Source: Chryseobacterium gleum (GTDB taxonomy: Bacteria > Bacteroidota > Bacteroidia > Flavobacteriales_F > PHOS-HE28). From it: a stretch of DNA of 64,000 bases. Made by a program: the position numbers and the translations under genes. The stretch spans positions 56,085 to 120,084 of the forward strand of contig CAMCAZ010000001.1 of the NCBI GenBank assembly GCA_945872795.1, read 5' to 3'. Positions within the stretch are counted from its first letter, which is position 1; every line of letters begins with the position of its first letter. The notes beneath the pieces are model-generated. The model was not told the origin of the DNA, did not search any database, and saw only the letters and a list, made by a program, of their open reading frames with translations. Shown here one piece after another: positions 1 to 64,000 of this stretch.

Positions 1-1001
1 TCGCCGATCTGCACATCCCCATCCGTGGGCTCCACCCGGGCCGATGCCATGGGGAATGGCCGCCCGATGGGGACGACACCTTCCTCTTCGAAGGGTGCGG
101 TGATGGGGTGCTCCAGAATGGCGATGGTGGCCTCCGTGGGACCATAGAGGTTGGTGATCGAACTGTTCGGCGCGGCGAGCGACCAGGCCTTCACATCGGG
201 CCAACGCAGGGCCTCCCCACAGAAGAAGGAGCGCCGGATGGTGGGGAACGCTCCGCCTTTCAGTGCACGCATACGATGCAGGAGCGCGATGACCGATGGC
301 ACCGAGAACCACACGGTGACCCCTTCCTCCTGAACGTACGCGGACAGGCGCAGGGCGTTGTCATCCGCGGGAACGCACAGGCAGGCGCCACTGCCCCAGC
401 ACACGAACAGGTCATGAACGCTCAGGTCGAATCCCAGGCTGAACAACTGTGTGCAGCGGTCCTCCACTTGGATGTCCCAGGTCGCCAGGGCGTGCTCCAG
501 GTAGGCCGAAACGTGCGAGCGACCCACGGGAACACCCTTGGGGCCGCCTGTGCTACCGGAGGTGAACATGACATAGGCCTCCTGGCCAGGCACCGGGCCA
601 CCACGTGCCGGACCCGAACGTTCGTTGAGGGGTAGGTCGAACAGTGATCGCAGGCGTTCATGCTGCTCGGCCGGGGCGACCAGGCCCGATGCCGCAGCCT
701 GTTGCAGGCATTGCTGCCAGCGCTCGGGCGGGTGGTCGGGGTGCAGGGGCACATAGGAACGACCACTGTACAGTATGCCGAGCACGCCGGCATAGCTCGT
801 GACGGAACGTATGCCCAGTAGCCCCACACGCGAAGCCGGGGGAAGCGCAGAATCACACCAGTGGGCAACGGCCAAGGCCTCGGCATGTAGTTGGGCATAG
901 CTCCATGTGCGACCATCCACCCGCAGCGCAGGACGGTCCGGCCAGCGGACAAGGGCCCGTTCAAAGACGGCCCAAGGGTCGAATGGTGCAAAGGTGCTCA
1001 C
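1..1001 (-). CDS. adenylate-forming enzyme (AMP-binding / amino-acid-adenylation-like domain); N-terminal ~333 aa only, 3' end lies outside the window
   Basis: Not in the ORF track because it runs off the window start. Reading the minus strand in the frame with plus-strand codon triplets at 3-5, 6-8 and so on, I get ...YVMFTSGSTGGPKGV... (about 567-525; the TSGSTGxPKG ATP/AMP signature). The same frame gives ...GILYSGRSYVPLHP... and ...ITNLYGPTEATIAIL... (about 159-115; the YGPTE motif). This frame is open from an in-frame stop (tca at 1086-1088) down to base 1. The likely start is GTG at 1001-999, forming a GTGA overlap with the stop of the upstream gene. Confidence 0.7.
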   Translation of the reverse strand, partial: MSTFAPFDPWAVFERALVRWPDRPALRVDGRTWSYAQLHAEALAVAHWCDSALPPASRVGLLGIRSVTSYAGVLGILYSGRSYVPLHPDHPPERWQQCLQQAAASGLVAPAEQHERLRSLFDLPLNERSGPARGGPVPGQEAYVMFTSGSTGGPKGVPVGRSHVSAYLEHALATWDIQVEDRCTQLFSLGFDLSVHDLFVCWGSGACLCVPADDNALRLSAYVQEEGVTVWFSVPSVIALLHRMRALKGGAFPTIRRSFFCGEALRWPDVKAWSLAAPNSSITNLYGPTEATIAILEHPITAPFEEEGVVPIGRPFPMASARVEPTDGDVQIG

Positions 1002-1003
1002 GA

Positions 1004-2179
1004 TCAGAACCGGGGCAGGTGGCCTTCCACACAAAGCAACGCATCGGCGAAGTACTTCTGTGCCCAGTTGGGGAAAGCGAATTTCTCATAGCGGCCCCAA
1101 AGCGGATATGAACCGGTGACCCCGCCCAGTGCTCCGGACGGCCCCACGTCTGAAAGGCGCTGTACAGCCATTAACCACTGCACCATCGCAGAGGTACCTT
1201 GGGAATAACGCTCCTCGCCTGTGATCCGGGCCAGACGCGACCATACGATGGCCAGTTGCGCACAGCCCGTGGTGATGGAGGATTCACTTCCCCGCCAACG
1301 ACCGTCGTACCGACCTGCCGTACGCCCCTCTTTCTGGAAACGGACCAGCAGGGCATCGGCAGCCTTCTTCGCAGCCCACAGATACCGTTCATCCTTCGTG
1401 TATCCGTAAGCCTCCAGCAGGCCGTCCAACGTATAGGCGATCGTATGGGTGATCGGTCGGTCGTTGTGCTTGATCGTATTGTCCGCATTCGCGAACCAGC
1501 CATTGGGCTGCTGGCAGCTGAGCACCCATTCCAGGTTGAGCACGGCGGCGCGGCGATAGCCCAGGTCACCCGTGAGCTCGCTCAAATGGAGCAGAGGGGC
1601 GTCCACATAACTGTCGTAGACCCGTGAGGCGCCAAGGAAATTATGCCTCGCCCAGGATCCGTCCTGTTCCTGCACCGAAACGATCCAATCACCGGCCATC
1701 CGGGCCGAGGCCAGGTGCGCGGGTGCATTCCACTGCGCGTAGATCGCCAACATCCCCCGGATCACCTGGGCCGTGTTGAACACGATAGACGGCCTGTCCT
1801 CTCCCACCCGTCCACCCTGCCAGCCGCCATCGGGACGTTGGATAGAGCACAACCAGTCCGCAGCGCGGCGTGCACGATCGTTGAGTTCGGGCCTGGCCAA
1901 CACCTCGGCGGCCAGAATGAAGGTGGGGATGATATAGCCCGTGGTCTCCGGATAGGACGCGCCATGGCCCTTCACCAGATGAAAACTACCGAACCCGGCA
2001 TCCGGACCGTGGTCCTGACAACGGCACAAGTGGTCGATCACATCAGCGAGCGATCGGCGAACTTCCTGCAATGGACGCGGCTGAAGACCGGTACCATGCG
2101 CCATGACCAAGGTACGGGACGGGGCGGTGGAAAGCGCTACCGCGAAGGAAGAGGCATACTCCAGTGCTGAACGGATCAC
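1004..2179 (-). CDS. alpha/alpha-toroid protein with prenyltransferase / squalene-cyclase-type (QW / PFTB) repeats
   Basis: 391-aa ORF. It has two perfect QW motifs of the form [W][LIV]x3Qx3GxW (WLCSIQRPDGGW and WIVSVQEQDGSW) and a third variant (WVLSCQQPNGWF), spaced about 50 aa apart. There is a PFTB-like DGGWQGG...IVFNTAQVIRGMLAI repeat. I saw no DxDD or DDxxD motif. The GTG start overlaps the wecB stop (GTGA at 2176-2179). Confidence 0.6.
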   Translation of the reverse strand: MIRSALEYASSFAVALSTAPSRTLVMAHGTGLQPRPLQEVRRSLADVIDHLCRCQDHGPDAGFGSFHLVKGHGASYPETTGYIIPTFILAAEVLARPELNDRARRAADWLCSIQRPDGGWQGGRVGEDRPSIVFNTAQVIRGMLAIYAQWNAPAHLASARMAGDWIVSVQEQDGSWARHNFLGASRVYDSYVDAPLLHLSELTGDLGYRRAAVLNLEWVLSCQQPNGWFANADNTIKHNDRPITHTIAYTLDGLLEAYGYTKDERYLWAAKKAADALLVRFQKEGRTAGRYDGRWRGSESSITTGCAQLAIVWSRLARITGEERYSQGTSAMVQWLMAVQRLSDVGPSGALGGVTGSYPLWGRYEKFAFPNWAQKYFADALLCVEGHLPRF

Positions 2180-3330
2180 CGGAAACGAAGGAGTTGTGTG
2201 CAGATGTGCTCAGCGGCACGGCCATCGCCAAAGAGCGGAGGACAAGGGGGAGCGCCATCGCGCAGGAAACGGTCCGCAGCGTCCCTGATCCACTCCGGTT
2301 CAGCATCGGCCAACACGGCCTGTCCACGCTCCACCAGTTCCACCCACTCGGTCTCGGGGCGCAGGATCACACATGGACGTCCCACGAAGTATGCTTCCTT
2401 CTGTACCCCTCCGCTATCCGTCAACACCAGGCGCGCATTGCTCTCCAGGGCGATCATATCGAGGAATCCGGCAGGTGGGATGAGATGCAGCCCCGGGGTC
2501 TGCAACAATGCCTGGCGTACCTCGGGTGACAAAAGGCTGTCCATCATCTTCCGGGTACGCGGGTGCAGGGGCAGCACCACGTCCAGGCCGTGCGCCCGGT
2601 GCAATTCGAGGAGCGCCCTGAAAATGGCGTTCAAGCGCTCGCCGACGTCCGTGTTGGCGTCACGGTGTACGGTGGCCAAGACGTATTCCTTCCCCTCCAG
2701 CCCCAAGTGGGCCAGCAGGGTGGAGCGCTCGGCCGCCCGTGTCGCGAAGTGGAGCGTGTTATCGAACATCACATCACCGCACTGCACCACGTGGGGATGA
2801 TCCATGGTCGGCGGATGGGAAACATCCGTACTGAAGCCTTCCCGGTGTAGGTTGTTCACTGCCGTGTCCGTCGGACAGAACAGCCAGGTGCTGCAGTGAT
2901 CGCAGACGATCCTGTTCAGCTCCTCCGGCATCCGTTTGTTGAAGGACCGGAGCCCAGCCTCGATGTGGGCCACCGGGACCTGCAGCTTGGAGGCCGCAAG
3001 GGCACCGGCCAGTGTGCTATTGGTATCGCCGTACAGCACCACCACATCATGTTCCCTGCGCAGCAGCACCTGCTCGATGCCTTCGATCATCCGTGCCGTG
3101 GTGGCCCCATGTTGGCCGCTACCTGTGTGCAGGTTGATGTCCGCTGCAGGGATGCCCAGCTCGTCGAAGAACACCTGGCTCATGTTGGCATCGTAGTGCT
3201 GGCCGGTGTGCAGCAGGGTCTCCTCGAGCTGCCCCTTGTACGGACCACGCACGGCTCGGCTCAGGGCGGCGGCCTTGATGATCTGCGGACGAGCGCCGAT
3301 GATGGTGAGGAGGCGGAGCGGTCGGTCCAT
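2176..3330 (-). CDS. wecB: UDP-N-acetylglucosamine 2-epimerase (non-hydrolysing)
   Basis: 384 aa; the N-terminus LLTIIGARPQIIKAAAL...HTGQHYD...MSQVFFDELGIP is typical of WecB/MnaA. ATG confirmed at 3330-3328. Confidence 0.9.
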   Translation of the reverse strand: MDRPLRLLTIIGARPQIIKAAALSRAVRGPYKGQLEETLLHTGQHYDANMSQVFFDELGIPAADINLHTGSGQHGATTARMIEGIEQVLLRREHDVVVLYGDTNSTLAGALAASKLQVPVAHIEAGLRSFNKRMPEELNRIVCDHCSTWLFCPTDTAVNNLHREGFSTDVSHPPTMDHPHVVQCGDVMFDNTLHFATRAAERSTLLAHLGLEGKEYVLATVHRDANTDVGERLNAIFRALLELHRAHGLDVVLPLHPRTRKMMDSLLSPEVRQALLQTPGLHLIPPAGFLDMIALESNARLVLTDSGGVQKEAYFVGRPCVILRPETEWVELVERGQAVLADAEPEWIRDAADRFLRDGAPPCPPLFGDGRAAEHICTQLLRFR

Positions 3331-3332
3331 GA

Positions 3333-4064
3333 TCAGTGAAGTATACCGTTATCTGCAAAACTGTAATAACCCTGGTCCGTGATGATCAGGTGGTCATGCA
3401 CTTGGATGTCCAGCAGACGCCCTCCTTCCACCAGCTTTCGGGTCAGGCGGATGTCCTCCTCGCTGGGCCGCAGTTGACCACTGGGGTGATTGTGACAGAG
3501 AACAATGGACGATGCCCGGCGGTCCAGCGCTTCCTTGAAGATGATCTTGGGGTCGGCCACGGTACCGTGCATGCCTCCACGGCTCACGTGGCACCGGTCC
3601 AGCATCCGGTTGCCACGGTCCAGGGCGATGATCCAGAACTCCTCATGGGATAGGTCAGCGAAGAGGTGACGCACCAGATCAAAGGCCGATGCGCTGGACA
3701 CGACCGATGGCCGCTCAGCGGGCTCGGATTCCTTCCTTCGCCGACCAAGCTCCAGGGCCGCCACGATACCGATGGCCTTGGCCTCGCCCATCCCGTTGAA
3801 GCGGGTGAGATCGCCCAAGCTCAGGCGCCCGAGCTTGTGGAGGTCATCCCCTGCCCGCAGGAGAATGTCACGGGAAAGGTCGAGAGCGCTTTGCTTCACA
3901 CTTCCTGAGCGTATCAGGATGGCAAGGAGCTCCGCGTTGGACAAGGCCCCGGCACCCAGGCGCATGAGCTTCTCGCGGGGGCGGTCATCCTCTGACCACT
4001 CCCGCATGCTGCGTTTGGACGATTCCGTCCCGTCATTCGTTCCAGTTTCCAAGGGCCGATCCAT
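3333..4064 (-). CDS. radC: RadC-family JAB-domain protein (UPF0758)
   Basis: 243 aa; helix-hairpin-helix N-terminal part (NAELLAILIRSG) and a JAMM/JAB core (HNHPSG...SEEDIRLTRKL). ATG at 4064-4062. Confidence 0.85.
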   Translation of the reverse strand: MDRPLETGTNDGTESSKRSMREWSEDDRPREKLMRLGAGALSNAELLAILIRSGSVKQSALDLSRDILLRAGDDLHKLGRLSLGDLTRFNGMGEAKAIGIVAALELGRRRKESEPAERPSVVSSASAFDLVRHLFADLSHEEFWIIALDRGNRMLDRCHVSRGGMHGTVADPKIIFKEALDRRASSIVLCHNHPSGQLRPSEEDIRLTRKLVEGGRLLDIQVHDHLIITDQGYYSFADNGILH

Positions 4065-4070
4065 GGGGTG

Positions 4071-4101
4071 CCAAAAAGAACAGGTCCCCGAGAGGACCTG
4101 T
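4071..4101 (-). terminator. rho-independent terminator of rpsT
   Basis: Perfect 8-bp inverted repeat acaggtcc (4079-4086) / ggacctgt (4094-4101) with a 7-nt loop. On the minus strand it is followed by a T-run (TCTTTTTGG, complement of 4071-4079). Confidence 0.7.
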
Positions 4102-4123
4102 CCAAGATAGTCGATCGAACGGC

Positions 4124-4378
4124 TTACTTCAGGCCGTTGACGTGCAACTTCGCGGATGACTTCAAGTTAGCCGCCTTGTTCTTGTGGATGATGTTCCGCT
4201 TGGCCAGCTTGTCCAACATGGAGGTCACCTCGGGCAGCAACTTCTCCGCCTCCTTCTTATCGGTGGTGGCGCGCAGGGCACGGACCGCATTACGCGTGGT
4301 CTTGTGCTGATAGCGGTTGCGATCATTGCGGGTCTCGGTCTGGCGGACGCGCTTCAGGGCTGACTTGTGGTTGGCCAT
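4124..4378 (-). CDS. rpsT: 30S ribosomal protein S20
   Basis: [27 protein letters not shown]...; the listed ORF (to 4414) carries 12 extra N-terminal residues, so the true start is probably the internal ATG at 4378. Confidence 0.85.
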
Positions 4379-4405
4379 GTCTTCTTGTGTTCCTTCCCCG
4401 GAAAG

Positions 4406-4419
4406 GGACGGCAAATATA
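4406..4419 (-). promoter_or_regulatory. Bacteroidetes-type sigma-A -7 element (TATATTTG) with conserved downstream CCGTCCC; predicted rpsT promoter
   Basis: The reverse complement of caaatata (4412-4419) is TATATTTG, matching the TAnnTTTG consensus. The 14-nt string aagggacggcaaat (4403-4416) is identical to the one upstream of tRNA-Glu (20153-20166). Confidence 0.5.
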
Positions 4420-4493
4420 GAACTCTTTATTGTGAACCACGCTCCCGTGAAAAGAAATGGCTTTGAGAGCGCGCGGCGATGGGCATCCGGACC

Positions 4494-5642
4494 TTAATAG
4501 GCCTTCTCGTCCTTTCCGAACATGTTGGTCACGGTCTTCACCACGATCTTGAGGTCAAGCCAGAACGACCAGTTCTCCAAGTACCACACGTCCAGTTCCA
4601 CGCGGCGCTCCATCAGTTCAGGGGTCTGGGTCTCGCCCCGCAGGCCGTTCACTTGGGCCCAGCCGGTGATACCGGGCCGGACGAAGTGGCGGACCATGTA
4701 CTTGTCGATGATATCCCGGTACTGCTCGTTGAGGCGAAGTGGGTGCGGACGGGGACCCACGATGCTCATGTGCCCGAACAGCACATTGAAGAACTGCGGC
4801 ATCTCGTCCAGGTTGCTCTTGCGCAGGAAGCGTCCCACGGCAGTGACGCGCGGGTCGTTCTTGGTGGCCTGCTTGGAATCGGCCTCCTTGTTCATGCGCA
4901 TGCTGCGGAACTTCCAGCAGACGAACTGCTCGTTGTCCTTGCCCAAACGGACCTGCTTGAAGAACACCGGGCCGCGGCCGGAAAGTTTGACCAGCAAAGC
5001 CAGGATGGGGAACAGCCAGGTGAAGATGAACAGGATGACACCCAGGGAGAAGGTCACGTCAAAAGCGCGCTTGATGCGACGGCTGGAGGTGCTGTCCAAG
5101 GGCTCCTGACGGATCATGCTGACCGGGACCGCCCCGTGGAACTCGAGGCCGGAGGTCTTGACCACCGGAATGAAGCTGTCGGCACTGGGAATGACCCGGA
5201 AGCGAACCGTGTTGCGCTCACAGAACTCCATCAGCTCGGTGATGTCGCTCCTTCGCGTACCGGGAAGGGCGCAGTACACAATGTCGATGTGGTTCTGGAT
5301 GGCATAGGCCTTGGCTGCCTCCACATCCCCGATTCGGCGTGCGTTCAGCGGACCATCGATGGGGGTGTCGTTGAACACACCGCAGAAACGGTAGCCACGC
5401 ACGGTCTGGTCCTCACAATACTGGAAGATCTCCTCCGCGGCAGGACCATCACCCACGATGATGAGGTCCTTGACCGAGGTCAACGGCTCTAATGTCAATA
5501 CTTTGTTCAATCCGGTCTGCACGTTCTGGAAGGACATTCGTCCCGAGCGAAGCAAGGTAGAAAGTTCCGCGTTGAGTTCCGCACCGACCGCCGCCTTGCT
5601 CGGCATCCCCACTCCGGGTTCTGCGATGATGGTCCTCTCCAT
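4494..5642 (-). CDS. undecaprenyl-phosphate sugar phosphotransferase (bacterial sugar transferase / WbaP-CpsE-like; initiating transferase)
   Basis: C-terminal catalytic domain ...RFLRKSNLDEMPQFFNVLFGHMSIVGPRPHPL...PGITGWAQVNG; one TM segment; N-terminal Rossmann-like part (DLIIVGDGPAAEEI). The track start at 5708 is GTG; an ATG (MERTII) is confirmed at 5642-5640. Confidence 0.8.
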   Translation of the reverse strand: MERTIIAEPGVGMPSKAAVGAELNAELSTLLRSGRMSFQNVQTGLNKVLTLEPLTSVKDLIIVGDGPAAEEIFQYCEDQTVRGYRFCGVFNDTPIDGPLNARRIGDVEAAKAYAIQNHIDIVYCALPGTRRSDITELMEFCERNTVRFRVIPSADSFIPVVKTSGLEFHGAVPVSMIRQEPLDSTSSRRIKRAFDVTFSLGVILFIFTWLFPILALLVKLSGRGPVFFKQVRLGKDNEQFVCWKFRSMRMNKEADSKQATKNDPRVTAVGRFLRKSNLDEMPQFFNVLFGHMSIVGPRPHPLRLNEQYRDIIDKYMVRHFVRPGITGWAQVNGLRGETQTPELMERRVELDVWYLENWSFWLDLKIVVKTVTNMFGKDEKAY

Positions 5643-5888
5643 GGTGAAGGGTACGGTTGGTTTCCAATGACCTCTTTTTCGAGGAGGCTCAAATGTACCC
5701 TCGACCACCCTGAAATGTCAAGCTCGTCGATAAATATTAATGTTCCATCGACATTTTTCCTCCTTGAACCGACCATCGATGAGGTCATGGCGAGGAGGAT
5801 ACATCGCCCTTATCTGTTCATTTTCAGACCGTTAGGCATTCCAACCACCGGTCACCTGCTGATGATCGACGACGATCCGACGAAATGC

Positions 5889-6677
5889 TCACTTCACATC
5901 GGCTTGACGCTTGTCGAACAGCCGGCGGAAAACCTCGGCCGCCAGGAGAACGAGGAACTGCGTGTTCGTTACCAGGTAACGTCTCCAAAGGCGACGAGGC
6001 TCGAGCACGAAACGGTAAAGCCATTCCAAGGAAAGGTCGCGCATCCATCGGGGCGCCCGGGTGTCCACCCCGGCATAGAGCAGGAACGCACCCCCCAAAC
6101 CGAGCATCACCCCGTTCACACGTCCCTTCATGGCCGCCATCCAGCGCTCCTGCTTGGGGCAGCCCAGGGAGACCATGACGATCTGTGCGCCTGCGGCATT
6201 GATCCGTGCGGCCTCTGCATTCATGTCCAAACCGGACAGTGGGCCGAAGGGAGGTGCATGGGAGCCTGCGAAGTGGAGGGTCGGCCACTCGCGTGCAGCC
6301 CGGTCCCTGATCTTCTGCAGGGTATCCTCCGAACCGCCGTAGAGGAACACGCTCAGGCCTTGGGATGCCGCGCGTTCGAGCAGGGCAGGCAGGAGGTCGT
6401 TACCGGCCACACGCTGCTGCTTCACCTTGTGGAACCACTGGAGGACCTTCAGCACGGGCATGCCATCCGCAGTGGCCAGGTCGGCCGCGTTCACCACCGC
6501 TGCGAAGCCAGGATCCCGGCATTCCACGGTCATGTGGGCGTTCACGCAACAGACGTAGCTGGAACGGTGGGCCTGTGCTGCCTGTGCGATCGCTTCCACA
6601 TGTTCCGTGAAGGAACCCACGCTGATGTCCACGGTGAGCACTCTTCGCTTGGGCAACTGGCTGACCGAGCTGCTCAT
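5889..6677 (-). CDS. WecB/TagA/CpsF-family glycosyltransferase (N-acetylmannosaminyltransferase-like, GT26)
   Basis: 262 aa; ...VNAHMTVEC...ADGMPVLKVLQWF...LYGGSEDTLQ...VSLGCPKQERWM... is a typical GT26 pattern. The ATG at 6677 overlaps the epimerase stop (ATGA). Confidence 0.85.
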   Translation of the reverse strand: MSSSVSQLPKRRVLTVDISVGSFTEHVEAIAQAAQAHRSSYVCCVNAHMTVECRDPGFAAVVNAADLATADGMPVLKVLQWFHKVKQQRVAGNDLLPALLERAASQGLSVFLYGGSEDTLQKIRDRAAREWPTLHFAGSHAPPFGPLSGLDMNAEAARINAAGAQIVMVSLGCPKQERWMAAMKGRVNGVMLGLGGAFLLYAGVDTRAPRWMRDLSLEWLYRFVLEPRRLWRRYLVTNTQFLVLLAAEVFRRLFDKRQADVK

Positions 6678-7693
6678 GGGCCGGCCTTCTTGGGGAGACG
6701 GACATCAATGCGCGTCGGTGCCACGATCCGCTCGCTGCCACTGTCGTACCACTTGACCATCGCCTTCACACCGGCCTCGATGGACCAGGGCGCTTCGCCC
6801 AATGCGGCGATGGTGCCTTCCATCGGCGTGATGTAATCGCTGGTCATGCTGCGGAAACGGCCGCTGGTGATGGGGAACGGGATGCCGAGGGCCTTGAGCA
6901 CATCGCCGCCCCGGGCCACCGCACGGATGAGCGTCGTGGGGATGTAGCGCACGGCCCGACCGGTGAGCTCCTTGGAGACCGCCTCCACCCACACCTTCAG
7001 GTCGAACGGACGGTCGCCGACATAAAAGACCTTGCCGTCCACCACGCTGCGGGGAACCTCCAACATGCGTTCGATCTGCCAGACCACATTGCCCACATAG
7101 CCGTAGGAGCGGACCACACGCCCCTTTCCAGGATGAACATACAGGCCCTTGCGCATCACCTTGAACAGCACGTCGCGGTAGCGCAGTGACCAGGGGCCCC
7201 AGATGGTGGTGGGCCGGATGATCGTCCAGCTGCACGGCAGTCCGGCCTCACGCGTGACCATCTCCGTGCGGCGCTTGGATTCGCCGTAGACCGTGAACGG
7301 CTTGAAGTCCAAATCGTGTCTGGGCTGGTATCCCGCTTCACAAACGAACTGGGTGCTGGTGACCACGATGCGCTCCACTCCGGGACTGTTCTTCACCACT
7401 TCCAACAGGATGCGGGTACCCTCGTGGTTCTGTCGGTAGGCGTCCACATCCACCGGTTCGTCGGTATCCGTCCGTGCAGCGAGGTGCACCACGTGCGTGG
7501 GCTTGAATTCATCGAAGACCTTTTGCATTGCCGGTCCGTCCATGATGTCCACCTCTTTCCACCACTTGCGCTGCCCCGGATCCAGCGGAGGGTTCCAATC
7601 CAGATTGATCAGCTCCACGCCTTTGGCAGCCATGTGCTCCATGAAGTTGGTCCCGATGAACCCGGAACCACCAGTGACCAGTACACGCATCAT
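6674..7693 (-). CDS. NAD-dependent epimerase/dehydratase (SDR, extended)
   Basis: MMRVLVTGGSGFIGTNF... GxxGxxG Rossmann motif. The track start at 7699 is TTG; the ATG at 7693 sits 3 nt after the GT stop. Confidence 0.85.
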   Translation of the reverse strand: MMRVLVTGGSGFIGTNFMEHMAAKGVELINLDWNPPLDPGQRKWWKEVDIMDGPAMQKVFDEFKPTHVVHLAARTDTDEPVDVDAYRQNHEGTRILLEVVKNSPGVERIVVTSTQFVCEAGYQPRHDLDFKPFTVYGESKRRTEMVTREAGLPCSWTIIRPTTIWGPWSLRYRDVLFKVMRKGLYVHPGKGRVVRSYGYVGNVVWQIERMLEVPRSVVDGKVFYVGDRPFDLKVWVEAVSKELTGRAVRYIPTTLIRAVARGGDVLKALGIPFPITSGRFRSMTSDYITPMEGTIAALGEAPWSIEAGVKAMVKWYDSGSERIVAPTRIDVRLPKKAGP

Positions 7694-7695
7694 GC

Positions 7696-8823
7696 TCAAC
7701 GCTCTTCAGATATGCCCACGAGCTCGCGCTCCATGGATCGATGGAACGCTTCCAACGTAAAATCCCGCACAAAGATGCGCCTCCCCTCCTCCCCCATCCG
7801 CCGGCGCAAGGAGGCGTCCATGGCCAAGGCCCGGAGCTTGCCGGCCACAGCTTGGGGGTCTCGGATCGGGACCAGGAATCCATTGACGCCATCGGCCACC
7901 ACCGAAGGAATGCCCCTCCACAGGGTGCTGACCACGGGTTTGGCGAACTGCATGGCCTCGACCAACACGAGCCCGAAGCTCTCCGCCTCGAAGTAGGACG
8001 GGAAGCAAAAGATGTCGCAGGCTGCGAAATGCCTGAATTTCTCCAGGTCCTGCTTGACACCCAGGAAGGAGACCCGATCGGCAAGCCCCTGCCGGACCAC
8101 ACGTTCCCTGCATTCCGTCTCGAAGGACGCATCGCCCCATTTACCCATCAGCTCCAGCCGGGCATCGACGCCCTGACCGCATAACAACGCGAAAGCATCC
8201 AACAGGTCACGGACACCTTTGGAAGGAATGAGCACACCGGTGAAGAGGATGACCAGGGGCTCCCCGGGCCGTGCGATCCGTTCCTCCACCCGGCCCCGCA
8301 TATCAGGAATTCCGTTGGGAACCACCACATCGCGCCGGGCACCCAGCACCCGTCCGTCCTCAGGGTTCTGTGGCGCTGTGCGTATCGCCAGTGCCGGACG
8401 CCCATAGGCATAGCGGAACAGCGGTCGCAACGGTGCAGGCAACTGTGCAGCGTAGGATGAAACACCACCGGCATGGAAGTGAAAGACCGTCTTCCTGAAC
8501 AACCAACGGGTGGAGCAGAGCAGGACGATATCGCGCAGCACAGGGACCTTGTTGGGCCCGCTGGGAGGATAGTAGAGCACCGGTGTGTTGTGCCGGAACC
8601 GGGCCCACCAGATGCGCAGGATGGTGGTGAAGAGCACCCAGACCTTGCGCAACGCGAATTTGCCCACGCTCTCCATATCCTCCGAAAAGGCCATGCGCAC
8701 ATGGAACAGGCGCACACGCTCAGACCTCAACTCCAGAAGCACGGCGATCATCACGGCCTGGCCTCCATGGGGCGGCGGCGTTTGACCGACCACCAGAATG
8801 CGATGAGGAGAAGTGATCTGCAC
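7696..8823 (-). CDS. glycosyltransferase family 4 (GT-B, Glycos_transf_1)
   Basis: 375 aa; C-terminal ...EAMQFAKPVVSTLWRGIPSVVADGVNGFLVP... matches the EX7E-type GT4 motif. GTG start. Confidence 0.85.
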   Translation of the reverse strand: MQITSPHRILVVGQTPPPHGGQAVMIAVLLELRSERVRLFHVRMAFSEDMESVGKFALRKVWVLFTTILRIWWARFRHNTPVLYYPPSGPNKVPVLRDIVLLCSTRWLFRKTVFHFHAGGVSSYAAQLPAPLRPLFRYAYGRPALAIRTAPQNPEDGRVLGARRDVVVPNGIPDMRGRVEERIARPGEPLVILFTGVLIPSKGVRDLLDAFALLCGQGVDARLELMGKWGDASFETECRERVVRQGLADRVSFLGVKQDLEKFRHFAACDIFCFPSYFEAESFGLVLVEAMQFAKPVVSTLWRGIPSVVADGVNGFLVPIRDPQAVAGKLRALAMDASLRRRMGEEGRRIFVRDFTLEAFHRSMERELVGISEER

Positions 8824-8991
8824 ACGGCAAAAGTATCCCGGCGATCAGGCGGGATGTGCGATGCCCAGCACACGCATCAACAGTGGAGCGTGCATCGTCT
8901 GCGCTGTGCGGCCGAAGTTCCGTCGACAAGATCGGTGCATTCGTCGTAAAAATGGAACCGTGGCAGCCAAGAGCGAGTTGAACCGCATCCA

Positions 8992-11736
8992 ATGCCATTG
9001 AAAATGAGCAGGAAACTACACGTGGGATTCGCAGTGCTTTTCACCTGGTCCACCATTTCGGCCCTTGCCACCACCTATTACATCTCTCCCACGGGCAGCG
9101 ATGCCAATAGTGGGACCTCACAGGCCCAGGCCTGGCAGACCATCGGTCGCCTGATGCAGAGCATCTATTCGCTGCAGGCCGGTGACGCCATCCGCTTTGA
9201 GCGCGGCGGCACCTACCGGGGCGAGTTCATCATTCCGAGCTCGGGCACCAGCAGCCAGAAGATCCAAGTGGGCGCCTATGGATCGGGACCACTGCCGGTG
9301 ATCAGTGGCAGTGATGCCGTGAGCGGCTGGACCCAGCAGAGCGGAAACATCTGGCGCTCCAACGTGGCGGGCACCGTGAAGTACGTATTCGTGAACGGTG
9401 AGCTGATGACCCTGGCCCGGTTCCCCAACACCGGTTGGTTGCGCAACGACCAAGGCAGTGGCACCCAGATACAGGACAGTGAGCTGACCCAGGCGAACGG
9501 GTATTGGAACGGAGCCACCGCAGTGATCCGCAGTTCGAACTGGAGCTACGACGCCGTCACGGTCTCCAACCATGCCAACGGCAGCATCACCTTCCCCAAC
9601 ATCTACTTCAACCTGTCCAACTACGAATGGGGATACTTCCTCTGCAACAAGCTCAGCGAGCTGGACAGCCCCGGTGAGTGGTTCCACGATGCGGCCAATG
9701 GCCACCTGTACCTCTGGGCACCGAACAATGCCGACCCGAACACGCTGAACGTGGAGGCCGCTGTGCGCGAAAAGGGTGTCACCGTCTTCTGGCAGCGGCA
9801 GCACGTGCAGATCAGCGACCTGGTCTTCCAGCACCAGCGGGTGTGTGGCGTGCGGAACGATGGTGCAGCATACGTGGACATCACCGGATGCACCTTCCGG
9901 GAGCTGTATCAGGGCATCAGCAGCTACGGAAACAACAATCTCTACACGAACAACCGCTTCGAGGACACCTTCGCCACCGGCGCGCACCTGATCGACAACA
10001 ATAGCACGTTCGAGGACAACACCATGGAGCGCATCGCCATGAAAGCAGGCCTGGGCGAGAGCAACTGGGGTTATTTCGGGCTGCGCCTGAACGGTACCGG
10101 CAATGTGATCCGCTCCAATCGACTGGAGGACATCGGGTACATCGGCATCGGTATGGACCAGAACTGCCTGGTGGAACGGAACGTGGTGCGCAACGCCACG
10201 GCCCTGCTGAACGATGGTGGGGGCATAGCCTTTGACAATGCAGATGGCATGATCATCCAGGACAACATCGTCGTGGACATCATCGGCGATCTGGAGAGCT
10301 CCGCACCGGACTTCGAGAACTACGAACTGATCTCGCATGGCATCTATTTCGGGAACACCACCATCCGCAACACCATCGTGCGGCGCAACACTGTGGCCCA
10401 CTGCATGGGAAGCGGCATCCATGTGGACCACACGATGGTCTCCACCGGGAACCAGATCACGGACAATGTGCTCTTCAACAACCAGATCCAGCTGAGCGTT
10501 TCGGACTATTCGAACTACAACGGACCGGGCGCCACACCACCCTACCATGTGCCGTCCTTCAACGGGACCTACACCGGGAACACCCTGTACTGCATGACGC
10601 GCGACCAGTTGTGCATGAAGCAGTACAACGTGCATTCACCGAACGTCGTCGACTTCGGGGTGTTCAACAACAACCGCTACTTCAACCCCTACAACGAGCT
10701 GAGCATCTTCGTGCACAACACGAACTCGGGGACGCAAAAGCGCTACACACTGGAGCAGTGGCGCACTGAACGGACGGAGGACCCCAACTCCACCCGGAGC
10801 CCACTGCGCCTGGAGGCCTTCGAAGTGCTGGACGAACTGAGCGCAAACCTCATCGACAACGGAACGTTCAGTTCGAACGTGGCCGGCTGGGGTGGCTGGC
10901 CCACCCAGGGTCAATTGACACGCGACGCCACCCTTCTCGACAACGGTGCCCTGAAGGTCCTGTTCAACAACAACGCATCGTACCCGGAATTCATCCTGCG
11001 GCACGATGCCATGACCGGCATCCAAAGCGGATCCCACTACCAACTGAGCTTCAGCACACAATCCACCATGCCGGGCACCTTGAAGGTGGAACTGAAAGGC
11101 CAGACCCAGATGTCCGGGCCCAACGTCGTGTACAAGAGGAACGTGCCCTTCAGCAGCGAGCGGCGCGAGGTTTCCATGATCTTCCAGAGCGACCTCACCG
11201 ACCAGGCCGTCTGCCGGTTCACCAACCACTACACCGAAAGCACCTACTGGCTGGACAATGTGGAGCTGAAGCGGGTGACCGTCCTTGCGCTGGACCCGCA
11301 CGACCGCCACATCCTGCTCATCAATGAGGAGGCCTCATCGCAGACCCTGTCGCTGACCGGTTGCTGGCGCGATGTGCATGGTACGATCCATAGCGGAAGC
11401 ATTGACCTTGCTGCGTACGGCTCGGTGGTGCTCACCAAGGAGGATGATGCGACATGCTCCATGACCACCGGCATCAACGATGTTGCGACCTCATCGTGGA
11501 GCGTGTTCCCCAACCCTGCCCAGGCCGGAGCGCACCTGAACCTCGGCCAACTGAACGGTGCATCGGCCATGGTCCGGATGTTTGACCTGAACGGCCGCCA
11601 GGTATTGGAGGAACGTATCCCCGCCGGTATGGATATCCTGCAACTTCCCGCATCCCTCGCCAGCGGCATGTACAACCTGGCCCTGGAGCGGAATGGCGAT
11701 GCAGTGCACAACACCCGTCTGATCGTGACCCAATAG
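8992..11736 (+). CDS. T9SS-secreted right-handed parallel beta-helix protein with a CBM4_9-like domain (candidate polysaccharide lyase/hydrolase)
   Basis: 914 aa; signal peptide; repeated PbH1-like turns (NNRFED..., DNIVVD..., GIYFGNTTIRNTIVRRN). Central NGTFSSNVAGWGGW... looks like a carbohydrate-binding module. The C-terminal ~80 aa (SVFPNPAQAGAHLNL...GMYNLALERNGDAVHNTRLIVTQ) is a type-A T9SS sorting domain. It is convergent to the surrounding polysaccharide operon. Confidence 0.75.
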   Translation: MPLKMSRKLHVGFAVLFTWSTISALATTYYISPTGSDANSGTSQAQAWQTIGRLMQSIYSLQAGDAIRFERGGTYRGEFIIPSSGTSSQKIQVGAYGSGPLPVISGSDAVSGWTQQSGNIWRSNVAGTVKYVFVNGELMTLARFPNTGWLRNDQGSGTQIQDSELTQANGYWNGATAVIRSSNWSYDAVTVSNHANGSITFPNIYFNLSNYEWGYFLCNKLSELDSPGEWFHDAANGHLYLWAPNNADPNTLNVEAAVREKGVTVFWQRQHVQISDLVFQHQRVCGVRNDGAAYVDITGCTFRELYQGISSYGNNNLYTNNRFEDTFATGAHLIDNNSTFEDNTMERIAMKAGLGESNWGYFGLRLNGTGNVIRSNRLEDIGYIGIGMDQNCLVERNVVRNATALLNDGGGIAFDNADGMIIQDNIVVDIIGDLESSAPDFENYELISHGIYFGNTTIRNTIVRRNTVAHCMGSGIHVDHTMVSTGNQITDNVLFNNQIQLSVSDYSNYNGPGATPPYHVPSFNGTYTGNTLYCMTRDQLCMKQYNVHSPNVVDFGVFNNNRYFNPYNELSIFVHNTNSGTQKRYTLEQWRTERTEDPNSTRSPLRLEAFEVLDELSANLIDNGTFSSNVAGWGGWPTQGQLTRDATLLDNGALKVLFNNNASYPEFILRHDAMTGIQSGSHYQLSFSTQSTMPGTLKVELKGQTQMSGPNVVYKRNVPFSSERREVSMIFQSDLTDQAVCRFTNHYTESTYWLDNVELKRVTVLALDPHDRHILLINEEASSQTLSLTGCWRDVHGTIHSGSIDLAAYGSVVLTKEDDATCSMTTGINDVATSSWSVFPNPAQAGAHLNLGQLNGASAMVRMFDLNGRQVLEERIPAGMDILQLPASLASGMYNLALERNGDAVHNTRLIVTQ

Positions 11737-11827
11737 ACCGTCACGTCCGCCTCAGCCCTTTGGTTGAGCCCACCATAAAGCACATCATCTCCGCGTTCAC
11801 GGCCGACAACTGTGCGCCGTCCGGTCT

Positions 11828-13126
11828 TCAGGAGAGGAATTCACCGCTCAACGCGCGCTTCCGGCGGGTGATGTACTTGGGGTCGATGGCCGCCATCGAG
11901 AGCATGGTGAAGAAGATGGGATTACCGAGGTCGATACCATAGCAGAAGATGTCGATCTGCCAGATGAACATCAGGTAGACGATACCCGCGAACAACGGCG
12001 CCTCGAGGGTGGTGGCCAGGTAGTGCTTGCGGTAGTAACTGAAGCCGTACCACACACACAGGTAGAACAGCACTAGTCCGATCACTCCCTGGTCCATGGT
12101 GATCTCCAGGAAGGAACTGTGCAGGTGAAAATTGAAGGAGTGCTCCTCCCCCCATAACACGGCCAGGAAGTCGAGCATACGCAGCTCGTACTGGCCCCTG
12201 TAACCCAGCCCGAAGAGCCAACCCGTCCGGTCGTGCATCGCCCAATCGGCCATCGAGTTCCAGATGTAGGTGCGACCGTTGAAGGTGGTGACATCCTCTT
12301 TATCCACCCGCTGCAGAATGGCCACGAAGAAGGGAAGTGAGAGGATCTGGTAGATGAGCAGCGCGAAGCTCATCATCAGGGGCATGGTGAAGAGGGAGAT
12401 GGTGTAGAGGCCCCGGATCACCTTCATGAACTTGAAGACGAACAGGGCCAGCAGCACCACGAAGATCATGAAGGACAGCCGGCTGTTGATGTTCATCATC
12501 ACCGCCATGTTCAACAGGAACAGTGCTCCCACGAGCAGGAACTGCAGCGGCTTGCGTGTGAAGTCGCGGAGGTAGAAGATGAGCATCAGGTTGACCACCG
12601 ACATGACGTGCGACGCGTCGTAGATGCCGCGCATGAACGGCAGGTTGATGCGTCCCTCAAAGCCATGGACCAGGTTGCGCAGGCCTGCAGCGTAACCCAC
12701 CAGGTTCAAGAGGATGAAGAAGGCGAGCCCCCTGAACAGCAACCAGGCAAAATCGAAGCGGTCATTGGCCCGATTGTAAACCTGCACCACCACCGCTGCA
12801 TTGAAGGGCACCAGGAACATGACGCTCATGGACGTGGTGTTCACCGGATTGAGGCCGGGGAAGTTCTTGCCGTAGGCCACCCACATGCTGGCGACCAGCG
12901 AGGTGATGAAGAGCATGCCCACGGCATAGACCCTGTTCACCATCGGGGTCACGCGACCCCGGTAAAGCAGGTCGATCCCGTAGATCAGCAGGATCAGGAT
13001 GAAGGGCAACACGGACAGGATGACGCCCGCACTGAAATTGGTCTTGAACGTCACATAGGTGCCCAGCCCGTAGAACGGGAAGCCGAGCAGGAACAGGGTG
13101 TTGACGAGCTTGATCTTGGAGATCAC
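11828..13126 (-). CDS. O-antigen polymerase/ligase-like (Wzy-type) polytopic membrane protein
   Basis: 432 aa with about 10-12 predicted TM helices and a periplasmic loop region typical of the Wzy_C / O-antigen ligase family. GTG start. Confidence 0.6.
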   Translation of the reverse strand: MISKIKLVNTLFLLGFPFYGLGTYVTFKTNFSAGVILSVLPFILILLIYGIDLLYRGRVTPMVNRVYAVGMLFITSLVASMWVAYGKNFPGLNPVNTTSMSVMFLVPFNAAVVVQVYNRANDRFDFAWLLFRGLAFFILLNLVGYAAGLRNLVHGFEGRINLPFMRGIYDASHVMSVVNLMLIFYLRDFTRKPLQFLLVGALFLLNMAVMMNINSRLSFMIFVVLLALFVFKFMKVIRGLYTISLFTMPLMMSFALLIYQILSLPFFVAILQRVDKEDVTTFNGRTYIWNSMADWAMHDRTGWLFGLGYRGQYELRMLDFLAVLWGEEHSFNFHLHSSFLEITMDQGVIGLVLFYLCVWYGFSYYRKHYLATTLEAPLFAGIVYLMFIWQIDIFCYGIDLGNPIFFTMLSMAAIDPKYITRRKRALSGEFLS

Positions 13127-13166
13127 CGGACCGGGCGCCTAGGAAAGCCGAGGGCCAAGTTAACCG

Positions 13167-14162
13167 CTAGTTGATGCCCAACTGTTTCTGGATCTTCGAG
13201 AAGAACGGGGTCACCGCCTCATCCACGGAGGAGGGCAGCAGGTTCTTGATGACGTTCTTGAACTTCCGGAACGAGGTGGGTTCGATGTAACGCTCGAAGT
13301 AGGCCATGTCCCGTTCCGCATCCACCAACATGTGCCAGGGGTGCACCAGAGGGAAGGCGGTCTCGTACAGATCGTCCTTGTTCCGGCGGTCCTTCTCGCT
13401 CACGGTGTGCGTTCCCTCGGCGCCGAAGCCGATGTTCCGGATCATGTTCGTGTTCGGAATGCACGTCACGCCGTGGTTCAGGATCCGCGCGAGGTCCATC
13501 TGATAGTCCCAAGAGCGGATGGTGCCCTCGTACTGGGCCTGGAACAACTTGTATGCCTCCTTCATCTCCGCCTTCGACAGGAACTGGCCTGTGAGCAGGC
13601 CGGAGTCACAGGCCGCAGGCCAGGCCTTCATCTGCACGTCGTACTTCTTCCACACCCTGCGCCAGCCGGCCCAGCCCCAATAGGCGCCGTAACCGTGTGC
13701 CGAGAAATAGTAGGAGTCCGGCCCCTTCACCGACCATTCGGTCATCAGGTTGTTGCCCATGATGCACCAAACACGATCGTCGTCGCGGTAGCGTTCCAGC
13801 AAGGCCTCACAGTACCAGAAGAAGCTCTGTGATGGATAGGTATCATCCTCCAGCACGATGCCCTCCTCCTCCTTCTCCCAGAACCAGTCCATGGCGGTGC
13901 TTTCGCCCATCATCACCCCCAGGTTCACATCACTGAACTTGGTGTGCAGTTCACACTCCCAATCCACCAGTTCCACCAGGGAACGCACCCGCTCGCAGCG
14001 CTGGCGCTCGCCTTCGTTCCGCGGTCCGTCGCAGGCGAAATAGAGCCGCGGTGGGCGTGCCTCGCGGATGGCCTCCATGACCTGGCGGGCGCTGTCGTAG
14101 CGATTGAATGCAATGAACAGGACCGGCGTACGGAGCGGAGCGGTCGGCGTAAAGGAGCTCAT
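13167..14162 (-). CDS. GT-A-fold nucleotide-diphospho-sugar transferase-like protein (HlpA-like family)
   Basis: N-terminus PVLFIAFNRYDSARQVMEAIREARPPRLYFACDGPR resembles a family I recall from Bacteroides capsule loci, annotated as glycosyltransferase or hemolytic protein HlpA-like. No TM segment. ATG at 14162. Confidence 0.45.
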   Translation of the reverse strand: MSSFTPTAPLRTPVLFIAFNRYDSARQVMEAIREARPPRLYFACDGPRNEGERQRCERVRSLVELVDWECELHTKFSDVNLGVMMGESTAMDWFWEKEEEGIVLEDDTYPSQSFFWYCEALLERYRDDDRVWCIMGNNLMTEWSVKGPDSYYFSAHGYGAYWGWAGWRRVWKKYDVQMKAWPAACDSGLLTGQFLSKAEMKEAYKLFQAQYEGTIRSWDYQMDLARILNHGVTCIPNTNMIRNIGFGAEGTHTVSEKDRRNKDDLYETAFPLVHPWHMLVDAERDMAYFERYIEPTSFRKFKNVIKNLLPSSVDEAVTPFFSKIQKQLGIN

Positions 14163-14167
14163 GACGA

Positions 14168-15421
14168 TCAGAAGATGTTCTCGCGGTTATCCCGATGATA
14201 GACCGCAAAATCCTTGAACATGGAAATGGTGTGTCGCGCGATGGTCGATGGAGAAACGAACTCATCCACGAAGCGGTAGAGGAACAGTTGCATGCGGTCG
14301 CTGTATCTAACGGAAACGTCCTGGACGATGTTACCATAACGATCATACGGCAGCACCTCGACACATCCGGCCGCATGGGCCGTGGGCAGCAACATGTTGC
14401 TGCCGTGCACACCGATCACGACCTGGCTCCGTGCATACGCCGCGCACCACGCCAGTTCGGTGGCCTTGTCCATGCGCTGTGTCCTCAGGTCATCCACATC
14501 GGGACCGAATCCACCTTTGTCACCAAGACCTACCACGGTGAAGCGGACACCGGGCAGCCGGGCGGAGATGCGGTCCATACTACCGCGGATGAGCCGATCC
14601 TGGGCATGGACATACCAGCGCCCCAGGCTCTTCTTAAGTCCGAACTTATTGAGGACCCGGTAGAGGAATTTAGCGGCCGGGGTGGCGAACCACAACCGAT
14701 CCTGGCGGGCTACGAAAGTGACGTGCGGCGGGCGCTGCAGGAACTCCTCCATCGGAAAAGGCCGCACTCCCGTGAAGCGCTCGATATCGATGTCCGCGAA
14801 CTCGGGGTGCGCGTACCCACGCCCCACGTACACCTCCTCGTAGTTGGGCAGTTGCTGCTGCACGAAGCGGTCGATGGCCGTATACCAGCCATGGGCCTCA
14901 CCCAATCGCTGATCCACCAACCATACTTCAGCCACCCCTTTGGGGACCAGCCATTGGAACATGCGGGGCAGCACGATCACCAACCCCAGATCCGGATGCT
15001 TGTCGATGTAATGCTGGGCGTTGTACAGCTTCAACAATACATGACCGTAGAGGAAATCCAGCGTATTGAGTATGACCACCCGCTCACAGGCGCGATGGAC
15101 GATCCGCTCCACCTTCACCTCCTGGTCCGAAGGCGCCCGATAGCCGTCCATGAGCGGCTTGTGGATCCATGCTTCTCCGTTCGTCGGGTTGTGCAACCTG
15201 CCATCGGCCGTGCCGATGGCCATGGGGTGGTCCACGGAAAAGCCCACGGGCAGATCACGCAGAAAGGCATACCCACATCCCTGGCAACGGTGGCGTCCCA
15301 ACACATGAACTCCCGGCCAGATGGAGCCTTGGTGATCCAACTCCCGTCCACCACACGAAGGGCAGCCGAAGTCGGCGAAGGGCTCCGGCAGAAGGGGAAC
15401 AAGATGGGGGTCCTTCACCAT
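14168..15421 (-). CDS. GT-B-like (GT9/heptosyltransferase-like motif) protein with N-terminal C4 zinc ribbon
   Basis: N-terminus CPSCGG...x17...CQGCGY is a zinc ribbon. The C-terminal region VVGLGDKGGFGPDVD...VVIGVHGSNMLLPTAHAAGCVEVLP resembles the GT9 GNDSGPMHLAAA motif. The ATG at 15421 immediately follows the Wzx stop (TGAccATG); the track start at 15553 would overlap wzx by 130 nt. Confidence 0.4.
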   Translation of the reverse strand: MVKDPHLVPLLPEPFADFGCPSCGGRELDHQGSIWPGVHVLGRHRCQGCGYAFLRDLPVGFSVDHPMAIGTADGRLHNPTNGEAWIHKPLMDGYRAPSDQEVKVERIVHRACERVVILNTLDFLYGHVLLKLYNAQHYIDKHPDLGLVIVLPRMFQWLVPKGVAEVWLVDQRLGEAHGWYTAIDRFVQQQLPNYEEVYVGRGYAHPEFADIDIERFTGVRPFPMEEFLQRPPHVTFVARQDRLWFATPAAKFLYRVLNKFGLKKSLGRWYVHAQDRLIRGSMDRISARLPGVRFTVVGLGDKGGFGPDVDDLRTQRMDKATELAWCAAYARSQVVIGVHGSNMLLPTAHAAGCVEVLPYDRYGNIVQDVSVRYSDRMQLFLYRFVDEFVSPSTIARHTISMFKDFAVYHRDNRENIF

Positions 15422-15423
15422 GG

Positions 15424-16743
15424 TCAAACGGCCCGATGGAACTTCCAGAACGAGATGATCCCTGTGCACATCCATTTCAGATTCGCGCGGGTGCTCTTGA
15501 ACAGCAGGTCCATCAGGAAGATGCTGATCGTGAACGAGCCGATGGTGGCCCATATCGCGCCGACCGACTTGAACGGAGGGATCAGCAAATAGTTCATCCC
15601 GATGTTGACCGCCGCACCCACGACCCCGGTGAGGAGCGAGTACTTGAACAGGCTCTCATTGGTGATGAAGCTGGACTTGCCCACACCCATGTTGGTGAAG
15701 AACAAGCGGATGGCGAACAGGGAAAGCAGGACACCGGACGGACGGAAGGCCTCACCGAAGAGGAGCACCATCAAGGGTTCAGCCAGGAAGTACAGGGGGA
15801 TGGCCGTGACCAGGAACATCAGGAACATCAGGCGGTACTGGTTCAACAGACGGTCCTCATACTGTCCGTTGCCGAGGGCCTTCGCCCGGGTGATGGCGGG
15901 GGCCAGGGACTTCTGCACGATGACCGGCAGGAACCCCAGTGCCTCGATCATTTTCAAGGCATTGGAGTACTGACCCACTTCGGCATTGGCCGCCTCGGCA
16001 CCCAGTCGCGTCCGTAGCATGTCGCCGATCATGACCTGATCGATCTTGGCCTGCACATATAGGGCCATGCCGAAGATGATCAAGGGCCAGGATTGCCGCA
16101 TCAGGTAACCAGCCTCCTTGCGATCATACTTCCAGGAGCGCCAGCTGTGGCCGCCCCGCTCGTAGGCGATCACATAACCGACGGAAAGCGTCAAGGTCTC
16201 CAGCACGTAGACCCAGGCGAACCAGAGCAGTGGTGCCCCGAAATAGACCAGACCGATCTTGAACAAGGCACTGACGACGACCTGCACCATCTGCACCACC
16301 ACCGTTTGCTTGGAGCGGACCTCGGCCATGAAATACCAATCCACCACACCGAAGGGTCGGAGGAGCTCCGCCGCCGCGATGACCACCACGAGGGAGGCGG
16401 TGAGGCCGTCCATGTCCTTGAAAAGACTGGACAAGAGCACAAGTATCACGAGCAGCAAGGACCCCAGGAACTTGATGACGGCCGCGGTTCCCAGCAGGGC
16501 ATCCCTTCGCTCCGGATGTTTCACCAGGTCGCGCACCACGATCTCATCGAGGCCCATGGTGGTGAGGGCGAAAAAGATGCCCACAAAGCCTGTGGCGTAG
16601 TTGAGCTGACCGAACAGGGAAGGCCCGAGGTAGCGCGCCACCAGGATGCCCGTACCCAGAACGACCACCAGACGTACGACCCGCTCGACCAGGAGCCACG
16701 AGGTATTGGCGAAATACCTGCGAAAGCCCTCCGATCGGATCAT
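15424..16743 (-). CDS. wzx: oligosaccharide flippase (MOP superfamily, Wzx-like polysaccharide biosynthesis protein)
   Basis: 439 aa, about 12 TM helices, N-terminal ...LLVERVVRLVVVLGTGILVARYLGP... is typical of Wzx/RfbX. ATG at 16743. Confidence 0.8.
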   Translation of the reverse strand: MIRSEGFRRYFANTSWLLVERVVRLVVVLGTGILVARYLGPSLFGQLNYATGFVGIFFALTTMGLDEIVVRDLVKHPERRDALLGTAAVIKFLGSLLLVILVLLSSLFKDMDGLTASLVVVIAAAELLRPFGVVDWYFMAEVRSKQTVVVQMVQVVVSALFKIGLVYFGAPLLWFAWVYVLETLTLSVGYVIAYERGGHSWRSWKYDRKEAGYLMRQSWPLIIFGMALYVQAKIDQVMIGDMLRTRLGAEAANAEVGQYSNALKMIEALGFLPVIVQKSLAPAITRAKALGNGQYEDRLLNQYRLMFLMFLVTAIPLYFLAEPLMVLLFGEAFRPSGVLLSLFAIRLFFTNMGVGKSSFITNESLFKYSLLTGVVGAAVNIGMNYLLIPPFKSVGAIWATIGSFTISIFLMDLLFKSTRANLKWMCTGIISFWKFHRAV

Positions 16744-16758
16744 GGATGGATCGGTGGA

Positions 16759-19104
16759 CTACTTGGTGTAGTAGCCATAGCCTTCCCCGTAACCCTGGCC
16801 CGGCTTCACGTCATTGAGGAGGAGGTCGACGTTGGCGATCTTCTTATCCTGGTACATCTCGCTGATCAGGCGCAGCGCACTGCGCCGGGTAAAGCCTTGA
16901 CGGACCACATAGAGGGTCACGTCGACGTGTCGCATGATGATCACGTACTCACTGACCAGGCCCATGGGCGATGCATCCACGATGATCTGATCGTACCTGC
17001 CCCTCAACTGTGCGAACAGTTCGGTGATGCGCACGTGCTCCACCAGTTCCAATGGATTGGGAGGGATCGGCCCTGCCATGATCACATCCAGCCCGGCGAC
17101 ATCGGTCTTCTTGATGATCGTATCCAGGGATTCTTCACCGATGAGATAAGTGGAAAGACCAGGTCCTTCCGGCATTTCCAGCACCGAGGCCACGCGCGGT
17201 CGGCGCATGTCCGCATCGATCAACAGGGTACGTTTTCCACTGATGGCCATGACGGTCGCCAGGTTCAATGCACAGAAGGTCTTCCCTTCGCCACTGGATG
17301 ACGAGGTGAACCCGATGATCTGTCGCTGGGTGCTCACGTTCAGGTACTGCAGGTTGATCCTTGCCGTTCGGAAGGACTCGGCCAACATGGACTTCGGCTC
17401 ATCGGGCAGGATGCGCTTCCGCTTGCTCGTGGGGATCAACGCCAGGATCGGCAAAGGGCTCAGTCGCTTAAGCTCATCGGCATCCACGATCCGGTCATTG
17501 AAGAAGTCACGGATCAGGATGAACGCCATGGGGAGCAACAGGCCCAGGAGGAGTGCGCCGCCGAGGACCACCTTCTTGTCCGGAGCCACAGGCCCCAAGC
17601 CTGCAAGTCGCGCCTCATCGATCACCACCTTGTCCACCTGGTCGGAGGCGATGGCGATGCCGGCTTCGGCACGCTTCTCCATCAGGTAATTGTAAAGGCT
17701 CTCGCTCAGTTTGAACTTCCGTTCGATGTTCCCCAGTTTGCGCTCATTCTCGGGCAACTGGTTGAACTCATAGCCGATGCGCCCCAAGCGACGGTTCACC
17801 TCGACCAAACTGATATCGGCTTGCTGAACAAGGCTTTCAGCCGTCTGGGCCAGTGAACCGGAGAGGCTCTTCATCTTCCGCTCCATGGCGATCACCGTCG
17901 GGTTGCTCTTCACCGTGGTCAGGTTCAGGGCAGCGAGATCAGCGGACAGCTTCGTGATCTCGATCACCAAGTTGTTCAGGATGGGGTCGTCGATCCCGGA
18001 GGATGAAGGAGCAGGAACGTTCCGAAGGTCTGAGGAGGAACGGATCTTCTCCAGTACGGACTGGCAATAGCTGCGGCGTCGCACCAGCGTGGATCGCTCG
18101 TCCTCCAAGCGGCTTCGCTCTTGGAACAGTTGGTCCGAGGTTCCCGTTGCGCTCATCATCCCGCCGCTGGTGCCACGGAAACCCTCCATGGAGGTCTCCA
18201 CCAGCTTCAGTGAATCGGATACGGTGCCGATCTGCTCATCGATGAAGTTGATCGTCTTCAGCCCCTTCTTCTGTTGCTTGTACAGTTCACCTTCGATGTA
18301 GGTCTCCATCAACTTATTCAGGAAGGTGCTTTCCTTCAGCACCACCTCGCCCTTGCTGCGAAGCACCACGATGTTGCTCTTGTCGCTGAGCGGCTCGGCC
18401 AGCACCTTGCCCCGGTATTCCGTCACCAGGCCCTCCAAGCTATTGATGTAGAAGAAGTGCTCCCTGCCCGCACCGTATTTCCGGTCCGCGGGGAACTCGA
18501 TCGTGAAGCCCAGATTCTTCGCAACAAAGGGCTCTCCAATGGCCACCGTCTGGTCCACCGAATAATCCTCGATGAACTGATCCATCACCTCCTGCTTCTG
18601 CACATTGTACAGTTGCACGTTGCTTCCCTTGGCCTTCACCCGATACGTGCCGGCGGTCCTGTCCACGGATACATGGATCGGCACCCCGGTGACCTGCAAG
18701 GCAACCGTGTCCAGCTTGACGAAGAAGGGTGGATACTCGAACCGTTCCACCGTAAGGAAGTTGTAGGTCTCGTAGTAGCTGATACCGAGATCCACGCGCT
18801 TCAGTGTCTTGGTGATGTTGTTCCGCGAGGTCAGCACCGAGATCTGGTCCTCGATGTCCGTGTTGCTCTGGAGATAAGAGACGCCCTTGAGGAACTCATC
18901 CTGCCCCCCTCCGAAGGAACTGCGGCTCTTCTCGCTCATCAGCATCACGGCCTGCACTCCATACTGCTTGGGTGTGGTCTTCAAATAGGCCACTGCGACC
19001 ACCAGCGCAAGGGTGGTGGTGAGCAGGAACAACCACCACTTGGCGACGAGCTTGCGAAAGATGACCCGCAGGTCGATGGTGTCGTTGATCGGCGCTGCGC
19101 TCAT
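16759..19104 (-). CDS. wzc: polysaccharide co-polymerase / tyrosine autokinase (Wzc-like, PCP-2a)
   Basis: 781 aa; N-terminal Wzz-like periplasmic domain flanked by TM helices; C-terminal BY-kinase with Walker A (SSSSGEGKTFCALNLA) and DxD (LLIDADMRRP); tyrosine-rich tail GYGEGYGYYTK. Confidence 0.85.
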   Translation of the reverse strand: MSAAPINDTIDLRVIFRKLVAKWWLFLLTTTLALVVAVAYLKTTPKQYGVQAVMLMSEKSRSSFGGGQDEFLKGVSYLQSNTDIEDQISVLTSRNNITKTLKRVDLGISYYETYNFLTVERFEYPPFFVKLDTVALQVTGVPIHVSVDRTAGTYRVKAKGSNVQLYNVQKQEVMDQFIEDYSVDQTVAIGEPFVAKNLGFTIEFPADRKYGAGREHFFYINSLEGLVTEYRGKVLAEPLSDKSNIVVLRSKGEVVLKESTFLNKLMETYIEGELYKQQKKGLKTINFIDEQIGTVSDSLKLVETSMEGFRGTSGGMMSATGTSDQLFQERSRLEDERSTLVRRRSYCQSVLEKIRSSSDLRNVPAPSSSGIDDPILNNLVIEITKLSADLAALNLTTVKSNPTVIAMERKMKSLSGSLAQTAESLVQQADISLVEVNRRLGRIGYEFNQLPENERKLGNIERKFKLSESLYNYLMEKRAEAGIAIASDQVDKVVIDEARLAGLGPVAPDKKVVLGGALLLGLLLPMAFILIRDFFNDRIVDADELKRLSPLPILALIPTSKRKRILPDEPKSMLAESFRTARINLQYLNVSTQRQIIGFTSSSSGEGKTFCALNLATVMAISGKRTLLIDADMRRPRVASVLEMPEGPGLSTYLIGEESLDTIIKKTDVAGLDVIMAGPIPPNPLELVEHVRITELFAQLRGRYDQIIVDASPMGLVSEYVIIMRHVDVTLYVVRQGFTRRSALRLISEMYQDKKIANVDLLLNDVKPGQGYGEGYGYYTK

Positions 19105-19892
19105 CAGTTCTGTGAGTTCTGGATAACGGAGATCACGACAGCCGCCGTGCTCACGGTGGCCAGGAGGATGGTGAGCAGTTCCAGGTTCAAACGTCCCGCA
19201 CGGGCACGCAACGTGGGTACATAGATCACATCATTGGGCAGCAGGTAGTAGTACTCGGAACTGAGCACATCGGTGCCCGACATATCCAGATACAAGGCCT
19301 GCACCCCCCGATCGCTCTGCCGCATCAACTGAACGTGGGTCTTATCCGCGAACTCGTTCGGACCACCGGCCATGGCCAACGCTTCCAGTACCGTGATCTG
19401 GTTGTTGTACACAAAGTAGGAACCGGGGCGCTGCACATCGCCCAGTACGCTCACCCTGAAACTGACGAGTTTGAGGATGACCGTGGCATTGGTGAAATAC
19501 TCGTTGATCTTGCGCTGCACCAGTTCCTGGGCCTCGCCCACCGTGAGCCCCTGCACCTTGATCTTGCCCACCGTGGGCAGTTGGACGTGCCCGTTCTTGT
19601 CGATGGAGAAACCGTTCACGTAAAGCGCGGCGTCATTCAGTCCCTGGAAAGCGTTCTGTCCCTCCACATTGAAGAACCGGTGGGTCTGTTCGTCGAGACC
19701 CATCACGCGGATGGACAGCACATCGTTCACTTGGATGCGGTACTCGAACTTGCGGTTCTCGAACAGCTTGCTTGAGCCCTTGCTCAGGGAAGCGTCCTCC
19801 AGGTAATTGATGTTGCGCTTGCCCATGCAACCGGTCAATAACAACAAAGCCGGGATCAGTATCCAGCCAGAACGGGAGATCGCATTCCTCAT
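19104..19892 (-). CDS. wza: polysaccharide export outer-membrane lipoprotein (Wza-like, Poly_export + SLBB)
   Basis: Lipobox LLLTGC; YRIQVNDVLSIRVMG (Poly_export) and a later SLBB-like segment. ATG (MRNAIS) confirmed at 19892; the track start at 19958 is further upstream. The stop overlaps the wzc start (TGATG). Confidence 0.8.
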   Translation of the reverse strand: MRNAISRSGWILIPALLLLTGCMGKRNINYLEDASLSKGSSKLFENRKFEYRIQVNDVLSIRVMGLDEQTHRFFNVEGQNAFQGLNDAALYVNGFSIDKNGHVQLPTVGKIKVQGLTVGEAQELVQRKINEYFTNATVILKLVSFRVSVLGDVQRPGSYFVYNNQITVLEALAMAGGPNEFADKTHVQLMRQSDRGVQALYLDMSGTDVLSSEYYYLLPNDVIYVPTLRARAGRLNLELLTILLATVSTAAVVISVIQNSQN

Positions 19893-20004
19893 ATTAAGGT
19901 CAGACCTGTTGGGGTACACTGCAGTACACCGACCGCTCGGCGAACGTTCAAGACACAACCGGTCCAGGTCAAATATACGTTCGACCCTCAGCCCGGGTTA
20001 CGCC

Positions 20005-20038
20005 GCAAGAAAAAGCCCCCCCGCAAAGCGGAGGGGCC
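20005..20038 (-). terminator. rho-independent terminator downstream of tRNA-Glu
   Basis: G/C-rich hairpin (gcccccccgc aaa gcggaggggc, one bulge) at 20015-20038. On the minus strand it is followed by TTTTTCTT (complement of 20005-20014). Confidence 0.6.
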
Positions 20039-20047
20039 TCTCTTCCG

Positions 20048-20119
20048 TAGCCCGTAGGGGAATCGAACCCCTGTTTCATCCGTGAAAGGGACGCGTCCTA
20101 ACCCCTAGACGAACGGGCC
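20048..20119 (-). tRNA. tRNA-Glu (anticodon UUC)
   Basis: Reverse complement reads GGCCCGT-TC-GTCT-AGGGGTTA-GGAC-G-CGTCC-CTTTCAC-GGATG-AAAC-AGGGG-TTCGATT-CCCCT-ACGGGCT-A. This is a canonical cloverleaf (7-bp acceptor with G1:U72, 4-bp D stem, 5-bp anticodon stem). The anticodon loop is CTTTCAC, so the anticodon is UUC. The T-loop is TTCGATT. CCA is not encoded. Confidence 0.85.
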
Positions 20120-20152
20120 ATCATGACACCCCTGCGAACAAGGGTCCCCGGT

Positions 20153-20169
20153 AAGGGACGGCAAATGTA
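20153..20169 (-). promoter_or_regulatory. Bacteroidetes-type -7 promoter element (TACATTTG) for tRNA-Glu, with the same downstream CCGTCCCTT as the rpsT promoter
   Basis: The reverse complement of caaatgta (20162-20169) is TACATTTG. The string aagggacggcaaat (20153-20166) is identical to 4403-4416. It lies about 43 nt upstream of the mature tRNA 5' end. Confidence 0.5.
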
Positions 20170-20199
20170 AACACTCGCCATGGAACCTTGCAAGCACCA

Positions 20200-20901
20200 T
20201 CACAAAACGTCCTCGACATCGGCCTGAAAGCGGAAACCGAGCCGCTTGCCGGTGCTGAGTGGACTAGCGCTGAGCTCATTCATCTCACTGACCGTCACTT
20301 GGTTCACCTGGTCGTAGGGCGGTGCCAGAAGATCGAAGTCGAGCACATAGAGGATGATGCTGTGGAGGACCTCCCGGAGACGGTCACGATCCATCTTGCT
20401 ACCCGCGAGGTCATTGTACAGGAAGCCCAACTGCCGCTTGCCCTGCACGAAGAAATGCCCCTCCTTATTCAGGAAGATCCGGGCCACCAGGTAGCCCAGG
20501 TCCCGTTCACGATTGTACTTGAACGAGTCGCTCAGAAAATTGTAGACGTTGACCACCCCGAAGTAGCCGCGCATCTCGTCCTCGGTCAGGTAATTGGTCT
20601 TCCAGAAGCTGTGGCTCTGGTCCAGCTTGAACACGTTGGTGTGCATATGGAAGATGATGACATCTCCAGCAACGCGCGCCTCACAGGCCATCGCACCCTT
20701 GTCCAGAAAGCTGACCGCCAAGCGCTTATCATGCCTGATCACTTCCTGCTCCAGGTCCATCGATATCTCCTGAAGCACTTCCTTCAACTGTTCGAAAAGC
20801 TGCAGGGTGGCTTGATACACATCCTGCTTCATGCACGACTTGGTGCGTAGAGCAGTGATGATCAGCTCACGCGGAGCGGGGGGCACGGTCTTCTCGCTCA
20901 T
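20200..20901 (-). CDS. conserved hypothetical protein (233 aa), translationally coupled to proS
   Basis: The ATG at 20901-20899 overlaps the proS stop (TGATG). The track ORF extends a further 51 codons upstream into proS, which is unlikely to be real. No recognisable motif. Confidence 0.55.
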   Translation of the reverse strand: MSEKTVPPAPRELIITALRTKSCMKQDVYQATLQLFEQLKEVLQEISMDLEQEVIRHDKRLAVSFLDKGAMACEARVAGDVIIFHMHTNVFKLDQSHSFWKTNYLTEDEMRGYFGVVNVYNFLSDSFKYNRERDLGYLVARIFLNKEGHFFVQGKRQLGFLYNDLAGSKMDRDRLREVLHSIILYVLDFDLLAPPYDQVNQVTVSEMNELSASPLSTGKRLGFRFQADVEDVL

Positions 20902-22370
20902 CAGTAGGCCCGGGCAAAGATCACACGTTGTGCACTGGGCTTGCCGGTCACCATGCATTGGCCCGGCGTTGGGTCGCCATCCAAGGGGATACAGCGGATG
21001 GTCGCCTTGGTCTCGTCCTTCACCCGCTCCTCGGTCTGCGCCGTACCGTCCCAATGGGCGAGGATGAATCCGCCCTCCTCGATCGCCACCTTGAACTCGT
21101 CGTACGTGTCGACCGCTCGTGTGCTACGCTCGCGCATGGCCAACGCCTTCTGGTAGAGGTTATCCTGGATGGCCTGCAGCAGGTGCTCCACCTTGTCGGC
21201 GATGTCCGTCATCTGCATCACTTGCTTCTCCATGGTATCCCTTCGGGCCACCTCCACAGTACCGTTCTCCATATCGCGTGGTCCGATGGCCATACGCACG
21301 GGACAGCCCTTGAACTCGTACTCGGCGAACTTCCAACCCGGTTTCTTGGTATCATCGTCGTCGAACTTGACGGTGATGCCCTTGGCACGAAGCGCCTTCA
21401 AGGTCGGCTCCACATAGGACCTGATGGCATCCAACTGCTCTCCGCTCTTCGCGATGGGTACGATGGCCACCTGGATGGGTGCCATCTTGGGAGGAAGGAC
21501 CAAGCCGTGATCGTCGCTGTGGGTCATGATCAGGGCCCCCATCAATCGGGTGCTTACGCCCCAACTGGTGGCCCATACATGTTCCTGTTTGTTCTCCTTG
21601 GTGGTGAACAGCACGTCGAAGGCCTTGGCGAAGTTCTGACCCAGGAAGTGGGAGGTTCCCGCCTGCAGGGCCTTTCCATCCTGCATCATGGCTTCGATGC
21701 AGTAGGTCTCCTCCGCCCCGGCGAAACGTTCACTGGCGGTCTTGATACCCTTGATCACAGGCATGGCCAGCCACTCCTCGGCGAAGGTGCGGTAAACCTC
21801 CAGCATGCGCTCTGTCTCTTCAATGGCCTCGGCCTTGGTGGCATGGGCGGTGTGCCCTTCCTGCCAAAGGAATTCGGCCGTGCGCAGGAACAGGCGCGTC
21901 CGCATCTCCCAGCGCACCACGTTGGCCCACTGGTTGATCAACAAGGGCAGATCACGGTAGCTCTTGATCCAGCCCCGGTAGGTGTTCCAGATGATGGTCT
22001 CGCTGGTGGGGCGTACAATGAGCTCCTCCTCCAACTTCGCATCGGGGTCCACGATGATGCCATGGACCGGATCGCTCTTCAATCGGTAGTGGGTGACCAC
22101 CGCACATTCCTTGGCAAAGCCTTCCACGTGACTGGCCTCCTTGGCGAGATAGCTCTTGGGAATGAACAGGGGGAAATATGCGTTCACGTGCCCGGTCTCC
22201 TTGAACATGCCGTCCAGGGCCTGTTGCATCTTCTCCCAGATGGCATACCCGTGCGGCTTGATCACCATGCAGCCGCGCACATCACTGTGCTCTGCAAGAT
22301 CGGCCTTGAGCACCAGATCATTGTACCATTTTGCGTAGTCCTCGCTGCGCTTTGTGAGCATATCGGCCAT
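20901..22370 (-). CDS. proS: proline--tRNA ligase (class II, archaeal/eukaryotic-type ProRS)
   Basis: 489 aa; [27 protein letters not shown]...[15 protein letters not shown]... is characteristic of the ProS type found in Bacteroidota. ATG at 22370. Confidence 0.9.
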
Positions 22371-22468
22371 GGCCTTGAAAGTGGTATTATTTTTGTTCCT
22401 ATCCGAGCGCGGCTAAAGTACACAACCCCGCACGCCTGCTGGTGTGGAGGGTTCAACACAGAAGAACG

Positions 22469-23473
22469 ATGAACAGGTGGTCACGAGTGATACCCATGCT
22501 ACTGCTCCAGGCACTGGTGATTTCAGGTTGCGGCAGTATGCAGAACGCCACTGGCACCGTCGTGCGAGACGATGTCTACTACCTCCCTTCTACCGCTCCG
22601 GCCCCAGCCGTGGTCAACAGTTCCGTGCCGGACAAGCCGGAGGACCTTTCCCAGTTCACGGATGACTATTATGACCCCAATGCTGCCGAGCAGGTCAGCG
22701 ACCAGGGTTTCTATGACGTGGCCTATAACGACCCATACTATTACAACTATGGGCGATTCGGGTTTGGAACGACCTTGGGATACCAGACCGGGTGGGGTGG
22801 CCCGGGATGGGGCATGGGAATGGGTACGAGTTGGAACAGTGGTTATGGTTGGAACGACCCTTGGATGAGCATGAGCTATGGATGGGGCAGCCCATACTAT
22901 GGCTCACCCTATTCACCCTATGGCATGTATGCTCCCTACGGCTACTATGGCTATGGATACAATCCTTACGGAGGTGGACCGTACTACGGCCCTTGGGGGA
23001 GCTGTCAGTGTTGCTACTCCCCAGTGATCTACGGAGGAGGGAACCAAGTGATCTCCCGACATCGGACCGGCTTGACCGGTGGCGGTTCGGGCTCGATGAC
23101 CGGTCGCACGCCTGCCGGGCAGACACGCATGGTGGCCCGGGACCCCGCCGGACTTCGCCCTGCGCTCAATCCGACACCCTCCACGCGCTACAACAACCGC
23201 TCGACCACGGGGAACGGTCTCCGTGAGGTGCGTCCCGGTCAAGACCAGGTCAGACAGCCAGCCACCCGCCCCGGAACCCGGCCGAACGTAAGCTCGCCAA
23301 GCAGGGAAGGCGGCCGGCCAGCCGTCCAACAGCGGGAAGATCCGACACGCAATAGCGGATCCGACAGAGGTACGGCCGCTCCAACGCGTTCGGGTGGCGA
23401 CTCCGGCGGCAGCCGCTCCGGTGGAGGAAGTTCGGGAGGATCACGCTCAGGAGGAGGTACCAGGCCCCGGTGA
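22469..23473 (+). CDS. Gly/Tyr/Trp-rich low-complexity lipoprotein with RGG/SGG-rich basic C-terminal tail
   Basis: ATG (MNRWS) at 22469; lipobox ...LVISGCGS. A ~110-aa region is dominated by G/Y/W/P/S (GYGWNDPW, YGWGSPYYGSPYSPYGMYAPYGYYGYGYNPYGGGPYYGPWG, CQCC). It is followed by a ~150-aa R/T/P/G/S-rich tail ending GGDSGGSRSGGGSSGGSRSGGGTRPR. Confidence 0.6.
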   Translation: MNRWSRVIPMLLLQALVISGCGSMQNATGTVVRDDVYYLPSTAPAPAVVNSSVPDKPEDLSQFTDDYYDPNAAEQVSDQGFYDVAYNDPYYYNYGRFGFGTTLGYQTGWGGPGWGMGMGTSWNSGYGWNDPWMSMSYGWGSPYYGSPYSPYGMYAPYGYYGYGYNPYGGGPYYGPWGSCQCCYSPVIYGGGNQVISRHRTGLTGGGSGSMTGRTPAGQTRMVARDPAGLRPALNPTPSTRYNNRSTTGNGLREVRPGQDQVRQPATRPGTRPNVSSPSREGGRPAVQQREDPTRNSGSDRGTAAPTRSGGDSGGSRSGGGSSGGSRSGGGTRPR

Positions 23474-23487
23474 ACGATCTGCGACCC

Positions 23488-24984
23488 ATGAACAACCTCT
23501 TTCGGCGCGTGGCCATCGCGCTTGTCGGGCTCCTCTTCGTGCCTGCACTACTTGCCCAGAACGAAGTGGATGCCTTGCGTATAAGCACATCGAACCCCGG
23601 TGGCACGGGTCGAAGCACCGGATTGGCCAATGCTTTCGGCGCTTTGGGTGCCGACCCGGTCGCTGCGGGTATCAACCCTGCCGGCTTCGGCCTCTATCGA
23701 ACGAGTGAGCTATCGGTCACCCCGATGGTGGAGGTGAACGGGGTCACCTCCACGGCCTATGGGACACAGGCAGTGGACAGCAAGACCACCTTCGTGATAA
23801 ACAACTTGGCGTTGATCCTGAACAATCCCTCGAAGGGGGGGGATTGGCGCAGCGGGACCTTCGGGGTGGTGTACGACCGGCAGCAGAGCAACAACTGGCG
23901 CACCGCATCAAATGCGGAGAACGTTCCGAGCACCTTCCTGGAAGGGATGGCACTGGACGCCGACGGGATCCGGAGCGATGAGCTCTTTGACGCCCTTCCC
24001 TTTACGGCCGGTCTTGCCTGGGACACCTATGCGATCAACCTCGCCGACCCGAACGATACGTTGGGCACCACCTACTACCCCGCCATTCCGTTCGGGTCGC
24101 TGACCACCCAGGTCCATACCGTGCAGTCCAAAGGGGCATCGGCCAACACCACGTTCTTCTACTCCGGCAACTACATGGACCGGGTGTATCTGGGCCTGTC
24201 CCTGGGGCTTGCGTCACATCGTCTTTCACGTACCACCACGCACAGTGAAACGTCTGAGGACGGGACACTGGACCTGGAGAACGCGACATGGACGGAGGAT
24301 CTCAGCACCACCGGGAACGGGGTGAACGTGAAGGTCGGGGTGATCGGTCGCATCACCGATCGTTTCCGCATGGGCCTGGCCTATCACAGCCCGCAATGGA
24401 TGCAACTGACCGATGCCTTTGTGACGTCCATGGCTACCCAGTTCCGCACACCCGATGCCTTCGGTACATCACGGTATATTGCCGACTCACCGGAGTCCAT
24501 CTTCGGTTACCAGGTGAACACACCGTGGCGCCTGGTCGGGAGCGCCGCCTATATTGCCGGCGACCACGGTCTGGTGAGTGTGGATTACGAGTACCACGAC
24601 CCCCGTGGTGCACGGTTCCGACCAGCCGACGAGTTCGTCAATAGCTATGACTTCCAGTCGGAGAACACGGCCATCGTGGCATCCTTCACCCCCGTGCACA
24701 CGCTCCGCGCCGGAACGGAGTGGCGGTTCAGCAACTGGTATTATCGTCTGGGGTGGGGCATTGTCACCAACCCCTACAAGACCACTGACAGTCGGCGCGG
24801 TGATGCCTTGAAGAACTATGCCGCGGGCATCGGGTATCGCACCGACCATCTGGCTGTGGACCTTGGCATGAACCATGCCCTTCAGCAAAGCAGCACCTAC
24901 CCGTACTACCCCGACCTGGTGGAGGCCACGGTGGAGGACCGACGAAGCACCCGCTTCATACTCACGGTGAGCCTGAGGCCCTGA
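23488..24984 (+). CDS. OmpP1/FadL/TodX-family outer-membrane beta-barrel (PorV-like superfamily)
   Basis: Signal peptide MNNLFRRVAIALVGLLFVPALLAQ. The N-terminal segment GGTGRSTGLANAFGALGADPVAAGINPAGFGLY carries the FadL-type NPAG motif. Alternating amphipathic strands run to the C-terminus. The track start at 23470 is a GTG overlapping the upstream stop. Confidence 0.6.
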   Translation: MNNLFRRVAIALVGLLFVPALLAQNEVDALRISTSNPGGTGRSTGLANAFGALGADPVAAGINPAGFGLYRTSELSVTPMVEVNGVTSTAYGTQAVDSKTTFVINNLALILNNPSKGGDWRSGTFGVVYDRQQSNNWRTASNAENVPSTFLEGMALDADGIRSDELFDALPFTAGLAWDTYAINLADPNDTLGTTYYPAIPFGSLTTQVHTVQSKGASANTTFFYSGNYMDRVYLGLSLGLASHRLSRTTTHSETSEDGTLDLENATWTEDLSTTGNGVNVKVGVIGRITDRFRMGLAYHSPQWMQLTDAFVTSMATQFRTPDAFGTSRYIADSPESIFGYQVNTPWRLVGSAAYIAGDHGLVSVDYEYHDPRGARFRPADEFVNSYDFQSENTAIVASFTPVHTLRAGTEWRFSNWYYRLGWGIVTNPYKTTDSRRGDALKNYAAGIGYRTDHLAVDLGMNHALQQSSTYPYYPDLVEATVEDRRSTRFILTVSLRP

Positions 24985-25005
24985 GCCCCTCCGGCCATCG
25001 CAACG

Positions 25006-25036
25006 AAAAAGGCCCCGGCGATGCCGGGGCCTTTCA
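25006..25036. terminator. bidirectional rho-independent terminator between convergent genes
   Basis: Perfect 9-bp inverted repeat ggccccggc (25011-25019) / gccggggcc (25023-25031) with a 3-nt loop. It is flanked by aaaaa (25006-25010) and ttt (25033-25035), so it reads as hairpin plus U-run on both strands. Confidence 0.7.
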
Positions 25037-25054
25037 ACATTTATCACTCAGGGT

Positions 25055-25879
25055 TCACTTCTCCCCCATCACGCGCTCCACCACATGATCATCGACGAGT
25101 ATGCGACCGCAATGCTCGCAGACGATGATCTTCTTGTGGCTGCTGATGTCCAGCTGACGCTGGGGCGGGATGCTGTTGAAGCAACCACCGCAGCTTCCCC
25201 GCTCCACCGCCACCACGGCCAGGCCGTTGCGGGCATTGGAACGGATGCGGTGATAGGCGCTCAAGAGACGCTCTTCGATGTGCTTCGAGGCCGAATCGCT
25301 CTTCTTCTGCAGCTCCTTCTCCTCCTTCTCGGTCTCGGCGATGATATCGTCCAGTTCCTTCTTCTTCAGCTCGAGGTCCTTCTTGCGCTCATCGTGCTTC
25401 AGGCGGCTATCCTCCACCACGGACTTCTTGCCGTCGATCTGGGCTTTGGCCTCCTTGATACGCTTCTCAGCCAGTTGGATCTCGAGGTTCTGGAACTCGA
25501 TCTCCTTGGTCAGCGAATCGTACTCGCGGTTGTTGCGAACTTTGGCCTGCTGGCCTTCGTACTTCTTGATCTGGGCCTTCGCCTCCTTGATCATGTTCTG
25601 GCGGTCGTTCACCTGACCTTCCACCTCGGCCAGTTCGTCCTGCAGCTTGTTCAAGCGCGTCTCCAAGCCGGCAACCTCATCTTCCAGGTCCTGGACCTCC
25701 AGGGGAAGCTCACCACGCTGAACCTTGATGCGGTCCACCTGCGAGTCTACATGCTGGAGGCGATACAGTTCGACGAGCTTCTCGGCAACAGAGATGTCGG
25801 CCTTCAGAGCGGCGGTCTTCGCCTTGCCGTTATCCGATGCGGTCTTGGTTGCAGGAGCCTTCACGTCGGTCTTCGCCAT
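25055..25879 (-). CDS. coiled-coil protein with C-terminal C4 zinc ribbon (COG1579/DUF164-type, Nif3-associated)
   Basis: 274 aa; a long K/E/L-rich coiled coil, then ...CGGCFNSIPPQRQLDI...CEHCGRIL (CxxC...CxxC). The ATG at 25879 is 3 nt after the Nif3 stop. Confidence 0.75.
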   Translation of the reverse strand: MAKTDVKAPATKTASDNGKAKTAALKADISVAEKLVELYRLQHVDSQVDRIKVQRGELPLEVQDLEDEVAGLETRLNKLQDELAEVEGQVNDRQNMIKEAKAQIKKYEGQQAKVRNNREYDSLTKEIEFQNLEIQLAEKRIKEAKAQIDGKKSVVEDSRLKHDERKKDLELKKKELDDIIAETEKEEKELQKKSDSASKHIEERLLSAYHRIRSNARNGLAVVAVERGSCGGCFNSIPPQRQLDISSHKKIIVCEHCGRILVDDHVVERVMGEK

Positions 25880-25882
25880 GGG

Positions 25883-26977
25883 TCAAAAATGGTATATGGG
25901 ATCCGTGACGATCTCCGTCAAACGGACGGCAAAGGTAGGGAAAAGTTCCCCTAACCGGCGCTGGATCAGCCGCATGGTGAATTGCTCGCTGCCGTAGTGC
26001 CCGATATCGGCCAGCAACAGCCTCCCATCCACATCGAAGAATTCGTGGTATTTCACATCGCCCGTGATGTAGGCATCCGCCCCTGAGGCCAAGGCCTTGC
26101 CCAGCAGGAAGGCCCCGGAACCACCGCACAGGGCCACCCGGCGGATGGGCCTGCCCAATGGCTTGGTGTGCCTGATGGCTTTCAGGCCGAACACAGCCTT
26201 TAGCCGGGCCAGAAAAGCCTCCTCGTCCAGGGCCTCCGCCCATTCACCCACCAGCCCACTGCCTATCCCTTGGTGTGTGTTCGCGAGGGGGATCAGGTCG
26301 AAGGCGATCTCCTCGTAGGGATGCACGGAACGCATGGCCGCCAGAACGGACCGCTCCCGGGCCAGGCTGTAGATCACCTCCACCCGCACTTCGGGCTCGT
26401 GGTGCTGCACCCCTCGCTCCCCCACATGCGGGTCGGTGCCTTCCCCGGCCCGGAACGTACCGGTGCCGGCCACATTGAAACTGCACTCATCATAGGCGCC
26501 GACATGCCCGGCGCCTGCACTGAACAAGGCTTGTCTGAGGACGTCTGCATTGGCCATCGGTACGAACACCACCAATTTACGGAGCTGGCCAGGCTTGGGA
26601 TCGAGCACCTGCAAAGGCTTGAGCCCCAAGGCAGCGGCGATCTCCGCGTTGACCCCGTCCAGCACATTGTCCAGGTTGGTATGGATGGCATAGATGGCGA
26701 TGTTGTGCCTCAGGGCCGCAATCACGGTACGCTCCACATATCCACTGGCCACCAGGCTCTTCAGGCCCTTGAAGATCACCGGGTGGTGCGTGATGATCAG
26801 GTTGCAGCCATGTGCGGCGGCCTCCTCCACCACTGCTTCGGTGCAATCCAGGCAGACCAAGGCCGACGTGAGCTGCGTTTGCGGATCGCCCACCTGAAGC
26901 CCCGAATTGTCGTAATCCTCCTGCAGGGAGCGGGGGGCCCAGGCCTCCAGCGCCGTTGTCACGTCTTTGATGCGCAT
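25883..26977 (-). CDS. Nif3-like dinuclear metal-centre protein (YqfO/YbgI family)
   Basis: 364 aa; N-terminus MRIKDVTTALEAWAPRSLQEDYDNSGLQVGDP and C-terminal ...GDVKYHEF... are typical of the NIF3 family. Confidence 0.85.
   Translation of the reverse strand: MRIKDVTTALEAWAPRSLQEDYDNSGLQVGDPQTQLTSALVCLDCTEAVVEEAAAHGCNLIITHHPVIFKGLKSLVASGYVERTVIAALRHNIAIYAIHTNLDNVLDGVNAEIAAALGLKPLQVLDPKPGQLRKLVVFVPMANADVLRQALFSAGAGHVGAYDECSFNVAGTGTFRAGEGTDPHVGERGVQHHEPEVRVEVIYSLARERSVLAAMRSVHPYEEIAFDLIPLANTHQGIGSGLVGEWAEALDEEAFLARLKAVFGLKAIRHTKPLGRPIRRVALCGGSGAFLLGKALASGADAYITGDVKYHEFFDVDGRLLLADIGHYGSEQFTMRLIQRRLGELFPTFAVRLTEIVTDPIYHF
25924..25937 (-). promoter_or_regulatory. candidate internal -7 promoter element (TACCTTTG + CCGTCC) inside the 3' end of the Nif3 gene, upstream of the zinc-ribbon gene
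   Basis: The reverse complement of ggacggcaaaggta (25924-25937) is TACCTTTGCCGTCC; same extended motif as at 4406-4419 and 20153-20169. Confidence 0.35.
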
Positions 26978-27013
26978 CTTTCGCCTTGAATGATCGTTCC
27001 CGCAAAGTACGCG

Positions 27014-28072
27014 ATGCTGTTCCGAAGGTTGGTGCTTTTGCCGTTCACAGCCGTTTATGGAGGTGTGCTACGCATCCGTCATGCCCTGTACGACCATGGC
27101 CTGCTGAAGCGCACACGGCCCGAAATGCCCACCATCGCCATCGGCAATCTGGCGCTGGGCGGCACGGGGAAGACACCCATGCTGGAATTGGTGCTTCGGG
27201 TGCTCGAGGGCATGGGACCCGTTGCCACGCTGAGCCGGGGGTATGGCCGCGAGGGAACGGACATCCATGAGGTGCATGCGGTGGACAACGCGCAATACAG
27301 TGGTGACGAACCCCTACAGGTCAAGCGGAAGTTCCCCGCGGCAAGGGTCTTTGTGGGGGCCGACCGTGTGAAGGCCATCACGCACATCGGGCAGCAGGTC
27401 CCCGGAGTGCGTGCCGTGGTCCTGGACGACGCCTTGCAACACCGGGCGCTGGATGCCGGGCTGAATATCCTGCTCACCACCTGGCAGCGGCCATGGTGCG
27501 ATGATGCCCTGGTACCTGCCGGACGCTTGCGGGACCTCCCCCTGCGAGCCAAGGCAGCGAAGGTGGTGGTGGTCACCAAATGCCCGGCACTGCCTTCCTC
27601 CCAGGAACAACAGCGTTGGCGTGCCAAGCTTGAGTTGGCGGCAGAACAGCCCTTGTTCTTCTCCGGGATCCGGTATGGACCGCCAAGTGCCATCGATGGA
27701 ACGGAGATCCATGCGGGAGATGGACCGATGGGCGCGCTGCTGGTCACGGGCATCGCCGATCCGGCCCCCCTGCTGGCCCATGTGAGGACCCTGGCCATCA
27801 CCGTCGAACACCTGGCCTTCCCGGACCACCACGCATTCACCCGCGCCGACCTTCAGCACCTCGCCGAGCGATACGCTAATTTCGCGGCCGGTCCGAAAAT
27901 GCTGGTCACCACGGAGAAGGATGCCGCGCGGCTCTCCTCCTCCATTGCCGGCAGCCCCCTCGAAGGGCTGCCATTGGCGGTGGTCGGCATGCAGGCCGTG
28001 ATCCTGAACGAACCGGAACGATTCTCCGACCTCATCCGCCGACATGTTGAACCGCATCCATCGCATCGCTGA
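27014..28072 (+). CDS. lpxK: tetraacyldisaccharide 4'-kinase
   Basis: MLFRRLVLLPFTAVYGGVLRIRHALYDHGLLK...IAIGNLALGGTGKTP (P-loop) matches the LpxK N-terminus. ATGs at 26990 and 27014; homology begins at 27014. Confidence 0.85.
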   Translation: MLFRRLVLLPFTAVYGGVLRIRHALYDHGLLKRTRPEMPTIAIGNLALGGTGKTPMLELVLRVLEGMGPVATLSRGYGREGTDIHEVHAVDNAQYSGDEPLQVKRKFPAARVFVGADRVKAITHIGQQVPGVRAVVLDDALQHRALDAGLNILLTTWQRPWCDDALVPAGRLRDLPLRAKAAKVVVVTKCPALPSSQEQQRWRAKLELAAEQPLFFSGIRYGPPSAIDGTEIHAGDGPMGALLVTGIADPAPLLAHVRTLAITVEHLAFPDHHAFTRADLQHLAERYANFAAGPKMLVTTEKDAARLSSSIAGSPLEGLPLAVVGMQAVILNEPERFSDLIRRHVEPHPSHR

Positions 28073-28856
28073 CCACCTGAAGACCACCACCGGCGGTTTT
28101 GTACCCGAGACCGGGATCATCCTGGGTACTGGCCTGAGCGCGCTCGGCAAGGAGATCGACGTCAAATTCGCCATCCCGTACAGCGAGATCCCCGAGTTCC
28201 CGGTAAGCACTGTGCAGGGGCATCCCGGCAAACTGCTCTTCGGGATGCTGGGCGGGAAGCCGGTGGTGGCCATGCAGGGGCGCTTCCACTATTATGAAGG
28301 GTGGACAATGGACGAAGTGGTGCTGCCGGTGAGGGTGATGAAGTTCCTTGGCATCCAGCGGCTCTTCGTGAGCAATGCCTGCGGAGGGCTGAACCCCGCC
28401 TTCGAGACCGGCGACCTGATGATCCTGGACGACCACATCTGCCTCTTCCCGAACCCCCTGATAGGCAAGAACATCGATGAGCTGGGTCCACGTTTCCCGG
28501 ACATGAGCGAGCCCTACGACCGGGCCTTGATCGCCACCGCGAAGGAGATCGCCGCACGCAATGGCATCTTGGTGCAGCAGGGCTGCTACGTGGGGCTCAC
28601 CGGTCCCACCCTTGAAACGCCGGCCGAATACCGCTACGTGCGCATCATCGGCGGCGACGCGGTGGGCATGAGCACCGTGCCGGAGGTGATCGCGGCTCGC
28701 CAGATGGGGATCCCCTGTTTCGCCATGAGCGTGATCACCGACATGGGTGTGGAGGGCCGCATCGAAAAGACCACCCATGAAATGGTGCAGCGGGTGGCCG
28801 AAAAGGCCGAGCCGAAGCTCACCCTGATCATGAAGGAACTCATCGCCAGCTGCTGA
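28044..28856 (+). CDS. purine nucleoside phosphorylase (PNP/MTAP family 1, trimeric PunA-type)
   Basis: 270 aa; ...PETGIILGTGLSALG...VSTVQGHPGKLLFGMLGGKPVVAMQGRFHYYEGW...SNACGGLNP... The 5' end overlaps lpxK by 29 nt. Confidence 0.85.
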   Translation: MLNRIHRIADHLKTTTGGFVPETGIILGTGLSALGKEIDVKFAIPYSEIPEFPVSTVQGHPGKLLFGMLGGKPVVAMQGRFHYYEGWTMDEVVLPVRVMKFLGIQRLFVSNACGGLNPAFETGDLMILDDHICLFPNPLIGKNIDELGPRFPDMSEPYDRALIATAKEIAARNGILVQQGCYVGLTGPTLETPAEYRYVRIIGGDAVGMSTVPEVIAARQMGIPCFAMSVITDMGVEGRIEKTTHEMVQRVAEKAEPKLTLIMKELIASC

Positions 28857-28857
28857 T

Positions 28858-30225
28858 ATGCGCATCTGCCTGTTCATCCCCATGGCCCTATCGGTCACTG
28901 TCTCTGCACAGGACAGCCTGAACGTGAGCAAGCTCTTTCATTGGGATGACCCCACCATTCCAGCAGGGACCACGGACTTCCAAAATCAGTACAACGATGT
29001 ATGGGGGTATGCGGCCGATGGACGCGAATACGCTTTCCTGGGAAGTTCACTCGGGGTACATGTGTTCGATGTGACCGACCCCGTTAACAGTATGCTCATC
29101 GACCAGGTACCTGGCCGTTTCAGCGGTGTGGGGGTCACCCACCGCGACTACAAGGTCTTTGGGCATCACCTGTTCGCCACATGCGACCAGGGAGCGAGTT
29201 CACTGCAGGTCATGGATCTTCAGTACCTGCCTGACTCGCTGCATGTGGTGTACGACAGTGATTCACTGCTGGTCCGAGCCCACAACATCCAGGTCGATAC
29301 CATCGGCGAGCGGTTGTACACCTGCGGCGGCAGCACCCAGTTCAGCGTCTACGACATCAGCGATCCTTCGAGCCCCTCGCTGTTGAGCAATTGTGAAGCT
29401 GACATCCCGTGGTGGGGTGAGGTGGTGGGTTATGTCCACGATTGCTTCGTGCGTGACAACATCGTCTGGTGCAACGATGGCGATGGCATGCATGTGATCG
29501 ACTTCACGGATGCCGAAAACCCGGTGATCCTGGGCTCGCTTACCAGCTATGCCGGGCAGGGCTATAACCATAGTGGTTGGATGAACGATCAAGGCACCTT
29601 GTACGCCATGGCGGATGAAACCCATGCATCACCGCTCAAATTCGTGGACGCCACCCAGCTGGATGATCTGGAGGTGATCTCCACAGTGACCTCGGCAGTG
29701 CATCCAACCTCCATCCTGCACAACCCCTTCTTCACCGGAGACCTGGTGCACGTGGCCTACTACTATGATGGATACTGGCTTTGGAACCTGGCCGACCCCT
29801 CGCAACCCATCCTGATCGGCTATTATGACACGAGCACCGAAGCGAACACCAACAGCTACAGGGGCGCCTGGGGGACCTATCCCTTCCTGCCGAGCGGGCA
29901 TGTTCTGGTGAGCGACATGCAGACCGGCCTGTGGGTGCTGAACATCGACCAGGCGACCAATGCTGAAAGCGCTGCCGCTGCCCCGGCCTTCCGGGTCTCG
30001 CCCACGCTTACACAGGGCCCGGTGACGGTGACGAACTTATCCGGGTCGGGACCGTCGCAGATCGACGTTTTCGATGCCTCCGGATCACAGGTCATGGATG
30101 CCATCACCCATGACGCATCCCATCAACTGGACGTGAACGACCTGCGCGACGGCATGTACATCGTGCGTGTCACCTCAGGAAGATCGGCTCACACGCAACG
30201 CATCGTAATCACCGGCAGGCCATGA
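28858..30225 (+). CDS. choice-of-anchor-B-like (LVIVD-repeat beta-propeller) protein with type-A T9SS C-terminal sorting domain
   Basis: Signal peptide; N-terminal YNDVWGYAADGREYAFLGSSLGVHVFDVTDP is typical of choice-of-anchor B. C-terminal ...VSPTLTQGPVTVTNL...DGMYIVRVTSGRSAHTQRIVI looks like a Por_Secre_tail. Confidence 0.6.
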   Translation: MRICLFIPMALSVTVSAQDSLNVSKLFHWDDPTIPAGTTDFQNQYNDVWGYAADGREYAFLGSSLGVHVFDVTDPVNSMLIDQVPGRFSGVGVTHRDYKVFGHHLFATCDQGASSLQVMDLQYLPDSLHVVYDSDSLLVRAHNIQVDTIGERLYTCGGSTQFSVYDISDPSSPSLLSNCEADIPWWGEVVGYVHDCFVRDNIVWCNDGDGMHVIDFTDAENPVILGSLTSYAGQGYNHSGWMNDQGTLYAMADETHASPLKFVDATQLDDLEVISTVTSAVHPTSILHNPFFTGDLVHVAYYYDGYWLWNLADPSQPILIGYYDTSTEANTNSYRGAWGTYPFLPSGHVLVSDMQTGLWVLNIDQATNAESAAAAPAFRVSPTLTQGPVTVTNLSGSGPSQIDVFDASGSQVMDAITHDASHQLDVNDLRDGMYIVRVTSGRSAHTQRIVITGRP

Positions 30226-31673
30226 TCCATTGGAGTGAACGTTGGGACCTGGTGGTGGGCCTGGAGGTGCATGCCCAGCTCAACACCCTCAGCAAGGCAT
30301 ACAGCACCGACCCCAACGCGTACGGCGATCACCCGAACACCAACGTGAGCGTGCTCACGCTGGGGCATCCGGGGACGCTTCCGGTGGCCAACCGGAAGGT
30401 GGTGGAACATGCCATCCGGATCGGGCTGGCCACGCATTGCAGCATCGCCCCGTGGATGCACTACGCCCGCAAGAACTACTTCTACCCCGACCTGCCCAAG
30501 GGCTACCAGATCACGCAGGACCATACCCCGATCTGCACCAAGGGCTACGTGATCATCCCCGTGGAAGGCGGTGAGAAGCGCATCGGCATCACCCGCATCC
30601 ACATGGAGGAGGATGCCGGCAAGAGCATCCACGACGTGGACCCCTTCAACACCCTGGTGGACCTGAACCGAGCCGGTGTCCCCTTGGTGGAGATCGTGAG
30701 CGAGCCGGACATCCGCAGCGGACAGGAGGCCTACGACTATCTCGTGGAGATCCGTCGACTGGTCCGCTACCTGGACATCTGCGATGGCAACATGGAAGAG
30801 GGCAGCCTGCGGTGCGATGCGAACATCAGCCTGCGACCGAAGGGCGTGGAGGCCTTCGGGACGCGTTGTGAGGTGAAGAACATGAACAGTTTCCGCAACG
30901 TGATGCGGGCCATCGAGTTCGAGGCGCAGCGCCAGAGCGAGATCCTGGATGCCGGTGGGGTGATCCACATGGAGACGCGCACCTTCGACGCCGGCAAGGG
31001 CACCACGGTCGGCATGCGCAGCAAGGAACTGGCGCATGATTACCGCTACTTCCCCGAGCCGGACCTGCAGCCCATCACCGTGAGCGAAGCTTCCAAGGAG
31101 GCCATCCGACGCGCGATGCCGCCCCTTCCCCGCGAGTTGCGTGAGAAGTACACCAAGGAACTGGGACTGAGCGACTATGACGCCGGGATCCTCACGGAGG
31201 ACAAGGCCACTGCGCTTTACTACGAGGCCGTCATCGCGCTGACGCCCAACTTCAAGGGTGCCGCCAACTGGGTGATGGGTGATGTGCGCAGTTGGATGAA
31301 CGAACGGGGACTGACCATGGAGCAGTTCCCCATCCGTGCCGAACGCCTGGCCGGACTGGTGCACCTGATCGATGCCGGCCAAGTGAGCCACACCATCGCC
31401 AGCCAGAAGCTCTTCCCCCTTATGCTGGAGGACCTCAGCGCCACGGCCGAACAGCTCGCCCTGAAGCACGACCTGGTGCAGAGCACCAATGAGGACGAGA
31501 TCATCGCCATCGTCCGCCAGGCGATGGCCACCTACCCGGAGAAAGTGGAGGCCTACCGCAGTGGCAACAAGGGCCTGCTGGGCCTCTTCATGGGTGAGGT
31601 GATGAAAGGCACCAAAGGCAAAGCCGACCCCAAACGCGCCAATGAAGTGGTGCGCCGGACCCTCGAGAACTAG
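30222..31673 (+). CDS. gatB: Asp-tRNA(Asn)/Glu-tRNA(Gln) amidotransferase subunit B
   Basis: 483 aa; WDLVVGLEVHAQLNT...KNYFYPDLPKGYQITQ... is typical of GatB. ATGA overlap with the upstream gene. Confidence 0.9.
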   Translation: MIHWSERWDLVVGLEVHAQLNTLSKAYSTDPNAYGDHPNTNVSVLTLGHPGTLPVANRKVVEHAIRIGLATHCSIAPWMHYARKNYFYPDLPKGYQITQDHTPICTKGYVIIPVEGGEKRIGITRIHMEEDAGKSIHDVDPFNTLVDLNRAGVPLVEIVSEPDIRSGQEAYDYLVEIRRLVRYLDICDGNMEEGSLRCDANISLRPKGVEAFGTRCEVKNMNSFRNVMRAIEFEAQRQSEILDAGGVIHMETRTFDAGKGTTVGMRSKELAHDYRYFPEPDLQPITVSEASKEAIRRAMPPLPRELREKYTKELGLSDYDAGILTEDKATALYYEAVIALTPNFKGAANWVMGDVRSWMNERGLTMEQFPIRAERLAGLVHLIDAGQVSHTIASQKLFPLMLEDLSATAEQLALKHDLVQSTNEDEIIAIVRQAMATYPEKVEAYRSGNKGLLGLFMGEVMKGTKGKADPKRANEVVRRTLEN

Positions 31674-31690
31674 ACCCAACCGACAAGACC

Positions 31691-32827
31691 ATGCATCGTT
31701 CGTTGACCCTTATCCCCTTGGCCTCCCTCCTTTTCGCGGCCTGCGCCGGTGGCGGTGGCCGTGCCATAGAACTGAGCGTTGAAGGTGCCGGCGGAAAGAC
31801 CGCGTACTTCGACCGCTTCGAGAACAACCAGCCCTACCACGTGGATTCCGTGACCCTGGATGGATCGGGCAAGGGTACCCTGCGTGTGAAGGCGCTGCCA
31901 CTGGATTTCTACCGCATCGTGGTGGACCAGGAACAATTGATCGTTGCCTTGGACAGCGCGGAAGAGCTGAGCATTGAAGCGAAGGCCGGGGCATTGGCCA
32001 CTCCGACCAGCATCAGCGGATCCGTGCACAGCGAGGCCCTGCACGGCTTCTACGGCGAGATCCGGGCCTACGAGACCAAGCGCGATTCGATCCGCACCCT
32101 GATCAGTGCCGACCCTTCCAACAGCGGAGCGGTCAATGCCCTGAACGCCTTGAACACCGGCTTCTACGACCGATGCAAGGCCTTCACCCAGGAGCACAGC
32201 AGTTCTCCCGCTGCACTGGCCGCCGTGAACATGCTGAACATGCAGCAGGAAATGGCCCTGTTCAAGCAGGTGCGGGACGATATGCGCAAGACCATGCCCC
32301 GCTCGGGCTACTTCGCCCAGTTCCGTGACCAGGTGGACCGCATGGAGCAGCAGGAGGTGGCCCTGAAAATGCAGGAGGAGGAGATGAAGCGCCTGAGCAA
32401 CCTCCTTCCGTTGGGCGGTGATGCTCCGGAGATCAGGCAGCAGACACCGGACGGGGGCACCTTCGCGCTGAGCGAGCTGCGCGGCAAGTACGTGCTCATC
32501 GACTTCTGGGCCAGCTGGTGCCGGCCCTGCCGGATGGAGAACCCCAACGTGAAGCGCGTGTACGACAAGTATGCCCGGAAGGGATTCGAGATCCTCGGGG
32601 TCTCGCTGGACCGTGACCACGGTGCCTGGGTGAAGGCCATCCAGGATGATGGACTGCCGTGGAAACACGTGAGCGACCTCGGTTTCTGGAACAATGCCGC
32701 TGCCCAGGAATATGGGGTCAGCAGCATCCCCTACACCGTGCTGGTGGACCGCGATGGAAAGATCCTCCAAAAGGGTCTGCGTGCCCAGCAGTTGGAAAGT
32801 GTGCTCTCCGAACTCTTCGACAAGTGA
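31691..32827 (+). CDS. TlpA/ResA-like thiol:disulfide oxidoreductase lipoprotein (DUF4369 N-domain + thioredoxin fold)
   Basis: Lipobox LLFAACAGGG; thioredoxin active site WASWCRPC; AhpC/TSA-like context ...KGFEILGVSLD... Confidence 0.8.
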   Translation: MHRSLTLIPLASLLFAACAGGGGRAIELSVEGAGGKTAYFDRFENNQPYHVDSVTLDGSGKGTLRVKALPLDFYRIVVDQEQLIVALDSAEELSIEAKAGALATPTSISGSVHSEALHGFYGEIRAYETKRDSIRTLISADPSNSGAVNALNALNTGFYDRCKAFTQEHSSSPAALAAVNMLNMQQEMALFKQVRDDMRKTMPRSGYFAQFRDQVDRMEQQEVALKMQEEEMKRLSNLLPLGGDAPEIRQQTPDGGTFALSELRGKYVLIDFWASWCRPCRMENPNVKRVYDKYARKGFEILGVSLDRDHGAWVKAIQDDGLPWKHVSDLGFWNNAAAQEYGVSSIPYTVLVDRDGKILQKGLRAQQLESVLSELFDK

Positions 32828-32846
32828 CCGAACACAAGATCGATAG

Positions 32847-32884
32847 AACGGACCGGAGCGTTTTCCGGTCCGTTCTGTTTTCCA
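32847..32884 (+). terminator. rho-independent terminator after the TlpA-like gene
   Basis: Perfect 12-bp inverted repeat gaacggaccgga (32847-32858) / tccggtccgttc (32865-32876), loop gcgttt, followed by tgttttcc. Confidence 0.8.
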
Positions 32885-32895
32885 CCCTCGCCAGC

Positions 32896-35800
32896 ATGCG
32901 TTCCAGACGTTCGCTCGCCCTTTCCATCGCCTTGTCCCCGGTAATGCTCTTCGCGCAGGCCTATTTCCAGCAGCGGGTGGACCATGTCATATCCGTCCGT
33001 CTCGATGATGTGGCGCACGTTCTGCATGGTGAACAAGCGTTCACCTACACCAATCAGTCGCCGCAGACGCTGGACACCCTGTGGATCCACCTGTGGCCCA
33101 ACGCCTACAGTCAAAAGAACACCGCACTGGACCGACAATTGATGTCCATGGGGGAGCTGGACCTGCACTTCGCCAGCGATGCGGAGCGCGGAAGCATCGA
33201 CAGTCTCCAGTTCACAGCGGAGGGCATCGCGCTGACCTGGGGATACCACGATGAACATCCCGACATCGGGTGGATCAAACTCCCGATGCCCTTGGCTCCG
33301 GCATCCTCCATCACCATCGATACACCGTTCCGGGTGAAGATCCCCGACGGGAAATTCTCGCGCCTGGGACACACCGGGCAGGCCTACTACATCACCCAGT
33401 GGTTCCCCAAGCCAGCGGTATACGATGCCCAGGGCTGGCACGCCATGCCCTACCTCACCGCCGGTGAGTTCTACAGCGAGTTCGGGAGCTATGATGTCTC
33501 CGTTACCCTGCCGGCGAATTACATCGTGGGAGCGACCGGCATCCTGCAGAATGAAGAAGAGCGGCAATTGATGGATCGCATGGCCGGCGGAGAATGGACC
33601 TATCCCACTCCGCTCAAGGACATCGCCACGGGCAAGCCGCTGCTCGACATGTTCCCAGCCTCTGCGTCCCGGATGAAGACCCTGCGCTATGTGCAGGACA
33701 ATGTGCACGACTTCGCCTGGTTCGCGGATAAACGCTTCGTGGTGCGGAAAGGCAGCGTGACCCTGCCCCGCAGTGGACGGACGGTCACCACCTGGGCGCT
33801 CCACACGCCCAAGAACGCCAGGCTCTGGGAGGAGACCGGTATCACCGCCCTCAATGAAAGTGTGCGCCTGTACAGCCAATGGGTGGGCGACTACCCCTAC
33901 GAGGCCTGCACCGCGATCGATGGCACCATCAGCGCCGGTGGCGGCATGGAATACCCAATGATCACGATCATCGGCGACATGGGCGATGCACAGAGCCTGG
34001 ACAATGTGATCGCGCACGAAGTGGGACACAACTGGTTCTACGGGATACTGGGCAGCAATGAGCGTGACCATGCCTGGATGGATGAAGGCATGAACAGCTT
34101 CGTGGAGCTTCGGTATATGCGCGAGCGCTACCCGGATGCCAAGCCGGAGATCGGCATTCCCGGACTGGGCAAGGCGCTTTCGCAGGTCACGGATGCTCAT
34201 CGTTTCCTGGGCGAAGCCACGTACCGACTGAATGCGCGGCGCAACCTGGACCAGGCGCTCTCATCGACCTCCAAGGACTTCACCATGATCAACTATGGTG
34301 GCATGGTCTACAACAAGACGGCCATGATCTTCGACCACCTGTTCGCCTACCTCGGCGATGAGGACTTCGACCGCTGCATGCACGCCTATTTCGAGGAGTG
34401 GAAGTTCAAACACCCGCAGCCCGATGATGTCCGGCAAGTGTTCGAGCGGGAAAGCGGAAAGGAACTGGGGTGGATGTTCGAAGGGTTGATCGGCACCACG
34501 CATAAGTTGGAGGTGAAGGCGGTGAAGCTCAAAGACAATACGTTCACGTATCGCACCAACTCGAACGGACACTACCCGTTCCCTGTCACTGGTTGGAATG
34601 GCAGTGAGATACTGGGAACAACATGGATAATGGGGGGCACCATCATTCGGGGGCACTCCAGCGATCACAGTTCCGGCTATGCTCGCTCCGTCATTGACCG
34701 TTCCAAACAAACTGCCGAACTCCCTTGGTCAGTCGCCGATAGATTGCGTGTGGATGCGGACAACCGCACCCTCGACATCGACCGTCGGAACAACGAAGTG
34801 CGCAACCACGGCCTTTTCCGCCGCGCTGCCAAGCCGGAGCTGAAGTACCTGCTGGGCATTGAAAAGAACGATCGCCGGAGCGTGTACTGGACGCCTCTGG
34901 CCGCTTGGAACGGACATGACGGATTCCAAGTGGGCATGGCCGCTTACAACACCGTGTTCCCCAGCCAGCGCACCGAATGGGTGTTCGCCCCGCTCTATGC
35001 CTTGGGGAGCGAGCGCTGGGGCGGTGCGGCCCGCATCGAGCACCACTTCGACCGCCTGCAGAGCCGCCTGTTCCAGAACATCCACCTGGGGCTCAGTGCA
35101 CGCAGCGCCTCCACCCTGCACGACCATTACGAGAACAGCTGGTATACCAAGCTGCAACCCTCCATCCGTTTCGACCTGAAGCGCGAACCCCTCACCCGAG
35201 CGTGGGAGCACAGTGTGAACCTGCGTGGCGTGTACCTGAACTTCGGCAGTGTGGAGGAGCAGCCTGGTGCTGAACGCGTGACGGCATCGAGCGAGGCGAC
35301 GTACGGGGAATTGTCCTACCGGGCACAGAACCGCGAGGCGATGTTCCCAGCCCTGGTAGCACCGGTCATCACCATCCATGAGGACTTCGTGCGGGCATCC
35401 CTGGAGCTCCGACAGGGATTCACCTACAACGCGAAGAAGGACCAGCTGCGCCTTCGGGCCTTTGCAGGCACCTTCCTGTCCAAGAACGCAGCGGGCCTGA
35501 GCGATGGGCTACAGTCCTGGGGCTTGACCTGGGGGGCGGAGGACCTCCTGTTCGACCACGCTTACCTGGAACGGGGAGCCACCGGAGGCTTCACCGGGCG
35601 ACAGTTCAACAAACAACAGGGAGGCTTCAAGACACCGTTCCTGCAGGGTGGCAGTGACACGTGGATCGCTTCCCTCAACGCGGAGCTCGACCTGCCCACT
35701 GGCCTGCCCCTCTCACTCTTTGCAAGCGCCGGTTTCGCGCCACTGACCACCATCACACAGGAGGGGCGGTCGACCAGCACGGCATCCTACATGGAAGCGG

Positions 35801-35976
35801 GGATCGGCCTGCAGGTGGTGAAGGATGTGCTGGAGATCTGGTTCCCCCTCATCGTATCGCAACGCATCGCCGAGGAGGAGGAGTTCCTGGACCGCAGCAT
35901 CGGTGATCGCATCCGCTTCGTGATCGCGCTGGAACAGATGGACCCCACAAAATTGCTGCGCAAGCTGAAGCCCTGA
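32896..35976 (+). CDS. M1-family zinc metallopeptidase (aminopeptidase N-like) with long C-terminal extension
   Basis: ATG (MRSRRSLALS..., signal peptide) confirmed at 32896; the track ORF from 32659 overlaps the TlpA gene and terminator. HEVGHNWFYG...E zinc-binding motif (HExxHx18E). Confidence 0.8.
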   Translation: MRSRRSLALSIALSPVMLFAQAYFQQRVDHVISVRLDDVAHVLHGEQAFTYTNQSPQTLDTLWIHLWPNAYSQKNTALDRQLMSMGELDLHFASDAERGSIDSLQFTAEGIALTWGYHDEHPDIGWIKLPMPLAPASSITIDTPFRVKIPDGKFSRLGHTGQAYYITQWFPKPAVYDAQGWHAMPYLTAGEFYSEFGSYDVSVTLPANYIVGATGILQNEEERQLMDRMAGGEWTYPTPLKDIATGKPLLDMFPASASRMKTLRYVQDNVHDFAWFADKRFVVRKGSVTLPRSGRTVTTWALHTPKNARLWEETGITALNESVRLYSQWVGDYPYEACTAIDGTISAGGGMEYPMITIIGDMGDAQSLDNVIAHEVGHNWFYGILGSNERDHAWMDEGMNSFVELRYMRERYPDAKPEIGIPGLGKALSQVTDAHRFLGEATYRLNARRNLDQALSSTSKDFTMINYGGMVYNKTAMIFDHLFAYLGDEDFDRCMHAYFEEWKFKHPQPDDVRQVFERESGKELGWMFEGLIGTTHKLEVKAVKLKDNTFTYRTNSNGHYPFPVTGWNGSEILGTTWIMGGTIIRGHSSDHSSGYARSVIDRSKQTAELPWSVADRLRVDADNRTLDIDRRNNEVRNHGLFRRAAKPELKYLLGIEKNDRRSVYWTPLAAWNGHDGFQVGMAAYNTVFPSQRTEWVFAPLYALGSERWGGAARIEHHFDRLQSRLFQNIHLGLSARSASTLHDHYENSWYTKLQPSIRFDLKREPLTRAWEHSVNLRGVYLNFGSVEEQPGAERVTASSEATYGELSYRAQNREAMFPALVAPVITIHEDFVRASLELRQGFTYNAKKDQLRLRAFAGTFLSKNAAGLSDGLQSWGLTWGAEDLLFDHAYLERGATGGFTGRQFNKQQGGFKTPFLQGGSDTWIASLNAELDLPTGLPLSLFASAGFAPLTTITQEGRSTSTASYMEAGIGLQVVKDVLEIWFPLIVSQRIAEEEEFLDRSIGDRIRFVIALEQMDPTKLLRKLKP

Positions 35977-35994
35977 AGCGCGATCTTCGCAACC

Positions 35995-36795
35995 ATGCGG
36001 CCCGGACAGCAGATCCATTTCCTGAGCGACTTCCACCTGGGGGTTCCTGATGCGGCCAGTAGCCTGGCCCGGGAGAAACGCATCTGCGCCTTCCTGGACG
36101 AAGCCGCCAAGGACGCTGCGGAGATCATGTTGCTGGGCGACCTGTTCGACTTCTGGTTCGAATACAAGCGTGCCGTGCCAAGGGGCCACGTGCGGCTGTT
36201 GGGCAAGCTTGCTGAACTCACCGACCGGGGCATACCGGTGCACCTGTTCATCGGCAACCACGACATGTGGATCTTCGACTATGTGCCGCAGGAGACCGGG
36301 GTCATCGTGCACCGCGAGCCCATCGTGCGGGAGATCGCCGGGAAGCGCTTCCTGATCGGGCATGGCGATGGCCTGGGGCCGGGTGACCATGGCTACAAAT
36401 TCATCAAGAAGGTGTTCCGGAACCCGGTCTGCCAGTGGCTCTTTGCGCGGCTCCATCCCAACTTCGGGCTTTGGCTGGGCGATGTGCTCAGCGGCAGGAG
36501 CAGAAAGAAGAACTACGAGAACGACCGCAAGTGGTCAGGGGCCGACAAGGAATGGCTCGTGCAGTATTGCCAGGACGAGCTACAGAAACAGCACTACGAC
36601 CACATGATCTTCGGGCACCGGCACCTGCCGATCGACCTGGAAGTGAAGCCCGGCAGCCGCTACGTCAACCTCGGCGACTGGATCAGTTACTACACCTACG
36701 CCACCTTCGATGGCCAGGAGCTGAAGCTGATGAAACGCATGAGCGACGGTCCCTTGAGCGGGGACCAACGGATCACCGGGGGGCCGGCGGTGTGA
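35995..36795 (+). CDS. lpxH: UDP-2,3-diacylglucosamine hydrolase-like calcineurin-type metallophosphoesterase
   Basis: 266 aa; FLSDFHLG...LLGDLFDFW...GNHDMW metallophosphoesterase motifs; the size and N-terminus fit LpxH. Confidence 0.65.
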   Translation: MRPGQQIHFLSDFHLGVPDAASSLAREKRICAFLDEAAKDAAEIMLLGDLFDFWFEYKRAVPRGHVRLLGKLAELTDRGIPVHLFIGNHDMWIFDYVPQETGVIVHREPIVREIAGKRFLIGHGDGLGPGDHGYKFIKKVFRNPVCQWLFARLHPNFGLWLGDVLSGRSRKKNYENDRKWSGADKEWLVQYCQDELQKQHYDHMIFGHRHLPIDLEVKPGSRYVNLGDWISYYTYATFDGQELKLMKRMSDGPLSGDQRITGGPAV

Positions 36796-36796
36796 C

Positions 36797-38014
36797 ATGG
36801 CACAGCTCAGCACGCAGCCCCTGAACCGCGCCGTACTGGCCGCCGGACTGGGGTTCTTCGTGGACGCTTTCGACCTGTTCCTCTTCAGCATTTACCGGAT
36901 ACCCAGTCTGCGCGAGCTCGGACTGGAAGGCGAGGTGCTCCGCATGGAAGGCGAACGGCTCCTGGCCCTGCAGATGCTCGGCATGATGGTGGGCGGGATC
37001 CTCACCGGCATCATCGGTGATCGCAAGGGCCGGGTCACGGTGCTCTTCGGCTCCATCGTCCTTTATTCCCTGGCGAACCTCGCCAACGCCGTGGTGCACG
37101 ATGTGGAGGCCTATGCCGTGATCCGATTCCTTGCCGGCGTTGGCTTGGCCGGCGAGCTCGGGGCCGGTATCACCCTCGTGAGCGAAAGCATGACCGCCGA
37201 GCGCCGCGGCTATGGCACCATCCTGGTGGCCACCATGGGTGCAGCTGGTGCCGTTTGCGCAGGGCTGGCGGGCGACCTGCTGCCCTGGCGCTGGGCCTTT
37301 GCCATCGCGGGTGTGGCCGGGCTACTGTTGCTGCTCTTCCGCATGAGCAGCATGGAAACGGGCATGTTCAAGCGGATCCACAGCGACACCAGACCGCGAG
37401 GGTCCTTCCTCCACCTGTTATCCGACCGTAGACGCGCCTTGCGTTATCTGGCCTGCATCGCCATGGGCGTACCCATCTGGTACAGCGTGGGCCTGGTGAT
37501 CACCTTGTCGCCCGAGATCGCAACGGAGCATGGCGTGGACGGGTGGACATTGACCACAGCCTTCATCCTGTTCCAGTTGGGCATCACGGCCGGTGATCTT
37601 GGGACCGGCATCCTGAGCCAGGTGTTGCGCACGCGCAAACATGTCATCCTGGGCGGAATGCTCCTGGGCATGATCGCTACGGCCTGGTTCTTTCAGGGAA
37701 TGACAGCCGGGACACCGCTCTACACCGCCTGCTTCCTGATGGGTCTGGGCTGCGGCTACTTATCCGTGTTCGCAACCACCGTGGCGGAGCATTTCGGCAC
37801 CAACCTGCGCGTGCTGGCAACGGCCACGGTCACCAACTTCATGCGGGGTTCGGTAACGCTGCTCATTCCCTTCCACCTGTGGCTGGAGAACCGCTTTGCC
37901 ATGGGCACGGCCCACTCCCTGTTGTGGACCGGCGCACTGGTCTGGACGCTCGGGTTGGCAGCCGCCTATTGGCTACCGGAAACGTACGGGCGGGACCTCG
38001 ATCATGTGGAGTGA
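36797..38014 (+). CDS. MFS transporter
   Basis: 405 aa, 12 predicted TM helices, motif GDRKGR between TM2 and TM3. Confidence 0.8.
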   Translation: MAQLSTQPLNRAVLAAGLGFFVDAFDLFLFSIYRIPSLRELGLEGEVLRMEGERLLALQMLGMMVGGILTGIIGDRKGRVTVLFGSIVLYSLANLANAVVHDVEAYAVIRFLAGVGLAGELGAGITLVSESMTAERRGYGTILVATMGAAGAVCAGLAGDLLPWRWAFAIAGVAGLLLLLFRMSSMETGMFKRIHSDTRPRGSFLHLLSDRRRALRYLACIAMGVPIWYSVGLVITLSPEIATEHGVDGWTLTTAFILFQLGITAGDLGTGILSQVLRTRKHVILGGMLLGMIATAWFFQGMTAGTPLYTACFLMGLGCGYLSVFATTVAEHFGTNLRVLATATVTNFMRGSVTLLIPFHLWLENRFAMGTAHSLLWTGALVWTLGLAAAYWLPETYGRDLDHVE

Positions 38015-38046
38015 GCTCGGGAACTCCCTAGGGGAGAACCGCCAAC

Positions 38047-39036
38047 CTACACCCCCAACTTCACCACCAGGTCCACCAAGCGCGAACTGTAGCCGTATTC
38101 ATTGTCGTACCAGCCCATGATCTTCACCATGTTGCCCACCACGCTGGTGAGCTGGGCGTCGAAGATGCAGCTGTGCGGATCGCCAACGATGTCGACGCTT
38201 ACGATGGGGTCTTCGGTGTAGCGCAGGATGCCCTTCAACTTTCCTTCGGCGAGTTGCTTGAAGTACGCGTTGATCTCTTCGGCGGACTTGAGATCCCTGA
38301 CGCGGACGGTGATGTCAGTGATCGACCCATCAGGCACGGGCACACGGATCCCGCCGCCGCCGAGACGACCATCGAGTTCGGGGAAGATGCGGGTGATGGC
38401 TTTCGCCGCGCCAGTGGTGGTGGGCACCATGCTCACGGCCGCAGCACGGGCCCGGCGCAGGTCCTTGTGCGGGGCGTCGTGCAGGCGCTGATCACCGGTG
38501 TAGCTGTGCACGGTGGTGATGAACCCGTCCTCAATACCGCAGAGGTCGCGGATGCCCATGATCATCGGGGCGGCGCAGTTGGTGGTACAGCTGGCGTTGG
38601 AGATGATCACATCCGCAGGGTCCAGCAGGTGGTCGTTCACACCGAGCACCACGGTCCTGATGCCTGCGTCCTTTGCAGGCGCGGAGAGCACCACCTTCCT
38701 GGCCCCGGCGGTGATGTGGGCCATCGCCGTCTCACGTGTGAGGAAATGGCCCGTGCATTCGATCACCACATCGATGCCGAGCTTCGTCCAAGGCAGCGCC
38801 ACCGGGTCCTTTTCCGAGAATGCCTGAACCTTCTTCCCACCGACTATCAGGTGTTGATCATCGTAACCGACCTCGCCTTGGAACACGCCGTGCACGGAGT
38901 CGTACTTGAACAGGTGCGCCAAGGTCTTGTTATCCGTAAGATCGTTCACGGCCACAAGCTCGATGTCCGGATGATCCTGCAGAATGCGGGCGGTGACGCG
39001 ACCGATGCGACCGAATCCGTTGATGGCTATGCGCAT
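38047..39036 (-). CDS. gap: glyceraldehyde-3-phosphate dehydrogenase, type I
   Basis: MRIAINGFGRIGRVTARIL...ASCTTNCAAP (active-site Cys). Confidence 0.9.
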   Translation of the reverse strand: MRIAINGFGRIGRVTARILQDHPDIELVAVNDLTDNKTLAHLFKYDSVHGVFQGEVGYDDQHLIVGGKKVQAFSEKDPVALPWTKLGIDVVIECTGHFLTRETAMAHITAGARKVVLSAPAKDAGIRTVVLGVNDHLLDPADVIISNASCTTNCAAPMIMGIRDLCGIEDGFITTVHSYTGDQRLHDAPHKDLRRARAAAVSMVPTTTGAAKAITRIFPELDGRLGGGGIRVPVPDGSITDITVRVRDLKSAEEINAYFKQLAEGKLKGILRYTEDPIVSVDIVGDPHSCIFDAQLTSVVGNMVKIMGWYDNEYGYSSRLVDLVVKLGV

Positions 39037-39141
39037 GGGGAGTACCGTGGACTAATTGTAGGTTGGTGAAGTTGGAGGTTGATGTGCATCGGTAACGGGT
39101 CAACCCGACAAGCGATCCAACCTTCAACCCACGACCATCGT

Positions 39142-40017
39142 TCAAAACATGTGCTTCTCCGCGTGATAACTGCTCCGTACCAGCGGACCACTTTCCACAT
39201 AACGGAAGCCTTTCTCCAGGCCGATGGCCTTGTAGCGGGCGAACACATCGGGATGAACGAATTCAGCCACCGCCAGGTGCTCCTTGGTGGGCTGCAGGTA
39301 TTGGCCCAGGGTCAGGATGTCCACGCCCACGCTCAGCAGGTCGTCCATGGTCTCCATGACCTCCTGTTCCGTCTCCCCAAGTCCCAACATGACGCCGCTC
39401 TTGGTCCGTAGTCCGGCCCTTTTGGATCGCATGAGGACCTCCAGGCTTCGGTCATACTTGGCCTGGATGCGCACTTGTTTGGTGAGGCGGCGCACGGTCT
39501 CCAGGTTATGGCTCAGGATCTCGGGAGCGGCCTCCAGCACCAGGGCCAGGTTCTCCCACTTCCCTTGGAAATCAGGGATGAGCGTCTCCATGGTGGTACC
39601 TGGACTGCGACGGCGGATGGCGCGGATCGTCCTGGCCCAGATGTCGCTGCCACCGTCCTTCAGATCATCGCGGTCAACGCTGGTGATGACGCAGTGCTTC
39701 ACCCCCATCAATTCCACGCTGCGGGCCACGCGCGCCGGTTCGAAGGGGTCCACAGCCTCGGGGCGACCAGTGGCCACGGAACAGAAACCACAGCTACGGG
39801 TGCACACATTGCCCAGGATCATGAACGTGGCGGTACCGGCGCCCCAACATTCACCCATGTTCGGGCAGTTGCCGCTTTGGCAGATGGTGTGCAACTTGTG
39901 TTCGCTGACGATCTCCCGCACCTTCCGATAGCTCTCTCCGGTGGGCAGTTTCACGCGCAACCAATCAGGCCTCCGCTGCCTGGGCTCGTTCTCCACGGTA
40001 ATGACGGTCTCGCTCAT
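39142..40017 (-). CDS. lipA: lipoyl synthase
   Basis: [13 protein letters not shown] (auxiliary cluster) and [10 protein letters not shown] (radical-SAM CxxxCxxC). Confidence 0.9.
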
Positions 40018-40766
40018 TGAACGGTTTTCTTGCCGAATTGAATGGACAGGTAGAACTGAAAGAAGAACTGTTTGTTCTCCACACCTTCCACTTCCGCCAT
40101 GATGGGCACCACGACGGGAAAAGCATCCATGGTGACACCGACCTCCAGCCCCTTGACCCCATAGGTATGGCTGGAGTGCTCGAAATTGAACCCGAAACGG
40201 CCAAAGGCCCCCGGATAGAGCTTCATGTCCCCGAAACCCGTGAACCAGGAGGCACGCCCATAAATGTTCTGCACATCATGAACGACCGGGTCATAGCGTT
40301 CGACCACAATGGTCTGATAGGGTATCTGGTCCGGCTTGCCGATCTGGAGATAGACAGGCTTTGCGAAACCCAAGGAAGGGCCGACACCCCATACCACGTT
40401 CACCTCCACTCCGCGGCGCCGGATCTTGTCCGTGATCTGGTGCTTGCCTCCGAAGGTGGGCCGCAGGATGAGCAGGGAATTCGCCTTGCCGTAGAAATAC
40501 CCGCGAGAGTCCTCGTAATAGGGGTTGAAGCTCTTGATCTCCTTGGGATGCTTCATGCCCACCAGTTCCAGCCCCAGCACCCGACGGTAACGCGCGGTCC
40601 GGTAGGTACCGTGGAAGAAGTTCAGGCCCCAGCCATCGCCGTGGATCAGCACACCGCCGGTGTACTCCTTTCTGAAGGGTACGCGGGTCTCCTCATAGAT
40701 GGTCTGCTGGGCCATGGAGCAGAACCAGGACAGCAACAGAAGGGTGAGGAGGATCGAGCGGCGCAT
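40014..40766 (-). CDS. hypothetical secreted / outer-membrane protein, translationally coupled to lipA
   Basis: ATG ([12 protein letters not shown]..., signal peptide) at 40766; the track start at 40790 is TTG. Its stop overlaps the lipA start (ATGA). Aromatic-rich C-terminus ...[14 protein letters not shown] suggests a beta-barrel. Confidence 0.5.
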
Positions 40767-40842
40767 GGGCGCTGAAAAGGACCAGAACAAAGCTACAACA
40801 TGCCAACGTTACCTTGCGGTCCTTGGTACTTTAGCGAACGAA

Positions 40843-41253
40843 ATGATGGACACATCCACGGTACTCTACCTCGGCGAACTTCGGACGGAATTGCAGCACA
40901 TCCGCAGCGGTCAGCGGATGTCCACCGATGCCCCGGTGGACAACCAGGGCCAAGGCGGGGCGTTCTCCCCCACCGACCTGATGGCCACCTCCCTGGCGGC
41001 CTGCATGATCACCACCATGGGCATCGTGGCGCGTGACAAGGATATTCCCTTGGAAGGGCTCAAGGCCCGCGTGGTGAAGCACATGGCCTCTGCACCGAGA
41101 CGGATCGCACGGATCGAGATCCACTTGGAGTTGGCCGGTGGCCGGCTCGATGAACGGCAGCGGAGCATCATGGAACAGACGGCACGCACCTGTCCGGTTG
41201 CCCAAAGTCTGTCGCCGGAGGTGGTACAGGACCTTCACCTCACCTTCGTCTGA
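40843..41253 (+). CDS. OsmC/Ohr-family peroxiredoxin-like protein
   Basis: 136 aa from the ATG at 40843; ...GGAFSPTDLMATSLAACMITTMG...ARTCPVAQSL has the two conserved Cys of OsmC. Confidence 0.8.
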   Translation: MMDTSTVLYLGELRTELQHIRSGQRMSTDAPVDNQGQGGAFSPTDLMATSLAACMITTMGIVARDKDIPLEGLKARVVKHMASAPRRIARIEIHLELAGGRLDERQRSIMEQTARTCPVAQSLSPEVVQDLHLTFV

Positions 41254-41322
41254 CCTGAAGGGGATCAATAGGAAAGCCCGGACCTCACGGCCCGGGCGCA
41301 ATACGCTCAGCTCATGAAGCGA

Positions 41323-41451
41323 TCAAGCCCTCTTGTCAGGCTGGACCTTGGTGACCTTGCCGTAGGCAGGGCAGGAATGCGAGTTGGAGCACGAGGTCAT
41401 CGTCACGCTCACGAGCACCACTGCGGCCAAAATCAGGAGTACCTTTTTCAT
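41323..41451 (-). CDS. small lipoprotein (42 aa)
   Basis: The ATG at 41451 gives MKKVLLILAAVVLVSVTMTSCSNSHSCPAYGKVTKVQPDKRA, a signal peptide plus lipobox. The track ORF carries a 32-aa non-signal N-terminal extension. Confidence 0.35.
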   Translation of the reverse strand: MKKVLLILAAVVLVSVTMTSCSNSHSCPAYGKVTKVQPDKRA

Positions 41452-41584
41452 CGTATTATCGTTTGTGTCTCGTTGGGATGACCCTGCTACGTGAAGCACA
41501 TCCCCAAAGTTACCCATCAGAACGAAGCCTCGCTGAAAATGTTTCAACAGCGCTTGTGTCGATCAACTTGGAAGCCGCCCTGTC

Positions 41585-42280
41585 ATGAACCCTGTCGATG
41601 GAAATAGCCGTCTACCCCAAATCGGCGAGGACTGGTATCCGGAACTGCGGGATGCCTTTGACGCACCGTGGTTCCAAGAACTGCGCGCCTTTCTGGTCGA
41701 CGAGCGCAGCATCCATGCTGTCTATCCCCAAGGGCAGGATATTTTCAAGGCCTTCGATCGCTGTCCGTTCGCTTCCGTCCGGGTAGTGATACTCGGGCAG
41801 GACCCTTACCATGGTCCCGGACAGGCTCATGGGCTTTCGTTCTCCGTACCCAAGGGCGTACCCCATCCGCCTTCGTTGCGGAACATCTTCAAGGAGATCG
41901 AGCGGGACTTGGGACATCCCATCCCCATGTCGGGCGACCTCAGCTCGTGGGCCGACCAAGGTGTTCTGCTCCTGAACGCAAGCCTCACGGTCCGTGCTGA
42001 ACGGGCCGGATCGCACCAAGGGCGTGGCTGGGAACGGTTCACGGACCGCGTGATCCAGCGGCTATCCGAACGGCGCAGCGGCCTGGTGTTCCTGCTCTGG
42101 GGTCGCTTTGCCCAGGACAAGGAGAACTTGATCGACGGGCAGCGCCACACGGTGCTCAAAGCGCCGCATCCCTCCCCCCTGAGCGCCCACCGCGGGTTCC
42201 TTGGTTGTGGGCATTTCTCCAAGGTCAACGAGATCCTTGTGGCGCAAGGAACACCGCCCATCGACTGGTCGCTTGCATGA
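41585..42280 (+). CDS. ung: uracil-DNA glycosylase, family 1
   Basis: ...VVILGQDPYHGPGQAHGLSFSV... (water-activating loop) and ...HPSPLSA (His-loop). Confidence 0.9.
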   Translation: MNPVDGNSRLPQIGEDWYPELRDAFDAPWFQELRAFLVDERSIHAVYPQGQDIFKAFDRCPFASVRVVILGQDPYHGPGQAHGLSFSVPKGVPHPPSLRNIFKEIERDLGHPIPMSGDLSSWADQGVLLLNASLTVRAERAGSHQGRGWERFTDRVIQRLSERRSGLVFLLWGRFAQDKENLIDGQRHTVLKAPHPSPLSAHRGFLGCGHFSKVNEILVAQGTPPIDWSLA

Positions 42281-43995
42281 AGCCCGGATCACCATATCAG
42301 GCTTTGTTGCTTCTGACCATGGCCCTGCTCGCCCTGCCGGGGCAAAGCCAGGACCACCGTGTGATCTTCATCCCCGATGCGGACATCCCGGCCAAATGGC
42401 TGCGGCCAGTTGATGTGGCCACCGCTGAGCAGACCCCGGCCGTGGTCAGCGCCCAATTGGCCCGATTGTTCGAGCTGGGTTACCTGGAAGCGCATGTGGA
42501 CAGCTGCCGCACCACGGCAACGACCAGTGAGTGCCCCGTGCATATCGGTCGGCAATACCGCTGGGCGACCCTGAAAGGCTCGGGGATCCCCTTGGAGATC
42601 GCCAGCGGATCGCGCTTCCGCGAAAAATTGTACAGCGGGAGACCCATCGCGCCCAAGGAGGTGGGCCGGCTGTTCGAAGACCTCCTGAAGTACAGCGAGG
42701 ACCATGGCCATCCCTTCGCCCAGGTCCGGCTCGACAGCATCCAGGAGGTCTCCGATGGATTGAGCGCGACCATCCGTCTGGAGATCGGCCGGCCCGTCGT
42801 GGTGGACAGTGTCATCCTTCGGGGCACGGCCCGGACGAACCTGCGCTACCTGCAGACCCACATCGGGGTCCGACCTGGCGACCCGTACAATGAAACCCTC
42901 ATCCGGGCCACCGAGCGCCGGCTGCGTGAACTGCCTTTCGTGACGCAGCGCCAACGGCCCTATATCCAGTTCACTCCGGAGCGCACCAAGTTGTACCTGT
43001 TCCTGGATGCCAAGAAGGCGAGCTCCATCAATGGCATCATCGGCGTGCAGCCCAATTCGACGACCGGGAAAGTGGGCGTGACGGGCGACCTCGACCTGCG
43101 GCTGCGCAATGCCTTGCGCAGAGGAGAGGCCATCGAACTGAACTGGCGATCGCTCCAGGATGCCACACAGGACCTGCGGGTGCGCTTCGACCTTCCGTTC
43201 GCCTTCAACACGCCCTTCGGCACGGACCTCAGCCTCAAGCTGTTCAAGCGGGACAGCACCTTCCTTGAGTTGAACGCACGGGCAGCGCTCACCTACCTCC
43301 TGCCCCAAGGAGATAAGCTCAGCCTGTTCGTGAACAGCCGCAGCAGCGACCGGCTGGGCAACAACCTGGTGGCCACCCCGGGCCTGGCCGATGTGCGCCT
43401 GACGACCTACGGGCTTGGCGCCGAACGTGAGCGCTTTGATTACCGCTTCAACCCCCGGCGTGGACACTCCTTGCAGGCCGAGGGGTCGGTGGGGCGAAAA
43501 CGGACCACCACCGCGGTGCTCGGCGAGACGGAACCCACGCCGGATATCGCCTCCGTGCAATACGAGCTGAACGGACGGGCCATCCTGCACATTCCACTGA
43601 AACGCCGCAGCACGTTCCGGCTCGTGGCACAGGGCGGGGCCATGTTGAACGATGACCTTTACGGCAACGAACTGTACCGGATGGGTGGCCTGAAAAGCCT
43701 GCGGGGCGTGGACGAGGCCTCCATCCTGTGCAGCGCATTCGGGATCGCCACGGCAGAATACCGCTTCGTGTACGAGGAGAACGCCAACTTCTTCGTGTTC
43801 TTCGACCAGGCCTGGTGGGAGGATACATCCAAGGATATCACGGTGACGGATACGCCCTTGGGATTCGGACTGGGCACCACCTTTGAGACCAAGGCCGGGC
43901 TCTTCAGTCTGACCTATGCATTGGGCAAACAGTTCGCGAACCCCGTGGAGCTTCGGAACGGCAAAGTGCACTTCGGATTCACCAGTCTCTTTTAG
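42277..43995 (+). CDS. Omp85/BamA-TamA-family outer-membrane protein (POTRA + surface-antigen barrel)
   Basis: The ATG at 42277 (MKPGSPYQALLLLTMALLALPG..., signal peptide) overlaps the ung stop (ATGA). C-terminal ...GNELYRMGGLKSLRGVDE...FGLGTTFETKAGLFSLTYALGK...HFGFTSLF ends in an aromatic residue. Confidence 0.7.
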   Translation: MKPGSPYQALLLLTMALLALPGQSQDHRVIFIPDADIPAKWLRPVDVATAEQTPAVVSAQLARLFELGYLEAHVDSCRTTATTSECPVHIGRQYRWATLKGSGIPLEIASGSRFREKLYSGRPIAPKEVGRLFEDLLKYSEDHGHPFAQVRLDSIQEVSDGLSATIRLEIGRPVVVDSVILRGTARTNLRYLQTHIGVRPGDPYNETLIRATERRLRELPFVTQRQRPYIQFTPERTKLYLFLDAKKASSINGIIGVQPNSTTGKVGVTGDLDLRLRNALRRGEAIELNWRSLQDATQDLRVRFDLPFAFNTPFGTDLSLKLFKRDSTFLELNARAALTYLLPQGDKLSLFVNSRSSDRLGNNLVATPGLADVRLTTYGLGAERERFDYRFNPRRGHSLQAEGSVGRKRTTTAVLGETEPTPDIASVQYELNGRAILHIPLKRRSTFRLVAQGGAMLNDDLYGNELYRMGGLKSLRGVDEASILCSAFGIATAEYRFVYEENANFFVFFDQAWWEDTSKDITVTDTPLGFGLGTTFETKAGLFSLTYALGKQFANPVELRNGKVHFGFTSLF

Positions 43996-44014
43996 CCCGG
44001 ATGATATGTGCATC

Positions 44015-44635
44015 ATGCGCAAGGCCCTGATCATCGCTGGACTGGTGTGCTGCGGTCCGGCGATCATGGCACAACAAGGTCCGGAGCACCCCAGGCAGGG
44101 GCTGGCCGACCTGCTGCTGGAATACCTCGAGGTCCGCTACACCGGAACGGACCTCATGGGTGATATCCTCTATGTGTCCGTGCAGCGTCAATCCCTCTTC
44201 CACCTGCGGCGGAGGCGCCTCTTGAACGTCTATCCTGTCGCAACCTCCGGTAGGGGCCTGGGAGCGGAGACCGACTCGTACCGCACCCCGGAAGGCCTGC
44301 ACCGCATCAGCGACAAGGTCGGCGATGCGGTCCCCCCCTTGGGCATCCTGAAGGAACGGGTGTATACCGGCGAACTGGCCGACGTGGACTTCGCCGGGGT
44401 GGACAAGGACTGGATCACCTCGCGCATCCTTTGGCTTGATGGCCTGGAGCCCGGCTTGAACAAGGGGGGCTCAGTGGACAGTCATGATCGCTTCATCTAT
44501 ATCCACGGGACCGCGAACGAACGCTCCGTGGGAACGCCCACTTCGATGGGTTGCATCCGCATGTGCAATGCCGATGTGATCAAGCTGTATGATGCCGTGC
44601 CGGTCGGTGCGCTGGTGGTGATCCTGGACAACTGA
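44015..44635 (+). CDS. L,D-transpeptidase (YkuD domain)
   Basis: Signal peptide MRKALIIAGLVCCGPAIMAQ; catalytic ...HGTANERSVGTPTSMGCIRM... (H...S.GC[IV]R motif). Confidence 0.75.
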   Translation: MRKALIIAGLVCCGPAIMAQQGPEHPRQGLADLLLEYLEVRYTGTDLMGDILYVSVQRQSLFHLRRRRLLNVYPVATSGRGLGAETDSYRTPEGLHRISDKVGDAVPPLGILKERVYTGELADVDFAGVDKDWITSRILWLDGLEPGLNKGGSVDSHDRFIYIHGTANERSVGTPTSMGCIRMCNADVIKLYDAVPVGALVVILDN

Positions 44636-44670
44636 GCCTTCCGCTGCGGCGTACCTTCGTGACCGGCATC

Positions 44671-45978
44671 ATGGAACTCACCTACCTCCTTCTCGGACTC
44701 TTGATCGGACTGATCGGCGGCGTGCTGGTCGCCCATTTCTGGAAGCGCACCCAGGGCCATGAAGCATTGGATATCCTGCAGCGCGAACAGGCCACGGAAC
44801 GGTCCGAATGGGACCGGCAGCTGAACGAACAGCGCGCGCTCGCCGAAGAGCGGATGGGCGAAGTGGTGCGCCTGAGCGGGCTGGTGGCCACCGAACAGGA
44901 ACGGGGACGCGGGCTGAACCAACGTCTGGTGGAGCAGAAGGGTGAACTGGAACAGCTCCAGACCCGCATGACCACGGAGTTCGAGAACATCGCGGGGCGC
45001 TTGCTGAGCCAACGCGGGAAGGAACTGCAGGACCAGCAGCAGGAGAAACTGGGCGTGATCCTGAAACCCCTTCAGGAGCGCATCATGGAATTCCAGCAGC
45101 AGGTGCGCGATGCGTATGACAAGGAGGGCCGCGAACGGTTCGCGCTGAAGGGTGAGATCATCCGACTGGTGGAGCAGAACCAGAAGCTGAGCCAGGACGC
45201 CAACGACCTGACCAAGGCCCTGAAGGGCGACAGCCAGGCACAGGGTGCATGGGGCGAGATGATCCTGGAACGGATCCTCGAGGGCGCAGGACTGGTCAAG
45301 GGACAGGAATACAGCATGCAGGAAAGCACCACCCTTTCCGATGGTTCGCGTCTGCGCCCCGATGCCGTGGTGATGCTGCCCGAGGACAAGCACCTGGTCA
45401 TCGACAGCAAGGTGTCGCTGCTGCACTATGAGCGATGGGCGGCTGCCACGGATGAGGTGGAGCGCGCACGGCTGCTGAAGCTGCATGTGGAGAGCATCCG
45501 CGCGCACGCCAAGGGGCTCTGCGAGAAGGACTACACGAAACTCTATGGGGTGAAGAGCGTGGATTTCGTGCTCATGTTCGTGCCCATCGAGCCCGCCTTC
45601 CTGCTGGCGCTACGCGAACGGCCCGAGGTCTTCCAGGAGGCCTATGACCGGCAGGTGGTGATGGTGACCCACAGCACCCTGATGGCCACCCTGCGCACCG
45701 TGCACGGGATCTGGAAACATGAACGCATCGCGCGGAACCACCTGGCCATTGCGGACCGCGCCGGCGCCCTGTATGAGAAGTTCGTGGGCTTCACCGAAGA
45801 CCTGGGGCGCATCGGCAAGAGTGTGAACGATGCGAAGGACAACTATGAGAAAGCGCTCTCCAAGCTCAGCGAAGGGCCCGGCAACCTGGTGCGGCAGGTG
45901 GAGCTGTTGAAGGAACTGGGAGCGCGCACCAATAAGGGGCTGCACGATAAACTCCTCCAACGATCGTTGGACGAATGA
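44671..45978 (+). CDS. rmuC: DNA recombination protein RmuC
   Basis: N-terminal TM helix, long coiled coil, then the RmuC nuclease-like core ...VMLPEDKHLVIDSKVSLLHYERW...FVLMFVPIEPAF... The track start at 44659 is GTG; the first ATG is 44671. Confidence 0.85.
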   Translation: MELTYLLLGLLIGLIGGVLVAHFWKRTQGHEALDILQREQATERSEWDRQLNEQRALAEERMGEVVRLSGLVATEQERGRGLNQRLVEQKGELEQLQTRMTTEFENIAGRLLSQRGKELQDQQQEKLGVILKPLQERIMEFQQQVRDAYDKEGRERFALKGEIIRLVEQNQKLSQDANDLTKALKGDSQAQGAWGEMILERILEGAGLVKGQEYSMQESTTLSDGSRLRPDAVVMLPEDKHLVIDSKVSLLHYERWAAATDEVERARLLKLHVESIRAHAKGLCEKDYTKLYGVKSVDFVLMFVPIEPAFLLALRERPEVFQEAYDRQVVMVTHSTLMATLRTVHGIWKHERIARNHLAIADRAGALYEKFVGFTEDLGRIGKSVNDAKDNYEKALSKLSEGPGNLVRQVELLKELGARTNKGLHDKLLQRSLDE

Positions 45979-47258
45979 GGACCTTCATGCGCAACACGCT
46001 CATCCATACCCTCGTGGTCGTGCTGTTCTGGGGCTGCACCAGTTCGGCGCCAGTGGCCAAGCGAGAGGATCTTTCCTCCATGTACGGCAAGGGAGGGTCC
46101 GGGCTGCAGTTGCTGGCACGGGTCTACCATACCGATGCCACCAGCTCCACGGTCCATTTCAAGCTCAGGACCCGCGACCTGCTGTATAAAAGCAGCGGTG
46201 AAGGAGGGCCGTTCCATGCGGCGGTCCAATTACGCTATGAGTCCTTTCCGGATTGGGGCAGCAAGACCCTGCTCGACAGTGCAAGCACCCTGATCAAAGA
46301 CTCGTCCGATGACCCCGCGCTCGACAAGGAGCTCATCGGCATCTTCCCCATGCGGAGCAACGGCCAGAACACGTTCATACTGAAACTCACCGCAACCGAC
46401 GTGAACCGCGACAATCAGGGGGTGCTGTATTTCCGCGTGAGACGGAGCGGAGAGGACGTACGCCAGTACTTCCTGCCCTTGGATGAGCGGACCGCCCTCC
46501 CTCTGTTCCAGGACCAGGTGCACCCCGGACACCCGGTGAAGGTCCGCTGTGAGGCCTATGCCGGTCGCACCCTGTGGGTCGGTCATCTGAAGTCGGACAA
46601 TGCCCTGCCTGCTCCGGTGTTCAGCAGCAGTGCGGGCAGCAAGAACAGCAACACCACCGATAGCTTGTTCACTGTGGCGGTGGATAGTTCAGGAACGTTC
46701 ACCTTCGAACCTTTCACCACAGGGGTCTACCACTTCCGGCCGGACAGTGCGTCCAATTCGGGCTATACCCTGCTTGCCATGGACCAAAGTCATCCGATCA
46801 TCGGCACGGCAGCCGATATGCTGCGTCCCATGCGCTACATCACATCGGTGCAGGAGTACGACCGGATGGCCAAGGCGGAGAATGTGCGTCAGGCGGTGGA
46901 GCGCTTCTGGATCGATGCAGCGGGTGACCGTGAGCGTGCTCGCGACGCCATACGCATCTATTTTGAACGGGTGGAGACCGCCAACCGCCACTTCACCAGC
47001 GATGTGGAAGGCTGGCGAACGGACCGCGGCATGGTGCACATCATCTTCGGCCAACCCACGTCCATCCAGAAAAGCGACATCAGCGAGACCTGGATCTATG
47101 GCGAGGAGAACAACCTGATGAGCCTGGTCTTCACCTTCGTGAAACGCCAGAGCCCCTTTACGGACAATCAACTGGTGCTGGAGCGCGACCCGGCGCTCAA
47201 GGGCGCCTGGTACCGCAACGTGGAGAGCTGGCGCAATGGCCGGATCTACCAGAACTGA
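45975..47258 (+). CDS. GWxTD-domain protein
   Basis: Signal peptide; C-terminal ...EGWRTDRGMVHIIFGQPTS...WIYGEENNLMSLVFTF... is the GWxTD signature. Confidence 0.7.
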   Translation: MRTFMRNTLIHTLVVVLFWGCTSSAPVAKREDLSSMYGKGGSGLQLLARVYHTDATSSTVHFKLRTRDLLYKSSGEGGPFHAAVQLRYESFPDWGSKTLLDSASTLIKDSSDDPALDKELIGIFPMRSNGQNTFILKLTATDVNRDNQGVLYFRVRRSGEDVRQYFLPLDERTALPLFQDQVHPGHPVKVRCEAYAGRTLWVGHLKSDNALPAPVFSSSAGSKNSNTTDSLFTVAVDSSGTFTFEPFTTGVYHFRPDSASNSGYTLLAMDQSHPIIGTAADMLRPMRYITSVQEYDRMAKAENVRQAVERFWIDAAGDRERARDAIRIYFERVETANRHFTSDVEGWRTDRGMVHIIFGQPTSIQKSDISETWIYGEENNLMSLVFTFVKRQSPFTDNQLVLERDPALKGAWYRNVESWRNGRIYQN

Positions 47259-47367
47259 GCGATCGAAGGACGCAGCCGCCGATCAATTCGGCCCGACAAC
47301 ACATTCCGTGCTCCAATTGCACTGACCTTTGCGGCGGTGTGGCATTCCAAGCACACCGTCTGAACAA

Positions 47368-48111
47368 ATGGCTGACAAGGACCTGGTATGTGGCATCTGG
47401 CCGGTGATCGAAGCCTTGAAGGCGGGTAAGAACGTGGAGAAGCTGCTGATCCGGCGCGAAGCCGGCGGTGATGGCATCCGCGAGATCAGGCAAATGGCAT
47501 TGGACCGCCAGATACCCTGGCAACCCGTGCCGGCCGAAAAGCTGGACCGATTGACCCGTACGGAACACCAGGGCGTCATCGCGTTCCTGAGCCAGGTGGA
47601 TGAACAGGACTTGGACGAAGTGATCACGATGGCCTATGAGCAGGGCTACACGCCCTTGATCGTCGCCTTGGACAGCGTGACCGATGTGCGCAACATGGGT
47701 GCCATCGCCCGTAGCGCAGAATGCTTCGGTGCCCACGCCCTGCTGGTTCCCAAGATGGGGACCGCCCGCCTAGGCCCGGACGCGGTGAAGAGCTCCGCCG
47801 GGGCATTGGTGCGGAACCCCGTTTGCCGGGTCACCCGCTTGACCGATGGACTGAAACGGGCCCGGGACCATGGCGCCCGCATCGTGGCCTGCACCGAAAA
47901 AGGCACGACCCTGCTGGACGACGCCGACCTCACCGGTCCGCTGGTGCTGGTGATGGGCAGCGAGGATGAAGGGATCTCGGATGCTGTGCTTCGGCTGGCC
48001 GATGACCTGGTGCGCATCCCCATGGCCGGCCAGATCGGCTCGTTGAACGTGAGCGTGGCCACCGGCATTGCGCTTCACGCAGTCCTGAGGCAGCGGTCAG
48101 CGAAGAAATAG
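47368..48111 (+). CDS. rlmB: 23S rRNA (guanosine-2'-O-)-methyltransferase RlmB (SpoU/TrmH family)
   Basis: ATG (MADKDLVCGIWPVIEAL...) at 47368; SPOUT motifs ...LVLVMGSEDEGIS...IPMAGQIGSLNVSVATGIAL... Confidence 0.8.
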   Translation: MADKDLVCGIWPVIEALKAGKNVEKLLIRREAGGDGIREIRQMALDRQIPWQPVPAEKLDRLTRTEHQGVIAFLSQVDEQDLDEVITMAYEQGYTPLIVALDSVTDVRNMGAIARSAECFGAHALLVPKMGTARLGPDAVKSSAGALVRNPVCRVTRLTDGLKRARDHGARIVACTEKGTTLLDDADLTGPLVLVMGSEDEGISDAVLRLADDLVRIPMAGQIGSLNVSVATGIALHAVLRQRSAKK

Positions 48112-48266
48112 CCCCCCCTTCCGAACGCCGCGGCAACTTGCAGCGGTAGTGGCCAGGTCCTTCGGTGACCGATCGCAACCTTCTGTGGTCATTCCGGGTA
48201 GAAACGGTCCGGATCAACGCGGGTCCGTCCGGCTACTCACCGGTCGGTCCCTTAAGGAACAGGACC

Positions 48267-48632
48267 ATGAATACGGAAGACCTTCTGCAACGCGCACTGT
48301 CGATCGCGGTGTTGGCCTTTGCCACCATGCAAACGGCCAGTGCCCAAAGTTCCATCCAGGCACAGGCGCCCGTGATCCTCCATGTGGAGGGTCTCACCGC
48401 ATCCAAGCGGGACCTGGTCAAGCAGGAAATGGAGGCCCAGGGCGATCTGCGGATGAGCTACGCCTGCGTGCCGGCCGGCATTCTCATCCTAGAACCCGTT
48501 CCCGGCCGCTCTGTCGGTGATCTGCGTACACAGGTCGCACCCATCATCCGCCGTCACGTACCTGCAGGGCGATCGACCGAGCTCACCATCACGATCCAGC
48601 AAGCGGAGGACCGCTGCGCCCAAGTCCGCTGA
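48267..48632 (+). CDS. small secreted protein (121 aa) immediately upstream of the giant adhesin
   Basis: The ATG at 48267 gives MNTEDLLQRALSIAVLAFATMQTASAQ... (signal peptide). Its stop at 48630-48632 is 5 nt before the first ATG of the next ORF. No recognisable domain. Confidence 0.5.
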   Translation: MNTEDLLQRALSIAVLAFATMQTASAQSSIQAQAPVILHVEGLTASKRDLVKQEMEAQGDLRMSYACVPAGILILEPVPGRSVGDLRTQVAPIIRRHVPAGRSTELTITIQQAEDRCAQVR

Positions 48633-48678
48633 ACTCATGAGAACGCCACACTTCTCCAGCCCGCGCATGATCGGCAGC

Positions 48679-51600
48679 ATGAAACGGAACCTGATCGTCG
48701 CATCGTTCCTTTTCGCAGCATGCCCTTCATGGGCTCAACTCGCGGTGAACAGCCAGACCGATCTGCAACAGCTCGCAGAGGCCATTTCCGGACCGGGAGT
48801 ACGGATCACCAACCCCACGATCGATTGCCACGCTCAGGGGTTTGGCGAATTCACCTACACGGGCACATCCCTCGATGTGAACGAAGGCGTTCTGCTCACC
48901 ACGGGGACCATCGCGAACGCCGTGGGTCCGAACCTGGTCAGCAACAGGACCTTTGAACAGAACCGCCCGGGAAACGCCATTCTGAACACCGTCACCGGAC
49001 GCACCACCTTCGACGCCTGCCGTTTCGAGTTCGACATCATTCCCGGCGGAGATACGCTCGAGTTCAACTTCGCCTTTTCCAGTGAAGAATACAACGAGTG
49101 GGTGGGCTCCCAGTACAACGATGTGTTCGGCTTCTTCATCAGCGGTCCGGGCATCGTGGGCGATGCGGGGATCGGCAACGACAAAAACATCGCGCTGATA
49201 CCGGGTACCACGCAGGCCGTGACGATCAATACGGTCAACAATGCTTCGAACGAGGCCTACCACACGGACAACACGGGAGGCTCACACATACAATATGACG
49301 GCATCACCAACGGCCTGAGCGCCGTTTCCGCGGTACAGCCCTGCCAGACCTACAGACTGAAGCTCATCGTCGCGGACGCGTCGGACCGGAAATTCGATAG
49401 CGGTGTGTTCATTGAGCGCATCCAAAGCAACGCGATCGGCATGACCGCCACCACGGCCAATGGAATATCGGAAATGGTGGAAGGCTGTAATTCCGGTCTG
49501 CTGACGTTCACCCGGCAGAACATCACCGCCTCGCCCGTGGTGGTCCCCTACTTCCTCGCCGGAACCACCACGAACGGCGCGGACTATCCCTTGATCGGTG
49601 ATGCCGACCAGCTCATCGCCAAGCTTGTGACGATCCCTGGCGGATCGGCATCAGCCTCGGTCACCATCGACCCCATCGCCGATGGCATCAACGAGCCGCT
49701 GGAACTGTTGCGTGTGTACCTCAGCAACTCGGTATGTCCGGGGTCCTATATCGACAGCCTGGAACTGCCTTTGCGGGATACCCTCCTTGCCTCGGTGAAC
49801 AGTTCCACCTCCATTTGCTCGGGGAGCTCCATCACCCTCAACGCCAGTGGTGGCCTCAGCTATACCTGGACACCATCACTCGACCTGAGCGACCCGAACT
49901 CGGCCAGCCCGACCGTGGAACCCGGAACGACCACCACGTACACGGTGCAGGTGATGGCCGGGACCTGCGAAGCCAACCTGAGCACGACGGTGAGCGTGAG
50001 CAACATGCTCTTGAACGCGACCGTGACCCGGCCGCTCTGCCAGGGAAACACGAATGCCGCGATCAACCTCTCGGTCACGGGAGGGACCGCGCCTTACAGT
50101 TATTCCTGGAGCGGCCCGGGTGGCTATACCTCGAGTGCGGAGGACCTCGTCGGCATCGCTGCCGGCACGTACACCGTGACGGTCACTGATGGTGCTGCCT
50201 GCAGCGCGGTCCAGAGCTTCAATATCTCGGCTCCTTCGGCGCTCAGCATCACGACCTCTCCCAGCATCCTGGCCTTCGGAGAGAACATCGCCTGTTCCGG
50301 CGGCAATACGGGCTCCATCGGACTTGCGATCAATGGAGGTACAGCGCCCTATGCCGTGTCGTGGAGCGGCCCGAACGGGTTCACCGCCAACACCGCGAAC
50401 ATCAATGGCCTCGTTGCCGGCTCGTACACGGTGATCGTGACAGATGCCAATGGATGCAGTGTAAACGGCGAGCGCACCATGACATCGCCGGATGCGCTTC
50501 AACCCACGATCACCGATGTGGGCGGGAACACCTGCTTCGGAGGGTCGACCGGCATGGCCACCGTCACTATCTCCGGAGGTGTGCAACCACACAGCTTCAC
50601 CTGGAACAGCTCGCCTACCCAGTCCGAAGCCACCGCCACGGGACTCACCAGCGGCAACTACACCGTCTCCATCACCGATGGTTACGGTTGCACGACCACT
50701 GCACCCGTCGTTATTTCCGGTCCCGCTGCCGCGCTCAGTGGATCCATCAGCACTGTCGCACTGCCCTGTGCAGGCGTTCCGAGCGGCAGTGCCATGGTCG
50801 CGATAAGCGGAGGCACTGCGCCATACACGACGACCTGGAACACCGTTCCGACCCAGACCGGACCTACCGCCATCGGCCTGAGCAGCGGTCCCATCGCGGT
50901 CACCATCGCTGATGCCAATGGTTGCTCGACCACCGTAACCAGCTCCATCACCAGCCCTTCGCAGCCGCTTTCCGCCGGCATCGCTCAAACGATCGATGTG
51001 ACCTGCGCCGGTGCCGGGAACGGTTCGAGCACGGCGATCGCCAGCGGTGGCACCTCTCCCTATAGCTACTCATGGAACAGCCTCCCCAGCCAATCCGGTC
51101 CGCAACTGCAGAATGTGAACGGAGGCACCTACACCGTCACGGTCACCGATGCGAACGGCTGCAGTGCCACCGCATCCACTGTGATCGATGAGCCTTCACA
51201 GGTGACCACGGTCCAGGTGATCGACATGGTCGGCGTCTCCTGCTTCGGCGGTCAGAACGGCTCGGCCACGGCCAACGCGTCAGGCGGGAGCGCACCGTAT
51301 ACCTACTCCTGGAACAGCGTTCCGGCTCAGAACAGTGACGCTCTTTCCAATGTATCCGCAGGCACGTACACCGTCACCGTCACGGATGGCAATGGTTGCA
51401 TCGCCACGACCACAGCCACGATCGGGGGACCGTCCCAAGGACTGATCGTCGCCATCACGTCGTTCACCAATGTCACCTGCTTCGAGGATTCCACGGGTAC
51501 GGCGATCGCTGTCGCACAGGGAGGCACTGCTCCGTATGTCTATTCATGGAACAGTGTCCCCTTCCAGAGCGGTGCAACTGCTGAGGACCTGCCGGAAGGT

Positions 51601-54600
51601 GTGTTCACCGTGACCGCTTCGGACCAGAACGGATGTACCGCACAGACCACGGTCTCCATCGATGCTCCGGACCTCGAGCTCCTGGCCATGATCGAGAGCT
51701 ATTCGCACGTGAGCTGCTTCGGCGCGAACGATGGTACGGCCACCATCACCATCAGCGGTGGCAGCGGATCCTATTCAGTGGTCTGGGACACCCAGCCTGC
51801 ACAGACGGGTCTCACGGCCACGGGACTGTCCCCCGGCAACTACACCGCACTGGCCATTGACAATAACGGCTGCGACACACAAAAGCAGGTCAATGTCACC
51901 ATACTTGGTCCGAGTGCTCCACTGCAACTGGATCTGGCACTGAGCAACTACAACGGCTTTCAGGTCTCCTGTCCGACCGCCGAAGATGGAAGCATCGATC
52001 TCACCATCCAAGGTGGAACAGCACCGTACACCATCGTCTGGTCCGATACGCAGGGCAACACCGTCGGCTCCGAGGACATCAGCAACCTGAGCACCGACCT
52101 CTACACCATCGCGGTAACCGATGCCTTCGGCTGCCTGGTGGATTCCACGGTCCTGTTCACGGCACCGCCTGCCATCACAGCACAGGCCGCCATCACCACG
52201 GCCAGCTGCCAGGGTGCCACGACAGGTGCCATCGATATCACCGCAAGCGGGGGTGTCGGACCATTGCAAGCGAGTTGGACCGGACCGAACGGATACTCCG
52301 CGAACACGCTCGACATCACATCGCTCCAGGCCGGGATCTACACCCTGACCCTTACGGACGCGAACGGCTGCACTTCCGTGAACAGTTTCAATGTGAACGA
52401 ACCTGGACTGTTCCAGGTCTCCACCACGCTGAGCCAGTACACCGGTGGATGGAACGTTAGCTGCGCAACAGCCACCGATGGCGCCATCGACCTCACGGTA
52501 ACGGGTGGGTCACAGCCCTATACCTACCAGTGGAACGGACCCAATGGCTTCACCGCGAACACGGAAGATATCCAGAACATCGGTGTCGGGGAATATGAAC
52601 TGATCATCACCGATGACAATGGATGTACCACACGGGAGAACCAAACCATCGAAGGTCCGCTGCCTCTCACTATCACATGGTCGACCTCTTTGTTCGGCAA
52701 TACGGCGACCAGCTGTATTACCAGCGCTGATGGCAGCATAAACGCGACCATCAGCGGGGGTACACCAGGCTATCAGAGCAGCTGGACCGGACCGAACGGA
52801 TACACCAGTGGACTGGAGGATATCAGCGGGCTCACCGCAGGCACCTACACGATCGGTGTCATGGATGAGAACGGCTGCACAGCATCAGAAGTGATCACGT
52901 TGACCGCACCGCCATCCATCGACATCATCGTCGCAACCTCCACATCGGTCAGTGGTGAAGAGATCGCCTGCACCGGAGGAAACTCGGGGAGCATCGCGCT
53001 TGACCTCAGCGGAGGCACCGCACCCTTCAGCGTCATTTGGAGCGGACCGAACAGCTTCTTCTCGAACTCGACGGATATTTCCGGACTTACTGCTGGCACC
53101 TATCAGGCCAGCATCACCGATGGCAACGGTTGCCCAGCATCGACACAGGTGACCCTGAGCGAACCGACCCCGTTGGCCATCAGCTCGACGCTTTCGGACC
53201 AGAACGGCACAGGCGTTTCCTGCGCAACAGCGATGGACGGTAGCATCGACCTCGACATCACGGGCGGAGCCGCTCCGTACAGCGTCATATGGACCGGACC
53301 CAACGGGTTCATTTCGACCGCTGAAGATCTATCAGGCATCGGTGCCGGAAGCTACGCGGCCCTCATCACGGACGTGAACGGTTGCGAAGCCAGCTCCAGC
53401 CTGCTCATCACCGCCCCAACAAGCTTGACGGCCCAATTGAGCTTGACCCAGGCAATCGGGTGTTCCGGTTCCTCGCAAGGGGCCATTGACCTCGGCATTA
53501 CAGGTGGACTATCACCATACGATGTGGCCTGGACAGGTCCGAACGGTTTCTCCTCCACGGATGAGGACCTGAGCGCACTCTTCGCGGGCAACTACCAGGT
53601 CGCGATCACGGATGCGAACGGATGCATCACGGAAGGCTCCATAGGCCTGACCGAAGCTCCCGAGCTGACGTTGGGCCTGATCGCCAGCACCTTCGTTGGT
53701 GGTTCCAACATCCCATGCAGCGGTGGAGACGGCGGTGCTGTGGAACTGACCATCACCGGTGGAACTGCTCCGTTCACGATCCTCTGGACCGATGGCCTCG
53801 GATTCACCTCTACTGATGAAGACCTCACGAACATCGGTGCAGGTGCCTACCAGGTGAACGTCACGGACGCCAACGGTTGCATGGCTGACCAGCTGGTCAC
53901 CCTGACCGCACCACAAACGCTGGCAGCGGCATCCGTGGTCAGTGACTTCAACGGTTCATCCATCAGCTGCACCGGGGCATCAGATGGCTCCATCGACCTG
54001 ACCATCACAGGAGGCACTGCACCCTACGCCGTTCAATGGAACACCGGTACCATGGGGGAGGACCTCGGTGGCCTGAGCGAGGGCACGTATACGGCCAGCA
54101 TCACGGATGCCAACGGTTGTGCGCTGCAACTTTCCTTCGTGCTGTCGCCACCGCAAGGCATCGCGATCGACATCACCGCTCAATCGGACCTGAACGGCTT
54201 TGAGGTGAGCTGCGCGGGTGGGACCAACGGAACGTTGCAGGCCAGCGTGGGAGGAGGAAGTGGAGGCGTTTCGATCGCATGGACCGGACCCAACGGGTTC
54301 AGCAGTACTGACACGGACTTGAGCGGCCTTGCCCCGGGCAACTATGAATTGATCGCCACGGACCAGAACGGCTGCACTGCCAACAGTTCCATCACCCTGA
54401 ATGCACCTGCGCCCATCGGCATCCTGGCGAACAGTTTGGAGTACAACGGCGGCACGAACATCTCCTGCCAAGGCGCTTCGGACGGATCGATCGCAGTGGC
54501 CATCGGTGGTGGAGTGCCAGAGTTCGACATCGCCTGGAGCGGCCCGAACGGCTACAGTGCGGACAGTGCGACGATCAATGACCTCGTTGCCGGGACCTAT

Positions 54601-57141
54601 GTCATCACTGTGACGGATGGCAACGGATGCTCCACGGACGCCAGTGTCATCCTGAACGAGCCCGATGTACTGACCGCCACCACCATCCTGAGCGACGCCG
54701 GAGCCGGTCATCAAGTTGGCTGCTCCGGAACGGACGGCAGCATCGACCTCTCCGTTTCCGGGGGAACCACCGACCATTCCATCAGCTGGACCGGGCCCGA
54801 TGGTTTCGGATCACAGCAGGAGGACCTCAGCGGACTGGCCGCAGGAACCTATGCACTTCAGGTGACCGATGCGAACGGCTGTGTGTTCGAGCAAGTGGTC
54901 ACACTCACGCAGGGGCTGCCCATCGCGGCGGAACTCAGCAGCACGCCGGTAAGCTGTCCCGGTGACAACAACGGTGCGCTGGACCTGTCCCTCATTTCGG
55001 GTGAAGCTCCCTTCACCTTTGCCTGGAGCGGACCCAACGGACCGATCGCCAACACGGAGGACCTGAACGGGATCGAGGAAGGTGTTTACCAGGTGAACAT
55101 CACGGATGCGCTGGGATGCAGCGTCCTGCTCAGTGCCGAGGTACAGGAGCCCACTCCTATTCAAAGTGGCAGCTACCTGTCGTTCTATGGACAGTTCAAC
55201 CTGCAATGCGCCGGCGACAGCACCGGTGTCATCGAATTGGCGCCACAGGGTGGCAATGGCCCCTACGCCGTGAACCTAGCCGGGCCTGGCGGATACAGCA
55301 GCACTGCCACCGAGCATGAGGGGCTCGTTGCCGGCACCTACAACGTGAACATCACGGACGCATCCGGTTGTGCCTTCGACACCACCATCGTTCTGACCCA
55401 ACCTGACCAGGTGATCGACGCAACGCTCGAGGTGTCCGTCTATCCGAGCGGGACCAATGTGAGCTGCTACGGCGCCGCCGACGGTTCCATTGATGCGACG
55501 GTGAACGGTGGTGTCGGACCGTATGAATTCTTCTGGCGTGGACCGGACAGCTTGGAATTCAGCTCCGAGGATATCTCCGGCCTCACTGCCGGGCAGTACG
55601 CCTATGAACTGGTGGTGACCGATGCGAACCAGTGTTCGTTCTTCACCAACATCATCCTGGACCAGCCCGATACGCTCCTTTACGGCAGCACGGTCCTCAG
55701 CTCGTACAATGGAGGGTACCAGGTCTCCTGTCCCGGTGCCAGCGATGGCGCGATCGACCTGACGGTGCTGGGCGGAAATGGCGGCTACCAATACGATTGG
55801 AGCGGACCCACGGGAAGCCTTGGGAACGGCCAGGACCAGCAGGGGCTCACGAGCGGCAGTTACACCGTGACGGTGACCGACATCAATGGCTGCATCCTCA
55901 CCGAGGTCATCACCTTGAACGCACCGGAACCCCTGGGCATTGCGCTGGAACCTCTGGTGTATCCAGGTGGAAGCACGGTCAGCTGCAATGGCGCCAACGA
56001 CGGTCAGTTGTCGACCTCCATCATCGGCGGGGTGGGAGGCTATCTCTATTCCTGGACGGGGCCGAACGGCTTCAGCAGTGATGCTGCGATCATCACGGAC
56101 CTCGCCCCCGGCGAGTACTGCCTGAGCATACTCGACGCAAACGCCTGTTCCTCCACCGCTTGTGCGACCATCACACAGCCAGATGTCCTCACCTCCTCCA
56201 CCGATGTCACAAACGCCTTGTGTGGGGATGCCAATGGAACAATCGACCTCAGCGTTCTCGGCGGCAGCGCACCCTTCACCCATGCGTGGGACAATGGCGC
56301 CACCACGGAGGACCTGAGCGGTCTGAGCGGAGGTACATACCTCGTGTCCATCACGGATGCCAATGGATGTACGCTGAACGCATCCGCAACCGTGGCAAGC
56401 ACTCCCGGGGTGCTGGCCGAAGCGACCATCACCGACAATGTGTGTCATGGTGCTTCTGAAGGCGCCATCGATCTGCAGGTCACCAGTGGAAGCGCACCGT
56501 TCAGTTTTGTGTGGAGCAATGGGTCCACGGCAGAGGACATCGTCGCAGGACCTGCGGGCAGCTACTCCGTGACGGTGACCGATACCAACGGATGCACCTA
56601 CATCGGCGAGTACACCGTGACCGAGAACCCGGCACTGGTCATCGACACCCTGGTGACCCGCTACTCCACCGGCTTCGAGGTGAGCACCTGGCAGGGGAAC
56701 GACGGCAGTATCAGTACAAGCGTTTCCGGCGGCACAGCGCCCTACTCCTATGCGTGGTCGAACGGTGCTTCCTCATCGTCCATCAGTGACCTCGGTGCCG
56801 GCACCTACACGCTGGTGGTCACCGATGGCCTGGGATGCACGACGACGATCGCGATCACCCTCGATCAACCCAGCGATCTGGTGATGCCGACCGGTTTCAG
56901 CCCCAACGGTGATGGTGCGAACGATGCGTTCTGGATCCAGGGGCTGGATGCCTTTCCGGCGAACACCCTCTCGGTCGTCAACCGCTGGGGTAATGTGGTC
57001 TATGACCGCTTGAACTACCGTAATGATTGGAACGGTGAGAATACCGAGGGCCAGATGCTGCCCAGCGGCACCTACTTCGTGATCCTCGCTGTGAACAATG
57101 GTGAACGCACCTTGCAAGGTTTCGTAGACCTCCGTCGCTGA
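48679..57141 (+). CDS. giant SprB-repeat cell-surface adhesin with type-B T9SS (gliding-motility-associated) C-terminal domain
   Basis: About 2820 aa from the ATG at 48679 (MKRNLIVASFLFAACPSWAQ, signal peptide); an alternative ATG is at 48637. An N-terminal ~450-aa non-repeat region is followed by about 28 degenerate ~78-aa repeats of the form C.G...G.I.......GG..PY.Y.W.....................G.Y.V.VTD.NGC. (SprB repeat). The C-terminus PTGFSPNGDGANDAFWIQGLDAFPANTLSVVNRWGNVVYDRLNYRNDWNGE is the CHU_C / type-B T9SS CTD. Confidence 0.85.
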   Translation: MKRNLIVASFLFAACPSWAQLAVNSQTDLQQLAEAISGPGVRITNPTIDCHAQGFGEFTYTGTSLDVNEGVLLTTGTIANAVGPNLVSNRTFEQNRPGNAILNTVTGRTTFDACRFEFDIIPGGDTLEFNFAFSSEEYNEWVGSQYNDVFGFFISGPGIVGDAGIGNDKNIALIPGTTQAVTINTVNNASNEAYHTDNTGGSHIQYDGITNGLSAVSAVQPCQTYRLKLIVADASDRKFDSGVFIERIQSNAIGMTATTANGISEMVEGCNSGLLTFTRQNITASPVVVPYFLAGTTTNGADYPLIGDADQLIAKLVTIPGGSASASVTIDPIADGINEPLELLRVYLSNSVCPGSYIDSLELPLRDTLLASVNSSTSICSGSSITLNASGGLSYTWTPSLDLSDPNSASPTVEPGTTTTYTVQVMAGTCEANLSTTVSVSNMLLNATVTRPLCQGNTNAAINLSVTGGTAPYSYSWSGPGGYTSSAEDLVGIAAGTYTVTVTDGAACSAVQSFNISAPSALSITTSPSILAFGENIACSGGNTGSIGLAINGGTAPYAVSWSGPNGFTANTANINGLVAGSYTVIVTDANGCSVNGERTMTSPDALQPTITDVGGNTCFGGSTGMATVTISGGVQPHSFTWNSSPTQSEATATGLTSGNYTVSITDGYGCTTTAPVVISGPAAALSGSISTVALPCAGVPSGSAMVAISGGTAPYTTTWNTVPTQTGPTAIGLSSGPIAVTIADANGCSTTVTSSITSPSQPLSAGIAQTIDVTCAGAGNGSSTAIASGGTSPYSYSWNSLPSQSGPQLQNVNGGTYTVTVTDANGCSATASTVIDEPSQVTTVQVIDMVGVSCFGGQNGSATANASGGSAPYTYSWNSVPAQNSDALSNVSAGTYTVTVTDGNGCIATTTATIGGPSQGLIVAITSFTNVTCFEDSTGTAIAVAQGGTAPYVYSWNSVPFQSGATAEDLPEGVFTVTASDQNGCTAQTTVSIDAPDLELLAMIESYSHVSCFGANDGTATITISGGSGSYSVVWDTQPAQTGLTATGLSPGNYTALAIDNNGCDTQKQVNVTILGPSAPLQLDLALSNYNGFQVSCPTAEDGSIDLTIQGGTAPYTIVWSDTQGNTVGSEDISNLSTDLYTIAVTDAFGCLVDSTVLFTAPPAITAQAAITTASCQGATTGAIDITASGGVGPLQASWTGPNGYSANTLDITSLQAGIYTLTLTDANGCTSVNSFNVNEPGLFQVSTTLSQYTGGWNVSCATATDGAIDLTVTGGSQPYTYQWNGPNGFTANTEDIQNIGVGEYELIITDDNGCTTRENQTIEGPLPLTITWSTSLFGNTATSCITSADGSINATISGGTPGYQSSWTGPNGYTSGLEDISGLTAGTYTIGVMDENGCTASEVITLTAPPSIDIIVATSTSVSGEEIACTGGNSGSIALDLSGGTAPFSVIWSGPNSFFSNSTDISGLTAGTYQASITDGNGCPASTQVTLSEPTPLAISSTLSDQNGTGVSCATAMDGSIDLDITGGAAPYSVIWTGPNGFISTAEDLSGIGAGSYAALITDVNGCEASSSLLITAPTSLTAQLSLTQAIGCSGSSQGAIDLGITGGLSPYDVAWTGPNGFSSTDEDLSALFAGNYQVAITDANGCITEGSIGLTEAPELTLGLIASTFVGGSNIPCSGGDGGAVELTITGGTAPFTILWTDGLGFTSTDEDLTNIGAGAYQVNVTDANGCMADQLVTLTAPQTLAAASVVSDFNGSSISCTGASDGSIDLTITGGTAPYAVQWNTGTMGEDLGGLSEGTYTASITDANGCALQLSFVLSPPQGIAIDITAQSDLNGFEVSCAGGTNGTLQASVGGGSGGVSIAWTGPNGFSSTDTDLSGLAPGNYELIATDQNGCTANSSITLNAPAPIGILANSLEYNGGTNISCQGASDGSIAVAIGGGVPEFDIAWSGPNGYSADSATINDLVAGTYVITVTDGNGCSTDASVILNEPDVLTATTILSDAGAGHQVGCSGTDGSIDLSVSGGTTDHSISWTGPDGFGSQQEDLSGLAAGTYALQVTDANGCVFEQVVTLTQGLPIAAELSSTPVSCPGDNNGALDLSLISGEAPFTFAWSGPNGPIANTEDLNGIEEGVYQVNITDALGCSVLLSAEVQEPTPIQSGSYLSFYGQFNLQCAGDSTGVIELAPQGGNGPYAVNLAGPGGYSSTATEHEGLVAGTYNVNITDASGCAFDTTIVLTQPDQVIDATLEVSVYPSGTNVSCYGAADGSIDATVNGGVGPYEFFWRGPDSLEFSSEDISGLTAGQYAYELVVTDANQCSFFTNIILDQPDTLLYGSTVLSSYNGGYQVSCPGASDGAIDLTVLGGNGGYQYDWSGPTGSLGNGQDQQGLTSGSYTVTVTDINGCILTEVITLNAPEPLGIALEPLVYPGGSTVSCNGANDGQLSTSIIGGVGGYLYSWTGPNGFSSDAAIITDLAPGEYCLSILDANACSSTACATITQPDVLTSSTDVTNALCGDANGTIDLSVLGGSAPFTHAWDNGATTEDLSGLSGGTYLVSITDANGCTLNASATVASTPGVLAEATITDNVCHGASEGAIDLQVTSGSAPFSFVWSNGSTAEDIVAGPAGSYSVTVTDTNGCTYIGEYTVTENPALVIDTLVTRYSTGFEVSTWQGNDGSISTSVSGGTAPYSYAWSNGASSSSISDLGAGTYTLVVTDGLGCTTTIAITLDQPSDLVMPTGFSPNGDGANDAFWIQGLDAFPANTLSVVNRWGNVVYDRLNYRNDWNGENTEGQMLPSGTYFVILAVNNGERTLQGFVDLRR
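50030..56860 (+). repeat. intragenic array of about 28 degenerate tandem repeats (~234 bp / 78 aa each; SprB-type)
   Basis: The recurring protein motif GG(T/S)APY.Y.W(S/N)GPNG(F/Y) and ...VTDANGC... appears at roughly 78-aa spacing throughout the ORF. The DNA copies are diverged, with no long identical stretches. Confidence 0.75.
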
Positions 57142-57153
57142 TCCCCGAACACC

Positions 57154-58086
57154 ATGAGAACGCTTCAACATCTGATCCTCACGACCGCCATGGCGGTGTC
57201 CGGCAGCTCCGCCCTGGCGCAGCAGGAGGTCATGGTCAGTCAATACATGTTCAACGGGCTCTTCCTGAACCCGGCCTATGCGGGCAGCCATGGATACGTG
57301 AGCTCCAGCCTGCTCCACCGCGCCCAATGGATGCAGGTGGAAGGTGCTCCACGGACCAGCATGCTGGCGGTTGATGCCCCGCTGATGAACGGGTCCATGG
57401 GCCTCGGTTTTTCGCTGGTCCATGACCAGATCGGCGTAAGCCGTGACCTGGACCTATCGACACACTACGCCTACCACCTGCGCATCAGTGACGACAGCAA
57501 GCTGGCGTTCGGGCTGCGGGCGGGGCTCTCGATCTATTCGGCCAACCTCAATGAGCTCACGTACTGGGATGCCAATGACCAGGTCTTCCAGAACAACATC
57601 AGCAACCAGCTCGTGGGCAAGTTCGGATTCGGTCTATACTGGTACAATGCGACCTCCTACGTCGGTCTGTCGGTCCCCACCATTTATGCTGCCGATGGCA
57701 ACATCACCATGGATGTGGCCGGGGCACTGGACCACTACTTCACACAACACTACTACCTCCACGCCGGCAAGGTGTTCCCCTTGAGCGAGGTGTTCGACAT
57801 CAAGCCGAGCATCATGGTGAAATACCAGCCCCAGGCGCCTCTGCAGGGGGATGTGAACTGCAACCTCCTGTACAAGGAACGCGTGTGGTTCGGTGTGGGC
57901 TATCGCACCGGCGATGCCATGGTGGGCATGGTCGAATACCAGATCAACCCACAGCTCCGCATCGGCTACGCTTACGACATGACGACCTCACGGCTCCGCA
58001 ATTACACCAGTGGCAGCCATGAGGTGATGCTCGGCCTCGATCTCGGCCGGGAGCTCGTACGGATCAAGACACCACGCTACTTCTGA
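57154..58086 (+). CDS. type IX secretion system membrane protein PorP/SprF family
   Basis: Signal peptide then QQEVMVSQYMFNGLFLNPAYAGS... (the family-defining SQYMFN..LNPAYAG motif). 310 aa, which fits the family. Stop/start TGATG overlap with the next gene. Confidence 0.85.
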   Translation: MRTLQHLILTTAMAVSGSSALAQQEVMVSQYMFNGLFLNPAYAGSHGYVSSSLLHRAQWMQVEGAPRTSMLAVDAPLMNGSMGLGFSLVHDQIGVSRDLDLSTHYAYHLRISDDSKLAFGLRAGLSIYSANLNELTYWDANDQVFQNNISNQLVGKFGFGLYWYNATSYVGLSVPTIYAADGNITMDVAGALDHYFTQHYYLHAGKVFPLSEVFDIKPSIMVKYQPQAPLQGDVNCNLLYKERVWFGVGYRTGDAMVGMVEYQINPQLRIGYAYDMTTSRLRNYTSGSHEVMLGLDLGRELVRIKTPRYF

Positions 58087-59984
58087 TGCGCACCACGATG
58101 AACACGAAACTTGTGATGCTCCTCGGCCTGGTCGGGCTTGCCTCCTGTGCCGGACAACAGCTGGTGACAGCGGACAAGGCCTATGACCGCATGGCATACA
58201 GCAAGGCGGCCTGCAGCTACGAAAAGGTCCTTGACAAACGTGCGGACCGTGAAGCAGCCATCCATGCAGCGGATTCCTATCAACAGTTGAACAACCTGGA
58301 AAAGACCATCAAGTTCTACCGTATGGCGGACGGTATCTCACCGCTCAACGGCGAACATGCCCTGCGCTATGCACAGGCGCTCCAAGGTGAAGGACGTTGG
58401 GACGAGGCCTCGGCCGTGATGGCCCGGGTGCTGGCCGACAAGCAGGATGACCCGATGGTCGCCAGCCTGAATGAGGCCCTCAGCGCCCATCAGCGGTTCT
58501 ATGTGGATTCCTCCCTCTATACCGTGAGACCGTTGGAACTGGGACCGTTCACCGCAGTGTTCAGTGCCACACCCTATCAGGGAGGGCTGCTCTTTGCCGG
58601 TGAACGTCCAGCAAGTGGCTCGCAAGTGAACCCGTGGAACGGCGCGTCCTTTCTCGACCTCTACACCTCCAAGGCCTCGACCAACGGACAGTGGAGCGCC
58701 CCCGAACTGCTGAAAGGCGAAGTGAACGGTCGCTTCCACGATGGTCCCGCGGTGATCGGCCCCGACGGGCGCAGCCTCTATTTCACGCGCAGCGATTACC
58801 ACAAGTTCCGCTTGAACAAGGATGGTGGGTCGACCAGCCACCTCATGCTCTATCGTGCCGAACGCATGGCCGACGGTGGATGGGGCAACATCCATCAATT
58901 CGCGTTCAACGGTGGATCCTTCTCCACCGGACATGCAGCGGTGAGCAGGGATGGATCAGCGCTCTACTTCATCAGCGACCGGCCGGGAGGGCTGGGCGGG
59001 ACTGACATCTATCGTAGCACCAAAGCGGAAGAGGGATGGAGCGAACCCGAGAACCTCGGCCCCACCGTGAATACCGCAGGCAATGAAATGTTCCCGACCC
59101 TGCAGGGCGACACCCTGCTGTTCTCTTCCAACGGCCATGCAGGGCTTGGTGGCCTCGACATCTTCCGCAGCAGGCAGGTGGAGGGTGTATGGACCGCACC
59201 GGAGAACCTGAACTACCCCATCAACACCACCAACGATGACTTCTCCTTGATCATGCTGGCCAACGGTCAGCACGGTTTCCTCAGCAGCAACCGCACAGGG
59301 CAGGACCGCATCCATCGCTTCACGGAGAACGACCCCGTGCTTCGTCTGGTGGGAACCTTCACCGAAGCCGGGACCGGGCTGCCCATGGCCGGAGCCGAGG
59401 TCAGGCTCACCGACCTGACCTCCGGAGAGACACGTACCCTGATGACCGGCGCGGATGGCACATATGCCTTCGATCTGGCCAAGGGGCACGACCTCCGGGT
59501 ACAAGGGTCCAAAGGAGGCATGTTCACCGAAAATTCGGACCTGAGCACAAAGGGCCAGCGCACGGACCGCACCTACATCCAGGACTTCGCCTTGCAAGAA
59601 GTGGTGATCGACAAACCCATGGTGGTGGAGAACATCTACTACGACTACGATGAGTGGGATATCCGCACCGATGCTGCCCTGGAGCTGAACAAACTGGCGC
59701 GCCTGTTCATCGACAACCCGGAACTCAGCTTCGAGCTCAGCTCGCATACGGATAGTCGCGCTTCCGACCTGTACAACCTGGTGCTCAGCGAAGCACGTGC
59801 CAAGAGCGCTGTGGACCACTTGATCCGTCAGGGAGTAGACCCCGATCGCATCACGGCCAAGGGATGGGGAGAGAAATTCCTAGTGAACCGCTGCGGCAAT
59901 GACGTGGAATGTTCCGAAGACGAGCACCAGGCCAACCGACGCACGGAATTCAAGGTGACTCGCTACGGAAAGCCGGCCCCCTGA
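58086..59984 (+). CDS. OmpA-family protein with TPR, TolB-like beta-propeller (WD40-like) and carboxypeptidase-regulatory-like domains
   Basis: Lipoprotein-type signal (LLGLVGLASCAG); TPR-like N-terminus; repeated ...GG.DI... propeller blades (LGGTDIYRS, LGGLDIFRS); C-terminal OmpA_C (...NRRTEFKV). Confidence 0.8.
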   Translation: MRTTMNTKLVMLLGLVGLASCAGQQLVTADKAYDRMAYSKAACSYEKVLDKRADREAAIHAADSYQQLNNLEKTIKFYRMADGISPLNGEHALRYAQALQGEGRWDEASAVMARVLADKQDDPMVASLNEALSAHQRFYVDSSLYTVRPLELGPFTAVFSATPYQGGLLFAGERPASGSQVNPWNGASFLDLYTSKASTNGQWSAPELLKGEVNGRFHDGPAVIGPDGRSLYFTRSDYHKFRLNKDGGSTSHLMLYRAERMADGGWGNIHQFAFNGGSFSTGHAAVSRDGSALYFISDRPGGLGGTDIYRSTKAEEGWSEPENLGPTVNTAGNEMFPTLQGDTLLFSSNGHAGLGGLDIFRSRQVEGVWTAPENLNYPINTTNDDFSLIMLANGQHGFLSSNRTGQDRIHRFTENDPVLRLVGTFTEAGTGLPMAGAEVRLTDLTSGETRTLMTGADGTYAFDLAKGHDLRVQGSKGGMFTENSDLSTKGQRTDRTYIQDFALQEVVIDKPMVVENIYYDYDEWDIRTDAALELNKLARLFIDNPELSFELSSHTDSRASDLYNLVLSEARAKSAVDHLIRQGVDPDRITAKGWGEKFLVNRCGNDVECSEDEHQANRRTEFKVTRYGKPAP

Positions 59985-60002
59985 CCTGTGATCTCCGACG
60001 GA

Positions 60003-61535
60003 TCAGTTCTTGCCCGTCCGATGCACCATCTCGGTAAAGGAAACGCCCTCCGCGTGCGCCGACACCCACGATGCCACATCGAAATACTTGAGCACGAGGC
60101 TCTCGTTGGGGTCATTGAACAGTTTGTTCATCTGCTGCTGCATCGACCGGAACAGGTCGCGCTTCACCAAGGGGTCCGTGGCCCGCGCCAGCCGCTTGAT
60201 GGTATCGATCAACAGGATCTCCACCTGATGGGCGCGGTGGCGTTTGCTCAGGAAGCGCTGGGTGGAACGCACGATGTACTCCAACAGATCGTAGTTGCCC
60301 AGTTCATAGTGCACCACGAGGTTGAACAGTCTTGCATAGGTGAAGATGTCCTGGCGCAGCGTCGGTTCATTGTCGTTCAGCACCTTGTTCAACCAGAACA
60401 GGGACTTGTTCATCTCACCAGCGCCGAAGTGCGCGCAGGCCAGCGCATAGAAGAACTCCAGCTCATGCTCTTTGTGGAGCCGGTTGCCCATCTGCTCCAT
60501 GCCTTCGATGATCGTGTCCACCAGACCGATCGCCTTGGTATGCTCACCTGAGCGATCGAGGAGGCGCAGCTCGCTCAGGTAGCTGGCCACAAAGACCTGC
60601 GATTCAATGCTCTGGCCGAGGAACCCCGGAGTGCCGGGAAGCGAGCGCATCACCTTGATGTTCTCACGTGCGCTCTTCAGGTCCTGAAGTTCGATCTGGG
60701 CATTGATGATGTAGTGCAGGGTCCGGATGTAGCGCTTGGGGAGATCGGCCTTGATCAATGGGTTCTCATCCAGGATCTGTCGCACACGCTGGAACTTCTC
60801 AAGGCTGGTCTTCCAATCACGCTTGGCCCACTGGCAGAACCCTTGGGTGTAATAGCATATGGTGGCGGCGCGGCGGGACAGGGCCGTGTTCTTGCCCTTG
60901 ATCAAGGGGTGATCGCTGATCTCCTCCACGATCGCATGCTCCTCATCGGTACGCACGTAGCCGCCGCTGCGGAACACGTAGTTGATCTTGGAATACAGGA
61001 TGTGGTAGGACGCCAGGTTCCGGAGCTTCTCGATCACATCCCGCTCCTCCTCGATCAGGGCATCCAGGTCCTTGGTGAACTCACCGGACTCGTAAGCCTC
61101 CTCCAGCAACATCTTCTCCCAGTTGAGTAGCTCGAACCAGTAGTAGAAGCGCTCATTGTCCCGCGCGATCCGCTTCGCGCGATGCAGAAGCTTGTTGCAC
61201 TCCACGTAAAGCGCCTTCTGGTAGAGGATCTCGATGTTCTTGATCTCCTGCTTCAGGACCCCGCTGACACTGGCCTCGGCATGGTAGGCCCGCAGTGCCT
61301 TCAGGATCAGCTTGTAGAGGTGGTTCTTCTCCGAGGGCAGGTGCTTGATGAAGGTCTCCTTGGCGAATTGCTTCTTCACAGCCTCCTCGTCGTAGACTTT
61401 TTGCTTGTCCATCGCATCGAAGATCCGCAGGTAGTTCTTGTCGCCTGACTGCAACGAGGAATGAAGCTTGAAGAACCGTTTCTCCGACTTGGTCAGGGAT
61501 CGGATCAGGTCGTGGAGCTCGGTGCTGGGCTTCAT
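60003..61535 (-). CDS. hypothetical K/E/L-rich all-helical protein (511 aa)
   Basis: The ATG (MKPSTELHDLIRSLTKSEKRFFKL...) at 61535; the track ORF adds 83 implausible P/G/S-rich N-terminal codons. No signal peptide or recognisable motif. Confidence 0.55.
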   Translation of the reverse strand: MKPSTELHDLIRSLTKSEKRFFKLHSSLQSGDKNYLRIFDAMDKQKVYDEEAVKKQFAKETFIKHLPSEKNHLYKLILKALRAYHAEASVSGVLKQEIKNIEILYQKALYVECNKLLHRAKRIARDNERFYYWFELLNWEKMLLEEAYESGEFTKDLDALIEEERDVIEKLRNLASYHILYSKINYVFRSGGYVRTDEEHAIVEEISDHPLIKGKNTALSRRAATICYYTQGFCQWAKRDWKTSLEKFQRVRQILDENPLIKADLPKRYIRTLHYIINAQIELQDLKSARENIKVMRSLPGTPGFLGQSIESQVFVASYLSELRLLDRSGEHTKAIGLVDTIIEGMEQMGNRLHKEHELEFFYALACAHFGAGEMNKSLFWLNKVLNDNEPTLRQDIFTYARLFNLVVHYELGNYDLLEYIVRSTQRFLSKRHRAHQVEILLIDTIKRLARATDPLVKRDLFRSMQQQMNKLFNDPNESLVLKYFDVASWVSAHAEGVSFTEMVHRTGKN

Positions 61536-61633
61536 GTTCGGCGATGGGATCCCAAGGGGATGCTCAAAGGTAGGGATCCAAAAGGGGCTTACAGGACCGC
61601 TCCCCGGACAACTGCGGCCGATACCTTTGGAAC

Positions 61634-64000
61634 ATGACACGCGCGAGGGCACTTCTGTTCCTGATGGTCTGGGTTTGTATCCTTCCGGTCCGAGCCCAGC
61701 ATGATTGTCGTTCCACCAAGCAAGGCCATGACACGGCGCGAAGGGCGCAGAAGAGTGGTGATGGAGCGCTGGCCACCTGGCCATGGGACCTCCTACACCA
61801 ACGGATCACGCTCGACCTCACCTTGGGTAGCATCATCGCCGGGCAGTGCGCCATCACCGCCGTGCCGCGTGCAGATGGCACCGCCACATTCCCTCTTCAC
61901 CTGCTTGACCTCACCGTGGATTCCGTGACCAGCGGATCCGCCCCCCTCGCCTTCATCCAAGAGGATGAACTGCTCACAATAACCATGGCCGGGCTATACA
62001 ACAGCACGGACACCGTGGACCTTACCGTGCATTACCGCGGCGACCCGGCTACAGACCCCAGTGGTTTCGGTGGGTTCTACACCGGTTCACCCTACACCTA
62101 CAACCTGGGAGTAGCCTTCCAAAGCATCCCGCACTCCTATGGCCGATCATGGTTCCCCTGCGTGGACAACTTCACCGAGCGCAACAGCTACGAGTTCCTT
62201 GTGCGCACCAGTGGAGGCCGCAGTGCTTGGTGCAATGGTGAATTGGTCCAGGTGACCGCATTGGGGGGCGATACACTTCTGCATCACTGGCGCATCGAGG
62301 AGACCATTCCCGCCTACCTCGCCTCTGTGGCGGCAGCGAACTACACCGCGGTCCACGACACCTTCCCCAGCCTCTCGGGGGATCAGATCCCCGTGGTGCT
62401 CGTCGCGCGGCCCCAGGATACGGCGGCGATGCGCGCATCCTTCCTCCACCTGCCTGATGCCTTCGCCCATTTCGAAGAGCGTTTCGGCGCTTACCGATGG
62501 AACAAGGTCGGCTACGTGCTCACCTCCCAGGGGGCCATGGAACACTCCACCAGCATCCACTATCCCGCATCGATCGTTGATGGTACGCTGGAGTATGAGG
62601 CCATCATGGCCCACGAGCTGGCCCACCAGTGGTTCGGCGACCTGGTGACCTGTGAACGGGCCGAAGAGATGTACATCAATGAGGGCGGAGCCGAGTTCCT
62701 CAGCTTTCTCTTCCAGGAGGCCGTCTACGGTCGCGAGCGCTACATGCAGGTGATCCGCGACAACCACCGCAGCGTGGTGCACCGCGCCCATCGTGCGGAC
62801 GACGGATGGTGGGCATTGTCCGAGATACCCCAGGAATGGACCTACGGCGAACACGCCTATAACAAGGGTGCCGATGTGCTGCACAGCCTGCGCGGCTACA
62901 TGGGCGACACGCTCTTCTTCGAAGGGCTCACCAGCTTTCTGGATACCTACGCCTTTCAACCGGTGAACAGCACCATGCTTCGAGACCACTTGGAACTGGT
63001 GAGCGATATGCCCTTGACCGACTTCTTCGACGACTGGATCTTCCAACCAGGTTGGGCCGCCTTCGAAGTGGATTCCGCCAACGTGGACCCGATGCCCGGA
63101 CCTGACGGATCCTATGCGACCACCGTGCACATCGAACAAAAGCAGCGTGGTCCCTCGGAGCCCTACACCAACGTGCCCATGATGCTGAGCTGTTACAGCG
63201 CTGCCGGTGAACGCTGGGTGCATCCGGAACCTGTTCTTGTGGGAGGCGTCACCTGCTCGGTGCAGACCGCCCCGCCCTTCATCACTGACCATGTCATCCT
63301 GAACGAGGAGGAGCGCATCAGCCAGGCCGTAACGGTGGATACGGACACCTTGGACGGAACGGGGAACACCTTCTACCCACATGCAGACCTGCGCATCACC
63401 GTCAACAGCATCAATGCACCGATACCCGTCCGTGTGGAGGAGTATTGGGTGGCAGCCGACGATGTGGTGGACGAGCCTTTTGCCTACCAGGTCTCACCGG
63501 ACCGCTGGTGGCGGATCCATGGCACCGTTCCCGATGATGCCTCCCTCAGTGGCCGGATCCTGTACGATGGTCGACCGGAGTTCGGATCTTCCTTCGACGT
63601 GGGCCTGATGCAGGATGCCGGCGGGGTCAGCTTCCGGGAGGACAGCCTGGTGCTGCTCTATCGGCCCAACGCCTCCTGGCCTTGGTCGCTGCATCCGGAT
63701 CATGCCGTGAACGTGGTGAGCAACCCCACCGACAAGCAGGGACGGGTGGACTTCAATGGTCTTGTGGCAGGTGATTATACCCTGGCCTGGCGGAAGAGCG
63801 CCACAGGGATGGCACATCTTGAGGACCAGCCCCGATTCACGATACACCCCAATCCGGCCGCGGACCTGCTGCGCATCACCTGCACAGGGAACATCGACAT
63901 CACACGGCTCTCGTTCATCGATGCACGCGGACGCACCGCCCTGAGGAGTGAAGGACCGGAAGTGGACCGTACGATCGACGTGAGCGCCCTGGCATCGGGC
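61634..64000 (+). CDS. M1-family metallopeptidase with type-A T9SS C-terminal sorting domain; 3' end at or just beyond the window edge
   Basis: Not in the ORF track. My translation from the ATG at 61634 gives MTRARALLFLMVWVCILPVRAQ (signal peptide) ...AIMAHELAHQWFGDLVTCERAEEMYINEGGAEFLS (HExxH+E, about 62590-62700). The same frame at the window end reads ...FTIHPNPAADLLRITCTGNIDITRLSFIDARGRTALRSEGPEVDRTIDVSALASG, a Por_Secre_tail. The antisense ORF at 62147..63382 is a GC shadow. Confidence 0.7.
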   Translation, partial: MTRARALLFLMVWVCILPVRAQHDCRSTKQGHDTARRAQKSGDGALATWPWDLLHQRITLDLTLGSIIAGQCAITAVPRADGTATFPLHLLDLTVDSVTSGSAPLAFIQEDELLTITMAGLYNSTDTVDLTVHYRGDPATDPSGFGGFYTGSPYTYNLGVAFQSIPHSYGRSWFPCVDNFTERNSYEFLVRTSGGRSAWCNGELVQVTALGGDTLLHHWRIEETIPAYLASVAAANYTAVHDTFPSLSGDQIPVVLVARPQDTAAMRASFLHLPDAFAHFEERFGAYRWNKVGYVLTSQGAMEHSTSIHYPASIVDGTLEYEAIMAHELAHQWFGDLVTCERAEEMYINEGGAEFLSFLFQEAVYGRERYMQVIRDNHRSVVHRAHRADDGWWALSEIPQEWTYGEHAYNKGADVLHSLRGYMGDTLFFEGLTSFLDTYAFQPVNSTMLRDHLELVSDMPLTDFFDDWIFQPGWAAFEVDSANVDPMPGPDGSYATTVHIEQKQRGPSEPYTNVPMMLSCYSAAGERWVHPEPVLVGGVTCSVQTAPPFITDHVILNEEERISQAVTVDTDTLDGTGNTFYPHADLRITVNSINAPIPVRVEEYWVAADDVVDEPFAYQVSPDRWWRIHGTVPDDASLSGRILYDGRPEFGSSFDVGLMQDAGGVSFREDSLVLLYRPNASWPWSLHPDHAVNVVSNPTDKQGRVDFNGLVAGDYTLAWRKSATGMAHLEDQPRFTIHPNPAADLLRITCTGNIDITRLSFIDARGRTALRSEGPEVDRTIDVSALASG

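Follow-up and report, generated by a model that had tools for sequence, protein, structure and literature searches.

Recent cryo-EM describes the outer membrane of Bacteroidota as built around barrel-lipoprotein complexes, among them that of BamG, a FadL-like barrel of the BAM complex without a transport role (PMC12611786, PMC12578637). The extended N-terminus of BamG blocks its lateral opening, and the lipidated N-tail of BamH sits in a groove of the barrel (PMC12611786, PMC12578637). The BamG2-BamH2 operon (BT1785/BT1786) is a further precedent of a FadL-like barrel with a lipoprotein (PMC12611786, PMC12578637). PorV, PorQ and PorP-SprF of type IX secretion are further barrels in the outer membrane of Bacteroidota, and they too hold proteins as partners. 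The gene pair described here was found in a window of 64,000 nt (the whole stretch of DNA analysed) and looks like another barrel-lipoprotein complex of this outer membrane. It is neither described nor named in the literature searched. The lipoprotein is without family assignment and was not found in literature on Lentimicrobium locus tags or on disordered, Tyr-rich or Gly-rich Bacteroidota lipoproteins.

The lipoprotein gene is located at 22469..23473 on the + strand and encodes 334 aa with the signal peptide, or 314 aa (33 kDa) once mature. The gene of the FadL-family outer-membrane barrel (498 aa) follows at 23488..24984, also on the + strand. Both frames, and the lipobox, are as given in the preliminary description. 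Possible starts are 22442 (GTG) and 22469 (ATG) for the lipoprotein, and 23470 (GTG) and 23488 (ATG) for the barrel. The start at 22469 is preferred because the n-region then has a normal positive charge; one public gene call begins at 22496 and gives 325 aa. The TGA stop of the lipoprotein gene (23471-23473) overlaps the alternative GTG of the barrel gene, as reported earlier; the ATG is 14 nt on, not 15. Upstream is the divergent proS (prolyl-tRNA synthetase, 20901..22370, - strand), assigned by synteny and by Pfam ProRS domains in L081. The 98 nt that separate proS from the lipoprotein gene contain TATTTTTG (22388..22395, + strand), read from the sequence as a possible, weakly indicated -7 element of Bacteroidota type. 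It fits TAnnTTTG, the consensus -7 element of Bacteroidota sigma-A promoters. A sigma-70 scan detected no promoter in this spacer, and sigma-70 and terminator scans across the locus gave nothing useful.

The lipoprotein begins with a type II signal peptide, MNRWSRVIPMLLLQALVISG followed by C (22469..22531, + strand). The lipobox is LVISG/C; the lipidated Cys21 (codon 22529-22531) is invariant in 30 homologues. All features that follow are on the + strand. The anchor-proximal motif VRDDVYYLPS (22562..22591) has D34, D35, Y37 and P40 invariant in alignment A1, and a [DE][VIL][YF] core lies 10-15 residues past the lipid Cys in 67/67 homologues. The most conserved motif block, aa 66-100 (22664..22768), reads DDYYDP...YYDxAYNDPYYYNYGRFGFG and has many invariant columns. 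A G/Y/W/P/S low-complexity block, delimited by composition and alignment A1, occupies aa 101-178 (22769..23002; G22 Y16 P9 S8 W7). It opens with a conserved GWxxGWxGPGWGMGMG and continues in indel-rich aromatic/Gly repeats. The block had been put at about 110 aa; it is real, with 87% G/Y/W/P/S/N/M over residues 95-178, and about 80-85 aa long. The transition region, aa 179-231 (23003..23161), carries CxxCYxPVxxGG (C179, C182), HR(P/T) and RDPxGLRP in alignment A1; within the close clade C179, C182, Y183, P185, R199, R224, P226 and L229 vary little or not at all. The CQCC cluster reported earlier is present, and of it only the CxxC pair C179/C182 is conserved, within the close clade only (30 of 67 homologues phylum-wide).

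The basic tail, aa 192-334 (23042..23470), was recognised by charge and composition and confirms the earlier report of an R-rich tail of about 150 aa with SGG repeats: 143 aa, net charge +15, pI 12.0, 25 Arg versus 1 Lys. It contains PSR/PTR motifs, (S)GG/RSGG repeats and a conserved C-terminal ...RPR with R332 and R334 invariant, and ends in GGSRSGGGSSGGSRSGGGTRPR. Of the 67 homologues, 62 terminate in Arg and 2 in Lys. Tail length ranges from 96 to 434 aa, a more than 4-fold spread. Charge is segregated in the 67 homologues: the head is Tyr-rich and acidic (median -11) and the tail basic (+8 to +55), as blocks of pI 4 and pI 12. By AF2, mean pLDDT is 48 and pTM 0.18, with no fold and no secondary structure; the lipoprotein is predicted to be fully intrinsically disordered. 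The surface-export signal, defined by the empirical rule used for Bacteroidota surface lipoproteins (a minimum of two acidic residues no more than 6 aa from the Cys; PMC12578637), occurs in 0 of 67 homologues. General O-glycosylation of the Ser/Thr-rich tail was rejected: D[ST][AILVMT] hardly occurs at all, the median count per protein being 0.

Full-length lipoprotein homologues of about equal size and with invariant motifs number 196; the family has 306 cluster representatives in 1.84 billion. In comparison with L001 the whole gene has a dN/dS of 0.215 and no indels. Values are 0.485 for aa 1-65 (the signal peptide/linker stretch) and 0.012-0.17 for every later segment: 0.012 for aa 66-100, 0.136 for the low-complexity block, 0.098 for the transition region and 0.166 for the tail. 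This substitution pattern shows the gene to be under purifying selection. Tandem Repeats Finder detected no meaningful DNA array in the gene, so only the protein, not the DNA, is of low complexity; a compositional bias from GC-rich repeats free of purifying selection, considered earlier, is not what was found. By hhalign the close and distant (Bacteroidales-type) clades are joined with a probability of 98.3% and E 1.3e-14: the aa 66-100 block is homologous to DDYYDYAYSSRIRRFH..YYxPYYTNxYWYDYNPYxWG of Bacteroidales-type proteins, and VRDDVYYLPS aligns to YDD[IV]YYS of the distant clade. No match was obtained in Pfam (to E 0.1) or NCBIfam for the window lipoprotein, nor in Pfam at E up to 1 or in NCBIfam for four distant homologues; YXWGXW, glycine-zipper and DUF assignments are ruled out on these grounds. 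The relation to YXWGXW-repeat lipoproteins (presumably Pfam PF12779) suggested earlier is therefore abandoned. The glycine-zipper type of SlyB, OsmB or Pcp was rejected likewise. The GWGMGMG runs look zipper-like by eye.

The barrel has a signal peptide with predicted cleavage after ALLA (23488..23556, + strand), which would leave Gln24, invariant in alignments A2 and A3, as the mature N-terminus. In Bacteroidota, proteins cleaved by signal peptidase I typically begin with Gln. A conserved N-terminal extension, QNEVDALRISTS, and the hatch domain follow (23557..23706, + strand; NPAG at 23674-23685). They are the most conserved parts of the protein (extension 0.71, hatch 0.76, mean 0.58). Q24, E26, D28, G39, R42, N63 and P64 are invariant in the close-clade alignment of 38 homologues. 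The NPAG motif reported earlier was found as INPAG, residues 62-66; neither N63 nor P64 varies among 38 homologues of the close clade and 20 of the distant one. In the model the barrel shows a FadL fold of 14 strands, closest to solved FadL-family structures. Periplasmic turns are of only 2-5 residues; extracellular loops are long, with a net charge of -17. By DSSP the third strand is broken at residues 135-136, the feature considered being the S3 kink that creates a lateral opening.

The window barrel scores 17.7 bits against Pfam PF03349 (Toluene_X), below the gathering threshold of 29.7; many homologues carry a precomputed match to this family. Against the PDB, the distant-clade profile reached TbuX (E 8.9e-7), PaFadL and CymD and did not reach BamG or PorV; the close-clade profile gave nothing relevant among PDB sequences. 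The relationship to FadL/TodX holds at profile level because the homologues match PF03349 and the distant-clade profile reaches TbuX. The barrel shares with FadL and TodX the N-terminal hatch with its conserved NPA motif. It differs from the FadL/TodX/TbuX transporters (PF03349) in being about 70 residues longer, in ending ...SLRP without a C-terminal aromatic residue, and in being always encoded behind a disordered lipoprotein. In the alignment with TbuX its N-terminus appears to be about 10 residues longer before the GxGA motif, and this part is conserved (QNExDALR). A weak PorP_SprF signal in Pfam had E 0.018, and neither PorV nor PorP_SprF was the closest structural or sequence match. These comparisons are best explained if the barrel is a paralogue within the FadL family, separate from both BamG and PorV.

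The lipoprotein and barrel genes are linked. The former is directly upstream of the latter in 67 of 67 readable loci, which bears out the earlier proposal to look for such pairs elsewhere; the gap has a median of 22 nt and is at most 60 nt in 50 of 57. NCBI locus tags of the two genes are adjacent. Of the loci that include DNA upstream of the pair, nearly all have proS in the corresponding place. Conserved downstream neighbours, assigned by Pfam/NCBIfam and synteny, are a CdsZ-like zinc-ribbon protein (25055-25879, - strand), Nif3 (25883-26977, - strand) and LpxK (26990-28072, + strand). The order of proS, the pair, the zinc-ribbon protein, Nif3 and LpxK is kept in Flavobacteriales, Bacteroidales and Lentimicrobium, so that the pair and its fixed housekeeping surroundings are shared by at least two orders. 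Vertical inheritance within Bacteroidota best explains this pattern. The best 80 of 389 matches in a scan of genome collections are all MAGs. Given their adjacency at the same conserved spot in many Bacteroidota, the two proteins almost certainly act jointly in the cell envelope; a physical complex, its topology and a function for the pair are inferred.

The reading preferred here, tentatively and at less than even confidence, is that the pair is an operon for an obligate, vertically inherited outer-membrane complex, which would organise or tether the envelope constitutively rather than serve as an accessory adhesin. The lipid anchor would stay in the inner leaflet of the outer membrane, since the lipoprotein is without a surface-export signal. 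The anchor-near motifs DDVY, DDYYD and YYDxAYNDPYYYNYGRFGFG may fold onto or into the barrel, by analogy with the BamH N-tail on BamG. The Gly/Tyr/Trp block and basic tail would form a flexible polyampholyte that reaches into the periplasm. The invariant basic C-terminus could dock on an anionic partner (peptidoglycan, phospholipid or the acidic N-terminus of the barrel itself) or, alternatively, shield the chain from tail-specific proteases. Several points count against parts of this model. The short periplasmic turns offer little docking surface for such a complex, the acidic loops would be a better match for an extracellular basic tail, and the spread of tail lengths argues against a fixed-length periplasmic spacer. 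A dedicated barrel could also bypass the export-signal rule, against the inner-leaflet placement, and the strong conservation of the NPA hatch is also compatible with genuine transport.

An envelope-tethering complex invites comparison with Braun's lipoprotein Lpp and other outer-membrane tethers: as in Lpp, a lipoprotein of the outer membrane has a conserved basic residue at its C-terminus, which could reach peptidoglycan. Lpp is a short helical trimer linked via a C-terminal Lys, whereas here a long disordered chain has a dedicated barrel. To our knowledge, Bacteroidota lack Lpp. Covalent peptidoglycan linkage of Lpp type (C-terminal Lys, L,D-transpeptidase) was rejected because the prevailing C-terminal Arg cannot be linked in that way.

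Surface display is unlikely. The barrel would anchor or export the lipoprotein, and the Gly/Tyr/Trp block with the RGG-like tail would form an adhesive, gel, condensate or amyloid-like coat outside the cell. The Gly/Tyr/Ser-rich block and Arg/Gly/Ser tail resemble FUS ([G/S]Y[G/S] and RGG) and resilin, the YS(A/S)PSRS motifs recall resilin-like repeats, and the pI 4 and pI 12 blocks could self-coacervate. The long extracellular loops could bind the basic tail, barrels with surface partners have precedents that include BamG-BamH, and among the carriers are many MAGs of floc or biofilm dwellers, from activated sludge and digesters. However, the export signal is missing from all 67 proteins, and the synteny is that of a vertically inherited housekeeping locus, not of an adhesin or matrix locus. 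A naked Arg/Lys-rich tail of 100-430 aa would probably be very protease-sensitive outside the cell, and export through a FadL lumen plugged by a conserved hatch is not obvious. Composition also resembles that of the functional amyloids curli CsgA and Fap. A functional amyloid system, with imperfect repeat units and a secretion partner of CsgG or FapF type, was rejected: there are no curli/Fap-type repeat units, and the AF2 prediction has no beta-rich element. The interpretation in the preliminary description, that the barrel exports or anchors its partner or that the two form a surface adhesive or matrix, is on balance partly supported.

An uptake system is improbable to a similar degree. The barrel would let in a hydrophobic nutrient (a fatty acid, an aromatic compound or a lipid, for example) as a working channel of FadL type, and the lipoprotein would be an accessory that captures the substrate or hands it over, by analogy with SusC/SusD. 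We know of no lipoprotein partner needed by FadL, TodX or TbuX. The longer, conserved N-terminus is as in the non-transporting BamG, the neighbours of the pair are not catabolic genes, and a fully disordered, highly charged lipoprotein would be an odd carrier for hydrophobic substrates.

It is very unlikely that the pair is a divergent unit of BamG/BamH or BamG2/BamH2 type, docked on BamA as an aid to biogenesis of outer-membrane proteins or lipoproteins; its Tyr/Gly-rich disordered region would then act like the Tyr/Gly/Asn-rich loop EL3 of BamA. The barrel resembles BamG in its extended conserved N-terminus relative to FadL. However, identity in structural alignments is only 12-13%, and BamH, a surface lipoprotein, has two folded domains and an export signal, whereas the lipoprotein here is predicted to be disordered and lacks such a signal. 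Orthology of the barrel with BamG (BT4367, Fjoh_1412, PgBamG) was rejected: profiles A2 (E up to 1) and A3 (E up to 10) match no BamG chain in the PDB, although a fold search found BamG structures of B. thetaiotaomicron, P. gingivalis and F. johnsoniae there, from the same orders as the carriers. That the lipoprotein ORF is a chance frame or a decaying gene, as a local GC of 62-67% and numerous overlapping spurious ORFs on both strands might suggest, has next to no probability and is refuted by the selection on it, its homologues, and its position and operon spacing, conserved across orders.

A wider reading of the pair, quite unlikely, is that of a phylum-wide structural component of the envelope not recognised before, in which a dedicated FadL-type barrel nucleates a lipid-anchored, charge-segregated Tyr/Gly-rich disordered polymer as an elastic or gel-like, self-coacervating layer. 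This would be a functional periplasmic replacement of the missing Lpp tether, or the surface matrix or amyloid-like adhesin long sought in floc-forming Bacteroidota. Few bacterial lipoproteins are at once conserved, fully disordered and equipped with short linear motifs. Finding the binding partner of this one would test structural roles of disordered polyampholytes in the Gram-negative envelope and would assign a function to a FadL paralogue now labelled fatty-acid or aromatic transporter by annotation pipelines. Experiments are possible in a cultured carrier, the isolate Lentimicrobium saccharophilum TBC1, in which the same arrangement of the pair is called.

As read from the open reading frames, the lipoprotein gene extends from 22469 (ATG) to 23473 on the + strand, with an in-frame GTG at 22442, and the barrel gene from 23488 (ATG) to 24984, also on the + strand, with an in-frame GTG at 23470. 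This two-ORF layout agrees with the preliminary description, as does the overlap of the lipoprotein's stop (TGA, 23471–23473) with the barrel's GTG; the spacing from stop to ATG is 14 nt, not 15 nt. A lipoprotein start at 22496 is used in one public gene call; the start at 22469 is kept because the later one would remove the positively charged n-region. The signal peptide is MNRWSRVIPMLLLQALVISG, with the lipobox at its end, directly before the Cys. The mature lipoprotein is 314 aa long and contains 18.8% Gly, 10.5% Ser, 9.9% Pro, 9.2% Tyr and 8% Arg (25 Arg, 1 Lys), with Ile, Leu, Val and Met together only 10%. G/Y/W/P/S/N/M account for 87% of residues 95–178. The pI is 4.05 for the head (Cys21 to residue 191), in which 23% of residues are aromatic, and 12.0 for the tail (192–334), whose net charge is +15. 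No DNA tandem repeat was found beneath the low complexity or charge pattern when the gene sequence was scanned.

The lipoprotein is a real gene under selection. Homologues (196) are of similar length (about 290–410 aa) at 30–95% identity. Compared with L001, the locus of the closest genome (a Flavobacteriales MAG, barrel 94% identical to that of the window), the overall dN/dS is 0.215; by segment it is 0.012 for the DDYYD...GRFGFG block, 0.136 for the Gly/Tyr/Trp block, 0.098 near the Cys motif and 0.166 for the basic tail (barrel, 0.086); no indels separate the two lipoprotein genes. Searching 1.84 billion cluster representatives with a profile yielded 306 relatives, 95 of them at E <= 1e-10, and all six mid-range matches inspected have the same architecture. 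The homologues and dN/dS speak against a poorly conserved ORF free of purifying selection, as considered in the preliminary description, and an artefact is excluded. Among 30 aligned homologues the lipid Cys is invariant, and invariant or near-invariant motifs are VRDDVYFxPS, DDYYDP, YYDMAYNDPYYYNYGRFGFG, GWQxGWNGPGWGMGMG, GPWGxCxxCYxPVxIGG, HRPS, RDPxGLxP and the C-terminal PSRSGG...GGSR...RPR, separated by low-complexity stretches rich in indels. The AlphaFold2 model built with the alignment has a mean pLDDT of 48, a pTM of 0.18 and no secondary structure outside the signal peptide; given the conserved motifs, the most fitting description is therefore an intrinsically disordered protein in which short linear motifs are conserved.

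The lipoprotein falls outside all described families. Neither the window protein nor its distant relatives match Pfam or NCBIfam, and the tie to YXWGXW-repeat lipoproteins once considered possible failed when tested. Assignments as glycine-zipper lipoprotein, BamH, Lpp and curli/Fap subunit also failed. The likeness to low-complexity domains of the FUS or resilin type does not go beyond composition. Bacteroidota BamA has a flexible Tyr/Gly/Asn-rich extracellular loop, so by analogy Tyr/Gly-rich disordered segments may be a recurring outer-membrane feature of Bacteroidota.

The barrel was modelled confidently with AlphaFold2 (pLDDT 90.6, pTM 0.82). The fold ranking shows a clear gap down to CymA (19.3) and PorV (18.5), and Foldseek is in agreement, with BtBamG, FadL, FjBamG, TodX and TbuX retrieved (E 1e-13 to 4e-16; identity 10–13%). 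The close-clade (Flavobacteriales-type) sequence profile found nothing relevant in the PDB; the distant-clade (Bacteroidales/Lentimicrobium-type) profile matched TbuX (8.9e-7), a P. aeruginosa FadL homologue (3.6e-4) and CymD (0.058), and neither a BamG nor a PorV chain appeared up to E 10. The Toluene_X Pfam score is 17.7 bits for the window barrel, under the threshold of 29.7, and the domain is present on many homologues. From fold ranking, Foldseek and profile matches, the barrel thus counts as a genuine member of the FadL family; it is a paralogue separate from BamG and is not PorV-like; of the earlier FadL/PorV-superfamily assignment, only the first half holds. It is a new subfamily of this known family. 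The model has 14 strands (DSSP string), the third broken at residues 135–136, the place of FadL's S3 kink. The barrel has long extracellular loops (L2 measures 59 aa and includes three helices), which are acidic (net -17); periplasmic turns comprise 2–5 residues. Across 58 homologues (mean conservation 0.58), conservation is highest in the hatch (0.76) and in the first 12 residues of the mature protein, QNEVDALRISTS (0.71). By alignment, the mature N-terminus appears about 10 residues longer than that of TbuX; the same kind of extension sets BamG apart from transporters and in BamG passes through the lateral opening (PMC12578637, PMC12611786). The C-terminus (24970–24984) is ...TVSLRP with R497 invariant, lacking the aromatic residue of the classical outer-membrane beta-signal.

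A barrel-profile scan with one genome per species confirmed 389 relatives, and the best 80 of these 389 loci were fetched. Homologous pairs do occur elsewhere in Bacteroidota: among these loci, wherever the barrel is at least 37% identical and upstream DNA is available, the lipoprotein HMM matches the directly upstream ORF, contrary to a pair not kept together. At 31–37% barrel identity (Bacteroidales, Lentimicrobium, Parvicella, others) a longer lipoprotein (about 420–670 aa) of the same plan takes the upstream position: a lipobox; YDD[IV]YYS 10–15 residues past the Cys; a linker that is acidic and rich in Tyr; DDYYDYAY[SA]SR[IL]RRFH...YYxPYYTNxYWYDYNPYxWGTSIYLGY and a Gly/Tyr/Trp/Asn block; and a long basic tail of Ser/Thr/Pro/Asn/Arg in which YS(A/S)PSRS motifs occur, ending in ...GGRR. 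The two clades are joined across the head by hhalign (probability 98.3%, E 1.3e-14). In 67 lipoproteins from the fetched loci, the head carries a charge of -24 to +2 (median -11), the tail measures 96–434 aa with charge +8 to +55 (median +16), and 62 chains terminate in Arg. A median of 22 nt separates the lipoprotein from the barrel start, and in 50 of 57 loci this distance does not exceed 60 nt. Basic tails of distant lipoproteins carry lineage-specific tandem peptide repeats (loci L073, 3914–5899; L049, 3835–5955; L062, 1685–3649), for example TPGRTTPTx about 12 times (Lentimicrobium sp.), a 20-aa unit RPESRQPVQARPETSQPTQV roughly 6 times and STRPADN roughly 8 times; repeat expansion is therefore how the tail evolves, with composition and C-terminus retained. 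A 267-kb contig labelled 'MAG: Bifidobacterium breve' (CALQEU020000001.1, locus L051) carries the Bacteroidota order proS, lipoprotein, FadL barrel, nearly identical to relative locus L047; the record is probably mislabelled or mis-binned.

Because operon linkage is tight across orders, lipoprotein and barrel are very likely coupled in function, and they probably form a physical complex. The pair is grouped with the Bacteroidota barrel-lipoprotein outer-membrane complexes, as a variant of them. The function that we infer, tentatively, is that of an envelope module. The anchor-proximal motifs of the disordered lipoprotein would fold onto the barrel, by analogy with BamG-BamH, the closest mechanistic precedent, from the same phylum. 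Surface exposure was scored in the BAM study (PMC12578637) by a minimum of two acidic residues no more than six positions from the Cys, a pattern present in 0 of 67 lipoproteins; the default prediction from sequence is therefore a periplasm-facing anchor. With that topology the tail would be a flexible Pro-rich polycation, long enough to touch peptidoglycan or another anionic partner. That its basic C-terminus is invariant hints at a dedicated role for the chain end, which may be docking or shielding from tail-specific proteases that recognise apolar C-termini. Against the envelope module stand the tiny periplasmic turns, the acidic extracellular loops (net -17) and the unconstrained tail length; all three suit a surface location better and keep alive the surface display first proposed, unlikely as it is. 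Genuine transport by the barrel with the lipoprotein as accessory, backed by sequence affinity to transporters and by conservation of the NPA hatch, is likewise doubtful. A BAM-associated role is improbable, since barrel structure and N-extension fit it but sequence, export signal and the partner's fold do not.

Among the fetched loci, proS is divergent and upstream of the pair in nearly all, and a CdsZ-like zinc-ribbon gene, nif3 and lpxK lie downstream in both Flavobacteriales and Bacteroidales. This conserved neighbourhood indicates an old, vertically inherited and probably constitutively expressed module. In the spacer common to proS and the lipoprotein gene, the putative element TATTTTTG (22388–22395) fits the Bacteroidota -7 consensus and is a weak candidate promoter element. 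The layout recurs in cultured Lentimicrobium saccharophilum TBC1: proS, a 602-aa protein with no Pfam match, barrel TBC1_111689, TPR, Zn-ribbon, NIF3, LpxK. The evidence that the pair is real is robust; the pair is widespread and lacks annotation, and a cultured carrier allows it to be tested.

The TPR protein (~496 aa, opposite strand) lies between barrel and zinc-ribbon gene in TBC1 (locus L081, 9504–10994) and about 16 Bacteroidales-type loci; this insertion belongs to the Bacteroidales/Lentimicrobium clade and is absent from the window's clade. A 284-aa ORF (20200–21054, -) with no Pfam or NCBIfam match follows proS closely in the same orientation, overlaps its 3' end as called, and is kept in place in most Flavobacteriales loci (56–92% identity) and several distant ones (32–53%). 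A polysaccharide export cluster (15424–19958, -) upstream of the conserved block comprises a Polysacc_synt flippase (15424–16743, -), a Wzz/GNVR/AAA_31 tyrosine-kinase-type co-polymerase (16759–19104, -) and a Wza-like Poly_export/SLBB protein (19104–19958, -), the last two syntenic only inside the close Flavobacteriales clade. A 496-aa ORF (30189–31679, -) with no Pfam match at E <= 0.001 has relatives at similar position in several related loci. A 455-aa protein (28858–30225, +) combines an LVIVD repeat with a C-terminal sorting domain for type IX secretion (Por_Secre_tail), so the organism encodes cargo of that system.

Follow-up and report, generated by a model that had tools for sequence, protein, structure and literature searches.

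A three-gene locus with a giant surface protein

How is a giant surface protein exported by the T9SS held at the cell, and does an OmpA-family lipoprotein encoded two genes further on have a part in holding it? The question is raised by three genes in a window of 64,000 nucleotides (the whole stretch of DNA that was analysed) from an uncultured Flavobacteriales lineage with a GC content of about 60%. The ORF listing of the window places all three genes on the forward strand, at the coordinates given by a sequence-only reading of this DNA. We find that the locus belongs to a known type of Bacteroidota three-gene set and is an ordinary, well-preserved case of it. The set comprises a giant surface fibre protein, the outer-membrane carrier dedicated to it and a PorE-like lipoprotein by which the fibre/carrier pair is probably fastened to the cell wall.

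48267..48632, forward strand: small upstream ORF of 121 aa whose N-terminus resembles a signal peptide; might be co-transcribed, not proven to belong to the module
48679..57141, forward strand: gene A, giant T9SS type-B cargo and putative surface fibril adhesin of 2820 aa (single uninterrupted ORF; Pfam and NCBIfam domains)
57154..58086, forward strand: gene B, PorP/SprF-family outer-membrane protein of 310 aa (PF11751, TIGR03519)
58086..59984, forward strand: gene C, PorE-like periplasmic lipoprotein of 632 aa (NF053607, NF052230, lipobox)

The junction sequence places the start of B 12 nt past the end of A, and the TGATG overlap that had been read between B and C is present in the sequence. 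This spacing and overlap fit coupled, roughly stoichiometric production. An alternative ATG for A at 48667 would give a protein of 2824 aa, which is the length used in a public assembly. A public assembly likewise counts the 121-aa ORF among its genes, and the ORF lies directly 5' of the adhesin gene in two orthologous loci (L002 and L004) as well. It has no family match in Pfam or NCBIfam.

Gene A encodes a repeat stalk, a sorting domain and a head modelled as a jelly roll

The domain assignments for the products of A, B and C have E-values that are far beyond chance. Those of A divide the protein as follows.

48679..48738, forward strand: predicted Sec signal peptide, MKRNLIVASFLFAACPSWAQ, read by eye from the translation
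48766..49419, forward strand: choice-of-anchor-L head domain, aa 30-247 (NCBIfam; modelled as a beta-jelly roll)
49471..49788, forward strand: Calx-beta-like beta-sandwich, about aa 265-370 (boundaries from the structure model)
49804..49998, forward strand: Ig_7-like (CHU_C-associated Ig) unit, aa 376-440 (weak Pfam match and custom HMM)
50035..56871, forward strand: 28 tandem SprB-type repeats, aa 453-2731 (Pfam SprB and custom repeat HMM)
56884..57141, forward strand: type-B T9SS C-terminal sorting domain, aa 2736-2820, and stop codon (PF13585, TIGR04131)

Most of the protein is a stalk of SprB repeats, which Pfam SprB detects at E=4e-184 in 27 stretches. A custom SprB-unit HMM built for counting the repeats finds 28 strong units of 65-84 bits each across aa 453-2731, so that an earlier estimate of "about 28" can be made exact. 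The repeat period is 74-87 aa (mostly 79-85), and mean identity between units is 38%. Each unit has two Cys residues except the last, where the first Cys is missing (27 of 28 with both). Orthologues in L002 and L004 also carry 28 repeats, and the PorE-like proteins of these loci are 58-62% identical to that of the window.

The CHU_C/type-B sorting domain predicted for the C-terminus is recovered by both relevant models. PF13585 matches aa 2736-2817 in one stretch (E=9e-24, 83.8 bits; cut-off 27) and TIGR04131 matches aa 2736-2820 (46.3 bits; cut-off 35). A type-A CTD (TIGR04183/PF18962) was rejected, as its 64 bits over the whole protein include no single passing stretch and reflect summed weak matches.

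The N-terminal head begins with a choice-of-anchor-L domain (NF038133/PF26766), which had been proposed with low confidence and proves to be a very strong match (228.2 bits against a cut-off of 27, E=7.9e-68, model positions 1-216 of 219). The next segment, read earlier as Calx-beta-like, falls below significance against Pfam PF03160 in the window sequence itself. Matches to this family in 50 of the 74 proteins homologous to the N-terminal region of A support it as a putative Calx-beta-like domain. The Ig_7-like unit that follows is divergent, with a Pfam Ig_7 match of E=0.0016 that is below the cut-off and 24.6 bits on the custom SprB-unit HMM.

In our structure model the head domain adopts a lectin/glucanase-like jelly roll, to which no solved structure is closely related. 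Its structural matches are GH16 and PL7 enzymes and CBMs at 5-21% identity, and they are generic beta-sandwich similarities. The fold common to these proteins might be taken to mean that A is not an adhesin and instead forms another T9SS surface structure, such as a spacer, a surface-layer element or a prey-capture fibre, with an enzymatic or structural head. We regard this as very improbable, given that the matches are of such a generic kind, that neither Pfam nor NCBIfam places any part of A in a catalytic family, and that type-B cargos are adhesins, whether known or predicted (PMC12618676).

Gene B encodes the presumed partner of A

The assignment of B to the PorP/SprF family holds firmly, with E=5e-77 on PF11751 PorP_SprF and 282.5 bits on TIGR03519 (cut-off 90.55; model positions 5-291 of 292). 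The motif SQYMFNGLFLNPAYAG, quoted earlier in favour of this assignment, is present. The pairing of cargo and PorP/SprF partner was also correctly recognized. B lies directly downstream of A, the usual place of the gene for the PorP/SprF-like protein on which secretion of a type-B cargo depends. Both SprB and Fjoh_3952 need a downstream SprF-like partner for secretion, and B is the presumed cognate shuttle and anchor for A.

Gene C encodes a PorE-like lipoprotein

58173..58490, forward strand: TPR region, about aa 30-135 (TPR_19 at aa 74-128; extent by analogy with PorE)
58533..59330, forward strand: beta-propeller (PD40/WD40-like), approximately aa 150-415 (PD40 and alignment)
59346..59546, forward strand: carboxypeptidase-regulatory-like (CRD) domain, aa 421-487 (PF13620)
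59625..59963, forward strand: OmpA_C-like peptidoglycan-binding domain, aa 514-626 (PF00691, 6TOP)

Every domain that had been proposed for the third gene is found. The protein has a lipobox (LASC, Cys21), followed in Pfam order by TPR_19 (aa 74-128, E=2e-6), PD40 (E=3.5e-10, best stretch aa 285-310), CarboxypepD_reg (PF13620, E=9e-7, 29.6 bits, slightly under the cut-off of 32.3) and OmpA (PF00691, E=3e-12). A lipoprotein with TPR, beta-propeller, CRD and OmpA_C in this order has the architecture of PorE (PMC7192894). We set the extent of the TPR region by analogy with PorE residues 25-149, and that of the propeller from PorE residues 167-435 (PMC7192894) together with the way C aligns over its full length with the PorE and CHU_0125 models.

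The best PDB match of C is 6TOP, the crystal structure of the PorE OmpA_C domain bound to peptidoglycan (E=5e-19). PorE contacts peptidoglycan through Asp576, Asn584 and Arg591 (PMC7192894), and in a phmmer alignment to 6TOP all three (D576, N584, R591) correspond to identical residues of C (D556, N564, R571). Among NCBIfam models, C scores best on NF053607 CHU_0125 (416.6 bits, model positions 4-638 of 639) and also matches NF052230 T9SS_PorE over its full length (372.5 bits), under the respective cut-offs of 620 and 600. From these similarities C is a PorE-like protein, and the sequence-only reading was wrong to call this OmpA-family member uncharacterised. Because C fails both cut-offs, any transfer of function to it is made from a paralogous clade.

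Cargo-linked PorE-like proteins form a clade of their own

We sampled 80 PorE-like loci from species-representative genomes, namely the 80 best matches to C alone. A PorP-like gene lies directly upstream in 45 of them, and in 44 of these 45 the next gene upstream encodes a type-B CTD. Every match of at least 37% identity with enough flanking sequence has the three-gene arrangement, which also accompanies a 614-aa choice-of-anchor-L cargo (NCBI: a Chitinophagales MAG). The locus of C has the same pattern, with a porE-like gene downstream of a porP/sprF-like gene that itself follows a type-B cargo gene.

In a neighbour-joining tree of these 80 best matches, computed without support values, all cargo-linked proteins (45 linked homologues and C) fall in one clade and all stand-alone proteins in the other. 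The NCBIfam cut-offs divide them in the same way: stand-alone copies pass that for PorE or CHU_0125 (659-929 bits on NF052230 for Bacteroidales and Prolixibacteraceae homologues, 857-999 bits on NF053607 for Cytophagales homologues), whereas cargo-linked copies pass neither.

These data bear on whether C could be the general T9SS PorE of this organism, serving all secretion and merely adjoining a cargo/PorP pair. The four-domain architecture and the shared peptidoglycan-binding residues are compatible with such a role, P. gingivalis requires PorE to secrete its gingipains (PMC7192894, PMC12773672), and none of the stand-alone PorE/CHU_0125-type loci among the 80 best matches is from Flavobacteriales. 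However, C and all linked copies lie outside the PorE and CHU_0125 clades and below the curated cut-offs, and tight coupling to the porP/sprF-like gene is kept across orders. In addition, F. johnsoniae has five or six linked copies and C. hutchinsonii "many" PorE homologues (PMC9143113, PMC12618676, PMC11611037), and such multiplicity points to dedicated paralogues. We therefore judge a general role to be unlikely, and C is probably a dedicated paralogue rather than a core PorE.

A proposed wall-anchored fibril module

Domain identities, gene order, their conservation and the retained peptidoglycan-contact residues were observed directly. On this basis, we think it likely that the three genes form a self-contained T9SS "type-B" surface-fibril module that is statically anchored to the wall via C. 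Product A would be exported by Sec and recognized by the T9SS translocon through its type-B CTD. The dedicated PorP/SprF-like barrel B would then collect A and keep it bound at the cell surface, without A-LPS linkage. Beneath the outer membrane, the TPR and beta-propeller part of lipoprotein C would bind the periplasmic face of B, and OmpA_C would bind peptidoglycan. Since C would tie B to peptidoglycan, the fibril should be fixed in place rather than carried round the cell by the gliding machinery.

In the fibril, the 28 Ig-like SprB units would make up a stalk with a length of very roughly 100 nm, as estimated from typical Ig-domain length. The stalk would carry a distal head combining the lectin/glucanase-like jelly roll (choice-of-anchor L), the Calx-beta-like domain and the Ig_7-like unit. 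The head may serve in ligand binding, with Ca2+-dependent recognition of a glycan as one possibility. We infer all of the interactions, and the static behaviour of the module, from homologues. PorP binding and peptidoglycan binding have been shown only for P. gingivalis PorE (PMC9143113, PMC7192894), and the papers that propose the static-anchor model still label it a hypothesis (PMC9143113, PMC12618676). That C tethers the adhesin/PorP complex to peptidoglycan, as first suggested from the gene's domain architecture, is the best-supported reading by homology.

SprB repeats also invite a different interpretation, where A is a mobile gliding adhesin like SprB of F. johnsoniae, propelled by the motor, and B is the SprF-like link to the track. 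SprB binds SprF (PMC9143113), and some type-B CTDs direct cargo to the gliding machinery (PMC12618676). However, B shows translational coupling to a porE-like gene, and the genes upstream of A (YkuD, RmuC, GWxTD, SpoU and the 121-aa ORF) include none that is sprC/sprD-like. Travel round the cell would also be hard to square with a peptidoglycan anchor, and we consider a mobile adhesin improbable.

Significance

The importance of the locus is modest: it illustrates, in a clean natural form, the static branch that has been proposed for type-B T9SS targeting. It opens no new mechanism; the one invoked here dates from a proposal of 2022, with an extension in 2025. The four-domain architecture of PorE, its peptidoglycan binding and its complex with PorP and a type-B cargo are all published (PMC7192894, PMC9143113), and so is the idea that PorE ties PorP and type-B cargo to the wall (P. 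gingivalis PorE-PorP-PG1035; Fjoh_3952-3951-3950 operons). What we add is a linked PorE-like clade apart from stand-alone PorE and CHU_0125, the conserved count of 28 repeats, and the jelly-roll model of the head. The arrangement is widespread, as seen from the 45 of 80 sampled PorE-like loci with a PorP-like gene directly upstream, and the linked clade is missed by current NCBIfam equivalog models. In annotation, the label "OmpA family protein" could be replaced by "cargo-linked PorE-like tether", and static and mobile type-B fibrils might be told apart from sequence.

Cargo-linked PorE-like lipoproteins may be a family without a curated model, apart from core PorE and CHU_0125. A broader joint reading, which we offer tentatively and think less probable than not, combines this distinct family with a marker for static fibrils, a length-tuned stalk and a possible general anchor. 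If it is true, a PorE-like gene in the operon would mark a T9SS fibril as attached to peptidoglycan and not mobile. In this lineage the stalk would be tuned in length, with exactly 28 diverged repeats kept in orthologues whose PorE-like proteins share only 58-62% identity with C. Such a stalk could hold out a jelly-roll head with Ca2+-dependent glycan binding past a layer of capsule or EPS. Where a lineage has no stand-alone PorE, the linked copies might in addition serve as the general wall anchor of its T9SS.

Comparison with known systems

Short proteins of about 615 aa with choice-of-anchor-L, Calx-beta and CHU_C domains (many of them NCBI Chitinophagales) have a head that is 37-40% identical to aa 21-445 of A and the same type of CTD, but no SprB-repeat stalk. 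At least one of these (P0066) is encoded in the same order of cargo, PorP and PorE-like genes as in the window, whereas some others, P0109 among them, lack an adjacent PorP or PorE-like gene.

CHU_0125 (NF053607, OmpA-like outer membrane integrity protein) and C belong to one PorE-like superfamily. However, C is below the cut-off of 620, and the sampled CHU_0125-type genes stand alone in a separate clade. [quoted passage not shown] The protein is no tether for a specific cargo, which is the role proposed for C.

SprB and SprF resemble A and B in combining a SprB-repeat fibril, a type-B CTD and a PorP/SprF-like gene immediately downstream, and the operon context of SprB has no porE-like gene (PMC9143113). 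The two cargos differ in size and N-terminal head. The F. johnsoniae genes form a sprCDBF operon, with sprC and sprD upstream of sprB; A lacks such genes upstream, and the window has a coupled porE-like gene downstream.

The P. gingivalis genes for PorE, PorP and PG1035 are presumably unlinked in the genome, and the sampled Bacteroidales PorE-type genes stand alone, whereas C is linked. Like C, P. gingivalis PorE (PG1058) has TPR, beta-propeller, CRD and OmpA_C in that order, with the peptidoglycan-contact Asp, Asn and Arg kept (PMC7192894). In the PorE-PorP-PG1035 complex, cross-links join PorE to PorP and PorP to PG1035, which is located at the surface without A-LPS modification; as proposed for A and B, a PorP-family barrel binds a type-B cargo without an A-LPS link (PMC9143113). 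In contrast to C, which falls in a different clade (372 bits, where the PorE model requires 600) and is probably cargo-dedicated, PorE in P. gingivalis is a core T9SS component.

F. johnsoniae has recurring operons of type-B cargo, porP-like and porE-like genes, for which the same tethering hypothesis was put forward (PMC9143113, PMC12618676). Compared by description, Fjoh_3952, Fjoh_3951 and Fjoh_3950 have the gene order of the window: type-B-CTD cargo, PorP/SprF-like and PorE-like. The body of A differs from that of Fjoh_3952 in its choice-of-anchor-L/Calx-beta-like/Ig_7-like head and 28 SprB repeats, and the window comes from an uncultured Flavobacteriales lineage of about 60% GC. Fjoh_3952, in an operon with PorE-like Fjoh_3950, depends on its downstream shuttle and forms static foci only; the study that describes it suggests attachment of this cargo to the cell wall by the PorE homologue (PMC12618676).

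Gene organization and genomic neighborhood

The module consists of three co-oriented genes, in which a giant T9SS type-B cargo is followed by a PorP/SprF-family protein and a PorE-like lipoprotein.

Gene A: 48679-57141, + strand, giant T9SS type-B cargo, 2820 aa
Gene B: 57154-58086, + strand, PorP/SprF-family protein, 310 aa, starting 12 nt past the stop codon of gene A
Gene C: 58086-59984, + strand, PorE-like lipoprotein, 632 aa, overlapping the stop codon of gene B in the sequence TGATG

One public assembly, in which the locus is identical, starts gene A at an ATG four codons upstream (2824 aa). The tight spacing of the three genes fits stoichiometric co-production, an argument already made for type-B cargos and their shuttles (PMC12618676). 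A scan of positions 48000-60300 for promoters and terminators returned counts at or below shuffled expectation and gave no operon boundary; its sigma-70 consensus is in any case ill-suited to Bacteroidota. A small ORF (48267-48632, + strand) of 121 aa, whose N-terminus resembles a signal peptide, is located 34-46 nt before the start of the adhesin gene. Two related loci (L002 and L004) keep it at the same position, and the public assembly annotates it as a gene. This ORF matches no family in Pfam or NCBIfam, and could be a fourth operon member.

The module is flanked by housekeeping genes unrelated to it, including YkuD, RmuC, GWxTD and SpoU genes upstream and, downstream, a convergent 510-aa gene on the - strand and then an M1 peptidase gene. 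A scan of species-representative genomes assigned the locus to uncultured Flavobacteriales, with the closest relative in MAG JTS-AC70 (95% amino-acid identity) and the next at 48-62%. Both downstream genes, BT2802-like and M1 peptidase, are syntenic in seven related loci (L001-L007). Because the flanking genes are syntenic in relatives, and the small upstream ORF is kept in L002 and L004, a mobile island is ruled out. GC content is ~60% across the whole window, with no compositional break at the three-gene locus.

Other coding regions in the window were noted as follows.

8992-11736, + strand: beta-helix protein, likely type-A cargo, with a Por_Secre_tail score just under the cut-off
16759-19104, - strand: Wzz/GNVR/AAA_31 polysaccharide co-polymerase tyrosine-kinase-like gene, pointing to a capsule or EPS locus ~30 kb upstream of the three-gene module
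28858-30225, + strand: LVIVD-repeat protein, likely type-A cargo, with a Por_Secre_tail score above the cut-off
42205-43995, + strand: ORF with POTRA and weak BamA/TamL matches
42289-44067, - strand: ORF without matches, antisense to the preceding one over nearly its full length; the real gene is probably that on the + strand
60003-61535, - strand: conserved 510-aa gene converging on gene C, with 18 nt between the stop codons
61634-64000, + strand: M1 peptidase, likely T9SS type-A cargo, of which a full-length copy in related locus L081 has a weak Por_Secre_tail match

In comparisons with L001-L007, the 510-aa gene scores ~880-1140 bits. No Pfam family matches it, and its BT2802 family match is sub-threshold (189 bits, cut-off 550). 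Conservation in the related loci places this gene on the - strand from 60003 to ~61535, and the + strand ORFs at 59988-61448 are thus spurious, having come from greedy ORF picking in a GC-rich window.

The repeat stalk and sorting domain of gene A

Pfam SprB matches the product of gene A with E=4e-184, and an HMM built from its own units detects 28 strong repeats between aa 453 and 2731, at 65-84 bits each. The period is 74-87 aa (mostly 79-85), and two conserved Cys residues are present in 27 of the 28 units, the first Cys being missing from the last unit. Cargo orthologues in L002 and L004 carry exactly 28 repeats each. The units average only 38% identity, and the array is an old one. This divergence and the count kept in orthologues rule out both a recently amplified array and one collapsed in assembly.

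The C-terminus of gene A is a type-B sorting domain, with CHU_C matching in one stretch (Pfam, 83.8 bits) and TIGR04131 at 46.3 bits (cut-off 35). A type-A reading is ruled out, since its apparent score includes no stretch that passes alone.

The head region of gene A

A choice-of-anchor-L domain occupies aa 30-247 (NCBIfam, E=7.9e-68; 228 bits, cut-off 27). The sequence-only reading had proposed this domain with low confidence; the domain stands, and the match is unambiguous. That reading had also placed a Calx-beta-like segment in the head. A Pfam search of aa 248-450 at E up to 10 returned no Calx-beta match and only a weak match to Ig_7. The segment is nevertheless supported at ~aa 265-370 by homologues of the N-terminal region, 50 of 74 of which match PF03160 (Calx-beta), and by structure, rather than by the window sequence. 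The own-unit HMM places a divergent repeat unit at aa 376-440, where Pfam weakly calls Ig_7. A PDB sequence search with the N-terminal 450 aa found no meaningful solved relative, and among the choice-of-anchor papers listed (15 of 33), none had a title or abstract on the L family. A non-adhesin role for gene A, whose sole argument is generic fold similarities, is highly improbable.

The same head also occurs without a stalk, in ~615-aa proteins that carry it directly on the sorting domain, many of which are named by NCBI as derived from Chitinophagales MAGs. One 614-aa cargo of this kind (P0066) lies in a cargo, PorP, PorE-like arrangement as in the window, whereas another head-family member (P0109) has no adjoining PorP or PorE-like gene. 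The P0066 locus (L085) is labelled Chitinophagales by NCBI, and its PorE-like partner (9090-11744, + strand) is 884 aa, ~250 aa longer than the product of gene C. Two tandem choice-of-anchor-L/CHU_C cargo genes on a 4.4-Mb contig (L087, 3857-7914, + strand) have no adjacent PorP- or PorE-like gene, which makes them 'orphan' type-B cargos that share this head. In a Bacteroidetes MAG (L026, 9142-12612, + strand), a second choice-of-anchor-L cargo with a type-B sorting domain is immediately downstream of the PorE-like gene of a three-gene module, where two cargos may share a single shuttle/tether pair.

Genes B and C and the PorE-like family

Gene B belongs to the PorP/SprF family (TIGR03519, 282.5 bits; cut-off 90.55). 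Gene C carries a lipobox (LASC, Cys21) followed by the Pfam domains TPR_19, PD40, CarboxypepD_reg and OmpA. It aligns at full length to two NCBIfam models, CHU_0125_OmpA at 416.6 bits (cut-off of 620) and T9SS_PorE at 372.5 bits (cut-off of 600). Because both scores fall under the cut-offs, gene C is classed by sequence as PorE-like, yet as an equivalog of neither family. Its best solved-structure match is 6TOP (E=5e-19), the OmpA_C domain of Porphyromonas gingivalis PorE crystallised with a peptidoglycan fragment, in which the side chains of Asp576, Asn584 and Arg591 contact peptidoglycan (PMC7192894). D556, N564 and R571 of gene C align to these residues.

Gene order was tallied at the best 80 PorE-like loci in species-representative genomes.

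Gene order at the best 80 PorE-like loci
PorP-like gene directly upstream: 45 loci
Type-B-CTD gene upstream again of the PorP-like gene: 44 of those 45 loci
Stand-alone PorE-like gene: 33 loci
Too short to judge: 2 loci

A neighbor-joining tree of these proteins, midpoint-rooted, splits all linked copies, gene C included, from all stand-alone copies. Of the genes sampled, five stand-alone ones score above the PorE (659-929 bits) or CHU_0125 (857-999 bits) cut-off, whereas five linked ones (335-453 bits) pass neither. The position of gene C in the linked clade and its sub-threshold scores make it unlikely that this is the organism's general PorE, even though the best 80 loci include no stand-alone PorE from Flavobacteriales.

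Proposed mechanism and comparison with known systems

The best-supported reading is that Sec exports the gene A product, which the T9SS would then translocate by means of its type-B sorting domain. The gene B protein would collect this cargo and hold it at the surface. The gene C lipoprotein, anchored by lipid in the outer membrane, would bind both the gene B protein and peptidoglycan, thereby fixing the fibril. Domain identities, gene coupling and conserved residues predicted to bind peptidoglycan can be read from the DNA, and all contacts and the presumed static behavior are drawn by analogy with P. gingivalis and Flavobacterium johnsoniae.

In P. gingivalis, the type-B cargo PG1035 belongs to a complex with PorP and PorE; cross-links join PorE to PorP and PorP to PG1035, and PG1035 is surface-located without A-LPS modification (PMC9143113). 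In F. johnsoniae, porE-like genes adjoin six porP-like genes but not sprB and sprF, and PorP-PorE-like complexes were postulated to anchor non-mobile type-B proteins to the wall (PMC9143113). SprB and Fjoh_3952 each require their own downstream shuttle; Fjoh_3952 forms static foci only, and its operon, one of five such operons counted, includes the PorE-like gene Fjoh_3950 (PMC12618676). 'Many' PorE homologues are listed for Cytophaga hutchinsonii (PMC11611037). A mobile, SprB-like gliding adhesin is an unlikely alternative for gene A, given the PorE-like gene coupled at the locus and neighbors that lack sprC/sprD-like genes.

The three-gene module described by the sequence-only reading is confirmed and its interpretation largely holds, except that the OmpA-family member was incorrectly called uncharacterised: gene C is PorE-like. 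Its proposal that gene C tethers the adhesin/PorP complex to peptidoglycan is sound but not new, because such complexes and operons have been described (PMC9143113; PMC12618676). Thus, the locus itself is not novel. It makes four modest additions to the known systems: an apparently separate clade of cargo-linked PorE-like proteins, a conserved count of 28 repeats, a predicted fold for the choice-of-anchor-L head, and the occurrence of this head both with and without an SprB-repeat stalk.
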